Source of the DNA: Escherichia coli
Lineage (GTDB): Bacteria > Pseudomonadota > Gammaproteobacteria > Enterobacterales > Enterobacteriaceae
Strand: one strand, 5' to 3'
Assembly (NCBI RefSeq): GCF_016903815.1
Contig: NZ_CP069973.1
Length of the DNA: 64,000 nt
Part shown: in pieces, positions 1-64,000 of the stretch
How the letters are laid out: each line of letters begins with the position of its first letter
How positions within the stretch are numbered: position 1 is the first letter of the stretch
Notes under the pieces: model-generated
What the model saw: only the letters and a program-made list of their open reading frames with translations
Database searches by the model: none
Told to the model about the DNA's origin: nothing
Made by a program: the position numbers and the translations under genes

Positions 1-593
1 ACGCTGGTGGGGGAATCCATCGAGCCGGTAAGGAAAGCAATCTCCTGATGTCCGGCGTTTATCAACTCTGCCACGGCGTTAAAGCTGGTCTGTTTATGAT
101 CGCACCAGACGCTATGGCTGCTGTTTTTGCGCAGGCGGCGATTAAGCACCATTATCGGCTGACTGTGTGCGTCAATGATGTCATCAATCTCATCCACGCT
201 TAAAAAACGCGGGTAAATCATAATGGCGTCGCAGCGCAAATCCAGCAGATACTGAATCGCCTGGCGCTCTTCTTCGGCGCTGTGTTTACCATCTGCCAAT
301 AGCAACTGTCGCCCTTTCTCTTCCGCCATTCGCGCGGCATGAAACAGTAATTCACTAAAATAAATGCCGTGGTAAAGCGTGTTGGTCACGACCAGCCCCA
401 GCGTCTGAGTACTCTTCGCCGACAGATTGCGCGCCAGCAAGTTTGGACGGTAACCGCTCTCTTCTACCGCCTGAAACACGCGATCTTTAGTCTCCTGGCT
501 GACGTAGCCATTACCTGAAAGCACGCGGGAAACGGTCGCTTTTGAAACCCCGGCGCGCTTCGCCACTTCCAGCATCGTCGTCATCATTTTCAT
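1..593 (-). CDS. ascG: LacI-family repressor AscG, 5' part only; gene continues beyond window start
   Basis: Reverse-strand translation from ATG at 593..591 gives MKMMTTMLEVAKRAGVSKATVSRVLSG (LacI-type HTH); divergent from ascF; runs off the window edge so absent from ORF track. Confidence 0.8.
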   Translation of the reverse strand, partial: MKMMTTMLEVAKRAGVSKATVSRVLSGNGYVSQETKDRVFQAVEESGYRPNLLARNLSAKSTQTLGLVVTNTLYHGIYFSELLFHAARMAEEKGRQLLLADGKHSAEEERQAIQYLLDLRCDAIMIYPRFLSVDEIDDIIDAHSQPIMVLNRRLRKNSSHSVWCDHKQTSFNAVAELINAGHQEIAFLTGSMDSPTS

Positions 594-843
594 CCCTTTA
601 CACGCAATCAACGCAGTGTACTGCACCGTTTGCCGATTGTCCTTGCGCAATCGGCGGGAAAAATATTCAGGTGACCGGTTTCACAAATATAAAAAATGAA
701 CAATTAACTCTCTTGCTTATTCAGTGACAACTATTCATGATTTTGTGAAACCGGTTTCCTAATTCCGTTTCAGCATCGGCATTTTTCCGTCACGTCGACT
801 GATAACAACTACATCTACCCTACTGATAACAGGATAAAATCCG

Positions 844-3734
<2,891 letters not shown>

Positions 3735-3761
3735 GTAACTACCGTCGCACGAACCAGGAAA

Positions 3762-3800
3762 GCCCGATAAGCGTTGCGCATCGGGCAATCTTGGGTTTGG
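3762..3800 (+). terminator. Candidate hairpin downstream of ascB (7-bp stem gcccgat/atcgggc)
   Basis: Inverted repeat 3762..3768 / 3780..3786 between convergent ascB and the antitoxin gene; weak T tract. Confidence 0.3.
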
Positions 3801-3812
3801 CATCAGTCAAAA

Positions 3813-4232
3813 TCAAAGAAACCATTCCGGCTTAACACCAAATCGGGCTGAAAGTGCCTTAATGTGGGATATCGTCAGGGATCGTTGCCCAGACAAAATC
3901 TGACTGACCAGGGATTTAGAGCCGATTTCGTTCTTCAAATCCGCGTAGGTCAGATTATGTTGATCAATCAGCGTACGAAGTAACGCCACGCCAACCGGCA
4001 TTGCTGCAACGGCTTTGTCGAACTCGGCAAACTTTTCGTTGTTGTTTTCATATTCTGCAATGCGGCTCGCCAGAAAGTCGATAAGTGGATTGGTGTCATC
4101 TTCTTCAATCAAATATTCGACCAGTTCCAGTGCTTCACGATAATCATCTTCTGAGTCACTACCTCCCAGAAAGGGGACTGCATTGACCAGTTCTCTTGTT
4201 GCTTTAACAGCGCGTGCAGCATTAGCAGTCAT
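3813..4232 (-). CDS. HigA-like antitoxin, XRE-family HTH
   Basis: 139-aa ORF; C-terminal HTH (EIGSKSLVSQILSGQRSLTISHIKALSARFGV) resembling E. coli HigA; overlaps upstream toxin gene by 4 bp. Confidence 0.75.
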   Translation of the reverse strand: MTANAARAVKATRELVNAVPFLGGSDSEDDYREALELVEYLIEEDDTNPLIDFLASRIAEYENNNEKFAEFDKAVAAMPVGVALLRTLIDQHNLTYADLKNEIGSKSLVSQILSGQRSLTISHIKALSARFGVKPEWFL

Positions 4233-4540
4233 TCTTTGTTCTCTCTGTAGTAACGTGTCAGTTTGTCATACTCTGCGTGATTCGTTATGTGCTTCACAAA
4301 GAACCGCTTATTAACAAAGTTTATGTAGGCAATAACCCTAAGATTGTTCCCGCCGACATCCAGAACGTACCATTTGTTGCGATATCTAAAATTGTCGAGG
4401 TTGGGAAACGCCGTTCGCATTTCTTCTGGTGTAGAAAAATCCGTTTCCTTAATAACCCGATACAATGAGTATAGAGCCAGAGCGTCGTTAGGATATTTGC
4501 GCGCACACTCTTCAAATGGCGCTTTCGAAATGATGTGCAT
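4229..4540 (-). CDS. HigB-like toxin (RelE/ParE superfamily mRNA interferase)
   Basis: 103-aa ORF resembling E. coli HigB (MH.I...A..D...KYP...FP.LDNF.Y....YV..VGGN.LRV.A...F......I....H.EYD); toxin-first order typical of higBA; AAGGAAG RBS. Confidence 0.75.
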   Translation of the reverse strand: MHIISKAPFEECARKYPNDALALYSLYRVIKETDFSTPEEMRTAFPNLDNFRYRNKWYVLDVGGNNLRVIAYINFVNKRFFVKHITNHAEYDKLTRYYRENKE

Positions 4541-4621
4541 TTTAACTTCCTTATTAGCGCCTGAATGACTAAACCTGGACTACCATTCCTTCGGATTTAT
4601 TTTCCTATAGTAGTTGATCAC

Positions 4622-4650
4622 ACGGGTGTTCACAATATGTAAACACCCGT
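4622..4650. promoter_or_regulatory. Perfect 9-bp inverted repeat ACGGGTGTT-N11-AACACCCGT upstream of the TA operon
   Basis: Palindrome seen directly, about 80 bp upstream of the toxin start, between hycI 3' end and toxin 5' end; candidate operator. Confidence 0.35.
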
Positions 4651-4706
4651 CTACACGTCACAATTGCACGTCCAAATTCCAAAACGTGAACATGTTTGTC
4701 TACGAA

Positions 4707-5177
4707 CTACTCTTCTTCCACCGCTAACTGCGCGAATCCGCCATTCCCTTCCCAGCCTTCCAGTCGTTGATAAACGGTTTCTACCGCATCTTTAATCGGC
4801 TGGGTCATCGGGTAGTAAAAGCCGACGATATCCGGCTGGATGCCGAGGAAAATCACTTCGCCAATGTCTTCTTTTAACTGGTCGATAAGGTAGTTCAACG
4901 GCATGTTATGGGTAGTCATCATAAACATCTCGGCGATATCATCCGGATCGATGATGCGGATCTCGCCGGGGTTTAGCCCCATATCCGTGGCGTCGACAAT
5001 CAGCAGTCGTGTCGGGCGCAGTTCGCGAATAGCGACAATGTCGTTTTCCGGTGCGCTACCGCCGTCAATCACCACCCAGTTACCTTTCGGCGCGGCGGCG
5101 CACTTTTCCGCCAGCAGCGGACCTGCGCCATCATCGCCCATCATGCTATTGCCAACACAGAGTAAAACGTCAGTCAC
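4707..5177 (-). CDS. hycI: Hydrogenase 3 maturation endopeptidase
   Basis: 156-aa ORF, last gene of hyc operon; matches recalled HycI. Confidence 0.9.
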   Translation of the reverse strand: MTDVLLCVGNSMMGDDGAGPLLAEKCAAAPKGNWVVIDGGSAPENDIVAIRELRPTRLLIVDATDMGLNPGEIRIIDPDDIAEMFMMTTHNMPLNYLIDQLKEDIGEVIFLGIQPDIVGFYYPMTQPIKDAVETVYQRLEGWEGNGGFAQLAVEEE

Positions 5178-5580
5178 GCAATCTCCTCACCATCAAATAG
5201 ATGGCGTTTTCCTGATGAATATCATGCAGCATACTTAACAGCATTGTACTCCATTCCTTCTGCTGCGAAGTTTGCGCAGCCCGGGCTTTATCGAATGCGT
5301 TGGCCAGCATCGGCACATGGTTAATGTCGATGACGATCTCACCATATTTCGGCACGCCTTCCATTTTGCGGCGGGCTTCGCTGCCCGCCTCCAGAGTGGC
5401 AATCCATGCCAGATATTCATCCCACGGACAGGTGAGCGCCGCTTCCAGGCAATCGATAACCCCAAGGTGGTGACCAATCGCCAGGCTGTAATAGACCACC
5501 TGCTGCGCCTCGGCGGGCGTGGCATCGTTCTCATCAATAAATTTACGGCTCAGTTGACTGAACACCACCTTTTCACTCAT
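5170..5580 (-). CDS. hycH: Formate hydrogenlyase maturation protein
   Basis: 136-aa ORF in hyc operon order. Confidence 0.85.
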
Positions 5581-6344
5581 CGGATACGCGCCTCTTCAAC
5601 AACATGATTCAGATGGCTGACAATCTCGTTCAGACGCGGATCGTTTTCCGCTTCCAGCCAGCGTGCAACCTGCTCTTCGCCCTGCCCTAACTGTGTCAGG
5701 AAGTCATCGGCAATCTGGCGACCGTAACGGTAACCCGCCAGGCGGCGAGCTTCGCGATCCACTTTCACGCGCAGCGGCTGCACCATATCGCCATGCAGGA
5801 TCTCCGCCGGTTGTTCATCCTGCTCACCCGGCCCACGGGCGTGAATTTTCTGCTCCAGCAGGCCGAGCGCCATTGCAAAGCCGTACAGCGTGGCGGCAGG
5901 CGTTGGCGGGCAGCCAGGGATATAAACATCCACCGGGACGATTTTATCCGTACCGCCCCACACGCAGTAGAGATCGTGGAAGATCCCGCCGCTGTTACCG
6001 CAGGCACCGTAGGAGATACAAATTTTCGGGTCCGGCGCGGACTGCCACGCACGCAGCGCAGGGGATCGCATTGCACGGGTGACCGCGCCGGTAAACAGTA
6101 AAATATCCGCATGACGCGGTGAAGGAACGACTTTAATGCCGAAGCGTTCTGCATCAAACAGCGGCGAAAGCGTGGCGAAAATTTCGATTTCGCAGCCGTT
6201 GCAGCCGCCGCAGTCCACGCGGTAAACGTAGGCAGAACGTTTGATTTTTTTCAGTAACGACGCCTTCATGCTGGCGATGGATTCATCCACCGTCATCGGG
6301 ACCGGAATGCCGTTGGCGTCACGGGGGCCTAATAAATTGCTCAT
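5577..6344 (-). CDS. hycG: Hydrogenase 3 small subunit (NuoB-like)
   Basis: 255-aa ORF with Cys-rich FeS motifs ([14 protein letters not shown]). Confidence 0.9.
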
Positions 6345-6886
6345 CAGATGGCCTCTTTCATATGGCGAGTCAGTTCAATACGGTCGGACGGCACCAGGCA
6401 TTTCTGGCGCTTACATTCCGGGCAAGTCTCAAAGCTTTCGCGGTGGTTTTCCGCGCGGCTGTCGCCGTTGTGCTTGAGCAGCGCAATGGCGTAGTCGATC
6501 TCTTTCTGGACGGCGAAAGGACGATTGCAGACGCGACAGTTGCACAGCGCGAAGCGGGACTGTTGCAGGAAGTCTTCTTTCTTCCACACCGCCAGTTCGT
6601 ACTCTTGCGACAGCTTAATCGCCGCCGTCGGGCAAACTTCTTCGCAGCGTCCACAGAAGATGCAGCGCCCGAGATTAAACTCCCAGGCAAGCTCTCCTGT
6701 GGCGAGGTCAGTTTCAACCGTTAAGGCGTTTGACGGGCAGGCATTGACGCAGGCCGCGCAGCCGATGCACTGCTGCGGGTTCTGCTCTGGCTTACCACGG
6801 AAGTTTTTATCAACCGCAATCGGCTCCAGCGGATAAGACGAGGTCGCCGTGCCGGTTTTGATAACTTTTTTGATAAAGGTAAACAT
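6344..6886 (-). CDS. hycF: Formate hydrogenlyase 4Fe-4S ferredoxin subunit
   Basis: 180-aa ORF with two CxxCxxCxxxCP motifs. Confidence 0.9.
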
Positions 6887-6895
6887 GGCGATTCC

Positions 6896-8605
6896 TTATT
6901 TCAGCGGCGAGTTTTTACGCTCAATGCTGTAACGCTCGAGTTCTTTGTACGGCACCACTTTGCTCTTCTTCTTACGCACATCGACCACGGTCATGCGGTC
7001 GGTACAGGAGTAGCAAGGGTCCAGGCTACCGATAATCAGCGGCGCATCGGAAACGGTGTTGCCGCGCAGCATGTAGCGCAGGGTCGGCCAGTTCGCGTAG
7101 GTCGCGGCACGGCAGCGCCAGCGGTACAGCTTCTGGTTGTCGCCGGTCATGCTCCAGTGGATATCGTCGCCGCGCGGCGCTTCGGCAAAGCCCAGCGCAA
7201 AACGGTGCGGAATATAGGTAAAGCCTTCCACCATCAGCGGACCGCCCGGCAGGTTATCCAGACCGTAGTCGATCATGTTCAGCGCGGTATAGACCTCGTT
7301 GATACGCACTTTCAGACGGGAAATAACGTCGCAGCCCTGCTCGCTGTGGACTTCCATTGGCAGCAGGCCATAACCAACAAACGGGTGATCGGCACGGGTA
7401 TCGCGGGCGTGACCGCTGGCGCGGACCATCGGGCCAACGTTACTGAAATCGCGGGCGATTTCCGGGTCCAGACGACCAATGCCGACAGTACGCTGTTCCA
7501 TGTTCGGTGTGCTCAGCAGCACATCCACCAGCTCCTGCACTTCACGACGCATCTGTTGCGCCAACTGGCGGGTCTGGATCATGTCATCTTTCAGCAGATC
7601 GCGACGAATTCCGCCGATCAGGTTCAGGCCGTAGGTTTTACGCGCACCGGTAAGGATCTCTGCCATTTTCATGGAGGTTTCACGCACGCGGAAGAACTGC
7701 ATAAAGCCGGAGTCGAAGCCGGTAAAGTGACTGGCGAGGCCGAGGTTGAGCAGATGCGAGTGCAGGCGTTCTACCTCCAGCAGAATGGCGCGGATCATCT
7801 GCGCACGTTCTGGCACCTGAATACCCATCGCGTTTTCCACCGACGTGGTGTAGGCGGTGCTGTGAGCAAAGCCGCAGATCCCGCACACACGGTCAGAGAG
7901 GAAGGTCACTTCGTTGTAACCCATGCGGGTTTCCGCCAGTTTTTCCATGCCGCGATGGACATAGAACAGGCGGTAGTCGGCGTCGATAATGTTTTCGCCA
8001 TCGACGAACAGACGGAAGTGACCCGGTTCGTCGGAAGTGACGTGCAGCGGACCAATCGGCACGACGTTGTTTTTCTTGTCGCCCAGTTCGTTGATGAACT
8101 CGTAGGTTTCAGCATCGGTAGTCGGTGCCGGACGTTGACGATAATCCATGCTGTCTTTACGCAGCGGATAAAGTTCATCCGGCCAGTCATCCGGCAGCAC
8201 CAGACGACGTTCATCCGGCAGCCCTACCGGAATCAAACCGTACATATCGCGCACTTCACGCTCGCCCCATACCGCCGCCGGAACGCGCGGCGTTACGGAC
8301 GGATATTCCGGTTTGTTGGCGTCAACTTCAACGCGCACGGTTATCCAGCATTTGGTGCCCTTCTCCATCGACAGCACGTAGTAAACGGCGTAATGACCAT
8401 TAAGTTTGCGTTCGTCGTTACCAAACAGCACCGACAGCCAGCCCCCCTGCTTGTAGTAGAGAAACTCCACCACTTCCGGCAGGTAGTTCACCTTCACGGT
8501 CACGGTCAGCTGATCTTTGGTCTGCCAGGCGTGGTCCAGCACGACGCCCGGAAATGCCTCATTCAGCGCAGCGAGATAATGTTGACCTAATTTTTCTTCA
8601 GACAT
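6896..8605 (-). CDS. hycE: Hydrogenase 3 large subunit
   Basis: 569 aa from MSEEKLGQHYL; NiFe-hydrogenase large-subunit motifs (RVCGICGFAH, C-terminal DPCYSCTDR); ORF-track start over-extended by 7 codons. Confidence 0.9.
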   Translation of the reverse strand: MSEEKLGQHYLAALNEAFPGVVLDHAWQTKDQLTVTVKVNYLPEVVEFLYYKQGGWLSVLFGNDERKLNGHYAVYYVLSMEKGTKCWITVRVEVDANKPEYPSVTPRVPAAVWGEREVRDMYGLIPVGLPDERRLVLPDDWPDELYPLRKDSMDYRQRPAPTTDAETYEFINELGDKKNNVVPIGPLHVTSDEPGHFRLFVDGENIIDADYRLFYVHRGMEKLAETRMGYNEVTFLSDRVCGICGFAHSTAYTTSVENAMGIQVPERAQMIRAILLEVERLHSHLLNLGLASHFTGFDSGFMQFFRVRETSMKMAEILTGARKTYGLNLIGGIRRDLLKDDMIQTRQLAQQMRREVQELVDVLLSTPNMEQRTVGIGRLDPEIARDFSNVGPMVRASGHARDTRADHPFVGYGLLPMEVHSEQGCDVISRLKVRINEVYTALNMIDYGLDNLPGGPLMVEGFTYIPHRFALGFAEAPRGDDIHWSMTGDNQKLYRWRCRAATYANWPTLRYMLRGNTVSDAPLIIGSLDPCYSCTDRMTVVDVRKKKSKVVPYKELERYSIERKNSPLK

Positions 8606-8622
8606 GCTCAAACTCTCTTTAA

Positions 8623-9546
8623 TCACGCCGCCAGCAAGGAGACGAACGCTAAAAATGCAAAGCCAAACCCAGCCCAGGTAATGCGCGGAGTAATATCAAG
8701 ACGCAGACGGGCCATGCTGTTTTCGAACAGCGCGATAACCAGGACGCCAACCACCAGTTTGACGATGGCAATCACCAGCGCCAGCAGCAGCCCACCGACG
8801 GTGAAGGTTTCCATTTGTCCCCACGGAATAAACACCCCGACGAACATCTGCAACACCACCAGCTGTTTCAGGCTGATACCCCATTTCATGACGCCAAAGC
8901 CGCTGCCGCTATACTCAGAGAGCGGACCTTCCTGCAACTCCTGCTCGGCTTCCGCCAGGTCGAACGGCAGTTTGCCCATTTCGATAAAGGTGGCGAATGC
9001 ACAGGCACAAAGCGCCAGCACCAGCGGAATGCTCTGGCTCAGCGGCCAGTGATAAACGGTGTCGGTGATGTTGCTGATGTTGGTGGAACCGGCAACCTGT
9101 GCGGCGACCCACAGACCAAGCAGCAGCATCGGTTCAACCAGCACGCCAAGCATCGCTTCACGGCTCGCGCCGATAGCGGTAAACGGGCTACCGGTATCCA
9201 GACCAGAAATGGCAAAGAAGAAACGCGCGATGGCAAAGAGATACAGTAAAGTGATCAAATCGCCCAGCTGCGGCAGCGGAGAACCAACGGTCACCACCGG
9301 CAGCGCAGTAGCGATAGTCAGCATGACGCCCACCATCACATACGGCGTCAGGCGGAACACCCAGCCGGAGGCATCCGGGCCAACGCTCTGGCGACCCAGC
9401 AGTTTGATAATGTCGCGATACTCCTGCAACACGCCCGGCCCGCGACGGTTATGCAAGCGGGCGCGCGCCACGCGGGTTATACCGGAGAGCAGCGGCGCAA
9501 CGGCAAATAACACCAGCGCCTGAATTAACGGATATAAAACACTCAT
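8623..9546 (-). CDS. hycD: Formate hydrogenlyase membrane subunit (NuoH-like)
   Basis: 307-aa hydrophobic ORF in hyc order. Confidence 0.9.
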   Translation of the reverse strand: MSVLYPLIQALVLFAVAPLLSGITRVARARLHNRRGPGVLQEYRDIIKLLGRQSVGPDASGWVFRLTPYVMVGVMLTIATALPVVTVGSPLPQLGDLITLLYLFAIARFFFAISGLDTGSPFTAIGASREAMLGVLVEPMLLLGLWVAAQVAGSTNISNITDTVYHWPLSQSIPLVLALCACAFATFIEMGKLPFDLAEAEQELQEGPLSEYSGSGFGVMKWGISLKQLVVLQMFVGVFIPWGQMETFTVGGLLLALVIAIVKLVVGVLVIALFENSMARLRLDITPRITWAGFGFAFLAFVSLLAA

Positions 9547-9548
9547 TC

Positions 9549-11375
9549 TCAGGCTCCTCGTGAAACAATAATCACCACCAGCACCGCCAGTTCAACCAGC
9601 GCCATCCGGCGGAACAGCAACGCACTGCCTTCGCACTGCCAGCCCGGCACCAGCGACACCGGATTCAGCCATTTGCGCAGTTTCAGCACTGGCGCAAACG
9701 CCTGTTTCACCGGCATGGCAAAACCGTGAGCGGTAATCACCATTGATTTTTCGTGGTCGTAGCCGCACACCCAGGCCGCGCCGCGGGAACGCGACGGCAA
9801 ACGGTCGCCTTTGCAAATCGCCATAATGATGAATGGCAGCAGCGGGCAGGCAATCAGCAGCAACGTGATCATGGGTTGAGAAACGGTGGTGTTAGCAGGC
9901 TCCAGCGGCAGAGGTACAGCAGCAGAGAGCATCGGCAGCAGCCACGGCGCAGCAACACCGCCAATTACGCAGCAAATCGCCAGTGCCACTACGCTTACGC
10001 TCATCAGGAGCGGCGCACAGGTGGCGTTTTCGGCTTCTTTGGTACGCGGCGCGCCGAGGAACGTGACGCCATAGACTTTCGCCATACACATCACCGCTAG
10101 CGCACCGGTAATTGCCAGACCCACTGCGAGCAGCGGCCCCAGCAGACGGGCAACAAACGCGCCACTATTGCTCAGTTTGAAGAAGGATTGATAGATAACC
10201 CATTCCCCGGCAAACCCGTTCAGCGGCGGCAACGCAGCCATTGCCATCAGCCCAACTAACATGGCGATGGAGATAACCGGCATTTTCTTGCCAATACCAC
10301 CGAGTTTTTCGATATCGCGATGACCGGTACGGAACCAGACGCTCCCCGCCCCGAGGAAAAGTACGCTTTTGAACAGGCTATGGTTAAGCAGATGGTACAG
10401 ACCACCGACCAGGCCAAGAGCAATCAGCGCCGGTTGTTCGAGCGCGATACCCGTTACGCCAGCGCCCAGCCCCAGCAGGATAATGCCGATATTTTCCAGG
10501 GTGTGGTAAGCCAGCAGGCGCTGGATGTTGTGTTCCATCAACGCATACAGACCACCGACGAACGCGGTGATCATGCCGAGCACCAGCAGCGCGATTCCCC
10601 ACCACAGCGGTGCATTACCGCCCAGCAGTGACAGGGTTAAAATGCCCAGCAGGCCAATTTTCATGACTACCGTGGAAAACAACGCGGCAGCTGGCGCAGA
10701 GGCGTTAGCATGTGCCTGCGGCACCCAGCCGTGCAGCGGAATAATCCCGGCCAGCAGGCCAAAGCCAATCACACCGAGCAGCCAGATATCGGAACCGAGC
10801 GGCAGCTGTTGCATACGCATATCCAGCAGGCGCAGATCCAGCGTGCCGTAACGCTGCCACAGCAGCCAGCAAGCAATCGCCAGCAGCAGAGTGCCAAGAC
10901 GCCCCAGTGCAAACCACAGTTTGCCCTCTTTGCTGTTGTTGGTGAGGAACACCGCGCACAAGGCCATGATTTCTGCCATTACCACGAACATACCGAGGTT
11001 GCTGGCGATGACAGCACAGACGGCAGCAGCCATCAACATATTGATCTGCAAGCCGTTGCACTTCACCTGCGCGTGGCGATGCCAGTCAATGTTGTAGAGG
11101 CTGACAAACAGACCGCACAGGCCGAGCGTAATCAGCCAAATCGCGTTAAGCGGAGAGATTTGCACATCGTAGCTTACTAGCGACAGCGCACCGCTCACGC
11201 CAACCGCGCCAGTCAGTACAGTGAAGCCCGCGGCTGCCGTATACAGACTACCCACCGCGCCGCCAATTCCGGCTATCCAGCCGCTTAGCGCCTTTTGAAA
11301 AGAAAAGAGAAATGCCAGAACAGCGGCGGCGACAAACCACGCCACGCCGCTATTGATCAGGGAAATTGCGCTCAT
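9549..11375 (-). CDS. hycC: Formate hydrogenlyase membrane subunit (NuoL/antiporter-like)
   Basis: 608-aa polytopic membrane ORF. Confidence 0.9.
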   Translation of the reverse strand: MSAISLINSGVAWFVAAAVLAFLFSFQKALSGWIAGIGGAVGSLYTAAAGFTVLTGAVGVSGALSLVSYDVQISPLNAIWLITLGLCGLFVSLYNIDWHRHAQVKCNGLQINMLMAAAVCAVIASNLGMFVVMAEIMALCAVFLTNNSKEGKLWFALGRLGTLLLAIACWLLWQRYGTLDLRLLDMRMQQLPLGSDIWLLGVIGFGLLAGIIPLHGWVPQAHANASAPAAALFSTVVMKIGLLGILTLSLLGGNAPLWWGIALLVLGMITAFVGGLYALMEHNIQRLLAYHTLENIGIILLGLGAGVTGIALEQPALIALGLVGGLYHLLNHSLFKSVLFLGAGSVWFRTGHRDIEKLGGIGKKMPVISIAMLVGLMAMAALPPLNGFAGEWVIYQSFFKLSNSGAFVARLLGPLLAVGLAITGALAVMCMAKVYGVTFLGAPRTKEAENATCAPLLMSVSVVALAICCVIGGVAAPWLLPMLSAAVPLPLEPANTTVSQPMITLLLIACPLLPFIIMAICKGDRLPSRSRGAAWVCGYDHEKSMVITAHGFAMPVKQAFAPVLKLRKWLNPVSLVPGWQCEGSALLFRRMALVELAVLVVIIVSRGA

Positions 11376-11983
11376 TTAGCCTCTCCACTTTGAGCCTGCT
11401 GAAACAAGGTGAGATCGCCAAAGTCCGTGTTAAAGGTCAGCTCACGCTTACGTTTGCTGACGCGGGCGATATCGGTGTTATCCACCAGATGCAGGGCTTT
11501 AGTCGGGCACATCCGCACGCAGGCCGGACCTTGTTCATCAAAGCTACAAAGGTCACATTTGACGGCGATCGCGCGAATACCTGGCACCCAGTCAAGCAAT
11601 GTGCTGACACGCGCCGGAGCAGGCGGTGCCGGTGGCGCTTTCGGGGTATTGGCGTTTGCCGGAATATCCAGCGGACGGCTGCCGGAAAATTCAATTGCGC
11701 CAAACGGGCAGGCGATGCCGCACAGTTTGCAGCTTACGCACAGGCTTTCATTCAACTGCACGGCCCCATCAACGCGGGTGATGGCGTTAACCGGGCAGAC
11801 CACCGCACAGGGCGCATCTTCACAGTGGTGACAGAGCTGCGGCGCAGATTCTTTTTCATTGAGCATCACTCGCAGGCGCGGCATTGATTGCAGGCCGTGC
11901 TGGCGATGCGTCTCTGAACAGGCGGCCTCACAGGTGTGGCAGCCGATACAGAGCGTGGAGTCAGCAATTACAAAACGATTCAC
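11372..11983 (-). CDS. hycB: Formate hydrogenlyase FeS subunit
   Basis: 203-aa ORF with four CxxCxxCxxxCP clusters. Confidence 0.9.
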   Translation of the reverse strand: MNRFVIADSTLCIGCHTCEAACSETHRQHGLQSMPRLRVMLNEKESAPQLCHHCEDAPCAVVCPVNAITRVDGAVQLNESLCVSCKLCGIACPFGAIEFSGSRPLDIPANANTPKAPPAPPAPARVSTLLDWVPGIRAIAVKCDLCSFDEQGPACVRMCPTKALHLVDNTDIARVSKRKRELTFNTDFGDLTLFQQAQSGEAK

Positions 11984-12002
11984 CAGGCATTCCTCAGGTG
12001 AT

Positions 12003-12058
12003 TGTCATTTTTGACGAAAACATGCCGATGAAATGTCATTTTCGACACTCATCGACAC
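12003..12058. promoter_or_regulatory. Candidate FhlA upstream activating sequence (TGTCATTTTCGACA repeats) in hycA-hycB intergenic region
   Basis: Motif tgtcattttcgacactcatcgaca (12034..12057) near-identical to the one at 12687..12708. Confidence 0.5.
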
Positions 12059-12107
12059 GCCCATCCCCAAACAGGCGTAACGCCTGCAAAACGGGCAAAG
12101 CCTCAGC

Positions 12108-12569
12108 TCATGCTGCCGGGCTTTGTCCCTTTACCAGTTGGCTTAAATTCACCGGCACATTGTTTTCAATGGCGGTGTATAAGCTGTCGTAAACGCCAGC
12201 GATTTTTTCGAGATAGTGTTCCAGAACCTGTTCGCGATCGCGGATGTTGACCTTGCCATCAATCATGCCGTCAATGCTCAGTTGCGCCTGCGCAATCCGC
12301 TGTTTGTCTTCACCATCTTTTGTTTCGACGTAATACTCGATGGTGTGGCTGTTAAAGCCATCCGCCAGGGTGACGTAAATGCGAAAATGTTCAAAAAGGA
12401 CGAAACAGAGTTCTTTGTCCGGCGCGCAGCTCATGGCGTGATGCAGGCGCGCTTTCGATAACGTGATCCCCTGAACCAGCGAATTGCAGTAGATGTGCCA
12501 CTGGTCCTGTAGGCGACGATGCCGCTGTGCGATGTAATCGGCTTTCTCGCTTATTTCCCAAATAGTCAT
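12108..12569 (-). CDS. hycA: Formate hydrogenlyase regulatory protein HycA
   Basis: 153-aa ORF, first gene of hyc operon. Confidence 0.85.
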   Translation of the reverse strand: MTIWEISEKADYIAQRHRRLQDQWHIYCNSLVQGITLSKARLHHAMSCAPDKELCFVLFEHFRIYVTLADGFNSHTIEYYVETKDGEDKQRIAQAQLSIDGMIDGKVNIRDREQVLEHYLEKIAGVYDSLYTAIENNVPVNLSQLVKGQSPAA

Positions 12570-12606
12570 TGTCAGGTTACCCGTTTAACAGAGATGCCAG
12601 CTTTAA

Positions 12607-12622
12607 GCATTTTTTGTGCCAA
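12607..12622 (-). promoter_or_regulatory. Sigma-54 promoter for hyc operon (TTGGCAC-N5-ATGC on minus strand)
   Basis: Reverse complement of 12607..12622 reads TTGGCACAAAAAATGC with GG-N10-GC spacing. Confidence 0.6.
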
Positions 12623-12670
12623 CTTTTAATTTATTGTTATTAAAGCGATTTTTAAGCTAAAGATGAATTT

Positions 12671-12710
12671 CGTCGCCGTGTCGACGTGTCATTTCGACAT
12701 CATCGACATT
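12671..12710. promoter_or_regulatory. Candidate FhlA UAS between divergent hyc and hyp promoters
   Basis: gtgtcgacgtgtcatttcgacatcatcgacat with TGTC/GACA repeats. Confidence 0.5.
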
Positions 12711-12734
12711 ATTCACCGCAGGGATAATCAACAC

Positions 12735-12750
12735 TGGCACAATTATTGCT
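12735..12750 (+). promoter_or_regulatory. Sigma-54 promoter for hyp operon (TGGCAC-N5-TTGCT)
   Basis: Exact -24/-12 consensus TGGCACaattaTTGCT about 30 bp upstream of hypA start. Confidence 0.7.
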
Positions 12751-12780
12751 TGTAGCTGGCAATAGTTAATGGGAGGCGAT

Positions 12781-13131
12781 ATGCACGAAATAACCCTCTG
12801 CCAACGGGCACTGGAATTGATCGAACAGCAGGCCGCAAAACACGGCGCAAAACGCGTAACTGGGGTCTGGCTCAAAATTGGCGCATTTTCTTGTGTCGAA
12901 ACCAGCTCTCTTGCCTTTTGTTTTGATCTGGTTTGCCGCGGCAGCGTGGCGGAAGGTTGTAAACTGCACCTCGAAGAACAAGAGGCCGAATGCTGGTGTG
13001 AAACATGCCAACAGTATGTGACGCTACTGACCCAGCGCGTCCGCCGCTGTCCACAGTGTCATGGTGACATGCTACAGATTGTGGCAGACGACGGTTTACA
13101 GATTCGGCGGATAGAAATAGACCAGGAGTGA
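12781..13131 (+). CDS. hypA: Hydrogenase maturation nickel metallochaperone
   Basis: 116 aa from MHEITLCQ; CxxC...CxxC zinc site. Confidence 0.9.
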   Translation: MHEITLCQRALELIEQQAAKHGAKRVTGVWLKIGAFSCVETSSLAFCFDLVCRGSVAEGCKLHLEEQEAECWCETCQQYVTLLTQRVRRCPQCHGDMLQIVADDGLQIRRIEIDQE

Positions 13132-13134
13132 GCG

Positions 13135-14007
13135 ATGTGTACAACATGCGGTTGCGGTGAAGGCAACCTGTATATCGAGGGTGATGAACATAACCCTCAT
13201 TCCGCGTTTCGTAGCGCGCCATTTGCCCCGGCGGCACGCCCGAAGATGAAAATCACCGGCATTAAAACGCCTGAATTTACCCCCAGCCAGACTGAAGAAG
13301 GCGACCTGCATTACGGTCATGGCGAAGCGGGCACTCACGCGCCGGGCATGAGCCAGCGTCGGATGCTGGAAGTCGAAATTGACGTGCTGGACAAAAATAA
13401 CCGTCTGGCTGAACGCAACCGCGCGCGCTTTGCTGCCCGCAAGCAACTGGTGCTCAACCTGGTTTCCAGCCCTGGTTCCGGTAAAACCACCCTGCTGACG
13501 GAAACCTTAATGCGCCTGAAAGACAGCGTTCCGTGCGCGGTTATTGAAGGCGATCAGCAAACCGTGAACGATGCCGCACGCATTCGCGCTACCGGCACAC
13601 CAGCGATTCAGGTGAATACCGGTAAAGGCTGCCATCTTGACGCACAGATGATTGCCGACGCCGCACCGCGCCTGCCACTGGACGATAACGGTATTCTGTT
13701 TATCGAAAACGTCGGCAACCTCGTGTGCCCGGCCAGCTTCGATCTCGGTGAAAAACACAAAGTGGCGGTGCTTTCCGTTACCGAAGGTGAAGACAAACCG
13801 CTGAAATATCCGCATATGTTTGCCGCAGCTTCGCTGATGCTGCTCAACAAAGTTGACTTGCTGCCGTATCTCAACTTTGACGTTGAGAAGTGCATCGCCT
13901 GCGCCCGCGAAGTCAATCCAGAAATTGAAATCATCCTTATTTCCGCCACCAGCGGCGAAGGGATGGACCAGTGGCTGAACTGGCTGGAGACACAGCGATG
14001 TGCATAG
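13135..14007 (+). CDS. hypB: Hydrogenase nickel incorporation GTPase
   Basis: 290 aa; N-terminal [10 protein letters not shown] motif and P-loop GSGKTTL. Confidence 0.9.
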
Positions 14008-14270
14008 GCGTTCCCGGCCAGATCCGCACCATTGACGGCAACCAGGCGAAAGTCGACGTCTGCGGCATTCAGCGCGATGTCGATTTAACGTTAGTCGGCA
14101 GCTGCGATGAAAACGGTCAGCCGCGCGTGGGCCAGTGGGTACTGGTTCACGTTGGCTTTGCCATGAGCGTAATTAATGAAGCCGAAGCGCGCGACACTCT
14201 CGACGCCTTACAAAACATGTTTGACGTTGAGCCGGATGTCGGTGCGCTGTTGTATGGCGAGGAAAAATAA
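13998..14270 (+). CDS. hypC: Hydrogenase maturation factor HypC
   Basis: 90 aa from MCIGVPGQ (conserved N-terminal Cys2); overlaps hypB end. Confidence 0.9.
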
Positions 14271-15391
14271 TGCGTTTTGTTGATGAATATCGCTCGCCGG
14301 AACAGGTGATGCAGTTAATTGAGCATCTGCGCGAACGTGCTTCACATCTCTCTTACACCGCCGAACGCCCTCTGCGGATTATGGAAGTGTGCGGTGGTCA
14401 TACCCACGCCATTTTTAAATTCGGCCTCGACCAGTTGCTGCCGGAAAACGTTGAGTTTATCCACGGTCCCGGTTGCCCGGTGTGTGTACTGCCGATGGGT
14501 AGAATCGACACCTGCGTGGAGATTGCCAGCCATCCGGAAGTCATCTTCTGTACCTTTGGCGACGCCATGCGCGTGCCGGGGAAACAGGGATCGCTGTTGC
14601 AGGCAAAAGCACGCGGTGCCGATGTGCGCATCGTTTACTCGCCGATGGATGCGTTGAAACTGGCGCAGGAGAATCCAACCCGCAAAGTGGTGTTCTTCGG
14701 CTTAGGTTTTGAAACCACCATGCCGACGACGGCCATCACTCTGCAACAGGCGAAAGCGCGTGATGTGCAGAATTTTTACTTCTTCTGCCAGCATATTACG
14801 CTTATCCCGACGCTGCGCAGTTTGCTGGAAGAGCCGGATAACGGTATCGACGCGTTTCTTGCGCCCGGTCACGTTAGTATGGTTATCGGCACTGATGCCT
14901 ATAATTTTATCGCCAGCGATTTTCATCGTCCGCTGGTGGTCGCTGGTTTCGAACCCCTTGATCTACTGCAAGGCGTGGTCATGCTGGTGGAGCAGAAAAT
15001 AGCGGCCCACAGCAAGGTAGAGAATCAGTATCGTCGGGTGGTGCCGGATGCCGGTAACCTGCTGGCGCAACAGGCGATTGCCGATGTGTTCTGTGTCAAC
15101 GGCGACAGCGAATGGCGCGGCTTAGGCGTGATTGAATCTTCTGGTGTACACCTGACGCCGGATTATCAACGATTCGATGCCGAAGCGCATTTCCGCCCGG
15201 CACCGCAGCAGGTCTGCGATGACCCGCGCGCACGTTGTGGCGAAGTATTAACGGGCAAATGTAAGCCGCATCAATGCCCGCTGTTTGGTAACACCTGTAA
15301 TCCTCAAACCGCGTTTGGTGCGCTGATGGTTTCCTCCGAAGGAGCGTGCGCCGCGTGGTATCAGTATCGTCAGCAGGAGAGTGAAGCGTGA
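14270..15391 (+). CDS. hypD: Hydrogenase maturation factor HypD
   Basis: 373 aa with CGxH and GPGCPVC motifs. Confidence 0.9.
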   Translation: MRFVDEYRSPEQVMQLIEHLRERASHLSYTAERPLRIMEVCGGHTHAIFKFGLDQLLPENVEFIHGPGCPVCVLPMGRIDTCVEIASHPEVIFCTFGDAMRVPGKQGSLLQAKARGADVRIVYSPMDALKLAQENPTRKVVFFGLGFETTMPTTAITLQQAKARDVQNFYFFCQHITLIPTLRSLLEEPDNGIDAFLAPGHVSMVIGTDAYNFIASDFHRPLVVAGFEPLDLLQGVVMLVEQKIAAHSKVENQYRRVVPDAGNLLAQQAIADVFCVNGDSEWRGLGVIESSGVHLTPDYQRFDAEAHFRPAPQQVCDDPRARCGEVLTGKCKPHQCPLFGNTCNPQTAFGALMVSSEGACAAWYQYRQQESEA

Positions 15392-16398
15392 ATAATATCC
15401 AACTCGCCCACGGTAGCGGCGGCCAGGCGATGCAGCAATTAATCAACAGCCTGTTTATGGAAGCCTTTGCCAACCCGTGGCTGGCAGAGCAGGAAGATCA
15501 GGCCCGTCTTGATCTGGCGCAGCTGGTAGCGGAAGGCGACCGTCTGGCGTTCTCCACCGACAGTTACGTCATTGACCCGCTGTTCTTTCCTGGCGGTAAT
15601 ATCGGCAAGCTGGCGATTTGCGGCACCGCGAATGACGTAGCGGTCAGTGGCGCTATTCCGCGCTATCTCTCCTGTGGCTTTATCCTCGAAGAAGGATTGC
15701 CGATGGAGACACTGAAAGCCGTAGTGACCAGCATGGCAGAAACCGCCCGCGCGGCAGGCATTGCCATCGTCACTGGCGATACTAAAGTGGTGCAGCGCGG
15801 CGCGGCAGATAAACTGTTTATCAACACCGCTGGCATGGGCGCAATTCCGGCGAATATTCACTGGGGCGCACAGACGCTAACCGCAGGCGATGTATTGCTG
15901 GTTAGCGGTACACTCGGCGACCACGGGGCGACTATCCTTAACCTGCGTGAGCAGCTGGGGCTGGATGGCGAACTGGTCAGCGACTGCGCGGTGCTGACGC
16001 CGCTTATTCAGACGCTGCGTGACATTCCCGGCGTGAAAGCGCTGCGTGATGCCACCCGTGGTGGTGTGAACGCGGTAGTTCATGAGTTCGCGGCAGCCTG
16101 CGGTTGCGGTATTGAAATTTCAGAAGCGGCACTGCCGGTTAAACCTGCTGTGCGCGGCGTTACCGAACTGCTGGGACTGGACGCCCTTAACTTTGCCAAC
16201 GAAGGCAAACTGGTGATCGCCGTTGAACGCAACGCGGCAGAGCAAGTGCTGGCAGCGTTACATTCCCATCCACTGGGAAAAGACGCGGCGCTGATTGGTG
16301 AAGTGGTGGAACGTAAAGGTGTTCGTCTTGCCGGTCTGTATGGCGTGAAACGAACCCTCGATCTACCGCACGCCGAACCGCTTCCGCGTATATGCTAA
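15388..16398 (+). CDS. hypE: Hydrogenase maturation carbamoyl dehydratase HypE
   Basis: 336-aa ORF; AIR-synthase-like fold; C-terminal PRIC. Confidence 0.9.
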   Translation: MNNIQLAHGSGGQAMQQLINSLFMEAFANPWLAEQEDQARLDLAQLVAEGDRLAFSTDSYVIDPLFFPGGNIGKLAICGTANDVAVSGAIPRYLSCGFILEEGLPMETLKAVVTSMAETARAAGIAIVTGDTKVVQRGAADKLFINTAGMGAIPANIHWGAQTLTAGDVLLVSGTLGDHGATILNLREQLGLDGELVSDCAVLTPLIQTLRDIPGVKALRDATRGGVNAVVHEFAAACGCGIEISEAALPVKPAVRGVTELLGLDALNFANEGKLVIAVERNAAEQVLAALHSHPLGKDAALIGEVVERKGVRLAGLYGVKRTLDLPHAEPLPRIC

Positions 16399-16471
16399 TA
16401 AAATTCTAAATCTCCTATAGTTAGTCAATGACCTTTTGCACCGCTTTGCGGTGCTTTCCTGGAAGAACAAA

Positions 16472-18550
16472 ATGTCATATACACCGATGAGTGATCTCGG
16501 ACAACAAGGGTTGTTCGACATCACTCGGACACTATTGCAGCAGCCCGATCTGGCCTCGCTGTGTGAGGCTCTTTCGCAACTGGTAAAGCGTTCTGCGCTC
16601 GCCGACAACGCGGCTATTGTGTTGTGGCAAGCGCAGACTCAACGTGCGTCTTATTACGCATCGCGTGAAAAAGACACCCCCATTAAATATGAAGACGAAA
16701 CTGTTCTGGCACACGGTCCGGTACGCAGCATTTTGTCGCGCCCTGATACGCTGCATTGCAGTTACGAAGAATTTTGTGAAACCTGGCCGCAGCTGGCCGC
16801 AGGTGGGCTATACCCCAAATTTGGTCACTATTGCCTGATGCCACTGGCGGCGGAAGGGCATATTTTTGGTGGCTGTGAATTTATTCGTTATGACGATCGC
16901 CCCTGGAGCGAAAAAGAGTTCAATCGTCTGCAAACATTTACGCAGATCGTTTCTGTCGTCACCGAACAAATCCAGAGCCGCGTCGTCAATAATGTCGACT
17001 ATGAGTTGTTATGCCGGGAGCGCGATAACTTCCGCATCCTGGTTGCCATTACCAACGCGGTGCTTTCCCGCCTGGATATGGACGAACTGGTCAGCGAAGT
17101 CGCCAAAGAAATCCATTACTACTTCGACATTGACGATATCAGCATCGTCTTACGCAGCCACCGTAAAAACAAACTCAACATCTACTCCACTCACTATCTT
17201 GATAAACAGCATCCCGCCCACGAACAGAGCGAAGTCGATGAAGCCGGAACCCTCACCGAACGCGTGTTCAAAAGTAAAGAGATGTTGTTGATTAATCTCC
17301 ACGAGCGGGACGATTTAGCCCCCTATGAACGCATGTTGTTCGACACCTGGGGCAACCAGATTCAAACCTTGTGCCTGTTACCGCTGATGTCTGGCAACAC
17401 CATGCTGGGCGTGCTGAAACTGGCGCAATGCGAAGAGAAAGTATTTACCACTACCAATCTGAGCTTACTGCGCCAGATTGCCGAACGTGTGGCAATCGCT
17501 GTCGATAACGCCCTCGCCTATCAGGAAATTCATCGTCTGAAAGAACGGCTGGTTGATGAAAACCTCGCCCTGACCGAGCAGCTCAACAATGTTGATAGTG
17601 AATTTGGCGAGATTATTGGCCGCAGCGAAGCCATGTACAGCGTACTTAAACAAGTTGAAATGGTGGCGCAAAGTGACAGTACCGTGCTGATCCTCGGTGA
17701 AACTGGCACGGGTAAAGAGCTGATTGCCCGTGCTATCCATAATCTCAGTGGGCGTAATAATCGCCGCATGGTCAAAATGAACTGCGCGGCAATGCCTGCC
17801 GGATTGCTGGAGAGCGATCTGTTTGGTCATGAGCGTGGGGCTTTTACCGGTGCCAGCGCCCAGCGTATCGGTCGTTTTGAACTGGCGGATAAAAGCTCCC
17901 TGTTCCTCGACGAAGTGGGCGATATGCCACTGGAGTTACAGCCGAAGTTGCTGCGTGTATTACAGGAACAGGAGTTTGAACGTCTCGGCAGCAACAAAAT
18001 CATTCAGACGGACGTGCGTCTAATCGCCGCAACTAACCGCGATCTGAAAAAAATGGTCGCCGACCGTGAGTTCCGTAGCGATCTCTATTACCGCCTGAAT
18101 GTATTCCCGATCCACCTGCCGCCACTACGCGAGCGTCCGGAAGATATTCCGCTGCTGGCGAAAGCCTTTACCTTCAAAATTGCCCGTCGTCTGGGGCGCA
18201 ATATCGACAGCATTCCTGCGGAGACGCTGCGCACCTTGAGCAACATGGAGTGGCCGGGTAACGTACGCGAACTGGAAAATGTCATTGAGCGCGCGGTATT
18301 GCTAACACGCGGCAACGTGCTGCAGCTGTCATTGCCTGATATTGCTTTACCGGAGCCTGAAACGCCGCCTGCCGCAACGGTTGTCGCCCAAGAGGGCGAA
18401 GATGAATATCAGTTGATTGTTCGCGTGCTGAAAGAAACCAACGGCGTGGTTGCCGGGCCTAAAGGCGCTGCGCAACGTCTGGGGCTGAAACGCACGACCC
18501 TGCTGTCACGGATGAAGCGGCTTGGAATTGATAAATCGGCATTGATTTAA
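16472..18550 (+). CDS. fhlA: Formate hydrogenlyase transcriptional activator (sigma-54 enhancer-binding protein)
   Basis: 692 aa from MSYTPMSDLGQQG; AAA+ sigma-54 activator motifs (GETGTGKE, GAFTGA) and C-terminal HTH. Confidence 0.9.
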   Translation: MSYTPMSDLGQQGLFDITRTLLQQPDLASLCEALSQLVKRSALADNAAIVLWQAQTQRASYYASREKDTPIKYEDETVLAHGPVRSILSRPDTLHCSYEEFCETWPQLAAGGLYPKFGHYCLMPLAAEGHIFGGCEFIRYDDRPWSEKEFNRLQTFTQIVSVVTEQIQSRVVNNVDYELLCRERDNFRILVAITNAVLSRLDMDELVSEVAKEIHYYFDIDDISIVLRSHRKNKLNIYSTHYLDKQHPAHEQSEVDEAGTLTERVFKSKEMLLINLHERDDLAPYERMLFDTWGNQIQTLCLLPLMSGNTMLGVLKLAQCEEKVFTTTNLSLLRQIAERVAIAVDNALAYQEIHRLKERLVDENLALTEQLNNVDSEFGEIIGRSEAMYSVLKQVEMVAQSDSTVLILGETGTGKELIARAIHNLSGRNNRRMVKMNCAAMPAGLLESDLFGHERGAFTGASAQRIGRFELADKSSLFLDEVGDMPLELQPKLLRVLQEQEFERLGSNKIIQTDVRLIAATNRDLKKMVADREFRSDLYYRLNVFPIHLPPLRERPEDIPLLAKAFTFKIARRLGRNIDSIPAETLRTLSNMEWPGNVRELENVIERAVLLTRGNVLQLSLPDIALPEPETPPAATVVAQEGEDEYQLIVRVLKETNGVVAGPKGAAQRLGLKRTTLLSRMKRLGIDKSALI

Positions 18551-18594
18551 CAGATGTGGTTATACTCGATCAACATTCAATGAAAGGAGGCAGT

Positions 18595-19023
18595 ATGGCA
18601 GTTTCAGCAAGAAATCAATTAACCGGAACAGTTAGCGCAGTAGCAATGGGCGCTGTGAATGATGAAGTAGAACTGACGCTGGCAGGTGGTGCAAAGCTGG
18701 TGGCAATTGTGACTCACAGCAGCCAGCAAGCGCTGGGTCTGGCGAAAGGGAAAGAAGCGATTGCCCTGATTAAAGCCCCGTGGGTAACGCTGGCAACGGA
18801 AGGCTGTGGACTGAAATTCTCTGCTCGCAACCAGTTTGCTGGCAGCGTGTCGACAATCACCGAAGGCGCAGTGAACGCCACTGTCCATATCAAAACGGAT
18901 GCGGGTTTTGAAATTGTGGCAGTGGTAACAAATGAAAGTCAGGATGAAATGAAACTCACCACTGGCTCGCGCGTTATTGCATTGATCAAAGCATCAGCCA
19001 TCCTGATTGCCACCAAAGCGTAA
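18595..19023 (+). CDS. Molbindin: tandem TOBE/Mop-domain molybdate-binding protein
   Basis: About 142 aa from MAVSARNQLTGTV; two repeated Mop-like halves (SARNQ..G.V..I..GAVNA.V); AAGGAGG RBS 5 nt upstream; 45 bp after fhlA stop. Confidence 0.7.
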   Translation: MAVSARNQLTGTVSAVAMGAVNDEVELTLAGGAKLVAIVTHSSQQALGLAKGKEAIALIKAPWVTLATEGCGLKFSARNQFAGSVSTITEGAVNATVHIKTDAGFEIVAVVTNESQDEMKLTTGSRVIALIKASAILIATKA

Positions 19024-19061
19024 ACGCCTTATTTGCCGGAGAGTATGGCTCTCCGGCAGAT

Positions 19062-19406
19062 TTATTTCTTTGGACGATATTTTTCTGGCAACTCCGGCAC
19101 CGGACGCTTGTCATCGATGAGATGACGCACGGTTAAGATCGGATGACGCCACAGCATTCTCGGCCCGGCCCAACGCATAATCTGTTTCATCTCTTCACGC
19201 TTTGCAGGCTGGTAACAGTGCACCGGACACTGCTTACAGGCTGGTTTCTCTTCGCCGAACACACATTTATCCAGCCGCTTTTGCGCGTAGGCAAACAGCG
19301 CGTCGTAATGCTCCGGCTCCGCTGACGCCTGCGGGCATTTCGCTTGATAAAGATCGATCATTTTTTTAATCGTCAGTTTTTCACGAGAGATACGCTTGCC
19401 GGACAT
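19062..19406 (-). CDS. ygbA: Conserved cysteine-rich protein YgbA
   Basis: 114-aa ORF, position between fhlA region and mutS as in E. coli. Confidence 0.75.
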   Translation of the reverse strand: MSGKRISREKLTIKKMIDLYQAKCPQASAEPEHYDALFAYAQKRLDKCVFGEEKPACKQCPVHCYQPAKREEMKQIMRWAGPRMLWRHPILTVRHLIDDKRPVPELPEKYRPKK

Positions 19407-19692
19407 GCTGCCTCCATACTCTTAAGGTGTATTTATATTACAACTTAATTTGAAAGGGGACTATGGCTCTGAAGGAGGAGGTTTATTCAACCGACGCAAT
19501 TTTGCGTACCTGCTTCATAAGCATCACGCAAAAGCTGCAAAACAGCATCTTTCCCGGAATCACCATCAAGAACTCGCCGTTCGCTTCTTCCCCTGAAATG
19601 ATTAACTCCGGTATCATGTGCGCCTTATGTGATTACAACGAAAATAAAAACCATCACACCTCATTTAATATCAGGGAACCGGACATAACCCC

Positions 19693-22254
19693 ATGAGTGC
19701 AATAGAAAATTTCGATGCCCATACGCCCATGATGCAGCAGTATCTCAAGCTGAAAGCCCAGCATCCCGAGATCCTGCTGTTTTACCGGATGGGTGATTTT
19801 TATGAACTGTTTTATGACGACGCAAAACGCGCGTCGCAACTGCTGGATATTTCACTGACCAAACGCGGTGCTTCGGCGGGAGAGCCGATCCCGATGGCGG
19901 GGATCCCCTACCATGCGGTGGAAAACTACCTCGCCAAACTGGTGAATCAGGGCGAGTCCGTTGCCATCTGCGAACAAATTGGCGATCCAGCGACCAGCAA
20001 AGGTCCGGTTGAGCGCAAAGTTGTGCGTATCGTTACGCCGGGCACCATCAGCGATGAAGCGCTGTTGCAGGAGCGTCAGGATAACCTGCTGGCGGCTATC
20101 TGGCAGGACAGCAAAGGTTTCGGCTACGCGACGCTGGATATCAGTTCCGGGCGTTTTCGCCTGAGCGAACCGGCTGACCGCGAAACGATGGCGGCAGAGC
20201 TGCAACGCACTAATCCGGCAGAGCTGTTGTATGCAGAAAATTTCGCCGAGATGTCGCTGATTGAAGGTCGTCGCGGACTGCGCCGTCGCCCGCTGTGGGA
20301 GTTTGAAATCGACACCGCGCGCCAGCAGTTGAATCTGCAATTTGGCACCCGCGATCTGGTCGGTTTTGGCGTCGAGAACGCGCCGCGCGGACTTTGTGCT
20401 GCCGGTTGTCTGTTGCAGTATGCGAAAGATACTCAACGCACGACCCTGCCGCATATTCGTTCTATCACCATGGAACGTGAGCAGGACAGCATCATTATGG
20501 ATGCCGCGACGCGTCGTAACCTGGAAATTACCCAGAACCTGGCGGGCGGTGCGGAAAATACGCTGGCTTCTGTGCTCGACTGCACCGTCACGCCGATGGG
20601 CAGCCGTATGCTGAAACGCTGGCTGCATATGCCAGTGCGCGATACCCGCGTCTTGCTTGAGCGCCAGCAAACTATTGGCGCATTGCAGGATTTCACCGCC
20701 GAGCTGCAGCCGGTACTGCGTCAGGTCGGCGACCTGGAACGTATTCTGGCGCGTCTGGCTTTACGAACTGCTCGCCCACGCGATCTGGCCCGTATGCGTC
20801 ACGCTTTCCAGCAACTGCCGGAGCTGCGCGCGCAGTTAGAAAATGTCGATAGCGCTCCGGTACAGGCGCTGCGTGAAAAAATGGGCGAGTTTGCCGAGCT
20901 GCGCGATCTGCTGGAGCGAGCAATCATCGACACACCGCCGGTGCTGGTACGCGACGGTGGTGTTATCGCACCGGGCTATAACGAAGAGCTGGATGAGTGG
21001 CGCGCGCTGGCTGACGGCGCGACCGATTATCTGGAGCGTCTGGAAGTCCGCGAGCGTGAACGTACTGGCCTGGACACCCTGAAAGTCGGCTTTAACGCGG
21101 TTCATGGTTATTACATTCAGATCAGCCGTGGACAAAGCCATCTGGCACCCATCAATTACATGCGTCGCCAGACGCTGAAAAACGCCGAGCGCTACATTAT
21201 TCCAGAGCTAAAAGAGTACGAAGACAAAGTTCTCACTTCAAAAGGCAAAGCACTGGCACTGGAAAAACAGCTTTATGAAGAGCTGTTCGACCTGCTGTTG
21301 CCGCATCTGGAAGCGTTGCAACAGAGCGCGAGCGCACTGGCGGAACTCGACGTGCTGGTGAACCTGGCGGAACGGGCCTATACCCTGAACTACACCTGCC
21401 CGACCTTTATTGATAAACCGGGTATTCGCATCACCGAAGGCCGCCATCCGGTGGTTGAACAGGTGCTGAATGAGCCGTTTATCGCCAACCCGCTGAACCT
21501 GTCGCCGCAGCGTCGCATGTTGATCATTACCGGTCCGAATATGGGCGGTAAAAGTACCTATATGCGCCAGACCGCACTGATTGCGCTGATGGCCTACATC
21601 GGCAGCTATGTACCGGCACAAAAAGTCGAGATTGGACCTATCGATCGCATCTTTACCCGCGTAGGGGCAGCGGATGATCTGGCATCCGGGCGTTCAACCT
21701 TTATGGTGGAAATGACCGAAACCGCCAATATTTTACATAACGCCACCGAGTACAGTCTGGTACTGATGGATGAGATTGGGCGCGGGACGTCCACTTACGA
21801 TGGTCTGTCGCTGGCGTGGGCGTGCGCGGAAAATCTGGCGAATAAGATTAAAGCGTTGACGTTGTTTGCCACCCACTATTTCGAGCTGACCCAGTTACCG
21901 GAGAAAATGGAAGGCGTCGCCAACGTGCATCTCGATGCACTGGAGCACGGCGACACCATTGCCTTTATGCACAGCGTGCAGGATGGCGCGGCGAGCAAAA
22001 GCTACGGCCTGGCGGTTGCAGCCCTTGCGGGCGTGCCAAAAGAGGTGATCAAACGCGCGCGGCAGAAACTGCGTGAGCTGGAGAGCATTTCGCCGAATGC
22101 CGCCGCGACGCAGGTAGATGGCACGCAGATGTCTTTGCTGTCCGTACCAGAAGAAACTTCGCCTGCGGTCGAGGCACTGGAAAACCTCGACCCGGATTCA
22201 CTGACTCCGCGTCAGGCGCTGGAGTGGATTTATCGCTTGAAGAGTCTGGTGTAA
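19693..22254 (+). CDS. mutS: DNA mismatch repair protein MutS
   Basis: 853 aa; N-terminal mismatch-binding domain (GDFYELF), Walker [10 protein letters not shown]. Confidence 0.95.
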
Positions 22255-22359
22255 TAACAATTCCCGATAGTCTTTTGCTATCGGGAATATTAACGACAAC
22301 TGACGAATCAAATAAAAACACCCTGTATAATAGGAAATCTTATTTTACAGGGTAAAACC

Positions 22360-23016
22360 ATGCCATCTACACGCTATCAAAAAATTAATGCCCATCACTA
22401 TCGTTATATATGGGCCGTTGGTGATATTCATGGTGACTATCAATTATTACAATCCCGCTTACATCAACTCTCTTTTTTCCCTGAAACCGACTTACTTATT
22501 TCTGTCGGCGATAATATTGATCGTGGGCCGGAGAGTCTTAACGTACTACGCCTGTTAAACCAGCCCTGGTTTACATCGGTTAAAGGCAACCATGAAGCGA
22601 TGGCGCTTGATGCATTCGAAACTGGCGATGGAAATATGTGGCTTGCCAGCGGCGGCGACTGGTTCTTTGAATTAAATGAGACGGAACAACAAGAAGCAAT
22701 AAATCTGTTGCTGAAATTTCATCGCCTTCCACATATTATTGAAATCACTAACGACATAATAAAATATGTCATCGCACATGCAGATTATCCGGGGAATGAA
22801 TATCTCTTTGGCAAAGAAATAGCGGAGAGAGAACTACTCTGGCCTGTTGATCGTGTGCAGAAATCGCTTAATGGCGAGTTACAACAAATAAACGGCGCTG
22901 ATTATTTTATATTTGGACATATGATGTTTGATAACATTCAGACGTTCGCAAACCAGATTTATATTGATACCGGATCGCCGAAAAGCGGGCGGCTGTCATT
23001 TTATAAAATAAAGTAG
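22360..23016 (+). CDS. pphB: Serine/threonine protein phosphatase 2
   Basis: 218 aa; calcineurin-like metallophosphatase motifs (GDIHG, GDNIDRG, GNHE). Confidence 0.85.
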   Translation: MPSTRYQKINAHHYRYIWAVGDIHGDYQLLQSRLHQLSFFPETDLLISVGDNIDRGPESLNVLRLLNQPWFTSVKGNHEAMALDAFETGDGNMWLASGGDWFFELNETEQQEAINLLLKFHRLPHIIEITNDIIKYVIAHADYPGNEYLFGKEIAERELLWPVDRVQKSLNGELQQINGADYFIFGHMMFDNIQTFANQIYIDTGSPKSGRLSFYKIK

Positions 23017-23066
23017 TCTCATGCTTCTTCTGTGAAGCATGAGTAACCCGGTGTTATTGCAGGCCA

Positions 23067-23864
23067 TTATTCATTTTTCGCTACCAGCAAAGAGAGATCC
23101 TGCTTCGCCAGCGCGCGACTGGCACTCTCCGGCAAACCGTCGTCTGTAATAATCTGATCAAACTCGCTTAATGGTAACGCCAGCCATGTCGCCACCTGAC
23201 CATATTTCGTCGCATCACAGACCAAAACTCGCTGGCGGCTGGCACTGGCAATCGCCCGTTTCACCGTGACTTTATCTTCCGCTGGCGTAGAAATCCCCCG
23301 CACACTCCATGACGATGCAGAAATAAAAGCCTGATCAATCATCAGGCTGCGCAGCATGGTCGCAGCGGCTTCCCCGACACAGGAACGGTTTTCCCGACAC
23401 ACTGCACCGCCAGTGTGAATAATTGTGCAATTACTGTTGTCGAGCAAGTAGTCCGCAATAACGAAATCGTTTGTGACCACAGTCAGTGACTCCATGTGAA
23501 TCAGATGCTGTGCTATCGCTAGCGTGGTCGTTCCCGCATCCAGATAGATACAACTTCCCGGCTGAACAAGACTTGCCGCCAGCTTGCCAATAGCCGCTTT
23601 TTGCGTCATTGCCAGCGCAGTTTTTACCTGATGAGAAGGTTCATGCGCCACGCGTCCCGGAGACTGGACGCCTCCGGACACCAGCACAACGGCTCCCTGC
23701 TGCTCCAGTTTTTGTAAATCCCGACGAATGGTCATATGTGACACATTCATTCTGTCCGTTAGTTCAGCAATACTGACAATGCCTTTTTCAGCTACCATCT
23801 CAAGGATGATTTGGCGACGCTCTACGGGTATCAACTTTTGCTCCTTCCTTTGTCCTGCTGACAT
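23067..23864 (-). CDS. ygbI: DeoR-family transcriptional regulator
   Basis: N-terminal HTH (ELTDRMNVSHMTIRRDL) plus sugar-phosphate-binding domain; divergent from ygbJ; exact start uncertain. Confidence 0.8.
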   Translation of the reverse strand: MSAGQRKEQKLIPVERRQIILEMVAEKGIVSIAELTDRMNVSHMTIRRDLQKLEQQGAVVLVSGGVQSPGRVAHEPSHQVKTALAMTQKAAIGKLAASLVQPGSCIYLDAGTTTLAIAQHLIHMESLTVVTNDFVIADYLLDNSNCTIIHTGGAVCRENRSCVGEAAATMLRSLMIDQAFISASSWSVRGISTPAEDKVTVKRAIASASRQRVLVCDATKYGQVATWLALPLSEFDQIITDDGLPESASRALAKQDLSLLVAKNE

Positions 23865-24029
23865 TCTACGCTATTTGCCTGCGAAACGTGCGCGGCGCAA
23901 CTAACGCTTAGTTCACATAAAATAACACACAATGTTAATTTTTGTGAATCAGCTCACCATATCGTTATCTTCCAGCGCCTATATTCACAATATCAAACAA
24001 AATATCACTTAAATTAACAAGGAGAGCAG

Positions 24030-24938
24030 ATGAAAACGGGATCTGAGTTTCATGTCGGTATCGTTGGCTTAGGGTCAATGGGAATGGGAGCAGCACTGTC
24101 ATGTGTCCGCGCAGGTCTTTCTACCTGGGGCGCAGACCTGAACAGCAATGCCTGCGCTACGTTGAAAGAGGCAGGTGCTTGCGGGGTTTCTGATAACGCC
24201 GCGACGTTTGCCGAAAAACTGGACGCTCTGCTGGTGCTGGTGGTCAATGCGGCCCAGGTTAAACAGGTGCTGTTTGGTGAAACAGGCGTTGCACAACATC
24301 TGAAACCCGGTACGGCAGTAATGGTTTCTTCCACTATCGCTAGTGCTGATGCGCAAGAAATTGCTACCGCTCTGGCTGGATTCGATCTGGAAATGCTGGA
24401 TGCGCCAGTTTCTGGTGGTGCAGTAAAAGCCGCTAACGGTGAAATGACTGTCATGGCCTCCGGTAGCAATATTGCCTTTGAACGACTGGCACCCGTGCTG
24501 GAAGCCGTTGCCGGAAAAGTTTATCGCATAGGTGCAGAACCGGGACTAGGTTCGACCGTAAAAATTATTCACCAGTTGTTAGCGGGCGTACATATTGCTG
24601 CCGGAGCCGAAGCGATGGCACTTGCAGCCCGTGCGGGGATCCCGCTGGATGTGATGTATGACGTCGTGACCAATGCCGCCGGAAATTCCTGGATGTTCGA
24701 AAACCGGATGCGTCATGTGGTGGATGGCGATTACACCCCGCATTCAGCCGTCGATATTTTTGTTAAGGATCTTGGTCTGGTTGCCGATACAGCCAAAGCC
24801 CTGCACTTCCCGCTGCCATTGGCCTCAACAGCATTGAATATGTTCACCAGCGCCAGTAACGCGGGTTACGGGAAAGAAGACGATAGCGCAGTTATCAAGA
24901 TTTTCTCTGGCATCACTCTACCGGGAGCGAAATCATGA
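24030..24938 (+). CDS. ygbJ: NAD-dependent L-threonate dehydrogenase (3-hydroxyisobutyrate dehydrogenase family)
   Basis: 302 aa; Rossmann GLGSMG motif. Confidence 0.85.
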   Translation: MKTGSEFHVGIVGLGSMGMGAALSCVRAGLSTWGADLNSNACATLKEAGACGVSDNAATFAEKLDALLVLVVNAAQVKQVLFGETGVAQHLKPGTAVMVSSTIASADAQEIATALAGFDLEMLDAPVSGGAVKAANGEMTVMASGSNIAFERLAPVLEAVAGKVYRIGAEPGLGSTVKIIHQLLAGVHIAAGAEAMALAARAGIPLDVMYDVVTNAAGNSWMFENRMRHVVDGDYTPHSAVDIFVKDLGLVADTAKALHFPLPLASTALNMFTSASNAGYGKEDDSAVIKIFSGITLPGAKS

Positions 24939-26197
24939 TCAAGATTGGCGTTATCGCCGATGATTTTACCGGCGCGACGGATATCGCCAGTTTTCTGGTG
25001 GAAAACGGTCTACCAACGGTACAAATTAACGGTGTTCCAACAGGTAAAATGCCGGAAGCAATCGACGCACTGGTGATCAGCCTGAAAACGCGTTCCTGTC
25101 CGGTTGTTGAAGCCACACAGCAATCGCTGGCGGCTCTGAGCTGGTTGCAACAGCAAGGTTGCAAACAGATCTATTTCAAATACTGCTCTACTTTCGACAG
25201 TACGGCGAAAGGTAATATCGGCCCGGTTACCGATGCATTAATGGATGCTCTCGACACGCCGTTTACGGTCTTCTCTCCGGCCCTGCCGGTCAACGGACGT
25301 ACGGTTTATCAGGGGTATTTGTTCGTAATGAATCAACTGCTGGCCGAATCTGGGATGCGCCATCACCCGGTAAATCCCATGACCGACAGCTATCTTCCCC
25401 GTCTGGTTGAAGCGCAATCCACAGGGCGCTGCGGCGTCGTTTCGGCACATGTTTTCGAACAAGGTGTGGATGCCGTTCGTCAAGAGCTGGCTCGCTTACA
25501 GCAAGAGGGCTACCGCTACGCGGTGCTTGATGCGCTGACCGAACACCATCTGGAAATTCAGGGAGAAGCCTTGCGCGATACCCCACTGGTAACGGGCGGT
25601 TCTGGTCTGGCGATTGGCCTTGCCCGGCAGTGGGCGCAAGAAAACGGTAACCAGGCTCGCAAAGCAGGGCATCCGCTCGCTGGGCGCGGCGTAGTGCTCT
25701 CCGGTTCATGCTCTCAAATGACCAACCGCCAGGTAGCACATTACCGTCAAATTGCACCAGCCCGTGAAGTTGATGTGGCACGCTGCCTCTCAATTGAAAC
25801 TCTGGCCGCTTATGCACACGAACTGGCAGAGTGGGTTCTGGGCCAGGAAAGTGTACTTGCTCCACTGGTTTTTGCCACCGCCAGCACTGACGCATTGGCA
25901 GCAATTCAACAGCAATACGGTGCACATAAAGCCAGTCAGGCAGTAGAAACACTGTTTTCTCAACTAGCAGCGCGGTTAGCAGCGGAAGGCGTGACACGCT
26001 TTATTGTCGCAGGCGGTGAGACCTCCGGCGTAGTCACACAGAGCCTGGGAATAAAAGGGTTTCATATTGGCCCAACCATTTCTCCCGGCGTGCCGTGGGT
26101 AAACGCACTGGATAAACCTGTCTCACTCGCCCTTAAATCTGGCAACTTCGGTGATGAAGCCTTTTTTTCACGAGCCCAAAGAGAGTTTTTATCATGA
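24935..26197 (+). CDS. ygbK: 3-oxo-tetronate kinase (four-carbon acid sugar kinase family)
   Basis: 420-aa ORF overlapping ygbJ stop (ATGA). Confidence 0.8.
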   Translation: MIKIGVIADDFTGATDIASFLVENGLPTVQINGVPTGKMPEAIDALVISLKTRSCPVVEATQQSLAALSWLQQQGCKQIYFKYCSTFDSTAKGNIGPVTDALMDALDTPFTVFSPALPVNGRTVYQGYLFVMNQLLAESGMRHHPVNPMTDSYLPRLVEAQSTGRCGVVSAHVFEQGVDAVRQELARLQQEGYRYAVLDALTEHHLEIQGEALRDTPLVTGGSGLAIGLARQWAQENGNQARKAGHPLAGRGVVLSGSCSQMTNRQVAHYRQIAPAREVDVARCLSIETLAAYAHELAEWVLGQESVLAPLVFATASTDALAAIQQQYGAHKASQAVETLFSQLAARLAAEGVTRFIVAGGETSGVVTQSLGIKGFHIGPTISPGVPWVNALDKPVSLALKSGNFGDEAFFSRAQREFLS

Positions 26198-26832
26198 GCG
26201 ATTTCGCAAAAGTAGAGCAGTCTTTGCGAGAGGAGATGACGCGGATTGCCAGTTCATTCTTTCAGCGCGGCTATGCAACCGGTTCGGCTGGCAATTTGTC
26301 GCTGCTTTTACCTGACGGGAATTTACTGGCGACACCGACAGGTTCATGCCTGGGCAATCTCGATCCGCAGCGGCTTTCCAAAGTCGCCGCGGATGGCGAA
26401 TGGTTAAGTGGTGACAAACCCTCGAAAGAGGTGCTCTTTCATCTGGCGCTGTATCGCAACAATCCGCGCTGTAAAGCGGTGGTGCATTTGCACAGCACAT
26501 GGTCGACGGCGCTTTCCTGCCTGCAAGGGCTGGACAGCAGCAACGTTATTCGTCCGTTCACACCATACGTGGTGATGCGGATGGGAAATGTCCCGCTGGT
26601 GCCTTATTACCGACCGGGCGATAAACGCATCGCACAGGATCTGGCGGAACTGGCAGCAGACAATCAGGCTTTTTTACTGGCAAATCATGGCCCAGTGGTT
26701 TGCGGTGAAAGCCTGCAAGAAGCCGCCAACAATATGGAAGAGCTGGAGGAAACGGCAAAGCTGATTTTTATTCTCGGTGACCGCCCGATCCGTTATCTGA
26801 CCGCAGGTGAAATTGCGGAATTAAGGAGTTAA
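26194..26832 (+). CDS. ygbL: Class II aldolase/adducin-family decarboxylase
   Basis: 212-aa ORF overlapping ygbK stop. Confidence 0.8.
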
Positions 26833-26836
26833 TGCA

Positions 26837-27613
26837 ATGCCTCGTTTTGCAGCTAATTTATCCATGATGTTCACCGAAGTGCCTTTTATTGAACGCTTCG
26901 CCGCAGCGCGAAAAGCCGGGTTCGATGCTGTGGAATTTCTGTTTCCCTATGACTACTCCACCCTGCAAATCCAAAAGCAACTGGAGCAAAACCATCTGAC
27001 ACTGGCGCTGTTCAATACCGCTCCCGGAGATATTAATGCGGGGGAATGGGGATTATCCGCCCTTCCCGGACGTGAGCACGAAGCACACGCAGACATCGAC
27101 CTGGCACTGGAATATGCATTGGCGCTCAATTGTGAACAAGTCCATGTGATGGCAGGCGTCGTGCCCGCTGGCGAAGATGCTGAACGGTACAGGGCAGTAT
27201 TTATCGATAATCTCCGCTACGCTGCCGACCGCTTTGCGCCACACGGCAAGCGAATATTAGTTGAAGCACTCAGCCCCGGCGTTAAGCCTCATTATCTCTT
27301 CTCCAGCCAGTATCAGGCACTGGCTATTGTTGAAGAAGTTGCGCGAGATAACGTGTTTATTCAACTAGATACTTTTCATGCGCAAAAAGTAGATGGCAAC
27401 CTGACGCATTTAATCCGCGACTACGCCGGGAAATATGCGCACGTACAAATTGCCGGACTACCTGATCGACATGAACCGGACGATGGAGAAATCAACTATC
27501 CGTGGCTGTTCCGCCTGTTCGATGAGGTGGGATATCAGGGCTGGATCGGTTGTGAATATAAACCTCGTGGCCTCACCGAAGAAGGGCTTGGCTGGTTTGA
27601 CGCCTGGCGCTAA
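26837..27613 (+). CDS. ygbM: Hydroxypyruvate-isomerase-like (TIM barrel) 2-oxo-tetronate isomerase
   Basis: 258-aa ORF. Confidence 0.8.
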
Positions 27614-27701
27614 TTCGTTAAATCCCTAATTACAACGTACCCATACATCCCCCCATCTACGGATGGGGTAGGTTAACTATAACTTTCAGACAGGGTTTCC
27701 C

Positions 27702-29066
27702 ATGTCCACAATTACATTGTTATGCATTGCGTTAACTGGCGTAATCATGCTGTTGCTGCTGGTCATCAAGGCAAAGGTACAACCATTCGTTGCTCTGCTC
27801 CTCGTCAGCCTGTTAGTCGCACTTGCGGCGGGTATACCGGCGGGCGAAGTGGGTAAAGTGATGATCGCCGGGATGGGCGGTGTGCTTGGTTCCGTCACTA
27901 TTATTATTGGTCTGGGCGCTATGCTGGGGCGTATGATCGAACACTCTGGTGGTGCAGAGTCACTGGCTAATTATTTCAGTCGCAAGTTAGGTGACAAACG
28001 AACTATCGCTGCGCTGACTCTGGCAGCGTTCTTCCTCGGTATTCCCGTCTTCTTTGATGTCGGCTTTATTATTCTTGCGCCAATCATTTACGGTTTTGCC
28101 AAGGTTGCCAAAATATCGCCACTCAAATTTGGCCTGCCTGTCGCTGGAATCATGCTAACTGTTCATGTGGCGGTACCGCCGCATCCAGGCCCTGTCGCCG
28201 CAGCGGGGTTACTCCACGCAGACATCGGCTGGCTAACCATCATCGGTATTGCGATTTCTATTCCCGTAGGGATTGTTGGCTACTTTGCAGCGAAAATAAT
28301 CAATAAGTGCCAATATGCGATGTCGGTGGAAGTACTGGAACAGATGCAACTGGCTCCGGCCAGTGAGGAAGGCGCGACAAAATTAAGCGATAAAATAAAT
28401 CCACCGGGCGTCGCGCTGGTCACCTCGCTAATTGTTATTCCTATCGCGATTATCATGGCGGGTACGGTTTCCGCAACACTGATGCCGCCTTCGCATCCCC
28501 TGCTTGGTACGCTACAGCTGATCGGCTCACCAATGGTAGCTCTAATGATTGCGCTGGTGCTGGCATTCTGGTTATTGGCTTTACGTCGCGGCTGGAGCTT
28601 ACAACACACCAGCGACATTATGGGCTCAGCCCTTCCCACCGCGGCGGTAGTGATTTTGGTTACTGGTGCTGGAGGGGTATTTGGCAAAGTGCTGGTGGAA
28701 TCGGGCGTCGGCAAAGCCCTTGCCAACATGCTACAAATGATTGACCTGCCTCTGTTACCAGCCGCATTTATTATTTCACTGGCGCTGCGTGCATCGCAGG
28801 GGTCAGCAACCGTAGCAATCCTGACAACCGGCGGGTTACTCTCAGAAGCGGTGATGGGATTGAATCCGATTCAGTGCGTATTGGTGACGCTGGCAGCCTG
28901 CTTTGGTGGGCTTGGCGCGTCACATATTAATGACTCAGGGTTCTGGATTGTGACCAAATATCTGGGGTTATCGGTAGCAGACGGTCTGAAAACCTGGACA
29001 GTGTTAACGACCATTCTCGGTTTTACCGGATTCTTAATTACCTGGTGCGTATGGGCGGTAATTTGA
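27702..29066 (+). CDS. ygbN: GntP-family transporter
   Basis: 454-aa polytopic membrane ORF. Confidence 0.85.
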   Translation: MSTITLLCIALTGVIMLLLLVIKAKVQPFVALLLVSLLVALAAGIPAGEVGKVMIAGMGGVLGSVTIIIGLGAMLGRMIEHSGGAESLANYFSRKLGDKRTIAALTLAAFFLGIPVFFDVGFIILAPIIYGFAKVAKISPLKFGLPVAGIMLTVHVAVPPHPGPVAAAGLLHADIGWLTIIGIAISIPVGIVGYFAAKIINKCQYAMSVEVLEQMQLAPASEEGATKLSDKINPPGVALVTSLIVIPIAIIMAGTVSATLMPPSHPLLGTLQLIGSPMVALMIALVLAFWLLALRRGWSLQHTSDIMGSALPTAAVVILVTGAGGVFGKVLVESGVGKALANMLQMIDLPLLPAAFIISLALRASQGSATVAILTTGGLLSEAVMGLNPIQCVLVTLAACFGGLGASHINDSGFWIVTKYLGLSVADGLKTWTVLTTILGFTGFLITWCVWAVI

Positions 29067-29072
29067 CCTTAA

Positions 29073-29106
29073 TAAAAAGGTCCGATGGGCATCGGACCTT
29101 TTATTT
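29073..29106. terminator. Bidirectional rho-independent terminator between ygbN and decarboxylase operon
   Basis: AAAAA-ggtccgat-gggc-atcggacc-TTTTATTT; 8-bp GC-rich stem flanked by A and T runs. Confidence 0.7.
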
Positions 29107-29341
29107 AGCGCTTACCTTCCGCCAGCAGCGGCGGGATGCTCGGCACCATCGGCGCGTCATCAATATCTTTCTGTGTCATGCGGAACGCTTCGGGATAATG
29201 TTCGCGGCTGGTGCGGCGTAGCGGTTCGGTATCGCGCCAGGTATAGAGGCAATGCTGGCACTGGTAGACCGTCCAGACATCTTTTACCGGCGATTTCGCC
29301 ATCACTTCAATCTGTTCATCAGCACAACGTGGACAAATCAT
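29105..29341 (-). CDS. ecdD: Small subunit D of non-oxidative hydroxyarylic acid decarboxylase
   Basis: 78 aa with zinc-ribbon-like CPRC...CQHC; directly downstream of UbiD-like gene. Confidence 0.7.
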   Translation of the reverse strand: MICPRCADEQIEVMAKSPVKDVWTVYQCQHCLYTWRDTEPLRRTSREHYPEAFRMTQKDIDDAPMVPSIPPLLAEGKR

Positions 29342-29351
29342 CTTGTTCTCC

Positions 29352-30779
29352 TTATTTACGTGCGGCCAGCATAGCGGTCAGTTTTTCAGCCCAGGCTTTG
29401 GTTTCCGGTAAATCCACCACCGGCTGGCTGTAGTGACCACGGTTGTCCGGGGCGACAGGCGTGGTGGCGTCGATAATCAGCTTGTCGGTGATACCGGCCG
29501 GGCTTGAGCCGGGGTCGAGTTCCAGCACGGACATATTCGGCAACTGCACCAAATCCCCTGCCGGGTTCACTTTCGAAGAGAGCGCCCACATCACCTGCGG
29601 CAGGTTGAACGGATCAACGTCTTCATCGACCATAATCACCATCTTCACGTAGCCCAGACCGTGTGGCGTGGTCATCGCACGCAGGCCCACCGCGCGGGCA
29701 AAGCCACCGTAGCGTTTTTTGGTGGAGATAATCGCCAGCAGGCCGTGGGTGTACATGGCGTTCACCGCCTGCACTTCCGGGAACTCGGCTTTCAGTTGCT
29801 GATACAGCGGCACGCAGGTGGCTGGCCCCATCAGGTAGTCGATTTCTGTCCACGGCATGCCGAGGTACAGCGATTCGAAAATCGGCCTGGTGCGGTAAGA
29901 GACTTTATCGATACGCACCACGGTCATGTTACGCCCGCCGGAGTAGTGCCCGGTAAACTCACCGAACGGCCCTTCGATTTCGCGTTTACGACTTTCGATG
30001 ACCCCTTCGAGGATCACTTCTGAACCCCACGGCACATCAAAACCAGTCAGCGGGGCGGTGGCGATCGGGTACGGGCTTTCACGCAGCGCGCCTGCCATTT
30101 CGTACTCGGACTGATCATATTTCAGCGGCGTGGCCCCCATCAGCGTGATGATCGGATCGTTACCCAAGGTGATGGCAATCGGCAGATCTTCACCGCGTTC
30201 TTCCGCTTTATGCAGATGCAGGGCGATATCGTGCATCGGCACCGGTTGCAGGCCGAGCTTACGTTTGCCCTTCACTTCCATACGATAGATACCGACGTTC
30301 TGCTTGCCGAAGTTATCCGGGTCGAGCGGATCGCGGGAAACCACGCACGCTTTGTCGAGATAGAAACCGCCATCGCCATCGTTTAAACGAAACAGCGGCA
30401 GGATATCGAACAGGTTGATCTCGTCGCCATCGACGGTGTTCTGCGCCCAGGCTGGATTGGCGCGGCGCTCCGGGGCAATCGGGAAGTTATCCCAGCGGCG
30501 GATAAACTCATCAATCTGCTTTTTGACCGGGGTGTTTGGCGGCAGGCCGAGGGAAATCGCGTGGTTCTGCCAGGAACCGATGGTATTCATCGCCACACGG
30601 GCATCGGTAAAGCCGCGAATATTGTCAAACCACAGCGCGGGCGCGCCGTCGCCGATACGCCCGGTGGCGTTAGCTGCTGCTGCCAGATCCGGTTCCGCGT
30701 TCACCTCTTCGCTGATTTTCAGTAACTGTCCGTGGTCATCAAGCGCCTGTAAAAAGCTGCGTAAATCATCAAATGCCAT
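29352..30779 (-). CDS. ecdC: UbiD-family (prFMN-dependent) aromatic acid decarboxylase subunit C
   Basis: 475 aa; UbiD-family similarity throughout. Confidence 0.8.
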   Translation of the reverse strand: MAFDDLRSFLQALDDHGQLLKISEEVNAEPDLAAAANATGRIGDGAPALWFDNIRGFTDARVAMNTIGSWQNHAISLGLPPNTPVKKQIDEFIRRWDNFPIAPERRANPAWAQNTVDGDEINLFDILPLFRLNDGDGGFYLDKACVVSRDPLDPDNFGKQNVGIYRMEVKGKRKLGLQPVPMHDIALHLHKAEERGEDLPIAITLGNDPIITLMGATPLKYDQSEYEMAGALRESPYPIATAPLTGFDVPWGSEVILEGVIESRKREIEGPFGEFTGHYSGGRNMTVVRIDKVSYRTRPIFESLYLGMPWTEIDYLMGPATCVPLYQQLKAEFPEVQAVNAMYTHGLLAIISTKKRYGGFARAVGLRAMTTPHGLGYVKMVIMVDEDVDPFNLPQVMWALSSKVNPAGDLVQLPNMSVLELDPGSSPAGITDKLIIDATTPVAPDNRGHYSQPVVDLPETKAWAEKLTAMLAARK

Positions 30780-31372
30780 TATTCATTCTCCTGAGAAAAA
30801 TTCCGGACCTGCGGCAATCCTTGCCAGCGCCTGGCGTGGGGATGTTCGAGGCCAAATTGATCCAGCACGCGGGCTACCACGTGGTGGACAATGTCATCTA
30901 CCGTTTCGGGATGGTTATAAAAGGCAGGCATCGGCGGCACCATCGCCACGCCCATGCGTGAAAGTGCGAGCATATTTTCGAGATGGATGGTGCTAAGCGG
31001 CATTTCACGCGGCACCAGCACTAGTTTGCGGCCTTCTTTGAGCACGACGTCCGCCGCGCGCCCTACCAGGCCATCGGCGTAACCGACACGGATACCGGCG
31101 AGCGTTTTCATACTGCACGGAATAACGATCATGCCGTCGGTACGAAAGGAACCTGAGGAGATGGTCGCCGCCTGATCCGCCGGGTTATGACTGAAGTCTG
31201 CGAGGGCAGCAACATCGCGAGCGCTGTAAGGCGTTTCCAGTTCAATGGTGGTTTTCGCCCACTTCGACATCACCAGATGAGTCTCGACATTCGGCATCTC
31301 CCGCAGCGCTTGCAGTAATGCCACCCCAAGAGGCGCACCGGTAGCCCCTGTCATCCCGACGATCAGTCTCAT
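30779..31372 (-). CDS. ecdB: UbiX-like flavin prenyltransferase (decarboxylase subunit B)
   Basis: 197 aa; UbiX/Pad1 motifs (GMTGATGA, IVIPCSMKTLAG). Confidence 0.8.
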   Translation of the reverse strand: MRLIVGMTGATGAPLGVALLQALREMPNVETHLVMSKWAKTTIELETPYSARDVAALADFSHNPADQAATISSGSFRTDGMIVIPCSMKTLAGIRVGYADGLVGRAADVVLKEGRKLVLVPREMPLSTIHLENMLALSRMGVAMVPPMPAFYNHPETVDDIVHHVVARVLDQFGLEHPHARRWQGLPQVRNFSQENE

Positions 31373-31518
31373 TGTTTATTCTCTTAATTGTTCGTATACG
31401 AACGTTATTATTAAAATACGCCTCTGTTTTCATCGCGGCAAGCACTGAAAAGTAACAACATCTTCTTCGTCACTGAAAAACCGCTATGATAGCAGCAGAT
31501 AGTTTGCCCGGAGTTTAC

Positions 31519-31926
31519 ATGGCGTTACGAAATAAAGCGTTCCATCAGTTACGACAGCTTTTTCAGCAGCACACGGCTCGCTGGCAGCACGAGTTACCTG
31601 ACCTCACCAAACCACAGTACGCGGTGATGCGCGCCATTGCTGATAAGCCTGGTATCGAACAGGTGGCACTGATAGAAGCAGCAGTCAGCACCAAAGCAAC
31701 GCTGGCAGAAATGTTGGCAAGAATGGAAAATCGTGGCTTAGTCAGACGTGAACATGACGCCGCTGACAAGCGGCGTCGCTTTGTCTGGCTGACTGCCGAA
31801 GGAGAAAAGGTACTTGCTGCGGCGATCCCCATTGGTGACAGTGTGGATGAGGAATTTTTGGGGCGTTTGAGTGCAGAAGAGAAGGAGCTGTTTATGCAGT
31901 TGGTGCGCAAGATGATGAGCAAATAG
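31519..31926 (+). CDS. MarR-family transcriptional regulator, divergent from decarboxylase operon
   Basis: Winged-helix MarR signature; start placed at ATG 31519 with GGAG RBS (ORF track begins 31486). Confidence 0.75.
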   Translation: MALRNKAFHQLRQLFQQHTARWQHELPDLTKPQYAVMRAIADKPGIEQVALIEAAVSTKATLAEMLARMENRGLVRREHDAADKRRRFVWLTAEGEKVLAAAIPIGDSVDEEFLGRLSAEEKELFMQLVRKMMSK

Positions 31927-31989
31927 GATGCTGATTGCCGGGTAGGACGCTGACGAGTCTTATCCAGGCGACAAAACACACCGACTTCC

Positions 31990-32028
31990 CAAACAAAAGA
32001 AAAAGGCCAGCCTCGCTTGAGACTGGCC
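31990..32028 (-). terminator. rpoS rho-independent terminator
   Basis: ggccag...ctggcc stem followed on minus strand by TTTTTCTTTTGTTT. Confidence 0.6.
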
Positions 32029-32046
32029 TTTCTGACAGATGCTTAC

Positions 32047-33039
32047 TTACTCGCGGAACAGCGCTTCGATATTCAGCCCCTGCGTTTGCAGGATTTCGCG
32101 CAAACGGCGCAGGCCTTCAACCTGAATCTGGCGAACACGTTCACGGGTGAGGCCAATTTCACGACCTACATCTTCCAGTGTTGCCGCTTCGTACCCCAGC
32201 AAACCGAATCGACGTGCCAGTACTTCACGCTGTTTGGCGTTCAGCTCGAACAGCCATTTGACGATGCTCTGCTTCATATCGTCATCTTGCGTGGTATCTT
32301 CCGGACCGTTCTCTTTTTCATCGGCCAGGATGTCCAGCAACGCTTTTTCGGAATCACCACCCAGCGGGGTGTCTACCGAGGTAATGCGCTCGTTAAGACG
32401 AAGCATACGGCTGACGTCATCAACTGGCTTATCCAGTTGCTCTGCGATCTCTTCCGCACTTGGTTCGTGGTCCAGTTTATGGGACAACTCGCGTGCGGTT
32501 CGCAGGTAAACGTTCAGCTCCTTTACGATGTGAATCGGCAAACGAATAGTACGGGTTTGGTTCATAATCGCCCGTTCGATCGTCTGGCGAATCCACCAGG
32601 TTGCGTATGTTGAGAAGCGGAAACCACGTTCCGGGTCAAACTTCTCTACCGCGCGGATCAGCCCCAGGTTGCCCTCTTCGATCAGGTCCAGCAACGCCAG
32701 ACCACGATTGCCATAACGGCGGGCAATTTTTACCACCAGACGCAAGTTACTCTCGATCATCCGGCGGCGGGAGGCAACATCTCCACGCAGTGCGCGACGC
32801 GCAAAATAAACTTCTTCTTCGGCCGTTAACAGTGGTGAATAACCAATCTCACCAAGGTAAAGCTGAGTCGCGTCCAACACACGCTGTGTGGCTCCCTGCG
32901 ATAACAGTTCCTCTTCGGCCAAATCGTTATCACTGGGTTCCTCTTCTACTAAGGCCTTTTCGTCAAAAACCTCAACTCCGTTCTCATCAAATTCCGCATC
33001 TTCATTTAAATCATGAACTTTCAGCGTATTCTGACTCAT
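32047..33039 (-). CDS. rpoS: RNA polymerase sigma-S (sigma-38)
   Basis: 330 aa from [14 protein letters not shown]; sigma-70 family regions 2-4; full-length with no internal stop. Confidence 0.95.
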
Positions 33040-33101
33040 AAGGTGGCTCCTACCCGTGATCCCTTGACGGAACATTCAAGCAAAAGCCTGGTTCCGCCGA
33101 T

Positions 33102-34241
33102 TTATCGCTGCGGCAAATAACGCAGCGGGTTTACGGATTTCCCCTTGTAACGAATTTCAAAATGCAAGCGTGTTGAACTGGTTCCGGTGCTACCCATGGT
33201 TGCTATTTTTTGCCCCGCCTTCACTTCTTGTTGTTCCCGGACCAGCATTGTGTCGTTATGGGCGTAGGCACTCAGGTAATCATCATTATGTTTGATGATA
33301 ATCAGATTACCGTAGCCGCGCAGCGCGTTACCGGCATAAACAACGCGGCCATCTGCGGTCGCGATAATTGCCTGTCCTTTGCTGCCTGCGATATCAATCC
33401 CCTTGTTGCCCCCCTCAGAAGCGCCAAAGGTTTCGATCACTTTGCCCTCAGTCGGCCAGCGCCAGGTGGAGATAGGCGTACTGGTTGATGTACTGCTGAC
33501 AGTCGGCTCGGTTGTGCTTGCTGTTGGCACCGTTACAGGCGCTGTGACCGTGGTCGCAGTTGGCTTGTTGTTCGGCAACATTTTGTTAGCACTCTGTTCA
33601 CCCGAAGACTCAGAATACGTAATTGTCGGTTGCGACGCAACAGCAACGGTGGAATTTTGTGCAGGCTTGATCACAACTCCTTGCTCTGCTGCGTCGGCCT
33701 GGGTAATGGCATTTCCGCCAGTGATTGGCGTACCGGAAGCATTACCCACCTGCAAGGTCTGACCAACGTTCAGCGCGTATGGTGCCTGAATATTGTTGCG
33801 CTGAGCAAGGTCACGGAAATCGTTGCCAGTAATCCAGGCGATATAGAAAAGTGTGTCGCCTTTTTTCACGGTATAGGTACTGCCGCTATAACTGCCTTTC
33901 GGAATGTTCCCATACTGACGGTTATAGACGATGCGTCCGTTTTCCATCTGTACCGGCTGCTGAGCTACTGGCTGCACCGGCTGGATTTGCGGTTGTTGAG
34001 TGGCCTGAATTTGTGGCTGCTGTACCGGCTGAATTTGCGGTTGCTGAGCTGTAGACGTCGTTCCCATTTTCGGCGGCGGCGTAATCAACATACCAGAATT
34101 GGTATTTGCAGGCGCATTGCCATTAACGGAGCTGACCGGTGCCGGTGGATTTGAAGTGTCAGAACAGCCTGCCAGCCATAGCGAAACCAGTGACAAAGCC
34201 GCAATGCGGCGAACGGTGAATTTTGGGCTTCCCGCGCTCAT
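33102..34241 (-). CDS. nlpD: Murein hydrolase activator NlpD (LysM + M23 peptidase lipoprotein)
   Basis: 379 aa; lipobox LAGCS, Gln/Pro-rich repeats, LysM ([13 protein letters not shown]), C-terminal M23 domain. Confidence 0.9.
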
Positions 34242-34380
34242 TTATCCCCCAGGAAAAATTGGTTAATAACCAGTGACATAATTACCGTGCAAGGCACCAT
34301 ACTGAACACTGGAAAAGATGTTCACGATACGCTGACCTGCGGCAAAATAACCAGGAAAAATCCAGGTATTTCCTCACGTT

Positions 34381-35742
<1,362 letters not shown>

Positions 35743-35762
<20 letters not shown>

Positions 35763-36792
35763 AATCACCTGTTGTGTTGATAAGTTCCCTGACAACGCTG
35801 GTTGCAAAACTACCCGCCGGAAGCCAGAAACGGATTTCTACGGTGACGTCATCCCACCAGTTCCAGCTTAATTGTTGCGGATACAGCAGCATCGCTCTGC
35901 GCGCGGCTTCAACTTTTTCGCGCACCAGTAAGGCTTGTAATTCAGTTTCTGCGGCGACAGCTGCTTGTTCGAATGCCAGCGCTTCACGCTGAGTTCCCCA
36001 TTCGCCACTGCCCGGCAATGCGGCGGTTATCATTAGCTCTTTATCGTTGACGCGACGCTGTAATTCCGCCAGTTCTTCGGTGGTTGCGACAAACCAGCTA
36101 CCACGTCCGGCTAATTGTAGCGCATCGCCGTCAACAACTTGATTAACGTCTGCTTTTTTGAGGCGCTCAGCAACAATCTGATTAAACAACGCACTGCGGG
36201 CTGCCGACAACCAAAAACTCCGTTTATTGCGATCGCGCACCGGAGTATTGGTTTGCGCCCAGCGCAGCGCGCCCTGCAAGTTGCTACCGCCAATCCCAAA
36301 ACGTTGGGCACCAAAATAGTTAGGCACGCCTTTTACGCAAATATCGATCAGACGTTGTTCAACGTCATCGCGATTGCTCACTTCGCGCAGAACCAGGGTA
36401 AAGGCGTTACCTTTCAGCGCGCCTAAACGCAGCTTGCGCTTGTGCCGCGCATACTCCAGCACCTGGCAGCCTTCCAGTTGAAAGGCGCTCAGATCGGGCA
36501 TTTCCTTGCCCGGCACGCGAGCACATAACCACTGTTCCGTTACAGCATGTTTGTCTTTTTGCCCAGCGAAGCTGACTTCACGGGCATGAATTTTAAGGAA
36601 TTTCGCCAGTGCATCCGCCACAAAACGGGTATTGCAGCCGTTTTTGAGGATTCTAACCAGAATATGCTCACCTTCACCATCAGGCTCAAAGCCCAAATCT
36701 TCCACCACCACAAAGTCTTCCGGATTGGCTTTCAGCAGCCCAGTGCCTTGCGGTTTACCGTGGAGGTAAGTGAGATTATCAAACTCAATCAT
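35743..36792 (-). CDS. truD: tRNA pseudouridine(13) synthase
   Basis: 349-aa ORF in conserved position. Confidence 0.85.
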
Positions 36793-37268
36793 TTTGTTGC
36801 CTTAATGAGTAGCGCCACCGCTTCACAGGCAATCCCTTCCCCACGTCCGGTAAATCCAAGTTTTTCCGTAGTAGTGGCTTTCACGTTAACATCATCCATA
36901 TGGCAGCCGAGATCTTCGGCAATAAACACGCGCATTTGTGGAATGTGCGGCAACATCTTCGGTGCCTGAGCGATGATAGTGACATCGACGTTGCCCAGGG
37001 TATAACCCTTCGCCTGAATACGACGCCAGGCTTCGCGTAGCAGCTCGCGGCTGTCGGCACCTTTAAATGCCGGATCGGTATCCGGGAACAGTTTGCCGAT
37101 ATCCCCCAGCGCCGCCGCGCCAAGCAATGCATCGGTCAACGCATGGAGCGCCACGTCGCCATCAGAATGCGCCAGCAATCCTTTTTCGTAAGGAATGCGT
37201 ACGCCACCAATGATAAGTGGGCCTTCACCGCCAAAGGCGTGTACGTCAAAACCGTGTCCAATTCGCAT
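36789..37268 (-). CDS. ispF: 2-C-methyl-D-erythritol 2,4-cyclodiphosphate synthase
   Basis: 159 aa; [12 protein letters not shown] motif. Confidence 0.9.
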
Positions 37269-37978
37269 TATGTATTCTCCTGATGGATGGTTCGGGTGAG
37301 GTAAAACTCGGCCAGTGCCAAATCTTCCGGTCGCGTGACTTTAATGTTATCCGCGCGGCCTTCGACCAACTGCGGATGGAATCCGCAATATTCCAGCGCC
37401 GAGGCTTCGTCGGTAATGGTAGCGCCTTCATTTAGAGCGCGCGTCAGGCAGTCATGTAACAGCTCGCGAGGGAAAAATTGCGGCGTCAGCGCGTGCCATA
37501 AGCCGTTGCGATCAACGGTATGAGCAATGGCATTTTTGCCCGGTTCGGCACGTTTCATCGTATCGCGCACTGGTGCGGCGAGGATCCCCCCCGTGCGGCT
37601 GGTTTCGCTCAACGCCAACAATCGCGCGAGGTCATCCTGATGCAGACAAGGACGAGCGGCGTCATGCACCAATACCCACTGCGCGTCGCCAGCGGCTTTC
37701 AGACCTGCCAGCACCGAATCGGCACGCTCATCACCGCCATCTACAACGGTGATTTGCGGATGATTCGCCAGAGGAAGTTGTGCAAAACGGCTATCGCCAG
37801 GACTTATGGCAATGACGACACGTTTCACCCGGGGATGCGCCAGCAGCGCATGCACCGAGTGTTCAAGAATGGTTTGATTACCGATTGAGAGATATTGCTT
37901 AGGACATTCCGTTTGCATTCGACGGCCAAATCCGGCCGCCGGAACCACGGCGCAAACATCCAAATGAGTGGTTGCCAT
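37268..37978 (-). CDS. ispD: 2-C-methyl-D-erythritol 4-phosphate cytidylyltransferase
   Basis: 236 aa; [10 protein letters not shown] motif. Confidence 0.9.
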
Positions 37979-37996
37979 GTTAATTCCCGGGCTGAT

Positions 37997-38308
37997 TTAT
38001 CGATTGTTTTGCCCCGCAGACTGTGCGCGCTTCGACGCGTCAGGCACCAGACGATAAAAAGTTTCGCCCGGCCTGGTCATGCTGAGTTCATTACGCGCAC
38101 GCTCTTCGAGCGCCTCCTGGCCGCCATTGAGATCGTCAATTTCGGCAAAAAGTTGATCGTTTCGCGCTTTAAGTTTCGCGTTTGTAGCTTGCTGTGCCGC
38201 CACATCATCATTGACGCGGGTATAGTCATGTATACCGTTCTTACCGAACCACAGCGAATACTGTAGCCAGACCAGAATAGCCAGCAACAGCAGCGTTAGT
38301 TTACCCAT
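37997..38308 (-). CDS. ftsB: Cell division protein FtsB
   Basis: 103 aa; N-terminal TM segment plus coiled coil. Confidence 0.9.
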
Positions 38309-38501
38309 CCTGCCCCCTGAAAAACGGCATCATCATCCCATGCATCCGAAGACGACTCTACATCCTCTGTTGGGGATACCGCGACAACGCGGGCAAATGT
38401 ACCACATTTGTCCATTGTTACGTATACCCAGGGCGTGCAGAACATAATCTCATTATTAGTTACGGTTTGAATTATGAACAGAGGAGACAAGAAAGTACAA
38501 A

Positions 38502-38825
38502 TTAGCCCAGTAGCCACATAAACAGTGCGCCAAACATAATGCCTACTGTCACCAGGGTGAAAACAATACTGTAGCGTAGCTTTCCGTCCATCAATGAATG
38601 CAGCGCAATCCCCACCACTACCGCGACAGGCATCAGTGCCAGAAAGAAAGGCCAGGTGTAGATAAAGAAAAACAGCGTGTTAGAGCCATAAATCAACATC
38701 GGCATCGCCAGCGCAAATAACCAGGAGATAAAACCGACCACAGCACCAGGCAGTGACCATGTGGTTTCTTCATCCTCAGTAAGGCTGTCGTTATTTGTTA
38801 GTGTAATGTTATGGCTATTACGCAT
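38502..38825 (-). CDS. ygbE: Inner membrane protein YgbE (DUF3561)
   Basis: 107-aa hydrophobic ORF. Confidence 0.75.
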   Translation of the reverse strand: MRNSHNITLTNNDSLTEDEETTWSLPGAVVGFISWLFALAMPMLIYGSNTLFFFIYTWPFFLALMPVAVVVGIALHSLMDGKLRYSIVFTLVTVGIMFGALFMWLLG

Positions 38826-38874
38826 ATTTGATCCTGTTACTTTGACGAACCGGGCATGGAAACCCGGTGGTGTC

Positions 38875-39480
38875 TCAGGATCTGATAATATCGTTCTGTC
38901 TCAACAGATCTAATAATTGCTGTACCAAATTTGTTACTAATTGTTCACCATTGAGATGAATTTCTGCCGATTCAGGCGCTTCGTAAACGGAATCTATTCC
39001 CGTAAAGTTGCGCAGTTCACCGGCACGCGCTTTCTTATATAAGCCTTTTGGATCGCGGGCTTCGCAAATCGCCAGCGGCGTATCGACAAACACTTCGATA
39101 AAGCGCCCTTCTCCTACGCGTTCACGAACCATCTGGCGTTCGGCGCGGTGTGGCGAGATGAATGCGGTCAGCACCACCAGTCCGGCTTCAACCATCAAAT
39201 TCGCCACTTCACCGACGCGACGGATATTCTCTTTACGATCGGCATCGCTAAAACCGAGATCGCTGCATAATCCGTGGCGAACATTGTCGCCATCCAGCAG
39301 ATACGTACTGACGCCGAGTTTATGTAACGCCTCCTCCAGCGCCCCGGCGACCGTTGATTTACCGGACCCGGAGAGGCCGGTAAACCACAGCACTACACCA
39401 CGATGACCGTGGTGTAGCTCGCGTTGTTGCACAGTGACCGGATGGCTATGCCAGACGACGTTTTCGTCATGCAGCGCCAT
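38875..39480 (-). CDS. cysC: Adenylylsulfate (APS) kinase
   Basis: 201 aa; P-loop GLSGSGKST. Confidence 0.9.
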
Positions 39481-40907
39481 TATTTATCCCCCAGCAAATC
39501 GCGTGCGCCCCAGTGCGGAAAGTGGCGACGAACCAGGGCATTCAATTCCAGTTCGAATGCACTGAATTCAGATGGCGCAGCAGTTGCCTGGCTAACTGGC
39601 TCGTGCACCATACCGGCACCCACGGTCACATTGCTCAGGCGATCGATAAAAATCAGCCCACCGGTAACCGGATTTTGCTGATAACGATCTAACACCAGTG
39701 GCTCGTCAAAAGTGAGATCCACCAGGCCGATGCCGTTCAGCGGCAGGTTTTCAACTTCGCGTTGGGTAAGGTTATTAATATCAACCTGATAACGAATGCC
39801 ATCAACACGAGCACGTGTCTTCTTACCGGCAATTTTGATGTCGTAACTCTGGCCTGGGGAAAGCGGCTGTTCCGCCATCCATACCACATCCACCGACGCG
39901 CTCTGCACAGCCGGTAACGCTTCGTCTGCCGCCAGCAGCAGATCGCCACGGCTGATGTCGATCTCATCCGTCAGCACTAGGGTGATCGCTTCTCCGGCAA
40001 AGGCTTCTTCGCGATCGCCATCAAAAGTCACGATCCGCGCGACGTTTGATTCCACACCAGAGGGCAGCACTTTGACACGTTGCCCGACTTCCACTCGACC
40101 GGATGCCAGCGTTCCGGCGTAGCCACGAAAATCGAGATTCGGGCGATTAACGTACTGCACCGGGAAGCGCATTGGCTGGGCATCCACCACTCGCTGGATC
40201 TCCACGGTTTCCAGCACTTCGAGCAGTGTCGGACCGCTGTACCACGGCATACTTTCACTTTGCGAAGCCACGTTGTCACCTTCCAGTGCAGAGAGCGGCA
40301 CAAAGCGGATATCCAGATTACCCGGCAGCTGCCCGGCAAAGGTCAGATAATCTTCGCGAATACGGGTGAACGTCTCTTCACTGTAATCCACCAGATCCAT
40401 TTTGTTGATCGCCACGACCAGATGTTTGATCCCCAACAGTGTGGAGATAAAACTGTGACGACGGGTTTGATCGAGCACGCCTTTACGGGCATCGATCAGT
40501 AAGATCGCCAGTTCACATGTCGATGCGCCAGTCGCCATATTGCGAGTGTACTGCTCGTGCCCTGGGGTATCGGCGATAATAAATTTACGCTTCTCGGTAG
40601 AGAAATAACGGTAAGCCACGTCAATGGTGATGCCCTGTTCGCGCTCAGCTTGCAGGCCGTCCACCAGCAGTGCCAGATCCAGTTTTTCGCCCTGGGTGCC
40701 GTGACGTTTACTGTCGTTATGCAGCGATGAGAGCTGATCTTCGTAGATTTGGCGGGTATCGTGCAGCAGGCGACCAATCAGGGTACTTTTGCCGTCATCG
40801 ACGCTACCACAGGTCAGAAAACGCAGCAGGCTTTTATGTTGTTGTGCAATCATCCAGGCTTCGACGCCGCCTTCATTGGCGATTTGTTGTGCAAGTGCGG
40901 TGTTCAT
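39480..40907 (-). CDS. cysN: Sulfate adenylyltransferase subunit 1 (GTPase)
   Basis: 475 aa; GTPase motifs [14 protein letters not shown]. Confidence 0.9.
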
Positions 40908-40908
40908 C

Positions 40909-41817
40909 TTAAAAATACCCCTGACGTTTTTTCAACTCCATGGATCCCGCCTGGTCGCGGTCAATCACGCGACCCTGACGTTCACTGGTGGTGGAAACCA
41001 GCATCTCTTCGATGATTTCCGGCAGTGTTTGTGCATTTGACTCCACCGCACCGGTCAGCGGCCAGCAGCCCAGCGTACGGAAACGCACCATCCGTTTTTT
41101 AATCACTTCTCCCGGTTGCAGGTCGATACGGTTGTCATCAATCATCATCAACATACCGTCGCGTTCCAGAACCGGTCGTTCCGCAGCGAGATACAGCGGC
41201 ACAATGTCGATATTTTCCAGCCAGATGTATTGCCAGATATCCTGCTCGGTCCAGTTAGAGAGCGGGAAGACGCGAATGCTTTCGCCTTTGTTAATTTGCC
41301 CGTTGTAGTTGTGCCACAGCTCCGGGCGCTGATTTTTCGGATCCCAGCGATGGAAGCGGTCACGGAAAGAGTAGATTCGCTCTTTAGCACGGGATTTCTC
41401 TTCGTCGCGGCGTGCACCACCGAAGGCGGCATCAAAACCGTATTTATTCAGCGCCTGTTTCAGGCCTTCAGTTTTCATAATATCGGTATGTTTCGCGCTG
41501 CCATGAACGAATGGATTAATCCCCATCGCCACGCCTTCCGGGTTTTTATGCACCAGCAGCTCGCAGCCGTAGGCTTTAGCCGTACGATCGCGGAACTCAT
41601 ACATCTCGCGGAATTTCCAGCCGGTATCGACATGCAGCAACGGGAAAGGCAGCGTACCTGGATAAAACGCCTTGCGCGCCAGATGCAGCATGACGCTGGA
41701 ATCTTTACCGATAGAGTAGAGCATCACCGGATTTGAGAATTCTGCCGCCACCTCGCGAATAATGTGGATGCTTTCCGCCTCCAGTTGCCGCAGGTGAGTA
41801 AGTCGTTTTTGATCCAT
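40909..41817 (-). CDS. cysD: Sulfate adenylyltransferase subunit 2
   Basis: 302 aa; PAPS-reductase-like fold. Confidence 0.9.
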
Positions 41818-42068
41818 AACCGTTCCTTTGCAATACCGCTATTTTCTTGCCATCAGATGTTTCGACTATAGGGAGCGTAAGAGAACGAATGAAATTACCA
41901 ATTAGAATGAGTAGTTCCTTAACGGAATAACGATTTGGCAAAGCTAATATCAAAAAGTGCTTAAGGCACCGGATTTCGGGCGTTTAGGAAGATTTGAAAT
42001 TGTTTTAGCGCATCGGCAGTTTCATACTATGGCGGTAAAAAAATTTGCATGGTATTTAAGGACTCACT

Positions 42069-43106
42069 ATGTTTTCCGCATTGCGCCACCGTACCGCTGC
42101 CCTGGCGCTCGGCGTATGCTTTATTCTCCCCGTACACGCCTCGTCAGCTAAACCTGGCGATTTTGCTAATACTCAGGCACGACATATTGCTACTTTCTTT
42201 CCGGGACGCATGACCGGAACTCCTGCAGAAATGTTATCTGCCGATTATATTCGCCAACAGTTTCAGCAAATGGGTTATCGCAGTGATATTCGGACATTTA
42301 ATAGTCGGTATATTTATACCGCCCGCGATAATCGCAAGAGCTGGCATAACGTGACGGGAAGTACGGTGATTGCCGCTCATGAAGGCAAAGCGCCGCAGCA
42401 GATCATCATTATGGCGCATCTGGATACTTACGCCCCGCTGAGCGATGCTGACGCCGATGCCAATCTCGGCGGACTGACGTTACAAGGAATGGATGATAAC
42501 GCTGCAGGTTTAGGTGTCATGCTGGAACTGGCAGAACGCCTGAAAAATACGCCTACCGAGTATGGTATTCGATTTGTGGCGACCAGCGGCGAAGAGGAAG
42601 GGAAATTAGGCGCTGAGAATTTACTCAAGCGGATGAGTGACACCGAAAAGAAAAATACGCTGCTGGTGATTAATCTCGATAACTTAATTGTTGGCGATAA
42701 ATTGTATTTCAACAGCGGTGTAAAAACCCCTGAAGCAGTAAGGAAATTAACGCGCGACAGGGCGCTGGCAATTGCGCGTAGTCATGGAATTGCCGCAACG
42801 ACCAATCCGGGTTTGAATAAAAATTATCCGAAGGGTACTGGCTGTTGTAATGATGCCGAAGTTTTCGACAAAGCCGGTATTGCCGTACTTTCAGTAGAAG
42901 CAACAAATTGGAATCTTGGGAATAAGGATGGTTATCAGCAACGCGCAAAAACAGCTGCATTCCCTGCGGGAAATAGCTGGCATGACGTAAGACTGGATAA
43001 TCAACAACATATTGATAAGGCACTTCCTGGAAGAATAGAACGTCGCTGCCGTGATGTTATGCGGATAATGCTACCGCTGGTGAAGGAGCTGGCGAAGGCG
43101 TCTTGA
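42069..43106 (+). CDS. iap: Alkaline phosphatase isozyme conversion aminopeptidase
   Basis: 345 aa with signal peptide; M28 peptidase family. Confidence 0.85.
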   Translation: MFSALRHRTAALALGVCFILPVHASSAKPGDFANTQARHIATFFPGRMTGTPAEMLSADYIRQQFQQMGYRSDIRTFNSRYIYTARDNRKSWHNVTGSTVIAAHEGKAPQQIIIMAHLDTYAPLSDADADANLGGLTLQGMDDNAAGLGVMLELAERLKNTPTEYGIRFVATSGEEEGKLGAENLLKRMSDTEKKNTLLVINLDNLIVGDKLYFNSGVKTPEAVRKLTRDRALAIARSHGIAATTNPGLNKNYPKGTGCCNDAEVFDKAGIAVLSVEATNWNLGNKDGYQQRAKTAAFPAGNSWHDVRLDNQQHIDKALPGRIERRCRDVMRIMLPLVKELAKAS

Positions 43107-43126
43107 TGGGTTTGAAAATGAGAGCT

Positions 43127-43155
43127 GGGAGTTCTACCGCAGGGGCGGGGAACTC
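43127..43155 (-). repeat. Decayed CRISPR repeat remnant (19/29 match) one unit beyond the array
   Basis: gggagttctaccgcaggggcggggaactc aligns to the repeat with 16/19 identity over the 3' 19 nt and lies exactly 61 bp before repeat 1. Confidence 0.45.
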
Positions 43156-43187
43156 CAAGTGATGTCCATCATCGCATCCAGTGCGTC

Positions 43188-43765
43188 CGGTTTATCCCCG
43201 CTGACGCGGGGAACACGTCAATAGGCGGCGTCCCGTAGCCGTCCCCTTCGGTTTATCCCCGCTGGCGCGGGGAACACGTTGAGGTCGATAAGTACGAACG
43301 GTTTCCCTGCGGTTTATCCCCGCTGGCGCGGGGAACACGATCGCCTGCTCCAGCGTCACTCCCTGCCCCTCGATTTATCCCCGCTGGCGCGGGGAACACT
43401 TCTGATACGTACTGAGGCCGGTTGTGATACGCGATTTATCCCCGCTGGCGCGGGGAACACTAACCCCCAATGAAGTTAATAAAGTCTATGGCCGATTTAT
43501 CCCCGCTGGCGCGGGGAACACATGAGATTAAAATACTCAGTACTCTTACTCGCCGATTTATCCCCGCTGGCGCGGGGAACACCAGCGTGGCGCGATAAAG
43601 CAATGTGTCTGGCTCGATTTATCCCCGCTGGCGCGGGGAACACCAGAGGCAACCGACGCGGATTCAGTAGGAAAGCGATTTATCCCCGCTGGCGCGGGGA
43701 ACACCGATAGACACTTTGCGGTCATTGTCTATTCGGCGATTTATCCCCGCTGGCGCGGGGAACAC
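43188..43765 (-). CRISPR. Type I-E CRISPR array: 10 repeats of 29 bp, 9 spacers of 32 bp
   Basis: Repeats start at 43188, 43249, 43310, 43371, 43432, 43493, 43554, 43615, 43676, 43737 (61-bp period); plus-strand consensus CGGTTTATCCCCGCTGGCGCGGGGAACAC; repeat 1 is degenerate (GCTGACGCG); repeats 4-10 carry CGATTT variant. Confidence 0.97.
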
Positions 43766-43861
43766 ACTAAGCATACATAACTGTTTTTAAACAAATTTAT
43801 TCCGCATCAACAATCTACCAACTAAATTAAAACATTTCCTTATTTTTAAAGAACAGATAAC
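43766..43861 (-). promoter_or_regulatory. AT-rich CRISPR leader between array and cas2
   Basis: About 95 bp AT-rich sequence adjacent to the non-degenerate repeat end. Confidence 0.75.
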
Positions 43862-45071
<1,210 letters not shown>

Positions 45072-45075
<4 letters not shown>

Positions 45076-45722
45076 GCCTCTGCTCCGGGTTTGATCAGCA
45101 TCAGACCACAGCCGAACGCGCGGCTTTTGCCATACCCCTGGCTCAGACGTTGCAGAAATAACCCAGGATCGGTGACCGTAAGCATCCCCGTATAATCCAC
45201 GCTACTGAACTGGATCAGTTGCCGGGAGTTTTCCCGCCGCAGTTGCTGTTGTCGGTAGGCATCGACCGAGGTATCCAGTAGTGTAAAACCGCTTCTTTCC
45301 CCCTGCGCTGCCAGCCAGTCCAGCGCCGCCTGTTGTTGATGCAACCAGACATCACTTCCTTCCACCTGCCCCCTCACCTGCCGTTTCGCCTCCATCAGCA
45401 AGTCGTGGCGTTTGCCCGCTTTACAAATTGTTGGATTCGCCCGCAGGTTGAAACAAAGGGATTGTCCGGTACGCAACTCTGGCGCAAATGGTCGGCATTC
45501 GATGGTGAAAATATCACTTTCCGCCGGGCGTTCCTGCGACAGGACAAAAAAGCGAAACGCCCCCTGGAGTTCTTCCCGACGATAAAGAAATTGCCTTTCT
45601 TTGCCGCCAGGAAAAAGATCCCACAGCCACTGATGCATTACATATTCACCGCGACCCACCAAATGCAGCAACTGCGCAGGCAAAAGCTGGCCGGTATGTA
45701 AGGTTATTCTTGAGAGGTACAT
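45072..45722 (-). CDS. cas6e: Cas6e (CasE) pre-crRNA endoribonuclease
   Basis: About 216 aa from MYLSRITL; ORF-track N-terminal extension overlaps cas5e and is rejected. Confidence 0.85.
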
Positions 45723-46450
45723 GGTTCCTCCTTGCTGAGCCACGGCCCCTGATTGATGGTGCGTTCCCCAAACAGCCACTGCTGACGATTTAAAGGAACA
45801 TCCCGGCGACGTAATATTTTGCTCGCGACCAGGCCGTCGTGTTCCCCTTCCCACCAGCATTCATCCTGAAGTTTCGGGAGTGAGACTTTCAGTTCGCGGA
45901 AACTATCCTGATACTGTTGGTATGCGTTACGTAAGACATCAGACGCGTTGCCTTCGAGCAGTAACGGCGCAAGTGGTAACGCCAGCGGATGACTTTTTCG
46001 CCCCAGATAAAGCGGAAAAACCGGATGACGTAAACCGTCCTGCAACTGTTCAAGCCTGTAAGACGCATCGGGGGTTGTTGCCACCGCCACCATCCACCAG
46101 GCATCGGTGTAGTAGTCGCGCCGGGAGATAATCGCGCTCAGAAGATCAGGGGCGCTCAACTCTTCGCGACGGCTGAAATAACGCGCTTTACGCACCTCTT
46201 TTGGCATCTGGACCGTGTGATAATCCCGTGCCCAGCGCGGGTTACGGCTGGCGCAAACCACCAGTGAATAGTGGCGGTTAAACGCGTTTAATCGTTCGGT
46301 ATCATCACGCCGAATCCCTACCCCGGCAGCCAGCAGCCCCAGCAATGCTGAGCGCGAAGGCAGTTCATGGGTATGACGCACTTCGCCGGGGGCATCGACG
46401 CCCCAGGATGCCATTGGCCCATGAAGCTGAAAAATCAAATATTGGCTCAT
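45704..46450 (-). CDS. cas5: Cas5e (CasD) Cascade subunit
   Basis: 248 aa; MSQYLIFQLHGPMASWG matches Cas5e N-terminal motif; GGGGCGG RBS. Confidence 0.85.
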   Translation of the reverse strand: MSQYLIFQLHGPMASWGVDAPGEVRHTHELPSRSALLGLLAAGVGIRRDDTERLNAFNRHYSLVVCASRNPRWARDYHTVQMPKEVRKARYFSRREELSAPDLLSAIISRRDYYTDAWWMVAVATTPDASYRLEQLQDGLRHPVFPLYLGRKSHPLALPLAPLLLEGNASDVLRNAYQQYQDSFRELKVSLPKLQDECWWEGEHDGLVASKILRRRDVPLNRQQWLFGERTINQGPWLSKEEPCTSQE

Positions 46451-46460
46451 TAGCCGCCCC

Positions 46461-47516
46461 TTACGCGCAGATAAAGTCCAGCACGTCCTTCATGCTTCCC
46501 TGTTTGTTCATCACGTCAAAGCTTACGCATTCGGTCTTCTGTTCATAGACCGTATTCATATTTTCGCGAAGCGTTGTAATACGCTGCACCGCCACATCTA
46601 ACTGCCGGGTGCCATTAATGGGTTCATAGAAAGCCGCCGCCAGAGAGCGTGGTTGTTCAGTGCCTTTTTCTGCCAGCGCCCAGGAGGCGTAGGCACGGCT
46701 GGCAAAGCTGTTCTGTTTGCCGGTTGGGGAGACTTTAAGTGCGGCTTCCGTAAAGGCGCGCAAGGTCTGATTAGCTAACGCTTCGTCACCGCCGAGGTTT
46801 TCGACCAGCAGATCTTTATCGATGCAGATATAGGTGTAGAACAGCGCAGAACCGAATCCGGTTTCACCAAGATGCCCGGCACCGGCATCTTCAGAAGCCT
46901 GGCGCAAATCATCAACGGCGGTGAAAAAATCATCTTCGACAATCGTTTCACTGACACCAAATGCATGCGCGACCTGGCAGGCGGCTTCAACATTAAATTC
47001 GGGTTTATTCGCCAGCATACGACCAAACATAGCGATATCTACCGCCATGCGATCTTTACGTAACAAAGCGAGATCTTCCTCTTTTGGCGCGCGCTTTTCT
47101 TCGGCCAGTTGATGGGCCAGCGCTTTTACGGCGTCAAATTCTGCCGGGCTGATATGGACTAGCTGTTCAGTTTCGGCGTTAGTGAGCGGATCTTTTGGTT
47201 TTTTGTCGTTTTTAGCTTTCCCAAGATAATCCGCAATTTTTGCCGCCCATTCGATGGCTTTTTTCTCTTCGATGCCTTTCTCAATCAGGATAGTTGCCGC
47301 CTCACGCGCAATACGCCCACTGCGAATACCAATATGGCCCGCCAGTGCCTGTTCAAAAAGTGCAGAAGTGCGCCACGCACGTTTCAGACTTTGTGAGGAA
47401 ACGCGCAGACGCGTTGCTCCACCCAGTACCACAGTTTTTGGCGCACCGGTGTCATCACGGTTAAGGTTGGCAGCAGGGTAAGCGGTTAACAAATGAAGCT
47501 GAATAAATGTCGTCAT
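46461..47516 (-). CDS. cas7: Cas7e (CasC) Cascade backbone subunit
   Basis: 351 aa; N-terminal IQLHLLTAYPAANLNRDD resembles K-12 CasC. Confidence 0.85.
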   Translation of the reverse strand: MTTFIQLHLLTAYPAANLNRDDTGAPKTVVLGGATRLRVSSQSLKRAWRTSALFEQALAGHIGIRSGRIAREAATILIEKGIEEKKAIEWAAKIADYLGKAKNDKKPKDPLTNAETEQLVHISPAEFDAVKALAHQLAEEKRAPKEEDLALLRKDRMAVDIAMFGRMLANKPEFNVEAACQVAHAFGVSETIVEDDFFTAVDDLRQASEDAGAGHLGETGFGSALFYTYICIDKDLLVENLGGDEALANQTLRAFTEAALKVSPTGKQNSFASRAYASWALAEKGTEQPRSLAAAFYEPINGTRQLDVAVQRITTLRENMNTVYEQKTECVSFDVMNKQGSMKDVLDFICA

Positions 47517-47530
47517 GAGATAGTCCTTTA

Positions 47531-48067
47531 TTAATTTTGTTCGTTATCGGCGTCGCCAGCCTGGTAATATTCCAGCGCCCAGCGGATACGGATAAATTCT
47601 GTTGGCCGCTGCTGGCGGCGGTGATGATTGAGCAGGTCGTCGCTCTCCTGGCACCAGCGGAAAATATCTTCTGCCAAAGAGATAAGATTGACGGAACCAT
47701 TTAATAATTTGACCGCGCGACGTAACTGACGCAGTAAATCATCAGGCGTTTTTACTGCCGACAGGCGAGTAAAACGCCCCTCCGACATTACCGCCGCCAG
47801 CTGCGCGGCAAAAGGCTGCCGTTCATCAATAGCTTTAACATTGGCGCTAACTGCGGCGACCAGCGCCAGTGCGGTAAAACGCCACTCTTGTGCTTCAATT
47901 TTCCACAAAGTGTGGGTCTGCATCAGCAGAGAACGAAACCCTTCTGACAGACAAACATCATTAACCGTTGTGCTACGCCGCAGACTGGCACGATTGCCGC
48001 GTTTTTCCTGCAACTCTTCGTGCCATTTACGCAGCGTGGCTTTGTGCTCCTCTTTTACAATACTCAT
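47531..48067 (-). CDS. cse2: Cse2 (CasB) Cascade small subunit
   Basis: 178-aa basic alpha-helical ORF between cse1 and cas7. Confidence 0.8.
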   Translation of the reverse strand: MSIVKEEHKATLRKWHEELQEKRGNRASLRRSTTVNDVCLSEGFRSLLMQTHTLWKIEAQEWRFTALALVAAVSANVKAIDERQPFAAQLAAVMSEGRFTRLSAVKTPDDLLRQLRRAVKLLNGSVNLISLAEDIFRWCQESDDLLNHHRRQQRPTEFIRIRWALEYYQAGDADNEQN

Positions 48068-49626
48068 TCAGCAGCCTCCTGCTTTTTCTCCCTGGCGGCT
48101 TTAGCATTTTGCTTCTCCGCCGATGTTGTAAAATATTTCTTGCGCGCGGTCATGACGCGTTTCAAATCAACGGGCTCATATGGATTGGTGAAGACACGCT
48201 CGTCAAAATCCTGACGCGCGAATAACCAAATTTCCTTTTGCCATTTGCTGAGTAATTCATCCGCATCCTGACCTTCTTCAATGTGGCGCACTAACCTCAG
48301 GAAGCGATGCTGAGTTTTGTTCCAGAAGTCGATATCCACAAAACTGAAATCACCCCGTGCACCTTTTGGATCGGAGAACCACGCTTCTTTCAATGCACTC
48401 CGTAACAGACTCAGAATCCGTGAAGCCGTTTGCGCAGCCAGCCGCAGCTTCGGTATCTGGCCTTCTTTTTTATCGAGCAGCAGCGGAAAATGGTGTTCGT
48501 ACCAACAGCGCGCTTTCATGTTGTCAAAATCATAACCAAATCCCCACAGGCCCACTTTTGCCTGCTTGAGACTGCTGGCATTAAAGAGTTTCACCACCAG
48601 CGCGGGAAGTTCCGTATTGTTTTCTGATTTACCCGTTTCGATAAGGCCTAACCAGTCGCGCCAGATTAAACCGCCTGGTTGTGGTTTGACCGAGTAAAAC
48701 TCGCCGCCCTCTTTAAGGGGTACACGGTAAGGCGTTAAGGGATGCTGCCACATGGCATAATTCGCGCCGTAATTTTTGGTCGTCATCAGGCTCAGGAGCG
48801 CGTCGTTCTGCTCGCCGCAAATATCGCAGTTGCCGACTGTCGTGGTATTAAAATCAATACGAATACGCCGCGGCATTCCCCAGTACGCCTGGAGTTTATT
48901 AACCTGATCATCGGTTACCACCGCACCGGCCAGTTCGCTGGTACGCGTCGGGCCAAGCCAGGGGAAAACCAGATCGTCAAATTTTTTGGGTAGCGGTAAG
49001 TCGGCTTCGTCCTGCGGCATCACATTGAGCCACAGTTTGCGCCACAAGGGCGTTTGTTGATTGCCCTGATATTCCTGTAATTCAATCAGAGTGGTCATCG
49101 GCCCACCGCCGCGTAAACCGGTGCGGTAGCCTTTACCACCTGACGGCGCATTTAACTGTAGGGAGAACAGAGCTAACGCAGAACAATGTGGGCACAGGTA
49201 TTCCGTTACACCACGCTTGATAAAGTGGTCTTTATTAAACTTCGTTGTTTGAGCGCCGGGAATCTCAGGCAGTAGCGAAGCGACCTGAACTTTATCTCCT
49301 GTGAGCGCCTCGAAATCCTGCATAAATGAAGGGGAATCTGGCCCAAACTGGAAAGCGTGTTCTAAGGACAGCAATGCTTCCCGTAGCTTTTCAGATTCCA
49401 GTCCGTCTTCCCAGATATCATCCCAACGACGATGATCTTTTGGCGCAAAGCTGGTTTGTAGTAGCCCCAGCAAAAACTGCCATGCCGCTCCCTGGAGATC
49501 TGCCCGTGGCGCAGCAATATCGACAACATTTTCATCCGCCAGATCGACAGGCGCCAGTTTGCCTGTCGTTCCGTCTTTATAACGAACGGGCAACCACGGG
49601 GTTGTCAGAAGTGAAAACGAGTTCAT
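48064..49626 (-). CDS. cse1: Cse1 (CasA) Cascade large subunit
   Basis: About 520 aa from MNSFSLLTTPWLPV; start chosen 6 nt after GAGG (ORF track begins 49695). Confidence 0.8.
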   Translation of the reverse strand: MNSFSLLTTPWLPVRYKDGTTGKLAPVDLADENVVDIAAPRADLQGAAWQFLLGLLQTSFAPKDHRRWDDIWEDGLESEKLREALLSLEHAFQFGPDSPSFMQDFEALTGDKVQVASLLPEIPGAQTTKFNKDHFIKRGVTEYLCPHCSALALFSLQLNAPSGGKGYRTGLRGGGPMTTLIELQEYQGNQQTPLWRKLWLNVMPQDEADLPLPKKFDDLVFPWLGPTRTSELAGAVVTDDQVNKLQAYWGMPRRIRIDFNTTTVGNCDICGEQNDALLSLMTTKNYGANYAMWQHPLTPYRVPLKEGGEFYSVKPQPGGLIWRDWLGLIETGKSENNTELPALVVKLFNASSLKQAKVGLWGFGYDFDNMKARCWYEHHFPLLLDKKEGQIPKLRLAAQTASRILSLLRSALKEAWFSDPKGARGDFSFVDIDFWNKTQHRFLRLVRHIEEGQDADELLSKWQKEIWLFARQDFDERVFTNPYEPVDLKRVMTARKKYFTTSAEKQNAKAAREKKQEAAE

Positions 49627-49723
49627 ACGCATCCTCTCGTAAAAAAGACCATCCCAGGTCGGTTGTCCATCATTCCATCCTTTTCGGTGTATCAACTATT
49701 CAGAGAGCCCTGTCGCAGGCATC

Positions 49724-52423
49724 TCAACCAACCTTGCCAGTCAATCCTTCCATAGCCGAATACCCGCAACTTTCGTCATCGGTAACTAAAATCACGTTTG
49801 CCATCTCCGGATCTTTCCGCTGTTCAATGCACCACTGCCTGAACGCTTCCCCTTCCAGTAAAGAAAACTCATCCCGATGTTTTTTCCACCAGCTTCGACG
49901 CACTCTGACAACGCTCATTTCCCATGCGTGAGCACCGTTGGCATAAGGCTTCACCACACTGGCAATACAGGTAGCCAGCCACAGGGAAACAGACTCCTCC
50001 GCCAGACGTGTCGACAGCTTTTCCGGAAGGTAATCGTTGATATTGGCGGCATAGCCAGGCCTGAAGTTCAGCACAAACTTTTTAGCCATTGCGCGATCGC
50101 AGTAATATTTGCCCACTTGCTCCTGCTCGCTGCGGGCAAATCCTTCCGGCATTACCACGTCCTCACCGTAGACTGATTCAATAAGAAGGCGGGCTGCGTG
50201 TGGCATTTGAATAGCGCCTTGCTCACGCAGTACACGCTGCGTCAGCCAGATTCGTCCATGATCGGGATAGACATATGCACTGTTACGCATGGCACTGCCG
50301 AACCATTCGTCACCTGGAGCGTCGTCCCAGACGGGGGCCAGAATCAGCAATTCAGGAGGGGAACGCTCGTCTTTTCCGTCACGCTTTAACTGACCATTAA
50401 TATCGCGGATATGCCGCTGTAATCGCCCCGCTCGCTGGATCAGCAAATCAACAGGGGCCAGGTCGGAAATCATTTCGTCCATATCGCAATCAACGCTCGA
50501 CTCTAAGACCTGAGTACAAATGAGGACTTTTCCGGCACGCTGTGAGCTATCTTCTTTACCGAAGCGTGCCAGCGTTTCCGTTTCAATTCGCTGGCGATCG
50601 CTAAAAGCAAAGCGGCTATGAAACAGAGAAAGGCTGGAAGCAGGAATGACGCCGCGGGCAAGCAACTGACGATAAACCTTAATAGCGTCATCGACAGAAT
50701 TCCGGATCCAGGCGATGCATTTCCCCTGACTTACTGCCGATTCGATACGCGCAATACATTCTTGTTCGCTATGAAGCCAACCCACGCTCACGCTACGCTC
50801 AACGTCTTTGCGCGTCGCTACCCGGTGTGAATGCACATCGGATTTCGTAACGTGCGTCAGCCAGGGGTAATCATCCTTTTCCAGGAACGGAGCTTCTTGC
50901 TGGCCCTCTGTACCACGCGCAAAGGCAGCAACGAGTTTGTCGCACTGCTGTTGAGATAACGTGGCAGAAAGCAAAATGACGCTGTTTCCGCCACGCGCCT
51001 GCCGCTCGATCAGCCCTTCAAGAATGCATGACATGTAAGCGTCACAGGCATGGATCTCATCAGCCAGCAGGATTTTGTTACTCAGTCCCAGAAGCCGCAG
51101 ATTATTATGTTTGAACGGCATCACAGCCATCATCGCCTGATCCAGCGTGCCGACGCCAATTTCAGCCAGTAGCGCCTTCTTGTTACTGTCGGCAAACCAG
51201 GCCGCACATCCCTGACTGAACGTTTGTTCATCCGGTTCTTCTGACCCGACTAAATCACCGGACCAGAGTGATTCATTAAAGCGGTCCATTAATGTTCGGG
51301 CACTGTGTGCCAGCACCAGGCTGGGGCGGGACTCTGGCGAATAGAAAGCAAGCCAGGTTTTGACCAGTCGATCGTACATGGCATTGGCCGTTGCCATTGT
51401 TGGCAGGCCAAAAAACAAACCCTGCGCTTTACCCGCAGCCATCAACCTGTGCGCCAGGATAAGCGCCGCTTCCGTTTTACCTGCGCCAGTCACATCTTCC
51501 AGAATAAATAACTGTGGCCCTGGCTGGCTGATATCCAGATCCAGCACCTTTTGCTGTAACGGTGTCGGATTCTCAATAAAAGGAAACAGCGTATTAATTC
51601 CGGTGAAAGGCGCGACTTTTGCTTTTAGAGGAAAGACGGTTAAGGCGTTTTGAGCCTGAACTAAAGTTTTCTGCCAGTAACCTTTAATATCCATTGGGTG
51701 TGCGACGCGTGGAAAAAATCGCGTTGACGAACCCGTCCAGTCTGCGAGCACGACGGTTGCAGAGATATACCAGGAAAGGTGTTTTATAAGTTCAATGCCC
51801 TCATCATCATCCCAGAATGCGGGGATCTCTATGAGCGGAAACAGTGGTTTGATTTCAAGAAGAAAATCTCGCGCGGCAGCTTTGTCTTCAGGCAGAAAAT
51901 TATCCAGTTCATCAATACGGTCAGGCGGGCGACCATGATGCCCGGTAGTTATGGGCATCCACATCTCCATCACCCGTTTAAGTTTGCGCGGAGAGAGTGA
52001 AGATGAAGGAAGCAATTCTTCGTATTCACTTAAATAATGATGCCACAGCCAGTAGCCCAGCGTTGAATGAGAGATCTTTTCGTAATTCTTTCTTGCGCCT
52101 TCCGGAACCTTGAGTTGTGGGTGCAGGTAAAGTTGCTGAAAAGAGCGGGCAAATTTTCCAGTATCGTGCCAGCACAATAGCCAGGCGAAAAATTGTGCTG
52201 CCTGCTCCGTATCAGCGAAACCTAGTTGACGAAAATAGTCAGTCAGCCCGAAGCAATTGCTTTTAACCATTAAATAGCCCATCGCGGCTACATCCAGCGA
52301 ATGCCAGCAAAGAAGGTGATAGTCGTCGCCCCCGTCTTTCTCGCCGCGTCGGGTTTTTCCCCAGAAATCAAAAAAAGTCACAATATTTTTATCCTTCAGT
52401 AAACTTAAAGGATATTTACGCAT
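49724..52423 (-). CDS. cas3: Cas3 HD nuclease / SF2 helicase
   Basis: 899 aa; N-terminal HD domain, Walker A (DVTGAGKTEAA), DEAH-like box (LADEIHACD). Confidence 0.9.
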   Translation of the reverse strand: MRKYPLSLLKDKNIVTFFDFWGKTRRGEKDGGDDYHLLCWHSLDVAAMGYLMVKSNCFGLTDYFRQLGFADTEQAAQFFAWLLCWHDTGKFARSFQQLYLHPQLKVPEGARKNYEKISHSTLGYWLWHHYLSEYEELLPSSSLSPRKLKRVMEMWMPITTGHHGRPPDRIDELDNFLPEDKAAARDFLLEIKPLFPLIEIPAFWDDDEGIELIKHLSWYISATVVLADWTGSSTRFFPRVAHPMDIKGYWQKTLVQAQNALTVFPLKAKVAPFTGINTLFPFIENPTPLQQKVLDLDISQPGPQLFILEDVTGAGKTEAALILAHRLMAAGKAQGLFFGLPTMATANAMYDRLVKTWLAFYSPESRPSLVLAHSARTLMDRFNESLWSGDLVGSEEPDEQTFSQGCAAWFADSNKKALLAEIGVGTLDQAMMAVMPFKHNNLRLLGLSNKILLADEIHACDAYMSCILEGLIERQARGGNSVILLSATLSQQQCDKLVAAFARGTEGQQEAPFLEKDDYPWLTHVTKSDVHSHRVATRKDVERSVSVGWLHSEQECIARIESAVSQGKCIAWIRNSVDDAIKVYRQLLARGVIPASSLSLFHSRFAFSDRQRIETETLARFGKEDSSQRAGKVLICTQVLESSVDCDMDEMISDLAPVDLLIQRAGRLQRHIRDINGQLKRDGKDERSPPELLILAPVWDDAPGDEWFGSAMRNSAYVYPDHGRIWLTQRVLREQGAIQMPHAARLLIESVYGEDVVMPEGFARSEQEQVGKYYCDRAMAKKFVLNFRPGYAANINDYLPEKLSTRLAEESVSLWLATCIASVVKPYANGAHAWEMSVVRVRRSWWKKHRDEFSLLEGEAFRQWCIEQRKDPEMANVILVTDDESCGYSAMEGLTGKVG

Positions 52424-52560
52424 ATATTAAAAATTATCTGTGATATATATCGTTCAATAAAATATTTACATTATGAATAATCAAATAATTTTCATCCGTA
52501 ATATATATGAATAATAAACATAGGCATAATATTCACATAAACAATATAAATTAAAAAAGG
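52424..52560. promoter_or_regulatory. Strongly AT-rich cas3 upstream region (candidate promoter / H-NS target)
   Basis: About 135 bp of A/T-rich sequence with repeated ATATAT and TAAATA tracts immediately 5' of cas3. Confidence 0.5.
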
Positions 52561-52590
52561 GTGCAGGAGACCAAACCATCACAATTCAAT

Positions 52591-52613
52591 ACGCGGGGTT
52601 TTACCCCCGCGTG
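52591..52613 (-). terminator. Hairpin immediately 3' of hok-like ORF (cgcgggg-loop-ccccgcg)
   Basis: Inverted repeat seen directly; on minus strand followed by TATTGAATTG. Confidence 0.4.
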
Positions 52614-52617
52614 GTGG

Positions 52618-52770
52618 CTACTTCTTCGATTCGTAAGCGAGAACTGCCTTAAACTCCATACCACGTTCTCTGATACTCAACTCACACAACGAGTCGCCTA
52701 CCATCAGCGTGAATCCCAGTACTGTACAACACAGTACGATGATTGCCACAAGGGCATATTTTGTCAGCAT
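52618..52770 (-). CDS. Hok/Gef-family type I toxin (small membrane peptide)
   Basis: Hand-translated 50-aa [53 protein letters not shown]; GGGAGG RBS; Hok signature (TM helix, LCE, AYES); below ORF-track length cutoff. Confidence 0.75.
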
Positions 52771-52985
52771 GTCTTGCCTCCCTGCAAAGAAGAGACTAAC
52801 ATTCGAATTGCTTAGGTTCGAACGCTGGCCTCAGGTTGATAGAAATATCGCCTGGGGCTTTTGTCCATCTGGAACCTCGCGAATGCTTAACGCCAGACAG
52901 CCTCAAGCACCCAACGCCATTCTATACCTGATAATTCTTCCAGCGGCGTTCACGTTTAAAATCAGGAATGCTGCTCGCAAAATAA

Positions 52986-53017
52986 AAACGCCCCCATCAT
53001 TTCTGACAGAGGCGTTT
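52986..53017 (-). terminator. Candidate cysH terminator hairpin
   Basis: aaacgcc...ggcgttt stem with large loop, followed on minus strand by TTTTATT; weak. Confidence 0.3.
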
Positions 53018-53034
53018 AATTTATCCGGCAATAT

Positions 53035-53769
53035 TTACCCTTCGTGTAACCCACATTCTCTTTTTAAGCCAAAGAAACGCGTTTCTTCTTCCGCCATGCC
53101 GGGTTCCCATTTACGGGTTGTATGGGTATCACCGACCGATAAATATCCTTCATCCCATAATGGGTGATATTTCAGGCCATGTTTTTGCAGGTACTGATAA
53201 ATAGTTCGGTTATCCCAGTCGATAATCGGCAGCACTTTAAATACGCCACGCTGAATTGCCAGCACCGGTAAATTGGTGCGGCTGCCGGATTGTTCACGGC
53301 GCAGGCCAGCAAACCAGGTTTGCGCATTCAGTTCTTTCAGCGCCCGGTTCATCGGTTCGACTTTGTTGATGTCATTGTACTTTTCAATGCCTTCAACACC
53401 CTGCTCCCACAGTTTTCCGTAACGTGCTTCCTGCCAGGCGGCGCTTTCGGTAGCGCGGTACACTTTCAGGTTGAGCTTGAGTTTGTCCGTTAACTCGTCA
53501 ATAAAGCGGTAGGTTTCCGGGAACAAGTAACCCGTATCGGTGAGGATCACTGGAATATCCGGGCGAATCTGATTCACCAGATGCAGGCTCACCGCCGCCT
53601 GAATGCCGAAACTGGAAGAAAGTACATATTCACCGGGCAGATTATCCAGCGCCCAGGCAACGCGGCCTTCAGCGTCCAGTTTTTCCAGTTCGGCGTTAGT
53701 TTCTGCCAGCGCCAGAATGCGATCTACCTTCGGCAGTTCGTTCAGGGCGTTTAGATCGAGTTTGGACAT
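53035..53769 (-). CDS. cysH: Phosphoadenosine phosphosulfate (PAPS) reductase
   Basis: 244 aa from [12 protein letters not shown]; C-terminal ECGLH motif; ORF-track start over-extended through REP. Confidence 0.9.
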
Positions 53770-53842
53770 AGATTCCTCACTGTTTGCCTTGCCTGATGCG
53801 ACGCTCACGCGTCTTATCAGGCCTACAAGACCGGGCTGATGG
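53770..53842. repeat. REP (repetitive extragenic palindrome) between cysI and cysH
   Basis: gcctgatgcgacgctcacgcgtcttatcaggcctac matches the REP consensus. Confidence 0.75.
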
Positions 53843-55555
53843 TTAATCCCACAAATCGCGCGCCGGATCGAGCACCGGGCGAATGATGCCCGCACGCACC
53901 GTAAAGTCGCCGAAGCCTTCACCCGCTTCGCGCTCTTTCGCCCAGCGCCCTATCAGTTCATCAAGCGACGCCAGGATTTCCGGTTCGGTGATGTTTTCTT
54001 TATACATCCGTGGGATACGTGTCCCAATGCGGTTGCCGCCAAGATGCAGGTTGTAGCGACCCGGCGCTTTACCCACCAGGCCCACTTCCGCCAGCATCGC
54101 GCGACCACAACCGTTCGGGCAGCCTGTTACACGCATCACGATATGCTCATCGCTGACACCATGTTTCGCCATTAAATTATCGATGTTGTCGATAAAAGAC
54201 GGCAGGAAACGCTCGGCTTCGGCCATCGCCAGCGGGCAAGTCGGGAATGACACGCAGGCCATTGAGTTTTCACGCTGCGGCGTGACGGCATTCATTAACC
54301 CGCTCTCTTTGGCAATCTTCTCGATCTTCGCTTTCTCGCTTTCCGGCACACCGGCGATGATCAGATTCTGGTTCGCCGTAATGCGGAAATCGCCTTTGTG
54401 GATCTTCGCGATCTCCAGCAGGCCGGTTTTCAGCGGACGCCCAGGATAATCAAGGATGCGACCATTTTCGATAAACAGCGTCAGGTGCCAGTTATCATCA
54501 ATGCCTTTAACCCAGCCAATACGATCGCCGCGTCCGGTGAACTCATATGGACGGATCGGTTCAAATTTGATCCCCGCGCGACGCTCCACTTCCGCTTTAA
54601 ACGTCTCAACCCCCACGCGCTCCAGCGTGTATTTGGTTTTGGCATTTTTACGATCGGTACGGTTACCCCAGTCGCGCTGAGTCGTCACGACGGCTTCTGC
54701 CACCGCCAGCGTATGCTCCAGCGGCAGATAGCCAAACTCACTCGCCGTGCGGGCGTAGGTTTTCTTGTTGCCGTGTTCGATAGAAAGCCCACCGCCCACC
54801 AACAGGTTAAAGCCCACCAGCTTGCCGTTTTCGGCGATTGCCACGAAGTTCATGTCGTTGGCATGCAGATCGATATCGTTCTGCGGCGGGATCACTACCG
54901 TAGTTTTGAATTTACGCGGCAAATAAGTCTGACCGAGGATCGGTTCTTCATCGGTGGTGGCGACTTTTTCCTGATCGAGCCAGATCTCCGCATACGCGCG
55001 GGTACGCGGCAGCAGATGTTCAGAGATTTTCTTCGCCCATTCATACGCTTCCGCGTGTAGCTGCGACTCGTAAGGGTTCGAGGTGCAGAGTACGTTACGG
55101 TTCATGTCGTTAGCAGTCGCCAGCGCATCAAGACCGACCGAGTGCAGCATCTGGTGCACCGGTTTGACGTTCTTTTTCAGAATGCCGTGGAACTGAAACG
55201 TCTGGCGGTTGGTCAGGCGAATGCTGCCATAGATGGTGTTTTCACCGGCAAATTTATCGATCGCCTGCCACTGTTTGGTGGTAATCACGCCACCCGGCAG
55301 ACGGCAGCGCAACAGCATTGCATGACGTGGCTCCAGCTTCTGTTCAGCACGTTCGGCGCGGATGTCGCGGTCATCCTGCTGATACATGCCGTGGAAGCGG
55401 ATCAGCAGGAAGTTATCGCCCTTAAAGCCGCCGGTCAGACCGTCGTTTAAATCTTCCGCAATGGTGCCGCGCAGGTAGTTGCTTTCAAGCTTCATGCGCT
55501 CGGCGTCTGTCAGTTTTCCTTCGACCACTAAAGGCCCTGGATGTTTTTCGCTCAT
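53843..55555 (-). CDS. cysI: Sulfite reductase hemoprotein beta subunit
   Basis: 570 aa; siroheme/4Fe-4S motifs (TGCPNGC). Confidence 0.9.
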
Positions 55556-57354
55556 TAGTAGACATCTCGCTGATAACGGCGCTCTACGCGCAGCTCACTT
55601 AAAAATTCATCCGCCGCTTCGGTGTCCATGCCACCAAATTCGGCAATCACTTCCAGAAGTGCCTGCTCAACGTCTTTCGCCATGCGATTAGCGTCGCCGC
55701 AGACATAAATGTGGGCACCGTCATTGATCCAGCGCCACAGCTCTGCGCCCTGTTCGCGCAGTTTGTCTTGTACGTAAATTTTTTCTTTTTGATCGCGCGA
55801 CCAGGCAAGATCGATACGCGTCAGCACGCCCTCTTTGACGTAGCGCTGCCATTCCACCTGGTAGAGGAAATCTTCCGTAAAGTGCGGGTTGCCAAAGAAC
55901 AGCCAGTTTTTCCCCGGCGCTTCGTCGGCGGCGCGTTGCTGCATAAAGGCGCGGAACGGCGCGATGCCGGTGCCTGGGCCAATCATAATCACCGGCGTTT
56001 CCGGATTGGCTGGCAGGCGGAAGTTATCGTTATGTTCGATAAAGACGCGGACTTCACCCTCTTCTTCCACGCGATCCGCGAGGAAGCTGGAGGCACCACC
56101 GGCACGGGCGCGGCCTTCCACGTCGTAACGCACCACGCCAACGGTGACGTGTACTTCGTTCTCGACTTCCGCCTGCGAGGAGGCGATGGAATACAGGCGC
56201 GGGGTCAGCGGGCGCAGCAGGTTAATCAGCGCTTCGGCATCCAGTTGCGCCGGAGAGAAACGCACCATGTCGACAATCGGCGTCGTCGCGGCGTAATGCT
56301 GTAACTTCGCTTTATCGCCCACCAGCGGCAGCAGCGTTTCGCTGCGGGTAAGCGTGGCATAGTTCTCAACAATGTTGGCGGTGTTGACGGTCAGTTCGAA
56401 GTGCCACTGTAGCGCTTCGTTCAGCGGCAGGGTTTTGCCCTCAACGTTGACAGGTTCATCACCTTTCAGCCACAGCAGTTCGACAAGTTCTTTCACCAGT
56501 GCCGGATCGTTCTGATACCAGACGCCCAGCGCGTCACCCGGCTGGTAACGCAGGCCCGAGTCACCTAAGTCAATTTCGATATGGCGAACGTCTTTTTCAG
56601 AGTTACGCCCGGTAATTTTCTGGTTAACAGAGAGGCTCGCCACCAGCGGCGCGTCTTTGCTGTACGGGCTGGTGTGGATTTCATTTACCGCGCCAGTAGC
56701 GACGGATTGCGAAGGTGCCGCGACAGGCGCACGCGATTTAAGCGCATCAACCACGCGGGCGCGCCACTCGATGGCAGCAGCCTGGTATTCAACGTCGGCA
56801 TCGACACGGTCGAGCAGGCGTTCACCGCCCAGTTCCGCCAGCTTGCTGTCAAAATCTTTCCCGGACTGGCAGAAAAATTCATAAGAGCTATCGCCGAGGC
56901 TAAACACGGCAAATGCGGTGTTTTCCAGCTTCGGCGCTTTTTTGGAGAACAGGAACTTATGCAGCGCGACGGCTTCTTCCGGCGGTTCCCCTTCTCCTTG
57001 CGTTGACGTCACCACGATAAGCAGTTTTTCGCTGGCGATTTGTTTGAATTTATAGTCGCCCGCGTTCACCAGCTTAACGTTCAGTTTTGCCGCCAATAAA
57101 TCATCGCGTAATGCTTCAGCAACCCGGCGCGCATTGCCGGTTTGCGAAGCGGAGATAATAGTTATACCCGGCATTTCTGCGGCGGGCGCTGGCGTCGCTG
57201 CAAGCGCAGCTGGCTGCTGGTTGAGCACGCCCCAGAAATAGCCAGAAACCCAGGCAAGCTGGGTGGGAGTTAAATCGGTCGTGGCCGCCTGAAGGCGTGC
57301 CAGTTGCTCCGGGTTCAACGGAAGCAACGCGGAAGGTGGGACCTGTGTCGTCAT
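55555..57354 (-). CDS. cysJ: Sulfite reductase flavoprotein alpha subunit
   Basis: 599 aa; flavodoxin and FAD/NADPH reductase domains. Confidence 0.9.
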
Positions 57355-57669
57355 GCGTCGTTATGTTCCAGTAAGCAAAGCTGTTTCTGCGCCCTGTCAG
57401 CGCCCATAAAACAGAAGAGAAGATAAGGTTAACGGGGTGAACGGTGTGGATTAAAGACGGGATAGCGATAACTAATAACCAAATCGACTAACCTGTTTTA
57501 GCAATAGTCTTTAACAACAAAATAGATTAACCAACCCAATGAAAAACAAATGAATATTGCCCATCAATAAGATAAATCAGCGATTTTGCGCAACAAAGTC
57601 GTTTTAGATAATGCGAAAAAACAGCCTTTCCGGTACTCTACGGCGGTTTTATCGTCCTGTAGAGAAATT

Positions 57670-58035
57670 ATGATGTCCACCACGTTATTTAAAGATTTCA
57701 CCTTCGAAGCCGCTCACCGCTTACCACACGTCCCGGAAGGGCATAAATGTGGTCGCCTGCACGGGCATTCCTTTATGGTGCGACTGGAAATTACCGGGGA
57801 AGTCGATCCGCATACGGGCTGGATTATCGATTTCGCTGAACTGAAAGCGGCGTTTAAGCCAACCTACGAGCGCCTCGATCACCATTATCTCAATGATATT
57901 CCAGGTCTGGAAAACCCAACCAGCGAAGTTTTAGCAAAATGGATTTGGGATCAGGTTAAACCCGTTGTGCCGCTGTTAAGTGCGGTGATGGTAAAAGAAA
58001 CCTGTACTGCAGGCTGTATCTATCGCGGCGAATGA
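57670..58035 (+). CDS. queD: 6-carboxy-5,6,7,8-tetrahydropterin synthase
   Basis: 121 aa from [21 protein letters not shown]; CGRLHGHSF motif. Confidence 0.9.
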
Positions 58036-58112
58036 TAAGAGTGTGTCGGCGGTCAATTTCCCTTAAGTAACGCCATGTTAGGGTGTTGTGTTCTGGATAT
58101 CTGGGGCATGAC

Positions 58113-59384
58113 ATGGAAGACAACTGCGACATTATTATTATTGGTGCCGGTATAGCAGGTACCGCTTGTGCTTTACGCTGCGCGCGGGCAGGTTTGTCCG
58201 TTCTGTTACTGGAACGCGCTGAAATCCCCGGCAGCAAAAATCTTTCCGGCGGGCGTTTATACACCCATGCGCTCGCGGAACTCCTCCCGCAATTTCATCT
58301 GACCGCGCCTCTTGAACGACGCATCACTCACGAAAGCCTTTCTCTGCTAACGCCGGATGGCGCAACGACGTTTTCCAGCTTACAGCCCGGCGGTGAATCC
58401 TGGAGTGTATTACGTGCACGGTTCGATCCGTGGCTGGTTGCCGAAGCCGAAAAAGAAGGTGTCGAATGCATCCCCGGTGCGACGGTGGATGCGCTGTATG
58501 AAGAAAACGGCAGGGTGTGTGGTGTCATTTGTGGTGACGATATTCTCCGCGCCCGTTATGTGGTGCTGGCAGAAGGTGCCAACAGCGTCCTGGCTGAACG
58601 TCACGGGTTAGTGACTCGTCCTGCTGGCGAAGCGATGGCGTTGGGGATCAAAGAAGTGCTGTCGCTGGAAACATCCGCTATTGAAGAACGTTTTCATCTG
58701 GAGAATAACGAAGGCGCAGCGTTGCTGTTCAGCGGCGGGATCTGTGATGACTTACCCGGCGGCGCATTTCTTTATACTAATCAACAAACGCTCTCGTTAG
58801 GGATTGTTTGCCCGCTCTCTTCCCTTACGCAAAGTCGTGTTCCGGCAAGCGAGCTGCTGGCTCGCTTTAAAACGCATCCGGCAGTGCGCCCGCTTATCAA
58901 AAACACGGAATCACTGGAGTATGGTGCGCATCTGGTGCCAGAAGGTGGCTTGCACAGTATGCCGGTGCAATACGCCGGTAACGGCTGGCTGCTGCTGGGC
59001 GATGCGTTGCGCAGTTGCGTCAATACCGGAATTTCCGTGCGCGGCATGGATATGGCGCTAACTGGCGCGCAGGCGGCGGCACAAACGCTGATAAGCGCCT
59101 GCCAGCACCGCGAGCCGCAAAATCTGTTTCCGCTTTATCATCACAACGTCGAGCGCAGCCTGCTATGGGATGTTCTACAACGTTATCAGCATGTTCCGGC
59201 GCTTTTGCAACGCCCTGGCTGGTACCGTGCGTGGCCTGCGTTAATGCAGGATATTTCCCGCGATTTATGGGATCAGGGTGATAAACCTGTTCCACCGCTG
59301 CGCCAGTTATTCTGGCGTCATTTACGTCGTCACGGCCTGTGGCATCTGGCGGGCGATGTTATCAGGAGTCTGCGATGTCTGTAG
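58113..59384 (+). CDS. ygcN: FixC-like electron-transfer flavoprotein-quinone oxidoreductase
   Basis: FAD-binding IIIGAGIAG; start trimmed to MEDNCDIII. Confidence 0.8.
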   Translation: MEDNCDIIIIGAGIAGTACALRCARAGLSVLLLERAEIPGSKNLSGGRLYTHALAELLPQFHLTAPLERRITHESLSLLTPDGATTFSSLQPGGESWSVLRARFDPWLVAEAEKEGVECIPGATVDALYEENGRVCGVICGDDILRARYVVLAEGANSVLAERHGLVTRPAGEAMALGIKEVLSLETSAIEERFHLENNEGAALLFSGGICDDLPGGAFLYTNQQTLSLGIVCPLSSLTQSRVPASELLARFKTHPAVRPLIKNTESLEYGAHLVPEGGLHSMPVQYAGNGWLLLGDALRSCVNTGISVRGMDMALTGAQAAAQTLISACQHREPQNLFPLYHHNVERSLLWDVLQRYQHVPALLQRPGWYRAWPALMQDISRDLWDQGDKPVPPLRQLFWRHLRRHGLWHLAGDVIRSLRCL

Positions 59385-59635
59385 CCCGTAATCTCTGGCG
59401 CGTTGCCGATGCGCCGCACATTGTTCCGGCTGACTCCGTTGAGCGCCAGACGGTACAACGGTTGATTAACGCTTGTCCGGCTGGTCTTTTTTCGCTCACA
59501 CCGGAAGGTGACTTACGCGTTGATTATCGCGGCTGCCTGGAGTGTGGCACCTGCCGTTTGCTGTGCGACGAATCAACACTACAACAGTGGCGCTATCCGC
59601 CTTCCGGATTCGGCATCACCTACCGCTTTGGATAA
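59375..59635 (+). CDS. ygcO: FixX-like ferredoxin
   Basis: 86 aa from MSVARNLWRV; CLECGTCRLLC. Confidence 0.8.
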   Translation: MSVARNLWRVADAPHIVPADSVERQTVQRLINACPAGLFSLTPEGDLRVDYRGCLECGTCRLLCDESTLQQWRYPPSGFGITYRFG

Positions 59636-59651
59636 ATAATAAGGATAATTT

Positions 59652-60227
59652 ATGCCCCTCTTACACCTGCTCCGCCAGAATCCGGTGATTGCTGCCGTTA
59701 AAGATAATGCCAGCCTGCAACTGGCAATCGATTCTGAATGCCAGTTTATTTCAGTGTTGTACGGCAATATCTGCACCATCAGTAATATCGTTAAAAAGAT
59801 TAAAAACGCCGGAAAATATGCCTTTATTCATGTTGATTTGCTGGAAGGCGCATCGAACAAAGAAGTGGTGATTCAGTTTCTGAAACTGGTGACCGAGGCG
59901 GACGGCATTATCAGCACGAAAGCATCGATGCTGAAAGCGGCAAGAGCGGAAGGTTTTTTCTGTATTCATCGCCTGTTTATTGTTGATTCGATTTCGTTTC
60001 ACAACATTGATAAGCAAGTTGCGCAATCGAATCCGGATTGTATTGAGATCCTGCCAGGCTGTATGCCTAAAGTGCTGGGCTGGGTGACGGAGAAAATCCG
60101 CCAACCGCTGATTGCCGGCGGGCTGGTGTGCGATGAAGAAGATGCGCGTAATGCGATTAACGCGGGTGTTGTGGCGCTTTCCACCACGAATACCGGGGTC
60201 TGGACGTTAGCGAAAAAATTGCTTTGA
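59652..60227 (+). CDS. ygcP: GlpP-like glycerol-3-phosphate responsive antiterminator family protein
   Basis: 191-aa ORF. Confidence 0.8.
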   Translation: MPLLHLLRQNPVIAAVKDNASLQLAIDSECQFISVLYGNICTISNIVKKIKNAGKYAFIHVDLLEGASNKEVVIQFLKLVTEADGIISTKASMLKAARAEGFFCIHRLFIVDSISFHNIDKQVAQSNPDCIEILPGCMPKVLGWVTEKIRQPLIAGGLVCDEEDARNAINAGVVALSTTNTGVWTLAKKLL

Positions 60228-60361
60228 CGGGATACTCGTAACGAGTTGAATTTGTGTGATTTGTAGGCTGCACGCCACATCCGACATTCAGCGCCTGATG
60301 CGACGCTTGATGAACTGCACCCCAAATGTTGGACATAATCTGACATCTGAAGGTGCAGTTT

Positions 60362-60883
60362 ATGAAACATTCATTTGAAGTAAAACTTGCCGCTGTAAAT
60401 CATTACCTGGCTGGTCATGCAGGCATCATTTCTACGGCAAAACTCTTTCAACTTTCTCACACCAGCCTCTCACACTGGATTAATCTTTTTCTTCTTCACG
60501 GTCCTCGGGCACTGGATTGCAGACACAAGCGTAGCTATTCTCCTGAAGATAAACTTTGCGTGGTTCTTTATGCTCTCGGGCATTCTGAGTCTCTACCCCG
60601 GGTAGCTGCCCGGTTTAACATTCCCAGCCACAACACGGTTAAAAACTGGATAAAAGGCTACCGCAAATCTGGTAATGAGGCCTTTATCAGGCGCAGGAAG
60701 GAGAAAAGCATGACCCGTTCTGATGATACCCATGAAAACGAGGCAAACATGACGCCGGAAGAGATGAAGAATGAGCTACGTTATCTTCGCGCAGAAAATG
60801 CATATCTGAAAGCCATGCAGGAGCATCTCCTGGAAAAAAAGCGCCAGGAGCTGGAGAAAAAACGAAAGTCATCCGGAGCCTGA
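60362..60883 (+). CDS. insJ: IS150 OrfA (InsJ-like) HTH protein
   Basis: 173 aa from MKHSFEVKLAAVNHY; C-terminal leucine-zipper region; ends just after slippery site. Confidence 0.85.
   Translation: MKHSFEVKLAAVNHYLAGHAGIISTAKLFQLSHTSLSHWINLFLLHGPRALDCRHKRSYSPEDKLCVVLYALGHSESLPRVAARFNIPSHNTVKNWIKGYRKSGNEAFIRRRKEKSMTRSDDTHENEANMTPEEMKNELRYLRAENAYLKAMQEHLLEKKRQELEKKRKSSGA
60835..60841 (+). other. Programmed -1 ribosomal frameshift heptamer A-AAA-AAG linking orfA to orfB
   Basis: A AAA AAG in orfA frame at 60835..60841; orfB frame open from here to 61710. Confidence 0.7.
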
Positions 60884-60987
60884 GGTGCGGACACTGCCAG
60901 TCTGACCTGTTAAAGGCTGCAGGGCTGGCCAGAAGCACGCTGTACTACCAGCTGTCACTGCAGAAGGCTAAGGACAAGTATGCTGAT

Positions 60988-61745
<758 letters not shown>

Positions 61746-61809
61746 ACGCGTCTTATCAGGCTTACAAGTCCCCAGCCCGAAACCGTAGGCAGGATCATCC
61801 GGCTGCACG

Positions 61810-62670
61810 TTATTGGCATTCTGCGTGAATGTTTGTCACCAGTGCCTCCAGCACCACTTTCCAGTCATCAACCACGCCAACATCTGCCTGTGAAAATACC
61901 GCTGCGCTGGCGTCATGATTAATCGCCACCACAAACTTGCTATTGCGTACGCCCGCCATTAACGCTGCTGCGCCGGAAGCGCCAACAACAATACACACCT
62001 CAGGTGCCAGCAGATGTCCAGAAATACCAATCACTTTTTCGGCATCAACGCCACCGTTCATCACTCGTGCCCGACTGTAGCCCACTTCGGCTCCCAGCTT
62101 TTCTGCCAGCATAGCGATTTCCTGGTTATCTGCCTCTCCGCCCTGCCCCACCACCAGCACCCGTCTGGCCTCAGCTAATGGGTCGCGGGTAACATTTTTC
62201 AGGTTTTCTATGCTAACCAGCCAGTCGGGAAGCGCACCTGGGACAATGTTCAGTTGCTGCATACCAGAGGGCAACGTGGCGTTTTTATCTGCTCCCGCCT
62301 GACGTGCCAGCGAAAGGCATAGCGGGCGTTTTTCTGTTTGCAGCGTCGCCGTTAGCGCATTTCCCCAGTGGGATTTGCGCACGCTTACGGTTGGAATATC
62401 TAACGAAGTCACCTGGCAGATGCTTGCACCATGTAAACGCCAGGCCAGCCGGGTCGACAGTTCATCGCCAAACGTTCCCGGCGGAAAGAGAACAACGTCC
62501 GCTGGCGTTCGCTGCCACTGTTCCACCAGCGCATCCAGCACCTGTTCCGCCACAGCGGGCTGAGGTTCAATCTTCCAGTGCGCCAGGGTACAACCGCTGA
62601 AATCCTGCGCCGCCTGCCAGCTCGCTGTTGCGGCATTCTCCTGATTTATTGTCACAATTGCGATATTCAT
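61810..62670 (-). CDS. ygcQ: Electron transfer flavoprotein alpha-subunit-like (FixB-like)
   Basis: About 286 aa from MNIAIV; start overlaps ygcR stop (ATGA). Confidence 0.8.
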   Translation of the reverse strand: MNIAIVTINQENAATASWQAAQDFSGCTLAHWKIEPQPAVAEQVLDALVEQWQRTPADVVLFPPGTFGDELSTRLAWRLHGASICQVTSLDIPTVSVRKSHWGNALTATLQTEKRPLCLSLARQAGADKNATLPSGMQQLNIVPGALPDWLVSIENLKNVTRDPLAEARRVLVVGQGGEADNQEIAMLAEKLGAEVGYSRARVMNGGVDAEKVIGISGHLLAPEVCIVVGASGAAALMAGVRNSKFVVAINHDASAAVFSQADVGVVDDWKVVLEALVTNIHAECQ

Positions 62671-63446
62671 GGCTGCATCCTTTGGCGTAAATAGTCCTGC
62701 CATAGCTTTTGCGCTTTTTCTGCTACCGTTTGCCCATCAATCAGCGTCGCTCCGCGTTGTTGCTCTGCTCTTGCCAGTTGCAGACACTGCATCGCTGGCG
62801 ATTCGGCAGCAACAGTTTTACGGATAATTGCTGCTTTCCCCACCGCCATTCGCTGACGCATTCCCGGTACTGGCAAGGCCACTTCACCGCACTGACGCAC
62901 GGCAATCACCGCAGGCAAGCGAACCCGGCAACAGCGCAGCCCGTTTTCAGTACGCTGTTCAAGGGTGATAAACGGCGCGTCGAGAGTAAAACGCTCCACC
63001 TGGGTGAAGCAGGGCCAGCCCAGCATTTCCGCCAGCAAAAATGGCGTTTGCCCATTCTGCCCTTCGCTGCTTTGGCAGCCAGTAATTATCAGCTCCAGCG
63101 GATTCTGGTACTGCCATTCGGCAATATGGCGAGCGACAAATTCCGGCGCAAAGCGCAGATCTGCCGCCGTCTCCAGCAATACAGCTTCCTCAAACCCAAG
63201 AGCCATAAGATAGCGCAGCCAGTGCAACGCCCGTTCATCCCCCATGCTCAACGCGGTTAAAGACATCGACGTACCGTTTTTTCTCTGCGCCAACAGCAGC
63301 GCGGCGGCAGCCTGTTCATCAGCACCGAGCAAACTTCGCAGAAGCGAAACATCCGGTCCGCTATTACCCTGAGCCGCCGCCTGCCACTCTTTTTCCGCCA
63401 GCATTCCGGCATCCGGTTCGGCTTTAAACGCTAACAGAATGTTCAT
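62667..63446 (-). CDS. ygcR: Electron transfer flavoprotein beta-subunit-like (FixA-like)
   Basis: About 259 aa from MNILLAFK; GGAGGTG RBS. Confidence 0.8.
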   Translation of the reverse strand: MNILLAFKAEPDAGMLAEKEWQAAAQGNSGPDVSLLRSLLGADEQAAAALLLAQRKNGTSMSLTALSMGDERALHWLRYLMALGFEEAVLLETAADLRFAPEFVARHIAEWQYQNPLELIITGCQSSEGQNGQTPFLLAEMLGWPCFTQVERFTLDAPFITLEQRTENGLRCCRVRLPAVIAVRQCGEVALPVPGMRQRMAVGKAAIIRKTVAAESPAMQCLQLARAEQQRGATLIDGQTVAEKAQKLWQDYLRQRMQP

Positions 63447-64000
63447 TCGCACCTCCAACATTTCCCGCCGCCACCAGCGGGAGTGCTTTGGTTTCTGGTG
63501 CCCATAGCCAGGTCACGACAAAACCAACCAACAACACTGCCGCCAGGAGCAATAAGGTGACTTGCATTCCCCACTGCGCCAGCACCCACGGCAGCAGGCC
63601 AGTACTTACCGCCGCGCCCAACCGACTCATGGCGGTGGCAAAACCGACGCCCAGCGAGCGAATGTCAGTAGGAAAACTTTCCGCAGGCAAAATGCCCACC
63701 AGATTACTGACTGCCGAAATGGTGGTGCTGAAGAGAACAAAAAGCAGCAGCGTTAATGAACTGCCGGAAGGCAAACAAGCCATCACTACCAGCGTTGCCG
63801 CCAGCAGCAAAAAACTTCCCAGCAAAAATTTGCGATGTGCCAGCAGGTGCGTCAGAACTAATCCCAGCAGCGCACCCACAATTAACAACGCATTAAGCAT
63901 CAGGCTAGCGGTCAACGCATCTTCCAGACCAATAGTCTGGGCGATAGTTGGCAGCCAGGTATAAATCACAAACCATGGGATTACGAGGCAGACAAAGAAG
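63424..64000 (-). CDS. ygcS: MFS transporter, 3' portion only (5' end beyond window)
   Basis: Hydrophobic multi-TM C-terminal region; ORF open to the window edge. Confidence 0.7.
   Translation of the reverse strand, partial: FFVCLVIPWFVIYTWLPTIAQTIGLEDALTASLMLNALLIVGALLGLVLTHLLAHRKFLLGSFLLLAATLVVMACLPSGSSLTLLLFVLFSTTISAVSNLVGILPAESFPTDIRSLGVGFATAMSRLGAAVSTGLLPWVLAQWGMQVTLLLLAAVLLVGFVVTWLWAPETKALPLVAAGNVGGANEHSVSV

Follow-up and report, generated by a model that had tools for sequence, protein, structure and literature searches.

Two overlapping minus-strand genes occupy the interval between ascB (plus strand, ending at position 3734) and hycI (minus strand, 4707-5177) in the window, by which the whole 64,000-nucleotide stretch of Escherichia coli DNA analysed here is meant. 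The genes are arranged in the inverted order, with the toxin gene upstream (4229-4540, 103 aa) and the antitoxin gene downstream (3813-4232, 139 aa). Both start with ATG and overlap by four base pairs, ATGA. The features discussed below are as follows, with the basis of each assignment in brackets.

4229-4540, minus strand: toxin gene, SehA-like member of the HigB_toxin family (open reading frame, PF09907, alignment to 5IFG_A, identity to SehA)
3813-4232, minus strand: antitoxin gene, with a predicted N-terminal dimerisation and toxin-binding part and a C-terminal XRE helix-turn-helix (open reading frame, HTH_3, alignment to 5IFG_B, SehB residues)
4541-4706, minus strand: window-type upstream region without geneX, from the hycI stop codon to the toxin start (population and allele comparison)
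4622-4650, either strand: candidate antitoxin operator, a palindrome with 13-nt arms and a conserved 7-N3-7 core, GTTTACATATTGTGAAC, at 4628-4644 (inverted repeat)
4604-4635, minus strand: putative promoter, with -35-like TTGTGA at 4630-4635 (within the operator), -10-like TATAGG at 4604-4609 and a 20-nt spacer (alignment)
4546-4552, minus strand: Shine-Dalgarno-like AAGGAAG upstream of the toxin ATG (sequence; kept in both E. coli promoter types)
3762-3786, either strand: REP-like hairpin, GCCCGATAAGCGTTGCGCATCGGGC, between the convergent ascB and antitoxin genes (sequence and folding)

The 103-aa protein matched Pfam HigB_toxin (PF09907, E = 2.2e-22, model positions 4-73 of 74), and residues 85-138 of the 139-aa protein matched HTH_3 (PF01381, E = 7.9e-9). 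The toxin aligned end to end with 5IFG_A, the solved HigB of E. coli K-12 (E = 9.7e-22, 38% identity), and residues 9-138 of the antitoxin aligned with 5IFG_B, K-12 HigA (E = 2.5e-35, 46% identity). The match in family and architecture is far above chance expectation, and these Pfam and 5IFG alignments bear out the initial annotation of a toxin-first, overlapping HigB/HigA-like type II pair. NCBIfam assigned the toxin to no family and returned a chance match only for the antitoxin, and no Rfam match was obtained for region 3500-4900 at E <= 1. The antitoxin gene (higA) is under purifying selection (dN/dS 0-0.1). Values for the toxin gene (higB) are mostly 0.03-0.3, with a maximum of 0.58 that rests on very few substitutions.

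Strain 7/2 is identical to the window across the 972 bp of the locus and across 24 kb. Its RefSeq annotation names the two products "type II toxin-antitoxin system HigB family toxin" (WP_001521139.1) and "helix-turn-helix domain-containing protein". The exact toxin and antitoxin sequences each occur under such names on at least 1,000 contigs, including Shigella sonnei, and the exact antitoxin sequence is also present in contigs labelled E. albertii. A literature search found no paper linking HigB with hycI or citing the RefSeq accessions of the pair, and no experimental study of it. Surveys of the E. coli pangenome have counted three HigB_toxin clusters and found orphan antitoxins to be abundant (PMC10790755). 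The pair is a real, intact type II toxin-antitoxin pair, ordinary in kind and already present in the annotation of public E. coli genomes. Its toxin-antitoxin identity and the regulatory logic set out below are considered very probable, a judgement that does not extend to the target of the toxin.

Relation to Salmonella SehAB and the toxin target

SehA/SehB (STM4031/STM4030.S) of Salmonella was reached through a paper citing 5IFG. The reference sequence for sehAB was a Salmonella Infantis contig from the phage collection whose own notes name the genes STM4031 and STM4030. Identity between SehA and K-12 HigB was 40.8% in our alignment, and the published value of 40% served as a check on the retrieved sehA sequence. 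Other candidate sources were set aside: Salmonella clusters P0074 and P0065 are prophage-borne copies adjoining cro, and contig L034 carries frameshifts and substitutions. A 44-aa SehB fragment, reconstructed from primers in the literature, retrieved partial proteins only. SehAB was first described in a 2013 paper now marked as retracted, and papers from 2020 and 2026 were used as the basis instead.

The window toxin is 57.3% identical to SehA (STM4031) versus 37.9% to K-12 HigB. Among the antitoxins, identity is 45.3% to SehB and 46.7% to K-12 HigA, with SehB and K-12 HigA sharing 42.8%. The toxicity of SehA, its neutralisation by SehB, autorepression by SehB and the dependence on RNase III are experimental results (PMC12817084, PMC7160566). 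Alanine substitution at any of eight SehA residues abolishes toxicity (PMC12817084), and the window toxin has the same residue at every one of these positions (Y53, D61, H88, Y91, K93, T95, Y97 and Y98). K-12 HigB keeps four of the eight and has N61, F93, V97 and H98 at the others. Eight SehB residues are required for repression or dimerisation (PMC7160566), namely Y32, L42, L52, I60, S107, L121, L129 and F140, and all of them are conserved in the window antitoxin as Y31, L41, L50, I58, S105, L119, L127 and F138. Judged from these alignments, the closest characterised relative of the pair is Salmonella SehA/SehB and not K-12 HigBA. The initial annotation compared the proteins with K-12 HigB/HigA and missed SehAB, whose toxin is closer (57% versus 38%); the mechanism reported for SehA is unlike that of K-12 HigB.

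SehA reportedly lacks endoribonuclease activity and inhibits RNase III through the dsRNA-binding domain, its toxicity being rnc-dependent (PMC12817084). Since SehA is reported to inhibit RNase III and not to cleave mRNA, the window toxin may act by either of two routes. By analogy, action through the SehA route of RNase III inhibition is given slightly less than an even chance. The other route, in which the toxin would be a ribosome-dependent mRNA interferase like K-12 HigB, cleaving translated mRNA at the A site within a module otherwise as proposed, is a serious and only slightly weaker contender. It draws on the membership of the toxin and K-12 HigB in one Pfam family with full-length alignment, on the invariance of Y53, H88, Y91, T95, R68 and N65 in K-12 HigB, SehA and the window toxin, and on the finding that K-12 HigB cleaves translated mRNA only, in vivo (PMC2814082). 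The assay from which SehA was concluded to have no RNase activity used naked RNA. Ribosome-dependent toxins generally leave naked RNA uncut. Against the interferase route, the toxin is only 38% identical to K-12 HigB but 57% to SehA, it has, like SehA and unlike K-12 HigB, K93, Y97 and Y98 in the C-terminal helix, residues needed for SehA toxicity, and this toxicity is reported to depend on RNase III. Residue conservation does not by itself separate the two targets because Y53, H88 and Y91 are also present in K-12 HigB, and the RNase III mechanism is the work of one laboratory on a 57%-identical protein. Transfer of the annotation "mRNA interferase" from K-12 HigB may accordingly mislead for a widespread E. 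coli protein, and the pair would allow the RNase III mechanism to be tested outside Salmonella, in E. coli.

Operator, promoter and upstream region

The core of the candidate operator is invariant in ten aligned promoters from nine genera and has no other match in the 64-kb window, where 0.04 matches would be expected by chance. The palindromes of related systems share the 7-N3-7 design and differ in the inner dinucleotide of the half-site, which reads GTTGCCA in K-12, GTTTTCA in sehAB and GTTTACA in the window. Such differences would fit related antitoxins that do not cross-regulate, as was claimed for sehAB and sehCD in the paper of 2013 that is marked as retracted. In other genera, close relatives have a pair of operators, at -73 and -35. 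Both E. coli alleles retain the first operator only, at -104 to -108 (-104 in the window), and their second site is degenerate.

A sigma-70 consensus scan upstream of the toxin gene found no promoter, and the promoter call rests for that reason on alignment with relatives. The corresponding elements are TTGTAA-17 nt-TATAGT in other genera and TTGTGA-17 nt-TATAGT in the other E. coli allele. In the window, the -10-like hexamer ends in G and follows a 20-nt spacer, which makes expression of this allele uncertain. Both genes would be transcribed together from this promoter upstream of the toxin gene. By analogy with SehB and K-12 HigA, a dimer of the antitoxin would bind and neutralise the toxin through its N-terminal part, and DNA binding by its C-terminal helix-turn-helix would repress the operon at the single palindrome at 4628-4644. 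Depletion of the antitoxin would then release free toxin, whose predicted toxicity would slow growth by lowering translation capacity. For K-12, autorepression of the operon by HigA and a requirement for Lon protease in induction have been described (PMC2814082).

The upstream region is only about 60% alignable to that of the other E. coli allele (L006 3798-3970), versus 97-98% identity in the coding regions. The break in identity is sharp and falls at the toxin start codon, upstream of which only the operator core, the -10 element and the Shine-Dalgarno sequence are conserved. The 60 nt of the window next to hycI have no counterpart in the other allele. The window-type upstream region, 166 bp long, was found in 342 of 5,426 complete E. 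coli genomes, on the chromosome in every case, with conservation of 99% or more in 304 of them. No plasmid origin was found for this region, its only match in the plasmid collection being a 4.9-Mb E. coli record that is apparently a mislabelled chromosome. The same record (NZ_CP134663.1; H150, H165) is the sole "plasmid" source of a 98% toxin match.

Downstream of the pair, the minus-strand RNA of the 3762-3786 hairpin has a folding energy of -26.6 kcal/mol (z = -2.3). The hairpin is kept in all alleles, K-12 included, and is possibly a shared transcript end. Alleles differ in the REPs that separate ascB from the antitoxin gene (3735-3812 in the window, 4416-4520 in the K-12 contig L005), with an extra 34-nt REP, GTGCCGGATGCGGCGTGAACGCCTTATCCGGCCTAC, in K-12 and several other strains that is absent from the window and O157.

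That the window allele is transcriptionally crippled or heading to loss, and effectively inert, is regarded as unlikely. The loss of the second operator, the TATAGG hexamer with its 20-nt spacer and an upstream region that has diverged by about 40% from that of the other E. coli allele would all be in keeping with such a state, as would the frequent decay of the locus (toxin lost in about 1,417 genomes, both genes in about 2,918). Both reading frames are nevertheless intact, higA is under strong purifying selection, and the co-oriented hyc operon could supply transcripts by read-through.

Distribution and history of the locus

Among the 5,426 complete E. coli genomes, the antitoxin gene was found in 2,508, always in a single copy at one chromosomal locus. 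The toxin gene, at 80% coverage or more, was found in 1,091. Subtraction of toxin-bearing from antitoxin-bearing genomes gives about 1,417 with the antitoxin alone, and about 2,918 genomes have neither gene. The pair is absent from O157 and from K-12 MG1655, in which ascB (b2716) and hycI (b2717) are adjacent across a 158-bp gap. Both the K-12 adjacency given in the initial annotation and the proposed strain variability of the pair, present complete in 1,091 of the 5,426 genomes, are thereby confirmed. A scan of species representatives returned no match in any Escherichia species representative, and the E. albertii context described below was taken from an exact-protein look-up.

Most other carriers of the pair have a further gene, here called geneX, between the toxin gene and hycI, which the window lacks. 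Its product, of about 247-257 aa, has a signal peptide and matches no Pfam family, and the gene was found at 80% coverage or more in 1,462 of the 5,426 genomes. The geneX allele of E. coli 03_3469 lies at 3971-4714 of contig L006, and the DNA of this gene differs by up to about 15% among alleles.

In alleles with an orphan antitoxin, 25-29 nt remain from the 3' end of the toxin gene. The deletion breakpoints are of two or more kinds, and the deletions are for that reason taken to be independent. The orphan protein is identical to that of the window or differs by one residue, with dN/dS of 0-0.05 relative to the window allele and no value above 0.09 whichever alleles are compared, and the orphan gene looks maintained. 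In these alleles (L002 3056-3475, L003 3070-3489) the toxin gene, promoter and operator are lost, and transcripts of the antitoxin gene could arise only if transcription of geneX or the hyc operon reads through. Orphan antitoxin copies also occur in Kluyvera and Serratia. It is a doubtful proposal that E. coli carriers have a SehA-type, RNase III-inhibiting toxin in place of an mRNA interferase and that the orphan antitoxin, found in about a quarter of E. coli genomes, owes its retention to neutralising the 68-78%-identical toxins of plasmids and prophages, as anti-addiction or immunity, or to a regulatory role at other genes. With toxin genes deleted first, in independent events, and an orphan antitoxin that is conserved, the locus displays natural stages of toxin-antitoxin decay and would suit tests of anti-addiction.

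The initial annotation described the pair as a second system beside the canonical ygjN-ygjM. This description fails for strain 7/2, in which fadH directly adjoins rlmG with no higBA between them (L011 5384-5500), as it does for 317 of the 342 genomes with the window-type allele. In the window's clone, the family is represented by the hyc-linked pair alone. Matches to canonical higB were counted with a concatenated query, genomes with both being the total of places minus records. Any such match occurs in 25 of the 342 window-type genomes and in about 553 of the 1,091 pair carriers, the latter an upper bound in which 40-nt remnants count. The canonical locus is a presence/absence polymorphism in negative association with the hyc-linked pair, with a match in about 51% of carriers versus about 85% of non-carriers, figures uncorrected for phylogeny. 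Frequent loss of the canonical toxin, for example in B2 strains, has been reported (PMC7232551).

Outside Escherichia, chromosomal relatives are found in Leclercia, Mangrovibacter, Kluyvera, Citrobacter, Phytobacter, Yokenella and Pluralibacter, with toxins at 73-79% and antitoxins at 75-82% identity, and none of them lies near hyc or asc. Two short contigs from metagenome-assembled genomes, labelled "Collinsella sp." (L012; hycI, geneX, higA and ascB) and "Citrobacter sp." (L023; higA and ascB), encode proteins 98-99% identical to those of E. coli and apparently represent contaminating E. coli sequence in the bins. A homologue is encoded by 1,039 records of the plasmid collection, the best genuine plasmid match being 77.7%. 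Copies in Salmonella (L030-L033) and in the 94-kb Cronobacter phage JK004 (H166) have toxins of 68-76% identity, with JK004 at 75.7%, and the copies in Salmonella lambdoid prophages adjoin cro in the repressor region. Such a position is typical of exclusion or defence cargo.

A main role of the pair in anti-phage abortive infection or in the exclusion of plasmids or prophages, as opposed to stress physiology, is also improbable, to about the same degree as an inert allele. It would accord with the PADLOC matches to PD-Lambda-2_A (E = 4.9e-15) and PD-Lambda-2_B (E = 2.4e-14), and with the prophage, phage and plasmid settings of the close relatives just described. PD-lambda-2, however, has three genes and a B protein with a peptidase domain. 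There is no third gene here, the PD-Lambda-2_B match spans only profile positions 9-115 of 402, and the pair sits between housekeeping operons and not within a defence island.

The K-12 gap is collinear with the full arrangement. It contains, in order, the ascB-proximal REP region (reaching to within 6 nt of the antitoxin stop codon), 26 nt that span the geneX 3' end and then the geneX start region, the last two being joined at an ACATCCC microhomology; O157 is likewise. For geneX, K-12 thus represents a deletion state. The remnants, at 4525-4559 of L005 in K-12, measure about 26 nt and about 16 nt, in O157 as in K-12. The 5-nt sequence TCAGT stands at both edges of the higBA segment, which fits a microhomology deletion and is possibly a target duplication. 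No transposase, integrase or other mobility gene flanks the pair, and it is not classed as a mobile islet, which would be marked by mobility genes, a tRNA or att site, or several insertion sites.

Assemblies carrying the NCBI label E. albertii have the order hycI-geneX-higB-higA-(142-aa gene)-hydN. Their hycG is 93-94.5% identical to that of E. coli, versus 96.5-97.8% within E. coli. Between the window and these assemblies, the toxin genes are 94.9% identical and the antitoxin genes 96.4%, compared with 94.4-97.1% for hycF-I. Synonymous divergence is 0.04-0.19 for the pair and 0.09-0.40 for hycG and hycI, on average somewhat lower for the pair. In E. coli SCU-112 and PAR, higA, the 142-aa gene and geneX are near-identical to those of the E. 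albertii-labelled assemblies, and hycG differs. Comparison of L008 and L009 with L028 and L029 gave dS of about 0-0.01 for higA and 0.22-0.28 for the adjacent hycG. A near-identical higA segment beside a dissimilar hycG indicates that homologous recombination shuffles alleles, and the history is therefore not purely vertical. SCU-112, PAR and the E. albertii-labelled assemblies also lack ascGFB and have the 142-aa hypothetical gene between hydN and the antitoxin gene (L008 2529-2957, L009, L028 5512-5940). The asc operon may be a later arrival at the locus.

Long residence at the site with repeated loss is the favoured history and is considered likely on these sequence comparisons. The pair is strain-variable but probably old at the site, and K-12 most probably lost it rather than the window strain gaining it. 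The word "inserted" in the initial annotation is not sustained, given the missing mobility genes, the geneX remnants in K-12, the syntenic E. albertii-labelled assemblies and a divergence comparable to that of the hyc genes; the locus illustrates that adjacency of genes in K-12 is an unreliable guide to the ancestral arrangement. That the pair was recently inserted as an accessory cassette, giving a second higBA on top of the K-12 complement, could be read from the absence in K-12 and O157, from TCAGT at both edges as a target duplication and from the movement of the subfamily among genera, plasmids and phages, but it is very unlikely in view of the single-copy, single-locus chromosomal occurrence in 2,508 genomes with no transposase or integrase, the E. 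albertii-labelled synteny, the comparable and on average somewhat lower synonymous divergence, the geneX remnants in the K-12 gap and the absence of the canonical system from the window's clone.

Comparison with known systems

SehA/SehB and the window pair share a 103-aa toxin that is encoded first by a gene overlapping the antitoxin gene, a 7-N3-7 operator that overlaps the promoter, a toxin identity of 57.3%, and all eight toxicity residues and all eight tested antitoxin residues. They differ in that Salmonella has two palindromes, over the -35 and -10 elements, whereas one intact palindrome is found in the window. The operator half-site, GTTTTCA or GTTTACA, is not identical between Salmonella and the window, and the antitoxins are only 45% identical. 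The sites also differ: sehAB lies at fdhE/yiiD with sehCD nearby (between the STM4032 esterase gene and yiiD), compared with hycI/ascB here. On this comparison the window pair is classed as a member of the SehAB subfamily and not as a positional orthologue of Salmonella sehAB.

K-12 HigB/HigA (YgjN/YgjM; 5IFG) has in common with the window pair the Pfam family, gene order, protein lengths, antitoxin architecture and 7-N3-7 palindromic operator. The proteins are 38% and 46% identical, the toxins are unlike in C-terminal helix residues (N61, F93, V97 and H98 in K-12), the K-12 operator reads GTTGCCA-N3-TGGCAAC, and the K-12 locus is fadH-rlmG.

The HigB_toxin pairs of mobile elements of Enterobacteriaceae (Leclercia, Enterobacter and Klebsiella plasmids, JK004 and Salmonella prophages) have the highest toxin identity outside Escherichia, 68-78%, and the operator core, GTT(T/C)ACATATTGTAAAC, is the same in the relatives on chromosomes of other genera. 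The E. coli copy, by contrast, occupies a single fixed position on the chromosome, has one operator where the chromosomal relatives have two, and has a leader longer by about 35 nt.

PD-lambda-2 (Vassallo et al. 2022) resembles the pair in its HigB-like A component and the HigA-like N-terminus of its B component. It differs in having three genes (HigB-like, HigA-peptidase fusion and P4-antitoxin-like) and a B protein of about 400 aa with a peptidase domain that is itself the toxic component, compared with a window antitoxin of 139 aa. Membership in PD-lambda-2 was rejected, as the window has two genes and the PADLOC A and B matches reflect shared domains only.

Follow-up and report, generated by a model that had tools for sequence, protein, structure and literature searches.

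The closest described relative of the locus examined here is higBA (ygjNM) of E. coli K-12, which shares with it the toxin-first gene order and the fold and length of the antitoxin, the two antitoxins being 46% identical. The K-12 operon is transcribed from a single promoter, mapped by primer extension, that is repressed by the operon product and by HigA in trans, and its inverted repeats have been drawn as putative binding sites (PMC2814082); according to a review citing Jadhav et al. 2020, the antitoxin dimer recognizes the K-12 higBA operator (PMC10135005). At this promoter, CATCCGTTGCCA-ATC-TGGCAACGGATG overlaps the -35 hexamer (TTGCCA-16-TATCAT, 10/12 consensus matches), and a second, imperfect copy, TTGCCA-ATT-TGTCAA, follows the -10 hexamer. 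For SehAB, a HigBA homologue of Salmonella, a SehB dimer is reported to bind a pair of palindromes, perfect or nearly so, that cover the putative -35 and -10 hexamers, SehB itself having an N-terminal dimerization domain and a C-terminal helix-turn-helix (HTH) (PMC7160566); SehB has 142 aa, compared with 139 aa for the antitoxin considered below. The SehAB palindromes were defined in a 2013 PLoS Pathogens article (PMC3868539) that now carries a retraction mark, and this system therefore serves here as weak context only; later papers still cite that article for the binding of SehB to its operator. The HTH antitoxins HigA of Pseudomonas aeruginosa and GraA of P. putida also repress their own promoters through palindromes (PMC6987408), but they belong to a different, shorter HigA subfamily with the motif TTAAC GTTAA, in which a central palindrome and two half-sites are encircled by two dimers.

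The window, by which we mean the whole 64,000-nucleotide stretch of E. coli DNA that was analyzed, carries a higBA module in the spacer between ascB and hycI, with an inverted repeat upstream of the toxin gene. The features to which the text refers are as follows.

2298-3734, plus strand: ascB.
3813-4232, minus strand: HigA-type antitoxin of 139 aa with a C-terminal HTH_3 domain (Pfam HTH_3), the presumed O1-binding repressor.
4229-4540, minus strand: higB-family toxin of 103 aa (Pfam HigB_toxin, E = 1.8e-22; 38% identical to K-12 HigB; RefSeq annotation in identical genomes).
4546-4552, minus strand: Shine-Dalgarno sequence of higB, AAGGAAG (from alignment A1 and the sequence).
4590-4606, minus strand: position homologous to the second operator copy, O2, of relatives, degenerate here as AGGAAAATAAATCCGAA (alignment A4).
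4607-4612, minus strand: predicted -10 hexamer TACTAT, 17 nt after TTGTGA, aligning with TATAGT, TATAAT, or TATCAT of relatives.
4622-4650, no strand assigned: full inverted repeat with 13-nt arms and a 3-nt spacer, reading ACGGGTGTTTACA-TAT-TGTGAACACCCGT on the minus strand.
4628-4644, minus strand: putative operator core O1, 17 bp and conserved, GTTTACA-TAT-TGTGAAC (family motif GTTYACAWWWTGTRAAC), with half-site centers 10 bp apart.
4630-4635, minus strand: predicted -35 hexamer TTGTGA in the right half of O1, equivalent to TTGTRA in orthologues.
4707-5177, minus strand: hycI, the last gene of the hyc operon, a co-directional upstream neighbor outside the module (TIGR00142 equivalog, E = 8.9e-69).

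The minus strand is thus the coding strand of the genes that neighbor the repeat, higA, higB, and hycI, and the higB and higA reading frames overlap by 4 nt. Toxin and antitoxin were both matched by Pfam, and an NCBIfam search of the two proteins gave no match; the antitoxin is a HigA of the K-12/Shigella structural type (PDB 5ifg and 5ycl, E about 1e-35). The whole arrangement, with higBA in the ascB-hycI spacer, occurs in 346 of 5,426 complete E. coli genomes (about 6%), and enteropathogenic E. coli (EPEC) E2348/69 is among the carriers of the module. The exact intergenic region is present in 343 complete genomes, at one copy each. Empty ascB-hycI sites lack the repeat, which therefore belongs to the higBA module.

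The spacer itself (window positions 3735 to 4706; loci L001 to L006) is a hot spot of structural variation among E. coli strains, for which at least four alleles were seen: an empty one with a REP-like hairpin, one with higBA, one with a hypothetical gene of 247 to 251 aa in addition to higBA, and one with higA alone and a 55-aa remnant open reading frame. The hypothetical gene lies between hycI and higB in its allele, and the REP-like hairpin common to empty-site strains, GCCCGATAAGCGTTGCGCATCGGGC, is found at 3761 to 3786 of the window, between the convergent ascB and higA. Contigs of a Collinsella and a Citrobacter metagenome-assembled genome (MAG; L008 and L023) contain the E. coli module at 99% identity and are probably misbinned E. 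coli DNA.

An earlier note, made from the sequence alone, had described a perfect 9-bp inverted repeat, ACGGGTGTT-N11-AACACCCGT, between the hycI stop codon and the toxin start. Both the sequence and its placement were confirmed: the repeat matches exactly at 4622 to 4650, the hycI stop codon (4707 to 4709) lies 57 nt upstream, and the higB ATG (4540 to 4538) lies 81 nt downstream, both codons being on the minus strand. This is the single exact match in the 64-kb window, compared with none in 100 shuffles, and further copies were absent even with up to three mismatches allowed. However, arms of 9 bp carry little weight by themselves, since the window has as many as 13 distinct perfect inverted repeats that are 9 bp or longer and have spacers of up to 20 nt, versus 4.8 ± 2.2 in shuffles from a first-order Markov model. 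A repeat finder showed that the symmetry extends inwards, giving 13-nt arms with one mismatch (92% complementary) around a 3-nt spacer. When at least 12 of the 13 arm positions had to match and the spacer was limited to 11 nt, nine matches were obtained, at about six sites, versus 0.61 ± 0.99 in shuffles, a shuffle rate from which well below 0.01 would be expected in the 166-nt intergenic region. Other long near-perfect inverted repeats lie at 29074 to 29103, 61665 to 61693, 32002 to 32031, 19031 to 19061, and 22320 to 22353 of the window; several of these have A/T-rich flanks and resemble bidirectional terminators. A small open reading frame of 37 aa on the plus strand (4614 to 4727) overlaps the repeat and was set aside as a mechanical prediction without support.

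Comparison within E. coli separates an inner, conserved part of the repeat from an outer, variable one. The allele with the extra gene, carried by strains PV0838 and FDAARGOS_1259, shows about 97% and 94% identity to the window over coding DNA, and the similarity between the window and PV0838-type alleles ends exactly at the higB ATG. Upstream of that point, alignment of the two alleles (A1) retains a 19-nt invariant block, GTGTTTACATATTGTGAAC, the string CTATAG about 20 nt downstream of it, the ribosome-binding region, and little else; the outer ACGGG/CCCGT arms are not common to the PV0838-type allele. Among window-type regions (alignment A3), two C-to-T substitutions fall in the right outer arm of strain WL297 and one G-to-A substitution falls in the left outer arm of strain NRZ14408, and the inner 16 nt are unchanged in both. 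Because the outer arms vary and the inner block is kept, the inner imperfect palindrome is the conserved unit. Of the 9-bp arm that the earlier note took as the element, the inner GTT therefore survives as part of the conserved core, whereas the outer ACGGGT/ACCCGT is allele specific and varies within E. coli. On these sequence comparisons, the functional core is the imperfect inner palindrome at 4628 to 4644 and not the perfect outer arms, and the GC-rich outer arms are probably dispensable for operator function. The regulatory region as a whole (window positions 4541 to 4706 versus 2298 to 2470 of L001) has apparently either been exchanged or evolved separately from the genes. Just past the hycI stop codon, at 4686 to 4696, an 8-bp palindrome, AACATGTT, overlaps an extra copy of a half-site, TGTTCAC; it was rejected as a second operator, not being conserved in the PV0838 allele.

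The same core accompanies higBA well beyond E. coli. A scan of species-representative genomes for the antitoxin found 23 loci, and the motif was counted in 19 loci of approximately 3.4 kb each, including three further E. coli alleles (L001, L004, and L005); a Geobacteraceae MAG with a 48% identical HigA homologue (L029) was dropped, since a tRNA-like sequence occupies positions 960 to 1200 in place of a toxin gene. The motif GTTYACAWWWTGTRAAC has 27 matches in the 19 loci; each of them lies in the 100 nt that precede higB, the rest of the loci having none, and in the 64-kb window its single match is O1, even with two mismatches allowed. Across the 19 loci and three plasmid copies, from more than 10 enterobacterial genera, the inner 17 bp have the consensus GTTYACA-WWW-TGTRAAC. 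In an alignment of 14 sequences from 10 genera (A4), O1 reads GTTYACATATTGTRAAC with 15 of 17 columns invariant, and the flanking DNA cannot be aligned; the order is unalignable DNA, O1, a stretch of fixed length and variable sequence, TAnnnT, O2, the ribosome-binding site, and the ATG. The second copy, O2 (GTTYACATAATGTAAAC), follows the -10 hexamer in 12 of the 14 sequences. Neither of the E. coli chromosomal alleles retains an intact O2: the copy is degenerate, so that regulation in the window may be weaker or different. Their leader, with its own Shine-Dalgarno sequence, is also about 45 nt longer (the extra DNA lying at about 4553 to 4589).

Antitoxin orthologues in many Enterobacterales are 63 to 82% identical, with an almost invariant HTH region, and the recognition-helix region EIGSKSLVSQILSG is invariant among the antitoxins that share the motif and different in K-12 HigA (alignments A2 and A5). 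Copies on plasmid pK2044 and on Salmonella plasmid pRSE40 have O1, the -10 hexamer, and O2; Cronobacter plasmid pCUNV1, Pantoea, and Mixta have the -10-proximal site only. In a MAG of the Desulfuromonadales, with an antitoxin of 48% identity, a -10-like box is flanked by GTTCAC-N5-GTAAAC and GTTTAC-N5-GTAAAC. Homologues of the module were also seen on 544 PLSDB plasmids, 467 of them from Klebsiella, including pK2044 of K. pneumoniae NTUH-K2044 (L035), which has a perfect TATAAT between O1 and O2. The higB reading frame of Hafnia alvei GB001 (L027, 1193 to 1426) ends at 77 aa, and the toxin may therefore be inactivated there; the antitoxin and both operators are kept.

The distance from O1 to the -10-like box is constant as well. 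From TTGTRA within the motif to TAnnnT there are 17 nt in every orthologue with O1, the spacer being constant in length and variable in sequence. A promoter scan called TTGTAA-17-TATAAT in pK2044 (10/12 consensus matches) and TTGTGA-17-TATAGT in E. coli PV0838 (9/12), the first hexamer lying inside the motif in both cases; the corresponding TTGTGA-17-TACTAT of the window has 8/12 matches, below the threshold of the scan, and was not called. This geometry would place the transcription start near 4600, with a leader of about 60 nt.

We consider it very probable, from these comparisons, that the repeat contains operator O1 of the higBA promoter, a putative binding site of HigA. The operators of type II toxin-antitoxin systems are expected to have dyad symmetry, half-sites about one helical turn apart, and a motif conserved alongside the cognate antitoxin across relatives; both the symmetry and the conservation were found, in a repeat that lies 81 nt upstream of the higB ATG. 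Such operators are also expected to overlap core promoter elements, an overlap that is predicted here from the 8/12 pair of the window and the homologous pairs called in PV0838 and pK2044. The HigA-type antitoxin of 139 aa, with or without HigB, would bind O1 as a dimer, as described in the literature for homologues, its two HTH motifs contacting the half-sites GTTTACA and TGTGAAC, with centers one helical turn (10 bp) apart, in successive major grooves. The right half-site would contain the -35 hexamer TTGTGA of a sigma-70 promoter; we propose that HigA seated there would consequently exclude RNA polymerase and repress the operon, and that repression would be relieved when the labile antitoxin is lost or degraded. 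Binding of O1 by HigA, the promoter assignment, and repression of the operon are the parts of this scheme that we infer. Autoregulation by the antitoxin was also the reading preferred in the earlier note, and it gains support from the phylogenetic footprint, the predicted promoter geometry, and the analogy with K-12 higBA.

The operator model does not account for the extended outer arms. Over 30 sites, complementarity beyond the 17-mer amounts to 72 of 240 flank positions (30%, versus 25% by chance); only in the window (4622 to 4627 with 4645 to 4650) and in Hafnia alvei (L027, 1118 to 1150) are 7 of 8 flank positions complementary, and two such outliers among 30 sites compare with about 0.01 expected by chance. 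Extension of the arms by quasi-palindrome template switching and additional protein contacts are both possibilities.

An alternative functional form is a hairpin in RNA or single-stranded DNA, the 13-bp stem acting in hycI read-through transcripts as a 3'-end stabilizer, pause site, or insulator, or else as a structure in a long higBA 5' untranslated region. On the minus strand the mismatched arm bases can form a G-U pair, which gives a stable hairpin (-21.3 kcal/mol, z = -6.4) that drives by itself the score of the whole intergenic region (z = -1.8); it stands 57 nt past the hycI stop codon with no other terminator called, the two C-to-T changes of WL297 would keep G-U pairs, and the outer arms are far more complementary than those of other family members. 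Yet the extended arms are absent from most orthologous sites, the PV0838 allele also lies behind a co-directional gene and lacks the extension, and the outer-arm G-to-A change of NRZ14408 is uncompensated. The element is kept as a sequence and not as a structure: core pair 4/14 is T/A, C/A, or T/G across relatives and never C/G, so that compensatory covariation was not found, and the frequent C/A is a mismatch in RNA and DNA alike. The repeat lacks a T tract on either strand, as previously noted (the stem is followed by GTGATCAACT on the minus strand and by CTACACGTCA on the plus strand), and a terminator scan gave no match, in agreement with the earlier view that it is unlikely to be a simple terminator; we therefore rejected an intrinsic (Rho-independent) terminator, of which the stem is present and the U/T tract is not. 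Rfam 15 covariance models run over 3600 to 5300 at E ≤ 1 returned one irrelevant subthreshold match elsewhere in the region. Furthermore, transcription from the predicted start, downstream of the repeat, would leave the repeat out of the higBA mRNA. The alternative of a structured RNA element, also raised in the earlier note, thus loses its support in the lack of a T tract, an Rfam match, and compensatory changes, and we regard the hairpin reading as improbable. We attach an equally slim chance to a dual use of the 29 bp, as a HigA operator on DNA and, through the lineage-specific GC-rich extension, as an RNA 3' end or insulator on read-through hyc transcripts; if true, such an arrangement would uncouple toxin expression from formate-induced hyc transcription.

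The operator reading is also to be weighed against binding of the 4622-4650 site by another protein, a global or neighboring regulator, in place of HigA. Conservation across homologous loci is a constraint on the DNA and does not name the protein that binds it; strings such as TGTGA and TGATCA in the region loosely resemble half-sites of global regulators. However, the motif accompanies higBA on chromosomes and plasmids whose contexts are unrelated, across many genera and into one other phylum, and has no second copy in the 64-kb window. Because the motif moves with higBA, its protein partner must move with the module too, and the only DNA-binding protein there is the HTH antitoxin, which makes another regulator more doubtful still. 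Least credible of all is a functionless palindrome arising by chance, as an insertion scar, or as a member of a repeated palindromic family, for although about five perfect 9-bp inverted repeats are expected by chance per 64 kb and the ascB-hycI site, with its several structural alleles, is a hot spot of insertion, repeats with 12 of 13 matching arm positions arise in shuffles at only about 0.6 per 64 kb, an invariant core stands amid unalignable flanks from one genus to the next, the repeat is missing from the empty site, and its occurrence at a single place in each of the 343 genomes, and once in the window, led us to reject a dispersed REP/BIME-like element.

The operator of this HigBA subfamily appears not to have been studied previously: variants of the 17-bp motif are printed in no paper of the library that we could search, and a literature search by gene names for the ascB-hycI module returned nothing relevant. 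The present analysis offers a testable operator and promoter model for an uncharacterized subfamily that is found in E. coli, including EPEC E2348/69, and on hundreds of pK2044-type Klebsiella plasmids. It leaves the understanding of type II toxin-antitoxin regulation unchanged and adds a standard example.

Set beside the known systems, the putative HigA operator O1 is closest to that of K-12 higBA, with which it shares the frame GTTnnCA-N3-TGnnAAC and an arm-N3-arm layout. At half-site positions 4 and 5 the window motif has TA where K-12 has GC, and the presumed recognition helix reads SKSLVSQIL in the window antitoxin and SKSMVSRVL in K-12 HigA (alignment A5), so that the K-12 paralogue differs in both the protein and the DNA. 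Such parallel variation would fit the prediction of the operator model, and half-site positions 4 and 5, together with Q versus R in the recognition helix, are candidate determinants of specificity. The promoters are also built differently: the -35 hexamer falls in the left half-site with a 16-nt spacer in K-12 and in the right half-site with a 17-nt spacer in the window, K-12 keeps both operators whereas the window allele keeps O1 only, and the chromosomal locations differ. Orthologues in Enterobacterales, including the pK2044 copy, have the same 17-bp motif at the same distance from the -10 hexamer as the window; in most of them O1 and O2 bracket the -10 hexamer, the leader is short, and O2 ends 18 nt before the ATG, an arrangement from which the E. 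coli ascB-hycI alleles depart. The layout in the window is that of textbook type II toxin-antitoxin autoregulation.

Follow-up and report, generated by a model that had tools for sequence, protein, structure and literature searches.

The stretch between hycB and hypA in the 64,000 nucleotides of Escherichia coli chromosomal DNA analysed here (the window) is very probably the control region of the formate regulon, with two divergent sigma-54 promoters on which FhlA would act from two clusters of sites. The assignment is based on sequence elements that are non-random and conserved across the family (Table 1), on the identity of the promoters with sites mapped by chromatin immunoprecipitation (ChIP), and on the presence of fhlA itself. 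The region is the long-studied formate hydrogenlyase switch of E. coli, which is already known and textbook material.

Table 1. Features of the hyc-hyp control region and its genes (window coordinates).
Feature	Coordinates	Strand	Sequence and remarks
hycB CDS	11372..11983	-	GTG start at 11983; second gene of the hyc operon; open reading frame and RefSeq 'formate hydrogenlyase subunit HycB', identical DNA
Box A	12003..12019		TGTCATTTTTGACGAAA; FhlA-type site (predicted), 20 nt upstream of the hycB start; highest intergenic conservation
Box B with direct TCGACA repeat	12034..12057		TGTCATTTTCGACACTCATCGACA; hycB-hycA copy of the motif; core of imperfect palindrome 12022-12060
hycA CDS	12108..12569	-	FhlA antagonist; first gene of the hyc operon; stop 12108-12110; NCBIfam equivalog NF007567, RefSeq
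hyc sigma-54 promoter	12621..12606	-	TGGCACAAAAAATGCT; faces hycA; GG 12620-12619, GC 12608-12607; identical to ChIP-seq site OS27
A/T-rich spacer	12622..12663		Between hyc promoter and site cluster; IHF-like TAACAATAAATTA at 12627-12639 (-)
Inter-promoter site cluster	12679..12708		TGTCGACGTGTCATTTCGACATCATCGACA; four half-sites, two forward and two reverse; contains motif copy 12687-12708
hyp sigma-54 promoter	12735..12750	+	TGGCACAATTATTGCT; faces hypA; GG 12736-37, GC 12748-49; identical to ChIP-seq site OS28
hypA CDS	12781..13131	+	First gene of hypABCDE-fhlA; RefSeq start; NCBIfam HypA
fhlA	16472..18550	+	Sigma-54 enhancer-binding protein, predicted binder of the boxes; NCBIfam equivalog NF011958, RefSeq

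The locus and its genes

The 951 bases around the hyc-hyp control region have 100% identity to many complete genomes and were matched in 5425 of 5426 complete E. coli genomes at 95-100% identity. RefSeq places hycB, hycA and hypA on these 951 bases, and this annotation, together with the NCBIfam equivalogs, bears out the gene identities given in a preliminary description of this DNA that was made from its sequence. HycA scored 301 bits against an equivalog cutoff of 180. FhlA, whose gene lies 3.7 kb downstream of the control region at the end of the hyp operon, matched over its full length with 1547 bits (cutoff 830). The ribosome-binding site of hypA, GGAGGC at 12772-77, is conserved. A scan of positions 11900-12900 for sigma-70 promoters and terminators returned nothing above chance.

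The same locus with identical promoter motifs is found in E. coli K-12, and we found nothing of substance that differs. The differences between the window and K-12 lie only outside this region, for example at a HigB/HigA-like pair adjoining hycI. The K-12 hyc and hyp NtrA promoters and the upstream activating sequences of FhlA were reportedly described by Lutz et al. (Mol Microbiol, 1990) and by Schlensog, Lutz and Bock (JBC, 1994), and further work on the system is said to be that of Hopper et al. (JBC, 1994) and Leonhartsberger et al. (Eur J Biochem, 2000). The wording 'divergent NtrA-dependent promoters' appears in a literature title on this system, which was characterised biochemically from 1990 to 2000 and has been re-confirmed by genome-wide sigma-54 mapping.

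To follow the elements across the family we compared the region with 80 other Enterobacteriaceae loci, giving 81 sequences from about 15 genera, in which the hycB-hycA spacer is represented by 77 distinct sequences. The intergenic runs of at least four columns with at least 90% conservation were the promoter cores, the TGTC/TCGACA boxes, box A, and the ribosome-binding regions of hypA and hycB, with the first three of these accounting for almost all of the conserved intergenic bases. From genus to genus the spacers between elements change in length by about one helical turn at a time, as expected for dependence on the face of the helix.

Two divergent sigma-54 promoters

When the whole 64 kb was scored with a sigma-54 matrix derived from 186 promoters, the top three scores all fell within 12485-12750. 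Ranked first and second were the two promoters that the preliminary description had proposed, a TGGCAC-N5-TTGCT promoter facing hyp and a GG-N10-GC promoter on the opposite strand facing hyc, so the motif scan which it had suggested as a check places both as expected. The hyp promoter matches TGGCAC-N5-TTGCW exactly, with its GG and GC 10 nt apart, and is the sole exact match to TGGCACNNNNNTTGCW in the window; its 19.0 bits compare with a maximum of 18.7 over 20 shuffles. The hyc promoter has one mismatch (ATGCT) and scored 15.3 bits, which is inside the shuffle range (mean maximum 14.6, sd 1.9), and its significance therefore comes from conservation and ChIP data instead. The two promoters are separated by 114 bp, and we infer that transcription starts near 12595 (hyc) and near 12761 (hyp).

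Both promoter 17-mers are letter-for-letter those of the E. coli sigma-54 ChIP-seq sites OS27 (hycA) and OS28 (hypA), each marked as previously confirmed in a study that also records activation of hypA by FhlA (PMC4591121). Binding of sigma-54 holoenzyme within the hycA/hypA spacer has also been found by gSELEX. Across the orthologous regions both promoters occupy constant alignment columns, and all 81 sequences carry them, the hyc promoter at 13.4 bits or more with conserved TGCCA and AAGCA cores, and the hyp promoter at 15.1 bits or more.

The third high-scoring motif, TGGCACATCTACTGCA at 12485-12500 (-) inside hycA (15.05 bits), was rejected as a selected promoter because the conserved codons Trp-His-Ile-Tyr-Cys create it and the free switching of the Cys between TGC and TGT destroys its GC. 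It reached 12 bits in only 42 of 80 orthologues and is absent from the sigma-54 ChIP-seq table. We also noted that 12595-12621 and 12735-12761 are 81% complementary, a mirror similarity of the two promoters over 27 nt. The part beyond the -24/-12 core, AGCTGGCA, is unconserved outside Escherichia, and the similarity is probably incidental.

A repeated motif in two site clusters

As the preliminary description had observed, a nearly identical motif occurs between the promoters and again between hycB and hycA. The hycB-hycA copy and the inter-promoter copy, TGTCATTTCGACATCATCGACA (12687-12708), agree at 22 of 24 positions with two 1-nt gaps, the former carrying an extra T and an extra C. Local alignment of one spacer with the other scored 36, a value reached by none of 2000 shuffles (mean 15.9, maximum 31). 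The degenerate formula given earlier for the motif fits the hycB-hycA copy and, owing to the two gaps, misfits the inter-promoter copy. The 13-mer TGTCATTTCGACA, which had been presented as duplicated, has related copies, but as an exact string it occurs once in the window (12687-12699).

Both sites share a palindromic layout of four half-sites, and nowhere in the window are TCGACA/TGTCAT-type hexamers denser: each site has four, compared with two in the next best cluster and a mean of 0.08 per 60 nt. A cluster of TGTCR/YGACA sequences in hycI (4985-5044) is coding sequence without TGTCAT/TCGACA hexamers and has no FhlA matrix score in the top 25 of the window (i.e., all are below about 10.6 bits); we regard it as chance.

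The half-sites are strongly conserved. In the inter-promoter cluster the TGTC at 12687-90 is invariant in all 81 sequences and the flanking GAC.TGTCATT..TCG.CA is conserved, while in the hycB-hycA cluster the TCGACA sequences at 12042-47 and 12052-57 are conserved at 90% or more and keep their 10-nt spacing in 74 of 77 sequences. A related third box, TGTCATTTTTGACG at 12003-12016, which was absent from the preliminary description, exceeds every other element in conservation. It belongs to box A, of which the part GTCATTTTTGACGAAA (12004-12019) is at least 90% conserved in the 77 distinct sequences and whose 20-nt distance to the start of hycB is kept in 65 of them. The region upstream of fdhF carries GTCAGTTTTGACG, with one mismatch to box A.

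The inter-promoter cluster reportedly serves hyc, and the hycB-hycA cluster hyp, in the work of Schlensog et al. (1994) and Hopper et al. (1994). The centre of the inter-promoter cluster is about 74 bp from the hyc GG, or about -98 from the inferred hyc start. For the hycB-hycA cluster the distance is about 730 bp upstream of the inferred hyp start. The inter-promoter cluster also lies close to the hyp GG, at about 42 bp, and even so this distance is constrained, which implies that assigning exactly one cluster to each promoter may oversimplify.

FhlA as the predicted binding protein

FhlA is a formate-responsive activator of the NtrC family and occupies one face of the DNA upstream of both fdhF and hyc. 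Its published matrix was built from the sites of Schlensog 1994 and Leonhartsberger 2000 (PMC7658346), and the site model is a 14-mer of the TGTC-N6-GACA type taken from footprints. The best match of the 64 kb is at 12034-12047 (17.5 of a possible 17.6 bits) and the second best at 12695-12708 (16.1 bits), with box A at 12.2 bits (12003-12016), scores that are partly circular since the source sites most probably include the hyc/hyp boxes. On the orthologous inter-promoter sites of other genera the matrix gave a median of 11 bits and a minimum of 4.6, moderate values which indicate that it captures the conserved layout poorly. The 16-mer consensus quoted in a review, CATTTCGTACGAAATG, had no ungapped match with three or fewer mismatches anywhere in the window, and the partial or gapped matches were limited to CATTTCG at 12690-96 and CATTTTTGACGAAA at 12006-19. 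We put this down to the quoted string being limited, given that the matrix from the same primary sources fits. The matrix peaks, the phylogenetic footprinting across 81 sequences and the fdhF relative of box A together support the earlier suggestion that the motif copies are plausible FhlA enhancer sites.

Alternative readings of the repeated motif

The element between hycB and hycA might also, or instead, act in RNA, which we consider improbable. On the hyc mRNA, positions 12060-12022 would form a long hairpin immediately before the ribosome-binding site of hycB, and could be envisaged as an intercistronic stabiliser, a processing site or a translation element setting the ratio of HycA to HycB-I. 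Consistent with this, the predicted fold of E. coli sense RNA 12062-11965 has an energy of -36.1 kcal/mol (z = -4.7), equalled by none of 200 shuffles, and box A is nearly invariant and mostly fixed in its distance from the hycB start. There are also a few changes on both sides that keep the stem, such as ATG/CAT in E. coli and ACG/CGT in Superficieibacter, and the paired-cell percentage and the covariation score were beaten by only 1 and 2 of 500 shuffles, respectively. However, RNAalifold retained only the invariant 4-bp TGTC/GACA stems, with a covariation term of +0.16 and no compensatory pair. Over the full stem 75.9% of cells were paired compared with 73.7% in shuffles, and the counts of pairs changed on both sides were not unusual (63 of 500 shuffles). 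The outer pairs are broken in 11-15 of 31 sequences, a deletion in the Enterobacter, Lelliottia and Huaxiibacter clade removes the 3' arm entirely, and a hairpin of this kind arises automatically from a palindromic protein-binding site. An Rfam scan of 11000-14000 gave no match at an E-value of 1 or below. As a conserved RNA hairpin the hycA-hycB spacer was thus set aside, being strong in E. coli and having comparative evidence that is inconclusive to negative.

We give similarly low credence to the idea that the hycB-hycA cluster, with box A and its 40-bp palindrome or hairpin, works at both levels and affects hycB expression or the fate of the hycA/hycB mRNA post-transcriptionally as well. 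The same applies to a separate idea, to which the spacer differences of about one helical turn could point, in which FhlA assembled between the promoters would be phase-locked to hyp as well as to hyc.

It is very unlikely that another regulator, such as HyfR (a paralogue of FhlA) or ModE, is the main occupant of the boxes, with FhlA acting elsewhere. ModE is a reported secondary activator of hyc, and HyfR, which groups with FhlA by orthology clustering, could recognise similar sites, but a matrix derived from FhlA footprints peaks exactly at the boxes, related half-site clusters lie upstream of all FhlA promoters examined (fdhF, hydN, hyfA), and conservation of the boxes follows the linked hyc-hyp genes wherever these are present. 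That the duplicated motif is a functionless chance likeness of two short A/T-rich spacers, in keeping with the lack of enrichment of the 13-mer, found 4 times at up to two mismatches in the window where 3.07 were expected, can be dismissed as effectively refuted by the conservation data, as judged from sequence comparison, in which the boxes persist across about 15 genera while the spacer around them is scrambled, and it is equally at odds with the unmatched alignment score and with the densest half-site clusters of the 64 kb.

Proposed mechanism

With the motif copies taken as FhlA enhancer sites, we propose that sigma-54 RNA polymerase would wait as a closed complex at both divergent -24/-12 promoters. 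Formate-activated FhlA, encoded at the end of the hyp operon, would bind the TGTC/GACA-type half-sites at 12679-12708 and 12003-12057 and, with ATP, convert the closed complexes to open ones through DNA looping. HycA, the first hyc product, would oppose FhlA, and read-through from hyp into fhlA would provide positive autoregulation; according to the literature the hypABCDE-fhlA operon is self-regulated. We infer the occupancy of each box by FhlA, and likewise the part played by IHF, from the sequence or take it from the literature.

At the hyc promoter, bending of the DNA may be aided by the A/T-rich tract. Its TAACAATAAATTA has one mismatch to the IHF consensus WATCAANNNNTTR, and matches of this quality are at chance level in the window (51 compared with 47 expected). 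The perfect consensus is present at the corresponding place in 27 of 81 sequences, and the spacer columns TTTTTAA..TTGA are partly conserved. IHF is included among the listed activators of hyc and hyp (PMC2636881), and ModE, like IHF, acts on both according to the literature.

The control region is relevant to the engineering of hydrogen production, and our analysis leaves the known picture unchanged. The near-invariance of box A, the layout of four half-sites and the helical-turn steps of the spacers are modest detail that could aid the design of a minimal formate-responsive promoter.

Comparison with other systems

The fdhF, hydN-hypF and hyfA promoters resemble hyc and hyp in that clusters of TGTC/GACA-type half-sites lie 60-110 bp upstream of a sigma-54 -24/-12 promoter, those of hydN and hyfA being measured 5' of their TGGCA. 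Unlike these, hyc/hyp has one cluster inside a transcription unit, about 730 bp from a promoter. In addition, the two hyc/hyp clusters alone have in common the long motif of 22-24 nt, TGTCATTT(T)CGACA(C)TCATCGACA, for which the fdhF, hydN and hyfA upstream regions gave no match at the thresholds used. The enhancers of NorR at norVW and NtrC at glnAp2 are also made up of multiple close inverted-repeat sites, placed upstream of a sigma-54 promoter, for an oligomeric AAA+ activator (PMC2831303), and systems of this type use DNA looping, often with IHF. The hyc/hyp region differs from them in that it is common to two divergent promoters and has its second cluster far off in the neighbouring operon, and the NorR half-site, GT-N7-AC, is unlike those described here.

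A published counterpart is in Salmonella Typhimurium, where the orthologous hycA and hypA motifs, TGGCATGGAAAATGCT and TGGCATAAATATTGCT, fall in matching alignment columns. ChIP-chip showed sigma-54 holoenzyme at both of these, and expression depended on sigma-54, by 26-fold for hyc and 5.6-fold for hyp (PMC3844500). They differ from the E. coli motifs by a C-to-T change at position 6 of the -24 element, and there are small differences in the spacers of the site clusters.

The hyc-hyp Control Region and its Setting

This feature, the hyc-hyp control region of the formate regulon in E. coli, was already known. The preliminary description observed here two divergent sigma-54 promoters and a repeated motif proposed as FhlA enhancers; we confirmed the observation, and the interpretation is supported. 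Of 5426 complete E. coli genomes, 5425 match the 951 bases at 11900-12850, many with 100% identity, and the match falls under annotated hycB, hycA, and hypA. The annotated gene order is ascG-ascFB, a HigB/HigA-like pair, hycIHGFEDCBA (-), and then hypABCDE-fhlA (+). For hypA, the mechanical ORF begins at an in-frame ATG at 12769 and the RefSeq start is 12781; the latter is favored because a conserved GGAGGC (12772-12777) lies at ribosome-binding distance from it. Between ascB and hycI lie two (-) genes, one encoding a HigB-family toxin (4229-4540), the other helix-turn-helix antitoxin-like (3813-4232). Among 5426 complete E. coli genomes, only 1091 cover this 841-bp stretch to ≥80%; it is, therefore, a variable accessory insertion adjoining the hyc operon.

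Features of the hyc-hyp control region and associated genes
Feature	Coordinates	Strand	Sequence	Position or basis
hyp sigma-54 promoter	12735-12750	+	TGGCACAATTATTGCT	31 nt upstream of hypA ATG
hyc sigma-54 promoter	12621-12606	-	TGGCACAAAAAATGCT	37 nt upstream of hycA ATG
hyc -12	12605-12609		AAGCA	Conserved run, hycA-hypA spacer
hyc -24	12617-12621		TGCCA	Conserved run, hycA-hypA spacer
TGTC	12687-12690		TGTC	Conserved run, hycA-hypA spacer
hyp -24	12735-12739		TGGCA	Conserved run, hycA-hypA spacer
hyp -12	12743-12749		TTATTGC	Conserved run, hycA-hypA spacer
hypA ribosome-binding site				Conserved run, hycA-hypA spacer
hycB ribosome-binding region				Conserved run, hycB-hycA spacer
Box A run	12004-12019		GTCATTTTTGACGAAA	Conserved run, hycB-hycA spacer
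TCGACA	12042-12047		TCGACA	Conserved run, hycB-hycA spacer
TCGACA	12052-12057		TCGACA	Conserved run, hycB-hycA spacer
Inter-promoter cluster	12679-12708		TGTCG-ACG-TGTCA-TTT-CGACA-TCAT-CGACA	Half-sites
hycB-hycA cluster	12025-12057		TGCCG-ATGAAA-TGTCA-TTTT-CGACA-CTCAT-CGACA	Half-sites
hycB	11372-11983	-		ORF and annotation
hycA	12108-12569	-		NCBIfam equivalog HycA, 301 bits (cutoff 180)
hypA	12781-13131	+		Annotation and NCBIfam HypA
fhlA	16472-18550	+		NCBIfam equivalog FhlA, 1547 bits (cutoff 830)

Sigma-54 Promoters

Both promoters of the preliminary description, TGGCAC-N5-TTGCT facing hyp and GG-N10-GC facing hyc, are present. When the whole 64-kb window was scanned with a matrix of 186 sigma-54 promoters (reproduced in PMC7658346), its three best scores all fell within 12485-12750: the hyp promoter (19.0 bits), the hyc promoter (15.3 bits), and a site inside hycA. 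Only the hyp score exceeded every shuffle, so the hyc motif needs outside support. Published data supply sites at both promoters: TTGGCACAAAAAATGCT (hycA) and CTGGCACAATTATTGCT (hypA), identical to the window sequence, are the sigma-54 ChIP-seq sites OS27 (hyc promoter) and OS28 (hyp promoter) of Bonocora et al. (2015), both marked as previously confirmed, with hypA given as FhlA-activated (PMC4591121). The same table gives values of 26 (hycA) and 20 (hypA); if this column is the predicted distance from start to start codon, transcription would begin near 12595 (-) and 12761 (+). The holoenzyme also bound in the hycA/hypA spacer in gSELEX (Shimada et al., 2021), and the orthologous Salmonella motifs were ChIP-chip positive, their operons being 26-fold and 5.6-fold sigma-54 dependent (PMC3844500).

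Together, the promoters make up an inverted repeat of 27 nt with 81% complementarity (12595-12621 vs. 12735-12761; TGGCACAAAAAATGCTTAAAGCTGGCA vs. TGGCACAATTATTGCTTGTAGCTGGCA). The repeat reaches ~11 nt beyond the -12 element, an extension conserved only within Escherichia.

The site inside hycA (TGGCACATCTACTGCA, 12485-12500, -; 15.05 bits, rank 3 in 64 kb) has the same direction as hycA. We rejected it as a promoter: it is built by the conserved codons Trp-His-Ile-Tyr-Cys and looks like a coding by-product, since the Cys codon interchanges freely between TGC and TGT in 80 orthologs. The published ChIP-seq table has no separate entry for this site, which lies 120 bp from the hyc promoter and would be hard to resolve from it there.

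Repeated Motif and FhlA Sites

The near-identical motif copies noted between the promoters and between hycB and hycA are real: TGTCATTTTCGACACTCATCGACA (12034-12057) and TGTCATTTCGACATCATCGACA (12687-12708) align with two single-base gaps at a score of 36, compared with 15.9 ± 2.3 (maximum 31) in 2000 shuffles, and nowhere else in the window are TCGACA/TGTCAT-type hexamers clustered as densely as at these two locations. Two corrections are cosmetic: the degenerate formula offered for the motif fits the hycB-hycA copy but no other, and the 13-mer in the title of the preliminary description has a single exact occurrence.

A 14-column FhlA matrix from 13 characterized sites has the consensus TGTCGAAAATGACA (PMC7658346, citing Schlensog, Lutz & Bock, 1994; Leonhartsberger et al., 2000). 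Its best match in the window was 12034-12047 (17.5 of a possible 17.6 bits), followed by 12695-12708 (16.1 bits), with 12.2 bits at 12003-12016, although this test is partly circular because the matched sites were almost certainly used in building the matrix. What the scan establishes is that the repeated motifs coincide with published FhlA sites. The 16-mer FhlA consensus quoted in a review, CATTTCGTACGAAATG, had no ungapped match with ≤3 mismatches in the window, only half-matches such as CATTTCG (12690-12696) and CATTTTTGACGAAA (12006-12019).

Each cluster has the same layout of four half-sites, two forward and two reverse. Box A (12003-12019) lies 31 nt, or three helical turns, from box B (12034-12057). 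FhlA has been described as a tetramer binding one side of the DNA, and this layout and spacing suit an oligomeric activator on one helix face. In the MG1655 fdhF upstream region box A recurs with one mismatch (GTCAGTTTTGACG), which fits a shared FhlA site better than a hycB-specific element. TGTC/GACA clusters precede TGGCA in the hydN and hyfA upstream regions; compared with these and fdhF, the long 22-24-nt motif is specific to hyc/hyp.

Four TGTCR/YGACA pentamers (GTCGACA...TGTCG...CGACAATGTCG) within hycI (4985-5044) equal both clusters in density on a loose measure. As an FhlA site this cluster was rejected: it is coding, has no TGTCAT/TCGACA hexamers, and has no FhlA score among the top 25 of the window; it is probably due to chance.

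Conservation and Spacing

A HycA scan with one genome per species gave 80 loci from Escherichia, Salmonella, Citrobacter, Klebsiella, Raoultella, Enterobacter, Kluyvera, Kosakonia, Lelliottia, and other genera. In all 80, hypA is divergent from hycA and hycB comes next after hycA. In 81/81 sequences, the hyc promoter reaches 13.4 bits or more and the hyp promoter 15.1 bits or more. With conserved runs defined as ≥4 columns each ≥90% conserved, the hycA-hypA spacer (188-223 nt) holds none besides the four promoter elements, TGTC, and the hypA ribosome-binding site, and the pattern GAC.TGTCATT..TCG.CA...TCG.CAT is discernible in all aligned sequences. The hycB-hycA spacer varies from 70 to 149 nt and contains box A, the best-conserved element overall, which the preliminary description did not include.

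Spacing classes between genera differ by about 10-11 bp: 45, 56-59, or 67-68 nt from the hyc GG to TGTC, 47-49 or 58-60 nt from TGTC to the hyp GG, and 25-29 or 35-38 nt from box A to TCGACA; the two TCGACA are 10 nt apart in 74/77 sequences. These steps may reflect constraints of helical phase, among them one linking the inter-promoter cluster to the hyp promoter, a reading that is suggestive only because few independent insertion/deletion events underlie it. This comparison adds minor refinements: a near-invariant box A, a symmetric layout of four half-sites, and spacers that change in steps of about one helical turn.

Proposed Mechanism

Relative to the inferred starts, the inter-promoter cluster (center ~12694) sits at about -98 for hyc and about -67 for hyp. 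The hycB-hycA cluster (center ~12030) falls within the hyc transcription unit, at about -730 relative to the hyp start. Work by Schlensog and by Hopper, both in 1994, reportedly assigned the inter-promoter cluster to hyc and the hycB-hycA cluster to hyp.

Sigma-54 holoenzyme would form closed complexes on both promoters; FhlA with formate bound would assemble on the clusters, contact the polymerase by looping, and open the promoters through ATP hydrolysis. IHF, one of the reported activators of hyc and hyp (PMC2636881), is probably required at hyc. An A/T-rich tract between the hyc promoter and the inter-promoter cluster holds an IHF-like motif (TAACAATAAATTA, 12627-12639, -) with one mismatch; it is not significant by itself in E. 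coli, and 27/81 sequences have a perfect IHF consensus at the same place. HycA exerts negative feedback on FhlA, and co-transcription of fhlA with hyp provides positive autoregulation.

Palindromes and RNA Folding

An imperfect 40-bp palindrome (12022-12060) is centered on box B. In the hyc mRNA sense (minus strand, 12062-11965) the E. coli sequence folds into a long hairpin (-36.1 kcal/mol, z = -4.7) immediately upstream of the hycB ribosome-binding site. RNAalifold kept only invariant 4-bp stems, with no compensatory pairs; long-stem pairing was equivocal (75.9% paired vs. 73.7% in shuffles), and one arm is wholly absent from the clade comprising Enterobacter, Lelliottia, and Huaxiibacter. 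The simplest view is that a palindromic protein-binding site yields the hairpin as a by-product. There was no Rfam family match in 11000-14000, and no sigma-70 promoter or terminator signal above chance in 11900-12900.

Between the hycB-hycA cluster and the end of hycA is an Escherichia-specific insert (12062-12137) with an unremarkable RNA fold (z = -1.8). Within it are CAGGCGTAACGCCTG (12072-12086), a small palindrome without mismatches, and an inverted repeat of 19 nt (12084-12102 and 12119-12137) that spans the hycA stop codon. At this position Klebsiella and Enterobacter (spacer 70-86 nt) have no palindrome, and Salmonella and Citrobacter have different ones.

Follow-up and report, generated by a model that had tools for sequence, protein, structure and literature searches.

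Oxyanion-binding sites of two kinds are common to the Tub, Mop, ModE and ModG proteins, as described for Tub of E. limosum (PMC11980592). The type-1 site is formed by the backbone of A20-V21-N22 on a three-fold axis, and the type-2 site by S4, R6, K60 and A61 together with residue 40 of the adjacent subunit (PMC11980592). Single-domain storage proteins of this class, such as MopII of C. pasteurianum (PDB 1GUG), Tub of E. limosum (PDB 9BEB) and Mop of S. ovata (PDB 1FR3), are chains of about 70 residues that assemble into hexamers. ModG of A. vinelandii (PDB 1H9J, 1H9K and 1H9M) is a cytoplasmic di-Mop protein of about 140 residues, which consists solely of two Mop/TOBE domains and forms a trimer that binds up to eight molybdates. 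Its gene is located among the mod genes for molybdate transport in a nitrogen fixer, and ModG is controlled by ModE and tied to the supply of the nitrogenase cofactor (as summarized in PMC11980592). The TudG/ModG architecture is represented by 5,379 proteins in the UHGG human-gut genomes (PMC11980592). The regulator ModE of E. coli carries a di-Mop with the same tandem-Mop fold at its C-terminus (PDB 1H9R/1H9S, 1B9M and 1O7L).

Here, we describe a gene for a protein of this class, referred to as the TOBE gene, which is located directly behind fhlA in E. coli. The analysed stretch of 64,000 nucleotides, called the window, matches at 100% the chromosome of strain 7/2, an E. coli from human faeces in Sweden. 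We found no study of the TOBE gene, of its linkage to fhlA or of its loss from K-12 in the searchable literature.

The TOBE gene and its product

The open reading frame of the TOBE gene begins with the ATG at 18595, ends with the TAA at 19021–19023 and encodes 142 residues (Table 1). The stop codon of fhlA at 18548–18550 is followed by a gap of 44 nucleotides, so that the TOBE start codon begins at the 45th base past the stop. The Shine-Dalgarno sequence AAGGAGG at 18584–18590, which is strong and kept among orthologues, ends four nucleotides upstream of the ATG. The initial annotation had placed an open reading frame of about 142 residues with this ribosome-binding site 45 bp past fhlA, and the coordinates and the gap given here agree with it. 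In the RefSeq annotation of strain 7/2, the identical coding sequence is WP_001521144.1, a "TOBE domain-containing protein" between fhlA and ygbA. The RefSeq/PGAP symbol for the formate hydrogenlyase activator is "flhA" across the E. coli collection, which may mislead text searches.

A longer reading frame of 155 residues, starting from the GTG at 18556, was rejected, since all 47 intact orthologues have 142 residues counted from the equivalent ATG, and the region upstream of the ATG is a non-coding spacer behind the fhlA stop in other genera. The N-terminus reads M-[AST]-[VI]-SARNQ in each of these 47 orthologues.

Table 1 Features of the fhlA–ygbA region in window coordinates
Feature	Position	Strand	Basis
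fhlA, formate hydrogenlyase transcriptional activator, immediate 5' neighbour	16472..18550	+	RefSeq annotation, ORF list
fhlA–TOBE spacer, 44 nt, with TATACT box and AAGGAGG	18551..18594	+	sequence
Segment missing in K-12-type E. coli	18552..19030	.	alignments; net 466 bp (~470 bp)
TOBE gene, predicted ModG-type di-Mop (tandem TOBE) oxyanion-binding protein	18595..19023	+	ORF, profiles, structure model
Mop/TOBE domain 1, residues 4–66	18604..18792	+	Pfam PF03459, E 1.6e-17
Mop/TOBE domain 2, residues 76–137	18820..19005	+	Pfam PF03459, E 6.2e-16
Intrinsic-terminator-like hairpin, 14-bp stem with 7 G-C pairs, T-run	19031..19061	+	scan
ygbA, nitrous-oxide-stimulated promoter family protein, convergent 3' neighbour, 114 aa	19062..19406	-	RefSeq annotation

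The NCBIfam model TIGR00638 "Mop" matches two stretches of the TOBE protein with 141.8 bits, compared with a cut-off of 55, and the two halves share 30 of 70 residues (43%). The Pfam and NCBIfam profiles detected no domain other than the two TOBE domains in the 142 residues, and hence no DNA-binding or other output domain. In a phmmer search, the best sequence match in the PDB was ModG of A. vinelandii (1H9J, E 6.3e-33, residues 1–140), followed by the di-Mop of E. coli ModE with an E-value of about 1e-14 and thereafter by single-domain Mop/Tub proteins. A single-chain AlphaFold2 model, calculated from an alignment of 30 sequences, had a pLDDT of 96.4 and a pTM of 0.88. The top Foldseek match of the model in the PDB was again ModG 1H9J (TM 0.95, rmsd 1.3 Å, 48% identity), and the second was the di-Mop of ModE (TM 0.88–0.90, 34% identity). 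The tandem Mop/TOBE identity that had been proposed from the sequence is thus borne out by the profile search, with its two PF03459 domains and the TIGR00638 match, and by the match to ModG.

Candidate ligand residues in domain 1, numbered as in Tub, are S4, R6, A20-V21-N22, T40, S43, K60 and A61. Their counterparts in domain 2 are shifted by 72 positions and comprise S76, R78, A92-V93-N94, T112, S115, K132 and A133. Across 30 homologues, which include ModG and reach down to sequence identities of 44–49%, each of these residues is invariant or nearly so (at least 90% conserved). The corresponding motifs SARN, GAVN, T-x-x-S and KA occur in both halves of the TOBE protein, as they do in ModG. 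The first Mop domain of ModE has SARNQ, T-x-x-S and KAPWV in common with the TOBE protein, whereas the second Mop domain of ModE lacks SARN and KA, both of which the TOBE protein keeps in both domains (sequence alignment by eye).

The full ligand sets and the ModG-like predicted fold identify the TOBE protein as a ModG-type di-Mop molbindin whose two halves both appear capable of binding. It is not a ModE, since the ModE model NF007957, which has a cut-off of 369 bits, gave a score of 87.1 bits and aligned solely over positions 124–261 of its 263 positions, with an E-value of 1e-24. Nor is it an ABC ATPase of the ModC/WtpC type, because it matched solely the last ~65 positions of those profiles, with 25–49 bits against cut-offs of 285–440. 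By analogy, the protein would form a trimer containing six Mop domains, with molybdate or tungstate bound at the three-fold axis and at the domain interfaces. Because two domains are fused in each chain, such a trimer would equal the hexamer of the Mop/Tub proteins. An assembly and a stoichiometry like those of the ModG trimer with its eight molybdates are likewise drawn from analogy.

Instead of molybdate, the TOBE protein might handle tungstate as a "TudG", sequestering it so that FDH-H and other molybdoenzymes do not acquire the wrong metal in the gut. Both oxyanions are bound by TOBE proteins, sequence does not separate molybdate from tungstate or disclose the physiological metal, and proteins of the TudG/ModG architecture are frequent in gut genomes (PMC11980592). 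However, the nearest relative of the TOBE protein is the molybdate-binding ModG. To our knowledge, E. coli has ModABC and contains neither TupA nor WOR. Together with the rule that ModA alone, in a genome with neither TupA nor a tungstoenzyme, predicts the use of Mo (PMC11980592), this gene content would favour Mo. We consider the tungstate function decidedly unlikely.

Transcription signals around the TOBE gene

In K-12-type strains, fhlA is the final gene of the hyp-fhlA cluster. Two promoters serve the hyp-fhlA unit: a sigma-54 promoter upstream of hypA, which depends on FhlA and formate, and an internal one that depends on FNR. In the scan, no terminator-like site was detected between fhlA and the TOBE gene. 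The strong terminator-like hairpin at 19031–19061 lies between the TOBE gene and the convergent ygbA and is shared with ygbA, and in K-12-type genomes the homologous hairpin is positioned directly 3' of fhlA. In the window, this hairpin is likely to be the end of the fhlA–TOBE transcript. Read-through from hyp-fhlA into the TOBE gene is likely, because the gap between fhlA and the TOBE gene contains no terminator and the strong hairpin follows the TOBE gene. With such a layout, the hyp-fhlA unit would end with the TOBE gene as its last cistron, and the co-transcription of the TOBE gene with fhlA is read from two features, the missing terminator and the short spacer. Given the promoters of the unit, the TOBE gene would be made under fermentative conditions.

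The TOBE gene may also have a promoter element of its own. The spacer contains the box TATACT at 18561–18566, 34 nucleotides upstream of the ATG and preceded by TGG-T. The pattern TATA[AC]N at a fixed distance from the ATG is present in 20 of 31 distinct orthologous spacers, as compared with about 3.5 in shuffled sequences, and the stricter TGN0-2YYATAMT in 11 of the 31, as compared with 0.12, although the spacers are phylogenetically related, so that these counts overstate independence. Box variants TATACT, TATAAA and TATAAC occur in Escherichia, Citrobacter, Pseudocitrobacter, Kluyvera, Pluralibacter and others. The pattern resembles the extended -10 of sigma-S/sigma-70 promoters that work without a -35 element, and TATACT may be the -10 element of the TOBE gene itself. 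No sigma-70 consensus promoter was found in a scan of 18000–19700. In Lelliottia, a hairpin-like sequence is located between fhlA and the TOBE gene, with a 92-nt spacer before the box, and the fhlA–TOBE spacer of C. amalonaticus measures 92–101 nt. Because of the hairpin-like sequence in the former and the long spacer in the latter, the TOBE gene is probably transcribed on its own in some species.

No match to an Rfam family was obtained at E<=1 in 16000–20000, and no riboswitch or other known RNA element was found there. ModE operators were sought with the consensus TATAT-N7-TAYAT, allowing up to two mismatches. The 44-nt spacer contained no ModE-operator-like site, and the 50 matches in the whole window are at the chance level of 44 +/- 8. 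The sequence TATAC-N6-AACAT resembles a ModE operator by eye; it was rejected for its wrong spacing and since its second half is not kept in Citrobacter or Kluyvera. Unlike the gene for ModG, the TOBE gene is positioned behind fhlA in the non-diazotrophic E. coli, with a spacer free of ModE-operator-like sites. The association of ModG with mod genes has no parallel here, as there is no mod gene within the 64-kb window.

Distribution, ancestry and the K-12-type deletion

Among 5426 complete E. coli genomes, 1892 carry the TOBE gene, always as a single chromosomal copy, and 1889 of these copies are full length. Carriers include an O25b:H4-ST131 isolate and presumably also clone D i14, because the K-12-type junction is missing there. 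The gene is missing from O157:H7 and from K-12 MG1655, in which fhlA and ygbA are separated by just 36 nt with no gene between them. A probe of 101 bp across the fhlA–ygbA junction of K-12, for which at least 80% coverage was required, detected the K-12-type deletion junction in 3505 genomes; together with 1889 carriers, these account for 5394 of the 5426.

The matched span is 685 bp in the K-12 type and 1151 bp in the window. The identity of the K-12 type to the window ends 1–2 nt past the fhlA stop and picks up again at the terminator hairpin. The deletion boundary alters the final codons of ygbA, so that its product has 117 residues in the K-12 type and 114 in the window. The alignments indicate that the lineage including K-12 and O157:H7 lost the TOBE gene through one deletion of about 470 bp.

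The comparison with other species was based on one genome per species. The order hypE-fhlA-TOBE-(ygbA)-(mutS), with genes in the same orientation, is found in E. albertii, a cryptic Escherichia clade, at least eight Citrobacter species and Pseudocitrobacter, and also in Klebsiella, Raoultella, Kluyvera, Enterobacter, Pluralibacter, Kosakonia, Yokenella and Lelliottia. E. fergusonii likewise has the hypE-fhlA-TOBE-ygbA arrangement. fhlA and the TOBE gene are linked in 36 species-level loci, and in 33 of them the spacer is 36–56 nt long. The TOBE proteins of these loci are 80–98% identical to the window copy, which equals or exceeds the identity of FhlA in the same loci. Because the hypE-fhlA-TOBE-ygbA synteny is conserved in more than a dozen genera, the carrier state is ancestral in Enterobacteriaceae.

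The absence of the TOBE gene from K-12 and from 65% of the complete E. coli genomes, together with Salmonella homologues that adjoin IS elements and fimbrial genes, could also be explained if the gene were a recently acquired accessory gene, brought into some E. coli by a small horizontal insertion. However, the gene has the same position and orientation in many genera, its divergence tracks that of the neighbouring genes, no mobile-element features flank it, and the genomes with an empty site share one junction. We regard a horizontal insertion as ruled out by the hypE-fhlA-TOBE-ygbA synteny and assign it very little probability. The initial annotation was right about the fhlA–ygbA interval of K-12, which contains no gene, and about the variation between strains, and the comparison across genera adds that this variation arose by deletion in the K-12 lineage and not by insertion.

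The dispensability of the TOBE gene in most E. coli genomes would also fit a decaying remnant or a spurious reading frame with no function. Against this stand the pairwise dN/dS values of 0.04–0.12 relative to orthologues, which represent strong purifying selection, the constant length of 142 residues in 47 orthologues, the invariant ligand residues, the conserved strong Shine-Dalgarno sequence and the full length of nearly all E. coli copies. The selection data contradict decay, and its probability is next to nil.

The linkage to fhlA is not universal. In Phytobacter, the TOBE gene is located directly behind hypE with no intact fhlA adjacent to it, and it seems from the sequences that fhlA was deleted and the TOBE gene kept. 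In the loci of Phytobacter/Kosakonia sp. S29 (L035, L040 and L047; positions ~5874–6010), the gap between hypE and the TOBE gene is about 135 nt and encodes, by eye, only an FhlA-like C-terminal tail (...KKMGMDKQAMT*). Orthologues from Serratia, Cedecea and Edwardsiella (68–72% identity) are found among unrelated genes. The reading frames in their flanks, judged by eye, resemble those for permeases, a peroxiredoxin, an aldehyde dehydrogenase and a synthase of the dapA type, and nothing related to Mo or FHL was recognized among them. Neighbours with a link to Mo or FHL were likewise not seen in the contexts outside Enterobacteriaceae sensu stricto. Salmonella enterica homologues are 87–89% identical, and neither of the two clusters examined is at fhlA. 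The Salmonella loci L052, L053, L055 and L056 are variable regions with a fimbrial usher and chaperone, IS21/IS66 fragments and a TetR regulator. A molybdopterin oxidoreductase/cytochrome b pair is also found among the neighbours of the Salmonella homologues.

From ygbA to mutS, the window and K-12 differ to an unusual degree, with 94.8% identity over 686 nt. Between these two genes lies a reading frame of 44 residues at 19483–19617 (- strand), annotated in RefSeq as a "hypothetical protein", in carriers and non-carriers alike. Strain 2018-05-2CC combines a MutS of the non-carrier type (WP_001272898.1, the same as in strain M10) with a divergent TOBE allele (locus L060, positions 596–1024), which has 95.6% nucleotide identity to the window and a C-terminus ending in ...TKT. 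Recombination in the mutS region is the likely cause of this pattern. The combination found in 2018-05-2CC means, therefore, that the presence or absence of the TOBE gene does not strictly follow lineage.

Several other features were noted in the window. A HigB-family toxin and an HTH antitoxin are encoded at 3813–4540 (- strand) between ascB and hycI; this pair is strain-variable, with at least 80% of a 900-bp stretch covered in 1091 of the 5426 complete E. coli genomes. The variable segment between mutS and rpoS (29105–31926) contains subunits B, C and D of a non-oxidative hydroxyarylic acid decarboxylase and a MarR-family regulator. A CRISPR array at 43191–43765 adjoins a complete type I-E cas operon, from cas2e to cas3, the whole region spanning 43191–52423, and a Hok/Gef family toxin gene follows the operon at 52618–52770. 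An IS3-family IS1397 transposase with a programmed frameshift (60362–61710, + strand) is inserted between ygcP and ygcQ.

Proposed function and its significance

Based on the similarity to ModG and the position of the gene, a function can be proposed. The TOBE protein is probably a cytoplasmic molybdate buffer or store of the ModG type, co-expressed with the genes for FHL maturation and regulation. When formate induces hyp-fhlA during fermentation, the TOBE gene would be co-transcribed with it, and its own -10 box might drive additional transcription. Three chains would assemble to give six Mop domains holding several molybdates, and the protein would retain molybdate for the synthesis of the molybdenum cofactor. 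The most obvious client would be FdhF of formate hydrogenlyase. By lowering free molybdate, the TOBE protein would touch ModE-dependent control only indirectly. The role has to be dispensable or conditional, because two thirds of the complete E. coli genomes are without the TOBE gene.

The initial annotation had suggested a regulatory link between Mo availability and FHL expression. In a form of this idea, the molybdate-loaded di-Mop would act as an adaptor that, with FhlA, ModE or MoeA, tunes the transcription of hyc, hyp and fdhF. The tight position behind fhlA is conserved in many genera, the 36–56-nt spacing and the missing terminator point to co-expression, and the protein resembles the molybdate-sensing di-Mop of ModE in sequence and predicted fold. 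In addition, maximal expression of fdhF and hyc has been reported to need ModE together with FhlA and formate; however, this dependence was described in K-12-type strains, which do not have the TOBE gene (PMC3149613). The TOBE protein has no output domain through which to regulate, and the full ligand sets in both of its Mop domains, aligned by eye, are like those of the storage protein ModG and unlike the second domain of ModE. Furthermore, Phytobacter keeps the gene with no intact fhlA beside it, and the contexts in Serratia, Cedecea, Edwardsiella and Salmonella are unrelated. The adaptor function is fairly unlikely. A storage or buffer role is better supported than a regulatory link from Mo to FHL, because the ModE dependence in K-12 exists without the TOBE gene and because the gene is kept away from fhlA elsewhere.

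We speculate, while holding it quite unlikely, that the di-Mop protein is a dedicated Mo module of the FHL regulon in Enterobacteriaceae, made together with FhlA, capturing molybdate during fermentation and either passing it on for the synthesis of the FdhF cofactor or informing FhlA or ModE of the Mo status. In that case, the textbook picture from K-12, in which Mo controls hyc and fdhF via ModE and MoeA only, would be a derived state that arose after the loss of the gene, and lineages that carry the gene, among them ExPEC clones like ST131, would differ in their response to Mo/W limitation in the gut.

Of what is described here, the TudG/ModG class and the RefSeq domain name are known, while the uncharacterized gene, its conserved and suggestive position and its deletion from K-12 appear to be new. 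The protein itself holds nothing unexpected, and as no more than a general store of molybdate it would be an ordinary member of a well-described family; the deletion in K-12 is of note to specialists in FHL and Mo homeostasis. Nearly all work on FHL and its dependence on molybdate was carried out in K-12, which is without the TOBE gene as a result of a lineage-specific deletion. About one third of complete E. coli genomes and most of the other Enterobacteriaceae examined encode a strongly conserved ModG-like protein right behind fhlA. Should the TOBE protein supply FdhF with molybdate, by buffering or by delivery, it would be an accessory factor that has been missing from the picture of FHL physiology and of the Mo/W homeostasis of enterobacteria in the gut.

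Follow-up and report, generated by a model that had tools for sequence, protein, structure and literature searches.

A Known ecdBCD-hosA Decarboxylase Module Between ygbN and rpoS in Escherichia coli

Gene Content and Boundaries of the Island

The window, meaning the whole 64,000-nucleotide stretch of Escherichia coli DNA that was analysed, carries an island of about 2.9 kb between ygbN and rpoS, where the genes run ygbN - D - C - B - hosA - rpoS. An earlier note, made from the letters alone, had described three co-oriented genes and a divergent MarR-family gene at this place, and all four open reading frames were found there. The features of the locus are:

29075..29102, both strands: bidirectional intrinsic terminator hairpin, common to ygbN (+) and ecdD (-)
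29105..29341, minus strand: ecdD (vdcD/kpdD type), zinc-ribbon subunit predicted to activate the C subunit, 78 aa
29352..30779, minus strand: ecdC (yclC/vdcC/kpdC type), predicted UbiD-family prFMN-dependent decarboxylase, catalytic subunit, 475 aa
30779..31372, minus strand: ecdB (pad1/vdcB/kpdB type), predicted UbiX-family flavin prenyltransferase, 197 aa
31390..31403, no strand assigned: putative operator of HosA, GTTCGTATACGAAC, a 14-bp palindrome with perfect symmetry, 17 nt ahead of the ecdB start codon
31519..31926, plus strand: hosA (probable start), predicted MarR/SlyA-family repressor, divergent from ecdB
31934..31972, plus strand: REP-like hairpin, last feature of the island, between hosA and the rpoS terminator; -20.6 kcal/mol, z -2.6
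32000..32033, minus strand: rpoS intrinsic terminator, conserved right flank; 15-pair stem followed by a T-run; -24.5 kcal/mol, z -5.1

In K-12-type genomes, ygbN adjoins rpoS directly, and the alignment to K-12 replaces window positions 29106-31999 by 8 bp (GTGCACAG) flanked by the same ygbN and rpoS terminators, the left flank being K-12 sequence up to 29105 and the right flank K-12 sequence from 32001 on. The slot is therefore empty in K-12, as the earlier note had it, and the comparison of the interval that it proposed places the island in O157:H7 and not in K-12.

The hairpin at the left end folds at -17.3 and -18.7 kcal/mol on the two strands (z -3.5 and -4.4), with 0 of 200 shuffles folding equally well and an A-run and a T-run on either side, and the inverted repeat around it spans 29070-29107 in the repeat search. 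The consensus promoter scan of 28950-32150 overlooked it, but folding confirmed the hairpin. Both the bidirectional hairpin and the rpoS terminator had been proposed as bounds of the island, and both structures hold; the left one, however, is conserved flank that is present in K-12 too, and the island starts at 29106. At the other side, the island ends at about 31999, some 75 bp past the hosA stop codon, and includes the hairpin at 31934..31972, which we take to be REP-like, having 1 mismatch to a REP core. That core occurs 2 times in the window versus 0 expected. Rfam at the gathering threshold gave no match in 27000-35000, and the repeat search found no repeats flanking the island, the direct and long-range inverted pairs that it listed resembling chance matches. 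The G+C content is 55.6% for the island, 57.5% for the BCD genes and 52.9% for the window.

The Decarboxylase Genes

Subunits were assigned by a score over the curated NCBIfam cut-off, VdcC also by scores under the cut-offs of its sister families, and the three minus-strand genes all stand above the cut-offs for VdcB, VdcC and VdcD. EcdB reaches 312.5 bits on NF041206 VdcB (cut-off 290; residues 2-185 cover the whole profile, positions 1-184 of 184) and 246 bits on TIGR00421, the UbiX subfamily (cut-off 108.9), and its best solved-structure match is the UbiX-like 1SBZ, over its full length (E 4.8e-128, residues 1-197); its score on the BagM/FevK model is high at 341 bits, yet under the cut-off of 420. 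EcdC scores 790.5 bits on NF041204 VdcC (cut-off 650) and lies under the cut-offs of the UbiD equivalog (173.7 versus 788), the SCO4490 type (202.5 versus 495.9) and the phenylphosphate carboxylase model (147.8 versus 469). It matches 7AE4_A from the ShdC/ShdD (VdcCD) complex over residues 3-471 (E 2e-160, 538 bits), and its R166 (NVGIYR) and E269/E274 (EGPFGEF) correspond in the alignment to the E-R-E residues of ShVdcC, whose catalytic glutamate is E278. EcdD, with 121.2 bits on NF041205 VdcD (cut-off 30), aligns to ShdD of 7AE4 (chain a, 46 bits), and its cysteines 3, 6, 28 and 31, forming two CXXC knuckles, occupy the positions of the ShVdcD zinc ligands.

The arrangement has the anatomy of an operon: ecdB and ecdC overlap by 1 base (TAATG), ecdD starts 10 nt past ecdC behind its own ribosome-binding site (AAGGAG), and one terminator lies past ecdD. 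The cut-offs passed and the structures 1SBZ and 7AE4 matched bear out the UbiX-like, UbiD-like and zinc-ribbon identities suggested earlier, and the ecdBCD/kpdBCD type of hydroxyarylic acid decarboxylase agrees with the same cut-offs and with C and D being the O157:H7 proteins. Thus, B, C and D are supported as predicted subunits of a non-oxidative hydroxyarylic acid decarboxylase, and the activity of the holoenzyme, decarboxylation of 4-hydroxybenzoate or vanillate with all three subunits needed, would follow by analogy from the literature on Klebsiella, Bacillus and Sedimentibacter homologues. As described by Marshall et al. (2021, PMC8379154), VdcC depends for its activity on VdcD, which holds the loops bearing the ERE residues, and, according to a paper citing Lupa 2005, 4-hydroxybenzoate is converted to phenol by the lysate of E. 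coli carrying kpdBCD.

The Regulator and Its Putative Operator

The MarR-family frame is open from 31486 to 31926 on the plus strand (146 aa), and this longest form begins 11 codons upstream of the annotated HosA start. The start of hosA is probably the ATG at 31519, giving 135 aa, because RefSeq places 408-bp genes there and the alignment to the solved HosA chain begins at residue 12. The assignment to the MarR family in the earlier note agrees with a profile match and with PDB 8AGA, 'Transcriptional regulator HosA' (E 4.2e-83, query residues 12-145, 134 residues). On sequence grounds, the divergent gene is identified as HosA, being near-identical to the characterised protein and adjoining the decarboxylase operon. 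The name of the regulator, its ligand 4-hydroxybenzoate, the operator GTTCGTATACGAAC and the structures (8AGA and others) go beyond what had been noted before.

ecdB and hosA diverge from a control region of 146 bp, where GTTCGTATACGAAC and its flanks are identical to the published HosA site and probes. The palindrome is perfect in O157, Salmonella and Pantoea and has 1 mismatch in Klebsiella, and the remaining spacer has diverged. According to papers citing Roy & Ranjan 2016, HosA represses the decarboxylase operon and its own gene from a site downstream of the transcription start and is released by 4-hydroxybenzoate (4-HBA), with a Kd of ~4.7 uM; in strain UMN026, 4-HBA is reported to induce the operon. 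No sigma-70-like site came up in the consensus promoter scan of 28950-32150, and so none in the control region; where the promoter lies relative to the operator is therefore taken from the cited paper. By eye, a minus-strand TTGCCG-17 nt-TATTTT element (8/12 match) would start transcription just upstream of the operator.

Distribution and Comparison with Known Systems

Among 5426 complete E. coli genomes, the island is present in 2378 (about 44%), the empty K-12 junction in 1944 and another insert, as in strain CFT073, in 1040, and each of the 5423 E. coli matches lies on the chromosome, at the one locus. This census agrees with the published polymorphism of the mutS-rpoS interval, which the earlier note had put forward. 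The window corresponds to 'pattern IV' of Ewers et al. (2014), with o454/ygbN present plus kpdDCB-slyA, as ygbN is kept and the decarboxylase genes and regulator lie between it and rpoS; a 2.9-kb hosA-pad1-yclC segment is likewise already in the published literature on this interval.

The closest described system is EcdBCD of O157:H7 (Pad1/YclC/EcdD; Lupa et al. 2005; Pad1 structure 1SBZ), with the same genes at the same locus adjoining rpoS. EcdC and EcdD are 100% identical to their O157:H7 counterparts, EcdB 193/197 (98%) and HosA 129/135 (96%), with an island DNA identity of 96-97.5%. The work of Lupa reportedly also names the O157:H7 genes. O157:H7 lacks ygbI-ygbN, so that pphB abuts ecdD via a different hairpin, whereas the window retains ygbN and the K-12-type hairpin. 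The island has diverged from O157:H7 by 2.5-3.9%, roughly three to four times as much as rpoS (0.9%). At about 3.9% nucleotide divergence, ecdC and ecdD together differ in 63 codons synonymously and in 0 non-synonymously, a pattern that supports purifying selection as the probable cause. HosA is the same protein as that of E. coli UMN026 and E2348/69 (Ferrandiz 2005; Roy & Ranjan 2016, via citing papers; 8AGA and others), with the same operator and the same promoter surroundings as the published probes, and nothing of substance differs.

More distantly, VdcCD/ShdCD of Sedimentibacter hydroxybenzoicus and BsdBCD of Bacillus subtilis (Marshall et al. 2021) follow the same three-subunit logic, with a C subunit of the same hexameric UbiD-type family. 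VdcCD/ShdCD are distant orthologues of EcdCD (538 bits for C, only 46 bits for D); R36 and E39 of ShVdcD are kept in EcdD, but the salt-bridge R12 of ShVdcD is E12 in EcdD. KpdBCD of Klebsiella pneumoniae and the Salmonella module (one record each) have the same four genes in the same mutS-rpoS interval, and EcdC is 97-98% identical in protein to both counterparts. The module is inverted in Salmonella Senftenberg, D facing rpoS and the regulator facing ygbI, and in K. pneumoniae, DUF4440, MFS and LysR genes lie between rpoS and the regulator, with D near mutS. At the nucleotide level, the module is 74-87% identical to Salmonella and 70-86% to K. pneumoniae (rpoS, 93% and 86%), and the four genes also occur on a Pantoea megaplasmid.

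Proposed Mode of Action

With a probability of roughly 0.93, the segment is the known ecdBCD-hosA module of the mutS-rpoS interval (synonyms pad1-yclC, kpdBCD-slyA/kpdR and hadBCD) and works as proposed here; gene identity, conserved residues, the operator and presence or absence among strains were read directly, and activity, induction and the transcriptional roadblock are taken from near-identical or homologous proteins. EcdB, of the UbiX type, would prenylate reduced FMN to prFMN, with which the UbiD-type EcdC would convert 4-hydroxybenzoate and related phenolic acids to phenol and CO2, reversibly and without oxygen. The four-cysteine zinc ribbon of EcdD is expected to bind EcdC beside the loops carrying the catalytic residues, and activity would need it. 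When the substrate is absent, a HosA dimer on GTTCGTATACGAAC, downstream of the promoter and ahead of the ecdB ribosome-binding site, would block transcription; binding of 4-hydroxybenzoate would then release HosA from the DNA, switching the operon on. In E. coli, the module may serve phenolic-acid detoxification, phenol production in the gut or the reverse carboxylation.

A further consequence can be imagined at the other end of the regulator gene, as hosA and rpoS are transcribed towards each other and no plus-strand terminator belonging to hosA came out of the 28950-32150 scan; in this argument, the sole hairpin between hosA and rpoS is the rpoS terminator, whose plus-strand tail is weak (TTTCTGAC). 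HosA self-repression, release by 4-hydroxybenzoate and the lack of an own terminator mean that read-through could therefore arise. That exposure to phenolic acids drives hosA read-through antisense to the rpoS 3' end is a very long shot; if true, it would tie phenolic-acid sensing to the amount of RpoS, the general stress sigma factor, in the 44% of complete E. coli genomes bearing the island.

Alternative Explanations

As members of the UbiX and UbiD superfamilies, B and C might be taken for a spare pair for ubiquinone biosynthesis, acting on 3-polyprenyl-4-hydroxybenzoate and not on free phenolic acids. In favour of this, 4-hydroxybenzoate, the inducer, is also the ring precursor of ubiquinone. 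EcdC, however, scores 173.7 bits on the UbiD equivalog (cut-off 788) versus 790.5 on VdcC, K-12 makes ubiquinone without the island, and the module includes a D subunit, which the ubiquinone enzyme is not known to have. This role is therefore very improbable, although EcdB could add to the prFMN pool. The idea of decaying remnants with no present function in E. coli draws on the absence of the genes from over half of the complete genomes; it is hardly credible given four intact reading frames, the purely synonymous codon differences of ecdC and ecdD from O157 (63, versus 0 non-synonymous), the conserved operator and catalytic residues and the 4-HBA induction reported for UMN026.

Recent gain by horizontal transfer, as a mobile genomic island, is unlikely, if less far-fetched: transfer was claimed in a 2024 preprint for hosA from Shigella, and the slightly raised G+C of the island (55.6%; BCD 57.5%, window 52.9%), its patchiness among strains and the same four-gene module on the Pantoea megaplasmid point the same way. 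Against it, the window ORFs include neither an integrase nor a transposase, and the repeat search showed no direct repeats at the flanks and no terminal inverted repeats; the 5423 E. coli matches all share one chromosomal locus, the module lies between mutS and rpoS in the one Salmonella and the one K. pneumoniae record, and its identity to both is not above that of rpoS. The single locus, the shared interval, these identities and the lack of mobility genes fit a segment that has stayed in the interval for a long time and been lost or replaced in particular lineages, or else one whose alleles are swapped between strains by homologous recombination in the flanking sequences.

Biological Meaning

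The island is already known, and there is nothing new in its identity or arrangement. The small additions made here are the slot census in 5426 complete genomes, the conservation of the operator across genera, the 0 amino-acid changes in EcdC and EcdD relative to O157 and the module in the same interval of Salmonella (inverted) and Klebsiella. Muconate and phenol bioengineering make use of this enzyme type, and 4-hydroxybenzoate biosensors make use of the repressor. For E. coli itself, the segment is textbook strain variation adjoining rpoS and serves as a typing marker.

Gene organization and boundaries of the island

The three co-oriented genes and the divergent MarR-type gene described in the earlier note between ygbN and rpoS are reproduced, with exactly the same coordinates, in the ORF list. 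The interval contains the following features:

27702-29066, + strand: ygbN, left neighbour of the island (NCBIfam equivalog)
29075-29102, both strands: hairpin left of ecdD (folding z -3.5 and -4.4), bordered at opposite ends by an A-run and a T-run
29105-29341, - strand: ecdD (D), 78 aa (ORF list)
29352-30779, - strand: ecdC (C), 475 aa (ORF list)
30779-31372, - strand: ecdB (B), 197 aa (ORF list)
31486-31926, + strand: MarR-type ORF, hosA (ORF list)
31934-31972: REP-like hairpin between hosA and the rpoS terminator, the final feature inside the island
32000-32033: rpoS terminator (terminator scan and folding)
32047-33075, - strand: rpoS, right neighbour (NCBIfam equivalog; longest ORF)

The longest rpoS ORF begins at an upstream ATG (342 aa), and the annotated protein has 330 aa. 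A compact B-C-D operon is indicated by the one-base overlap joining ecdB and ecdC (TAATG), the 10 nt separating the end of ecdC from ecdD and the AAGGAG ribosome-binding site serving ecdD.

In a K-12-type chromosome (4.63 Mb), the ygbN-rpoS gap is 93 bp. Base by base, the window is identical to K-12 through 29105 and again from 32001, and 8 bp (GTGCACAG) replace 29106-31999, about 2.9 kb, so that the slot proposed to be empty in K-12 is indeed so. Regarding the proposed bounds, a hairpin foldable on both strands and the rpoS terminator at 32000-32033 are present; however, due to the identity through 29105, the left hairpin belongs to the flank common to K-12 and lies outside the island. At the other end, the scan of 31927-32046 found no terminator of hosA's own on the + strand. 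The sole hairpin before rpoS in that scan is the rpoS terminator, with a weak + strand tail, TTTCTGAC, and read-through of hosA antisense to rpoS is conceivable.

Identity of the decarboxylase subunits

The assignment to the ecdBCD/kpdBCD type holds for all three subunits, as each exceeds the cut-off of its NCBIfam model: ecdB with 312.5 bits (VdcB, 290), ecdC with 790.5 bits (VdcC, 650) and ecdD with 121.2 bits (VdcD, 30). Against three sister models (ubiquinone UbiD, menaquinone decarboxylase and phenylphosphate carboxylase), ecdC falls well short of the cut-off. The structural matches agree: the top solved structure for EcdB, over its full length, is 1SBZ (E 4.8e-128), Pad1 from E. coli O157:H7, and the two chains of the Sedimentibacter VdcCD complex (7AE4) align with EcdC and EcdD. 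EcdD cysteines 3, 6, 28 and 31 occupy the zinc-ligand positions of ShVdcD, the Sedimentibacter D subunit, and the two residues engaged in salt bridges with the C subunit, R36 and E39, are kept, whereas R12 is replaced by E12. In EcdC, R166, E269 and E274 align with the catalytic triad, E274 standing opposite the catalytic E278 of ShVdcC.

HosA and its operator

Judging by sequence, the MarR-type regulator is HosA, since the solved structure that it matches best is listed as 'Transcriptional regulator HosA' (8AGA, with six more entries; E 4.2e-83). As the 8AGA alignment begins at query residue 12, in line with the RefSeq annotation, the hosA start codon is likely at 31519. As cited in later papers, Roy and Ranjan (2016) described HosA as a repressor of the decarboxylase operon and of itself, with a palindromic target downstream of the transcription start, from which 4-hydroxybenzoate frees it. 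A perfect 14-bp palindrome, GTTCGTATACGAAC, is located at 31390-31403, with the ecdB start codon 17 nt downstream, and the published HosA probes have the same site and flanking bases. Upstream of the B gene, this operator is also perfect in O157:H7 (L002 5298-5311), Salmonella Senftenberg (L004 5377-5390) and a Pantoea megaplasmid (L006 4373-4386), while the K. pneumoniae site differs at a single position (GTTCGTACACGAAC; L005, spacer 5235-5407); the operator is kept across genera despite the diverged surrounding spacer. The K. pneumoniae spacer also carries a second, partial copy further upstream (CGTATACGAAC).

Distribution and states of the slot

Among 5426 complete E. coli genomes searched, the island is found in 2378, of which 806 have an O157-type junction, with pphB abutting ecdD and the ygb genes absent; by subtraction, about 1570 carry the window arrangement or a variant of it. 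The empty K-12 junction occurs in 1944 genomes and an alternative 2.1-kb insert (MBL-fold hydrolase and flavodoxin), CFT073 style, in 1040. Together, these three main states cover 5362 of the 5426, and all matches are chromosomal. The states correspond to the patterns that Ewers et al. (2014) numbered I-IV, with pattern IV represented by the window, which bears out the description of the mutS-rpoS interval as a polymorphic hotspot. A '2.9 kb sequence harboring hosA, pad1 and yclC' is credited to Herbelin et al. (2000) in later literature. The observation of the earlier note is confirmed and its interpretation supported; in all aspects testable by computation, the feature had been described before.

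A sequence related to the REP-like hairpin (GATTGCC...GACGCTGACGCGTCTATCCGG) lies directly before the rpoS terminator in the CFT073-type insert (L003, about 3630-3665), which is otherwise unrelated; therefore, both alternative inserts have a common rpoS-proximal end. The E. coli AR_0067 sequence matches window 28900-32200 at 100% identity apart from an IS200C between ygbN and ecdD (L007 781-1239), close to the common terminator hairpin; Ewers et al. (2014) likewise described an IS200 in the ygbN-rpoS gap of an ST405 strain.

Constraint and origin of the module

EcdC and EcdD are 100% identical to those of O157:H7, compared to 193/197 residues for EcdB and 129/135 for HosA. Their genes differ by 54 (ecdC) and 9 (ecdD) codons, all 63 synonymous (window 29105-30779 vs L002 3013-4687). 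The adjacent rpoS differs at 9/993 bases (0.9%) and the island by 2.5-3.9%, three to four times as much. The sequences therefore indicate strong constraint on ecdC and ecdD, with alleles predating those of the flank. RpoS is intact in the window and identical to the O157 protein; in the CFT073 comparison record, rpoS is frameshifted (L003 3807-4804).

Neither a mobility gene (ORF list) nor a flanking repeat (repeat search) was found at the island. The same four genes occur in Salmonella Senftenberg NCTC10384 between ygbI and rpoS, inverted relative to E. coli (L004 4833-8712), with the ecdD-type gene convergent with rpoS and the regulator facing ygbI. The K. pneumoniae module occupies the rpoS-mutS interval and is oriented as in E. 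coli, but three extra genes stand beside rpoS. The module is also present on the Pantoea megaplasmid. The Salmonella and K. pneumoniae contexts come from plasmid-collection records that are evidently chromosomes or chromosome pieces. Several of the PLSDB entries (NZ_OL790696.1, NZ_CP141089.1, NZ_CP134663.1, CP125156.1 and NZ_LN868944.1) are 4.8-5.4 Mb, or 728 kb with rpoS, nlpD, surE and ispDF, which inflates the plasmid tally of this operon.

The module shares 70-87% nucleotide identity with Salmonella and Klebsiella, and rpoS 93% and 86%, respectively. Because module identity is not above that of rpoS, the comparison, of one genome per genus, favours a long-standing presence in the interval over recent import. 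A 2024 preprint claiming transfer from Shigella is at odds with this reading.

Proposed mechanism

By analogy with homologues, for which these steps have been demonstrated, EcdB would produce prenylated FMN, with which EcdC would reversibly decarboxylate 4-hydroxybenzoate-type acids. EcdD would bind EcdC and be needed for activity, steadying the loops that bear the catalytic residues. Lysate of E. coli with the Klebsiella kpdBCD genes is reported to convert 4-hydroxybenzoate to phenol (Lupa 2005, as cited in later work). HosA would hold the operon off until substrate arrives.

Follow-up and report, generated by a model that had tools for sequence, protein, structure and literature searches.

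The rpoS gene and its product

The window, that is, the whole stretch of 64,000 nucleotides analysed here, carries rpoS on its minus strand, and the order and orientation of surE, pcm, nlpD and rpoS are the same as in K-12. Over its full length, with neither gaps nor mismatches, the window is identical to positions 3123464-3187463 of E. coli strain 7/2 (NZ_CP023820.1; human faeces, Sweden), and several other strains match it exactly over at least the central 24 kb. The coding sequences of the nlpD-rpoS operon are located as follows:

33102..34241, minus strand: nlpD, upstream gene of the operon, 379 aa, protein identical to that of K-12
32047..33039, minus strand: rpoS coding sequence, 330 codons plus TAA, Glu33 allele, protein WP_000081550.1

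The rpoS coordinates take in the stop codon (32047-32049). The reverse complement of 32047..33039 translates from MSQNTLKV to NIEALFRE, followed by the stop, with no internal stop codons, and the list of ORFs contains the same 330-codon frame on the minus strand. With three stops among 64 codons, the chance of a frame of this length remaining open is (61/64)^330, approximately 1e-7. Reading the same coordinates on the plus strand was rejected, given the many stops encountered, the gene lying on the minus strand. An ORF of 342 aa beginning at the in-frame ATG at 33075, which is also present in K-12, was likewise discarded: the start was assigned to 33039 and not to 33075 because a Shine-Dalgarno sequence (AGGAG) precedes the former and none precedes the latter.

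The product was recognized by the NCBIfam RpoS equivalog model NF004207 (604.6 bits, cut-off 394) and by TIGR02394 (480.7 bits, cut-off 378.7), while the other sigma factor models compared with it, those of RpoD and RpoH among them, all scored below their own cut-offs. Pfam placed Sigma70_r1_2 at residues 56-88, r2 at 94-163, r3 at 174-248 and r4 at 262-315 of the 330-aa protein. It therefore has the architecture of RpoS, with regions 1.2, 2, 3 and 4 and without the long region 1.1 and non-conserved insert of RpoD. Many complete E. coli genomes have an rpoS that is 100% identical to the 993-nt gene, and PGAP labels it rpoS, WP_000081550.1. In the public protein collection, at least 1000 contigs carry the exact protein, and no other RpoS sequence is as common in E. 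coli. In 5400 of 5426 complete genomes, rpoS is unbroken over at least 80% of its length, by a coarse count that is blind to point nonsense and frameshift mutations; an intact gene is what one would expect.

The sequence-only reading had described the 330-codon frame as uninterrupted, with no amber codon or frameshift, and had proposed a codon-by-codon alignment to a reference RpoS. This description was borne out when the gene was aligned with rpoS of MG1655 (NC_000913.3; b2741, NP_417221.1). There were nine nucleotide differences and no indels, and 984 of 993 nucleotides and 329 of 330 residues were identical. Eight of the changes are synonymous (codons 88, 90, 119, 154, 183, 188, 191, and 273). 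The only substitution is at codon 33, which is GAG (Glu) in the window and CAG (Gln) in K-12, that is, Q33E. It must be noted that the same reading had named a change at a known essential residue as the finding that would count against it; none was seen in the alignment, residue 33 being non-essential and both Ile128 and Lys173 being present. We take Lys173 to be the residue that contacts the −13 C and is recognized by RssB.

Apart from Gln33, encoded by a K-12-specific CAG, and the eight synonymous sites, MG1655 rpoS shares with the gene in the window its length of 330 codons, its place after nlpD, its terminator, its ribosome-binding site and its leader elements. In natural isolates other than K-12, the usual codon 33 is GAG (PMC2700278, PMC3074542), and every VTEC strain tested had it (PMC2700278). 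The Glu33 protein of natural isolates, WP_000081550.1, shows no difference from that of the window. Moreover, the latter is exactly the protein obtained when K-12 rpoS was engineered to carry Q33E, in which HPII catalase activity, glycogen, and survival of peroxide and cold were retained (PMC5405132). Among E. coli RpoS chains of known structure, 6kj6_F has a single difference from the window protein, at residue 33 (Gln), whereas 5ipl_F (sigma-S, PDB 5IPL) has Glu33 like the window and matches it over residues 3-328, its two differences being at residues 2 and 329, near its ends.

At the nucleotide level, strain ECOR50 has the same eight synonymous changes with respect to K-12: C264T, T270C, T357G, T462C, T549C, G564A, T573C, and G819A (PMC3074542, Table 1). 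ECOR50 and the window also fall into the same large (4.2-kb) class of rpoS-region PCR products (PMC3074542). C97G, the change responsible for Q33E, is present in the window and is not listed for ECOR50 in that table, which is either a real difference or an omission from the table.

Leader, regulatory elements and terminator

The leader of rpoS lies within the coding sequence of nlpD. The elements recognized in it and at the 3' end of the gene were the following:

33040..33606, minus strand: rpoS 5' leader, inside the nlpD coding sequence, four substitutions and no indels with respect to K-12
33206..33235, minus strand: putative A-rich Hfq motifs, (AAN)4 AACAACAAGAAG at 33224-33235 and A6 at 33206-33211, both as in K-12
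33133..33157, minus strand: cis antisense element of the leader (approximately −94 to −118), identical to K-12
33047..33051, minus strand: AGGAG, the Shine-Dalgarno sequence for the ATG at 33039 (8-12 nt upstream), same in K-12
32000..32033, minus strand: rpoS intrinsic terminator, 15-pair stem plus T run (terminator scan), 3' of the stop codon

The 1400 nt upstream of the rpoS ATG differ from K-12 by 11 substitutions and no gaps. As the NlpD protein is identical to that of K-12, all 10 nucleotide differences in nlpD are synonymous. The four leader substitutions, at 33201 (−162), 33222 (−183), 33333 (−294) and 33528 (−489), are third-position changes of this kind. From −490 to −700, a stretch that includes the promoter region, the sequence is identical to K-12; we take transcription from the main rpoS promoter to start approximately 567 nt upstream of the ATG. 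A sigma-70 promoter scan of 31300-34500 revealed no consensus-like site, which says nothing about the rpoS promoter, as this is known to be non-consensus. The Rfam scan of the whole window gave no RNA family at or near rpoS, its only match being sok, 20 kb away, and the tRNA scan of the window found none.

In the rpoS leader, the antisense element occludes the ribosome-binding site until the sRNAs DsrA, RprA, and ArcZ open it, and two Hfq sites, A6 and (AAN)4, are both located upstream of −115 (PMC3783183). By our own reading of the leader, the strings AACAACAAGAAG and AAAAAA would correspond to these Hfq sites. Both motifs are unchanged in the window, the substitution at −183 being placed 2 nt 3' of (AAN)4 and that at −162 being 5 nt 3' of A6.

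Secondary structures were predicted with ViennaRNA for the K-12 and window alleles. In a construct of 220+30 nt, the antisense element pairs with −18 to +5 in both. When the full leader was folded, only −18 to −13 paired with the antisense element, and the pairing of the ribosome-binding region was again the same in the two alleles. In a construct of 330+30 nt, which is an arbitrary truncation, the MFE structures of the alleles were very different; this difference was treated as instability of the MFE on an arbitrary fragment and not as evidence. Altogether, the antisense element and the Hfq sites match those of K-12 and pairing with the ribosome-binding site is predicted; activation by sRNAs would be expected.

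The variable block downstream of rpoS and the rest of the window

Identity to K-12 ends 46 nt past the rpoS stop codon, just beyond the terminator. There, 2,895 bp stand in place of 8 bp (GTGCACAG) of the 93-bp spacer that separates ygbN and rpoS in K-12, and as a result the distance between the two genes is 2,980 bp in the strain of the window. Its features are:

29106..32000: strain-variable block of 2,895 bp between ygbN and rpoS
29105-29341, minus strand: decarboxylase subunit D, kpdD (PGAP annotation)
29352-30779, minus strand: decarboxylase subunit C, kpdC (PGAP annotation)
30779-31372, minus strand: decarboxylase subunit B, kpdB (PGAP annotation)
31486-31926, plus strand: MarR-family ("slyA-like") regulator (Pfam MarR), convergent with rpoS

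According to the annotation of the identical record, the products of the B, C, and D genes are subunits of a non-oxidative hydroxyarylic acid decarboxylase. Pfam recognized UbiD and Flavoprotein among the products of the block, in addition to MarR. The terminators of ygbN and of rpoS are both retained and flank the block, and at its borders neither a target-site duplication nor mobile-element ends were seen. The neighborhood of rpoS had been called strain-variable from the letters alone, and this description proved correct: of 5426 complete E. coli genomes, 2380 contain the block at a coverage of at least 80%, while the rest match its short flanks only.

This variation is already catalogued, the arrangement being pattern IV of the mutS-rpoS interval. 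The pattern, of the EPEC E2348/69 type, has the same order of ygbN (o454), kpdD, kpdC, kpdB, the slyA-like gene and rpoS (Ewers et al., 2014, PMC4209514). Primers F5 and R2 of that work anneal in silico at 28714 and 33260, respectively, and would yield an amplicon of 4,547 bp, compared with the 4,546 bp reported (PMC4209514). The c3292, yclC, and ygbK primers of PMC4209514 also match the window, and the slyA primer does so with one mismatch. The F5/R4 product is the only difference from pattern IV, with 734 bp in silico here and 716 bp in PMC4209514.

The interval from the stop codon of the MarR-type regulator gene to the terminator of rpoS contains an imperfect palindrome, GCCGGGTAGGACGCTGACGAGTCTTATCCAGGC, at 31937-31969, whose appearance is, we presume, that of a REP element. 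In the terminator scan, nothing resembling a terminator was seen for the MarR-type gene ahead of the hairpin of rpoS.

Several other traits of the window were recorded. A second strain-variable spot is found on the other side of mutS, between fhlA and ygbA, where an ORF with a TOBE domain (18595-19023, plus strand) corresponds to the molybdenum-pterin-binding gene "c3292" of CFT073; with the published fhlA-mutS primers, the product is 1,674 bp here, as in CFT073, and 1,208 bp in K-12. The otnK/ygbK gene (24935-26197, plus strand) encodes 420 aa here and 388 aa in K-12 MG1655, which lacks one nucleotide at the position of 26083, with a shift of frame near the C-terminus of ygbK. The truncated form thus appears to belong to the K-12 reference and not to the strain of the window. 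Between ascB and hycI, the annotation of the identical record places two minus-strand genes, one for a HigB-family toxin (4229-4540) and one for an antitoxin-like helix-turn-helix protein (3813-4232). A CRISPR array lies beside iap, together with a complete type I-E cas operon on the minus strand (43191-43765 and 43862-52423) comprising cas2, cas1, cas6e, cas5e, cas7e, casB, casA, and cas3. A coding sequence of the Hok/Gef family (52618-52770, minus strand) adjoins the Rfam match to the sok antitoxin (52755-52912; 111.7 bits, gathering score 59). This match is on the hok strand and overlaps the 5' end of hok, whereas the antisense RNA is expected on the opposite strand; the Rfam sok model may cover the leader of the hok mRNA. 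Finally, an IS1397 transposase of the IS3 family, with a programmed frameshift, was located between ygcP and ygcQ (60362-61710, plus strand).

Presumed RpoS proficiency of the strain

The gene is intact, its protein is identical to a tested functional allele and its cis elements are conserved. On this basis we consider it very probable that the locus is a functional wild-type E. coli rpoS, carrying the Glu33 allele, within the pcm-nlpD-rpoS operon and with the pattern IV block and then ygbN-ygbI downstream, and nothing found in the sequence of the window speaks against it. Its product, sigma-S, is the group-2 factor of the sigma-70 family by which RNA polymerase is brought to the promoters of stationary phase and of the general stress response. 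The self-inhibitory antisense element, the ribosome-binding site and the putative Hfq sites are all preserved in the leader, and a terminator of its own follows the gene. By analogy with the K-12 Q33E protein, which is identical and was active in PMC5405132, sigma-S would be expected to be active in vivo in terms of katE/HPII catalase, glycogen, and stress survival.

The strain had also been called presumably RpoS-proficient, a statement that held up in view of the functional Q33E protein (PMC5405132) and of the intact leader elements, Shine-Dalgarno sequence, promoter-proximal DNA and terminator; proficiency is supported to the extent that sequence allows. We infer from this that the strain makes normal amounts of active sigma-S. 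However, an intact gene must be understood as a capacity and not as a level, because ECOR strains with the identical RpoS protein range from very low to the highest levels measured, with several-fold differences (PMC3074542). The word "presumably" is the right strength for the claim, since the regulators of the level (RssB, ppGpp/SpoT, Hfq, and the sRNAs) are encoded outside the window. More broadly, the level and activity of RpoS are also set by trans factors from outside it, namely RssB, ClpXP, Hfq, DsrA/RprA/ArcZ, ppGpp, Crl, and the Ira anti-adaptors, and the phenotype hangs on culture history too. It must also be considered that an assembly is a consensus, in which subpopulations of rpoS mutants can stay hidden. 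In collection strains, the share of rpoS-defective ones is 20-30% (PMC3074542).

Two kinds of departure from a fully functional locus were weighed. An open frame may encode an inactive protein if a critical residue is replaced, and there is a precedent for it: the single missense change I128N abolishes the activities of RpoS without truncating it, Ile128 being critical and involved in core binding (PMC5405132). In the window, both Ile128 and Lys173 are in place, the only change in the alignment is Q33E, which has been tested and found functional, and the protein is the most frequent RpoS of the species. The alignment with MG1655 already refutes such a defect, to which we assign a practically negligible probability. 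The other departure is that the ORF is intact and the strain is nevertheless attenuated for RpoS, either through the substitutions in the leader or through trans loci such as rssB, spoT, hfq, and the sRNAs. The case for it comes from the closeness of the substitutions at −183 and −162 to the (AAN)4 and A6 motifs (2 and 5 nt, respectively) and from ECOR50, which has the same synonymous haplotype and carries a T13N change in spoT, associated with low ppGpp. Nonetheless, RpoS is detectable in ECOR50, at 14.5 units (PMC3074542), which by our own estimate is roughly the level of MG1655. In addition, no change from K-12 is seen in the Hfq motifs, the antisense element, the promoter region or the Shine-Dalgarno sequence, the leader substitutions are without exception third-position synonymous changes in nlpD, and two of the three constructs give both alleles the same predicted pairing at the ribosome-binding region. 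The 24-kb stretch containing these substitutions is 100% identical across many independent complete genomes, which fits neutral lineage markers. For these reasons attenuation is regarded as unlikely.

A more specific effect of the neighboring sequences was given an even lower probability. The substitutions at 33222 and 33201 could shift Hfq- and sRNA-dependent translation and lead to another set point of RpoS, or antisense transcripts from the MarR-type gene could read through into the 3' end of rpoS; we consider either of them very improbable. A functional wild-type rpoS is therefore the reading that we retain, and both the gene and its neighborhood are already known and ordinary. This is a useful negative result, in the sense that there is no rpoS lesion to weigh when the genome is interpreted, and it raises no new question. 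The result for rpoS serves as a descriptor of the strain, indicating that it is genetically equipped for the general stress response, whose scope includes acid, oxidative, starvation, and osmotic tolerance as well as the regulation of biofilms, and the mutS-rpoS interval, of the pattern IV type, provides a typing marker that is already known.
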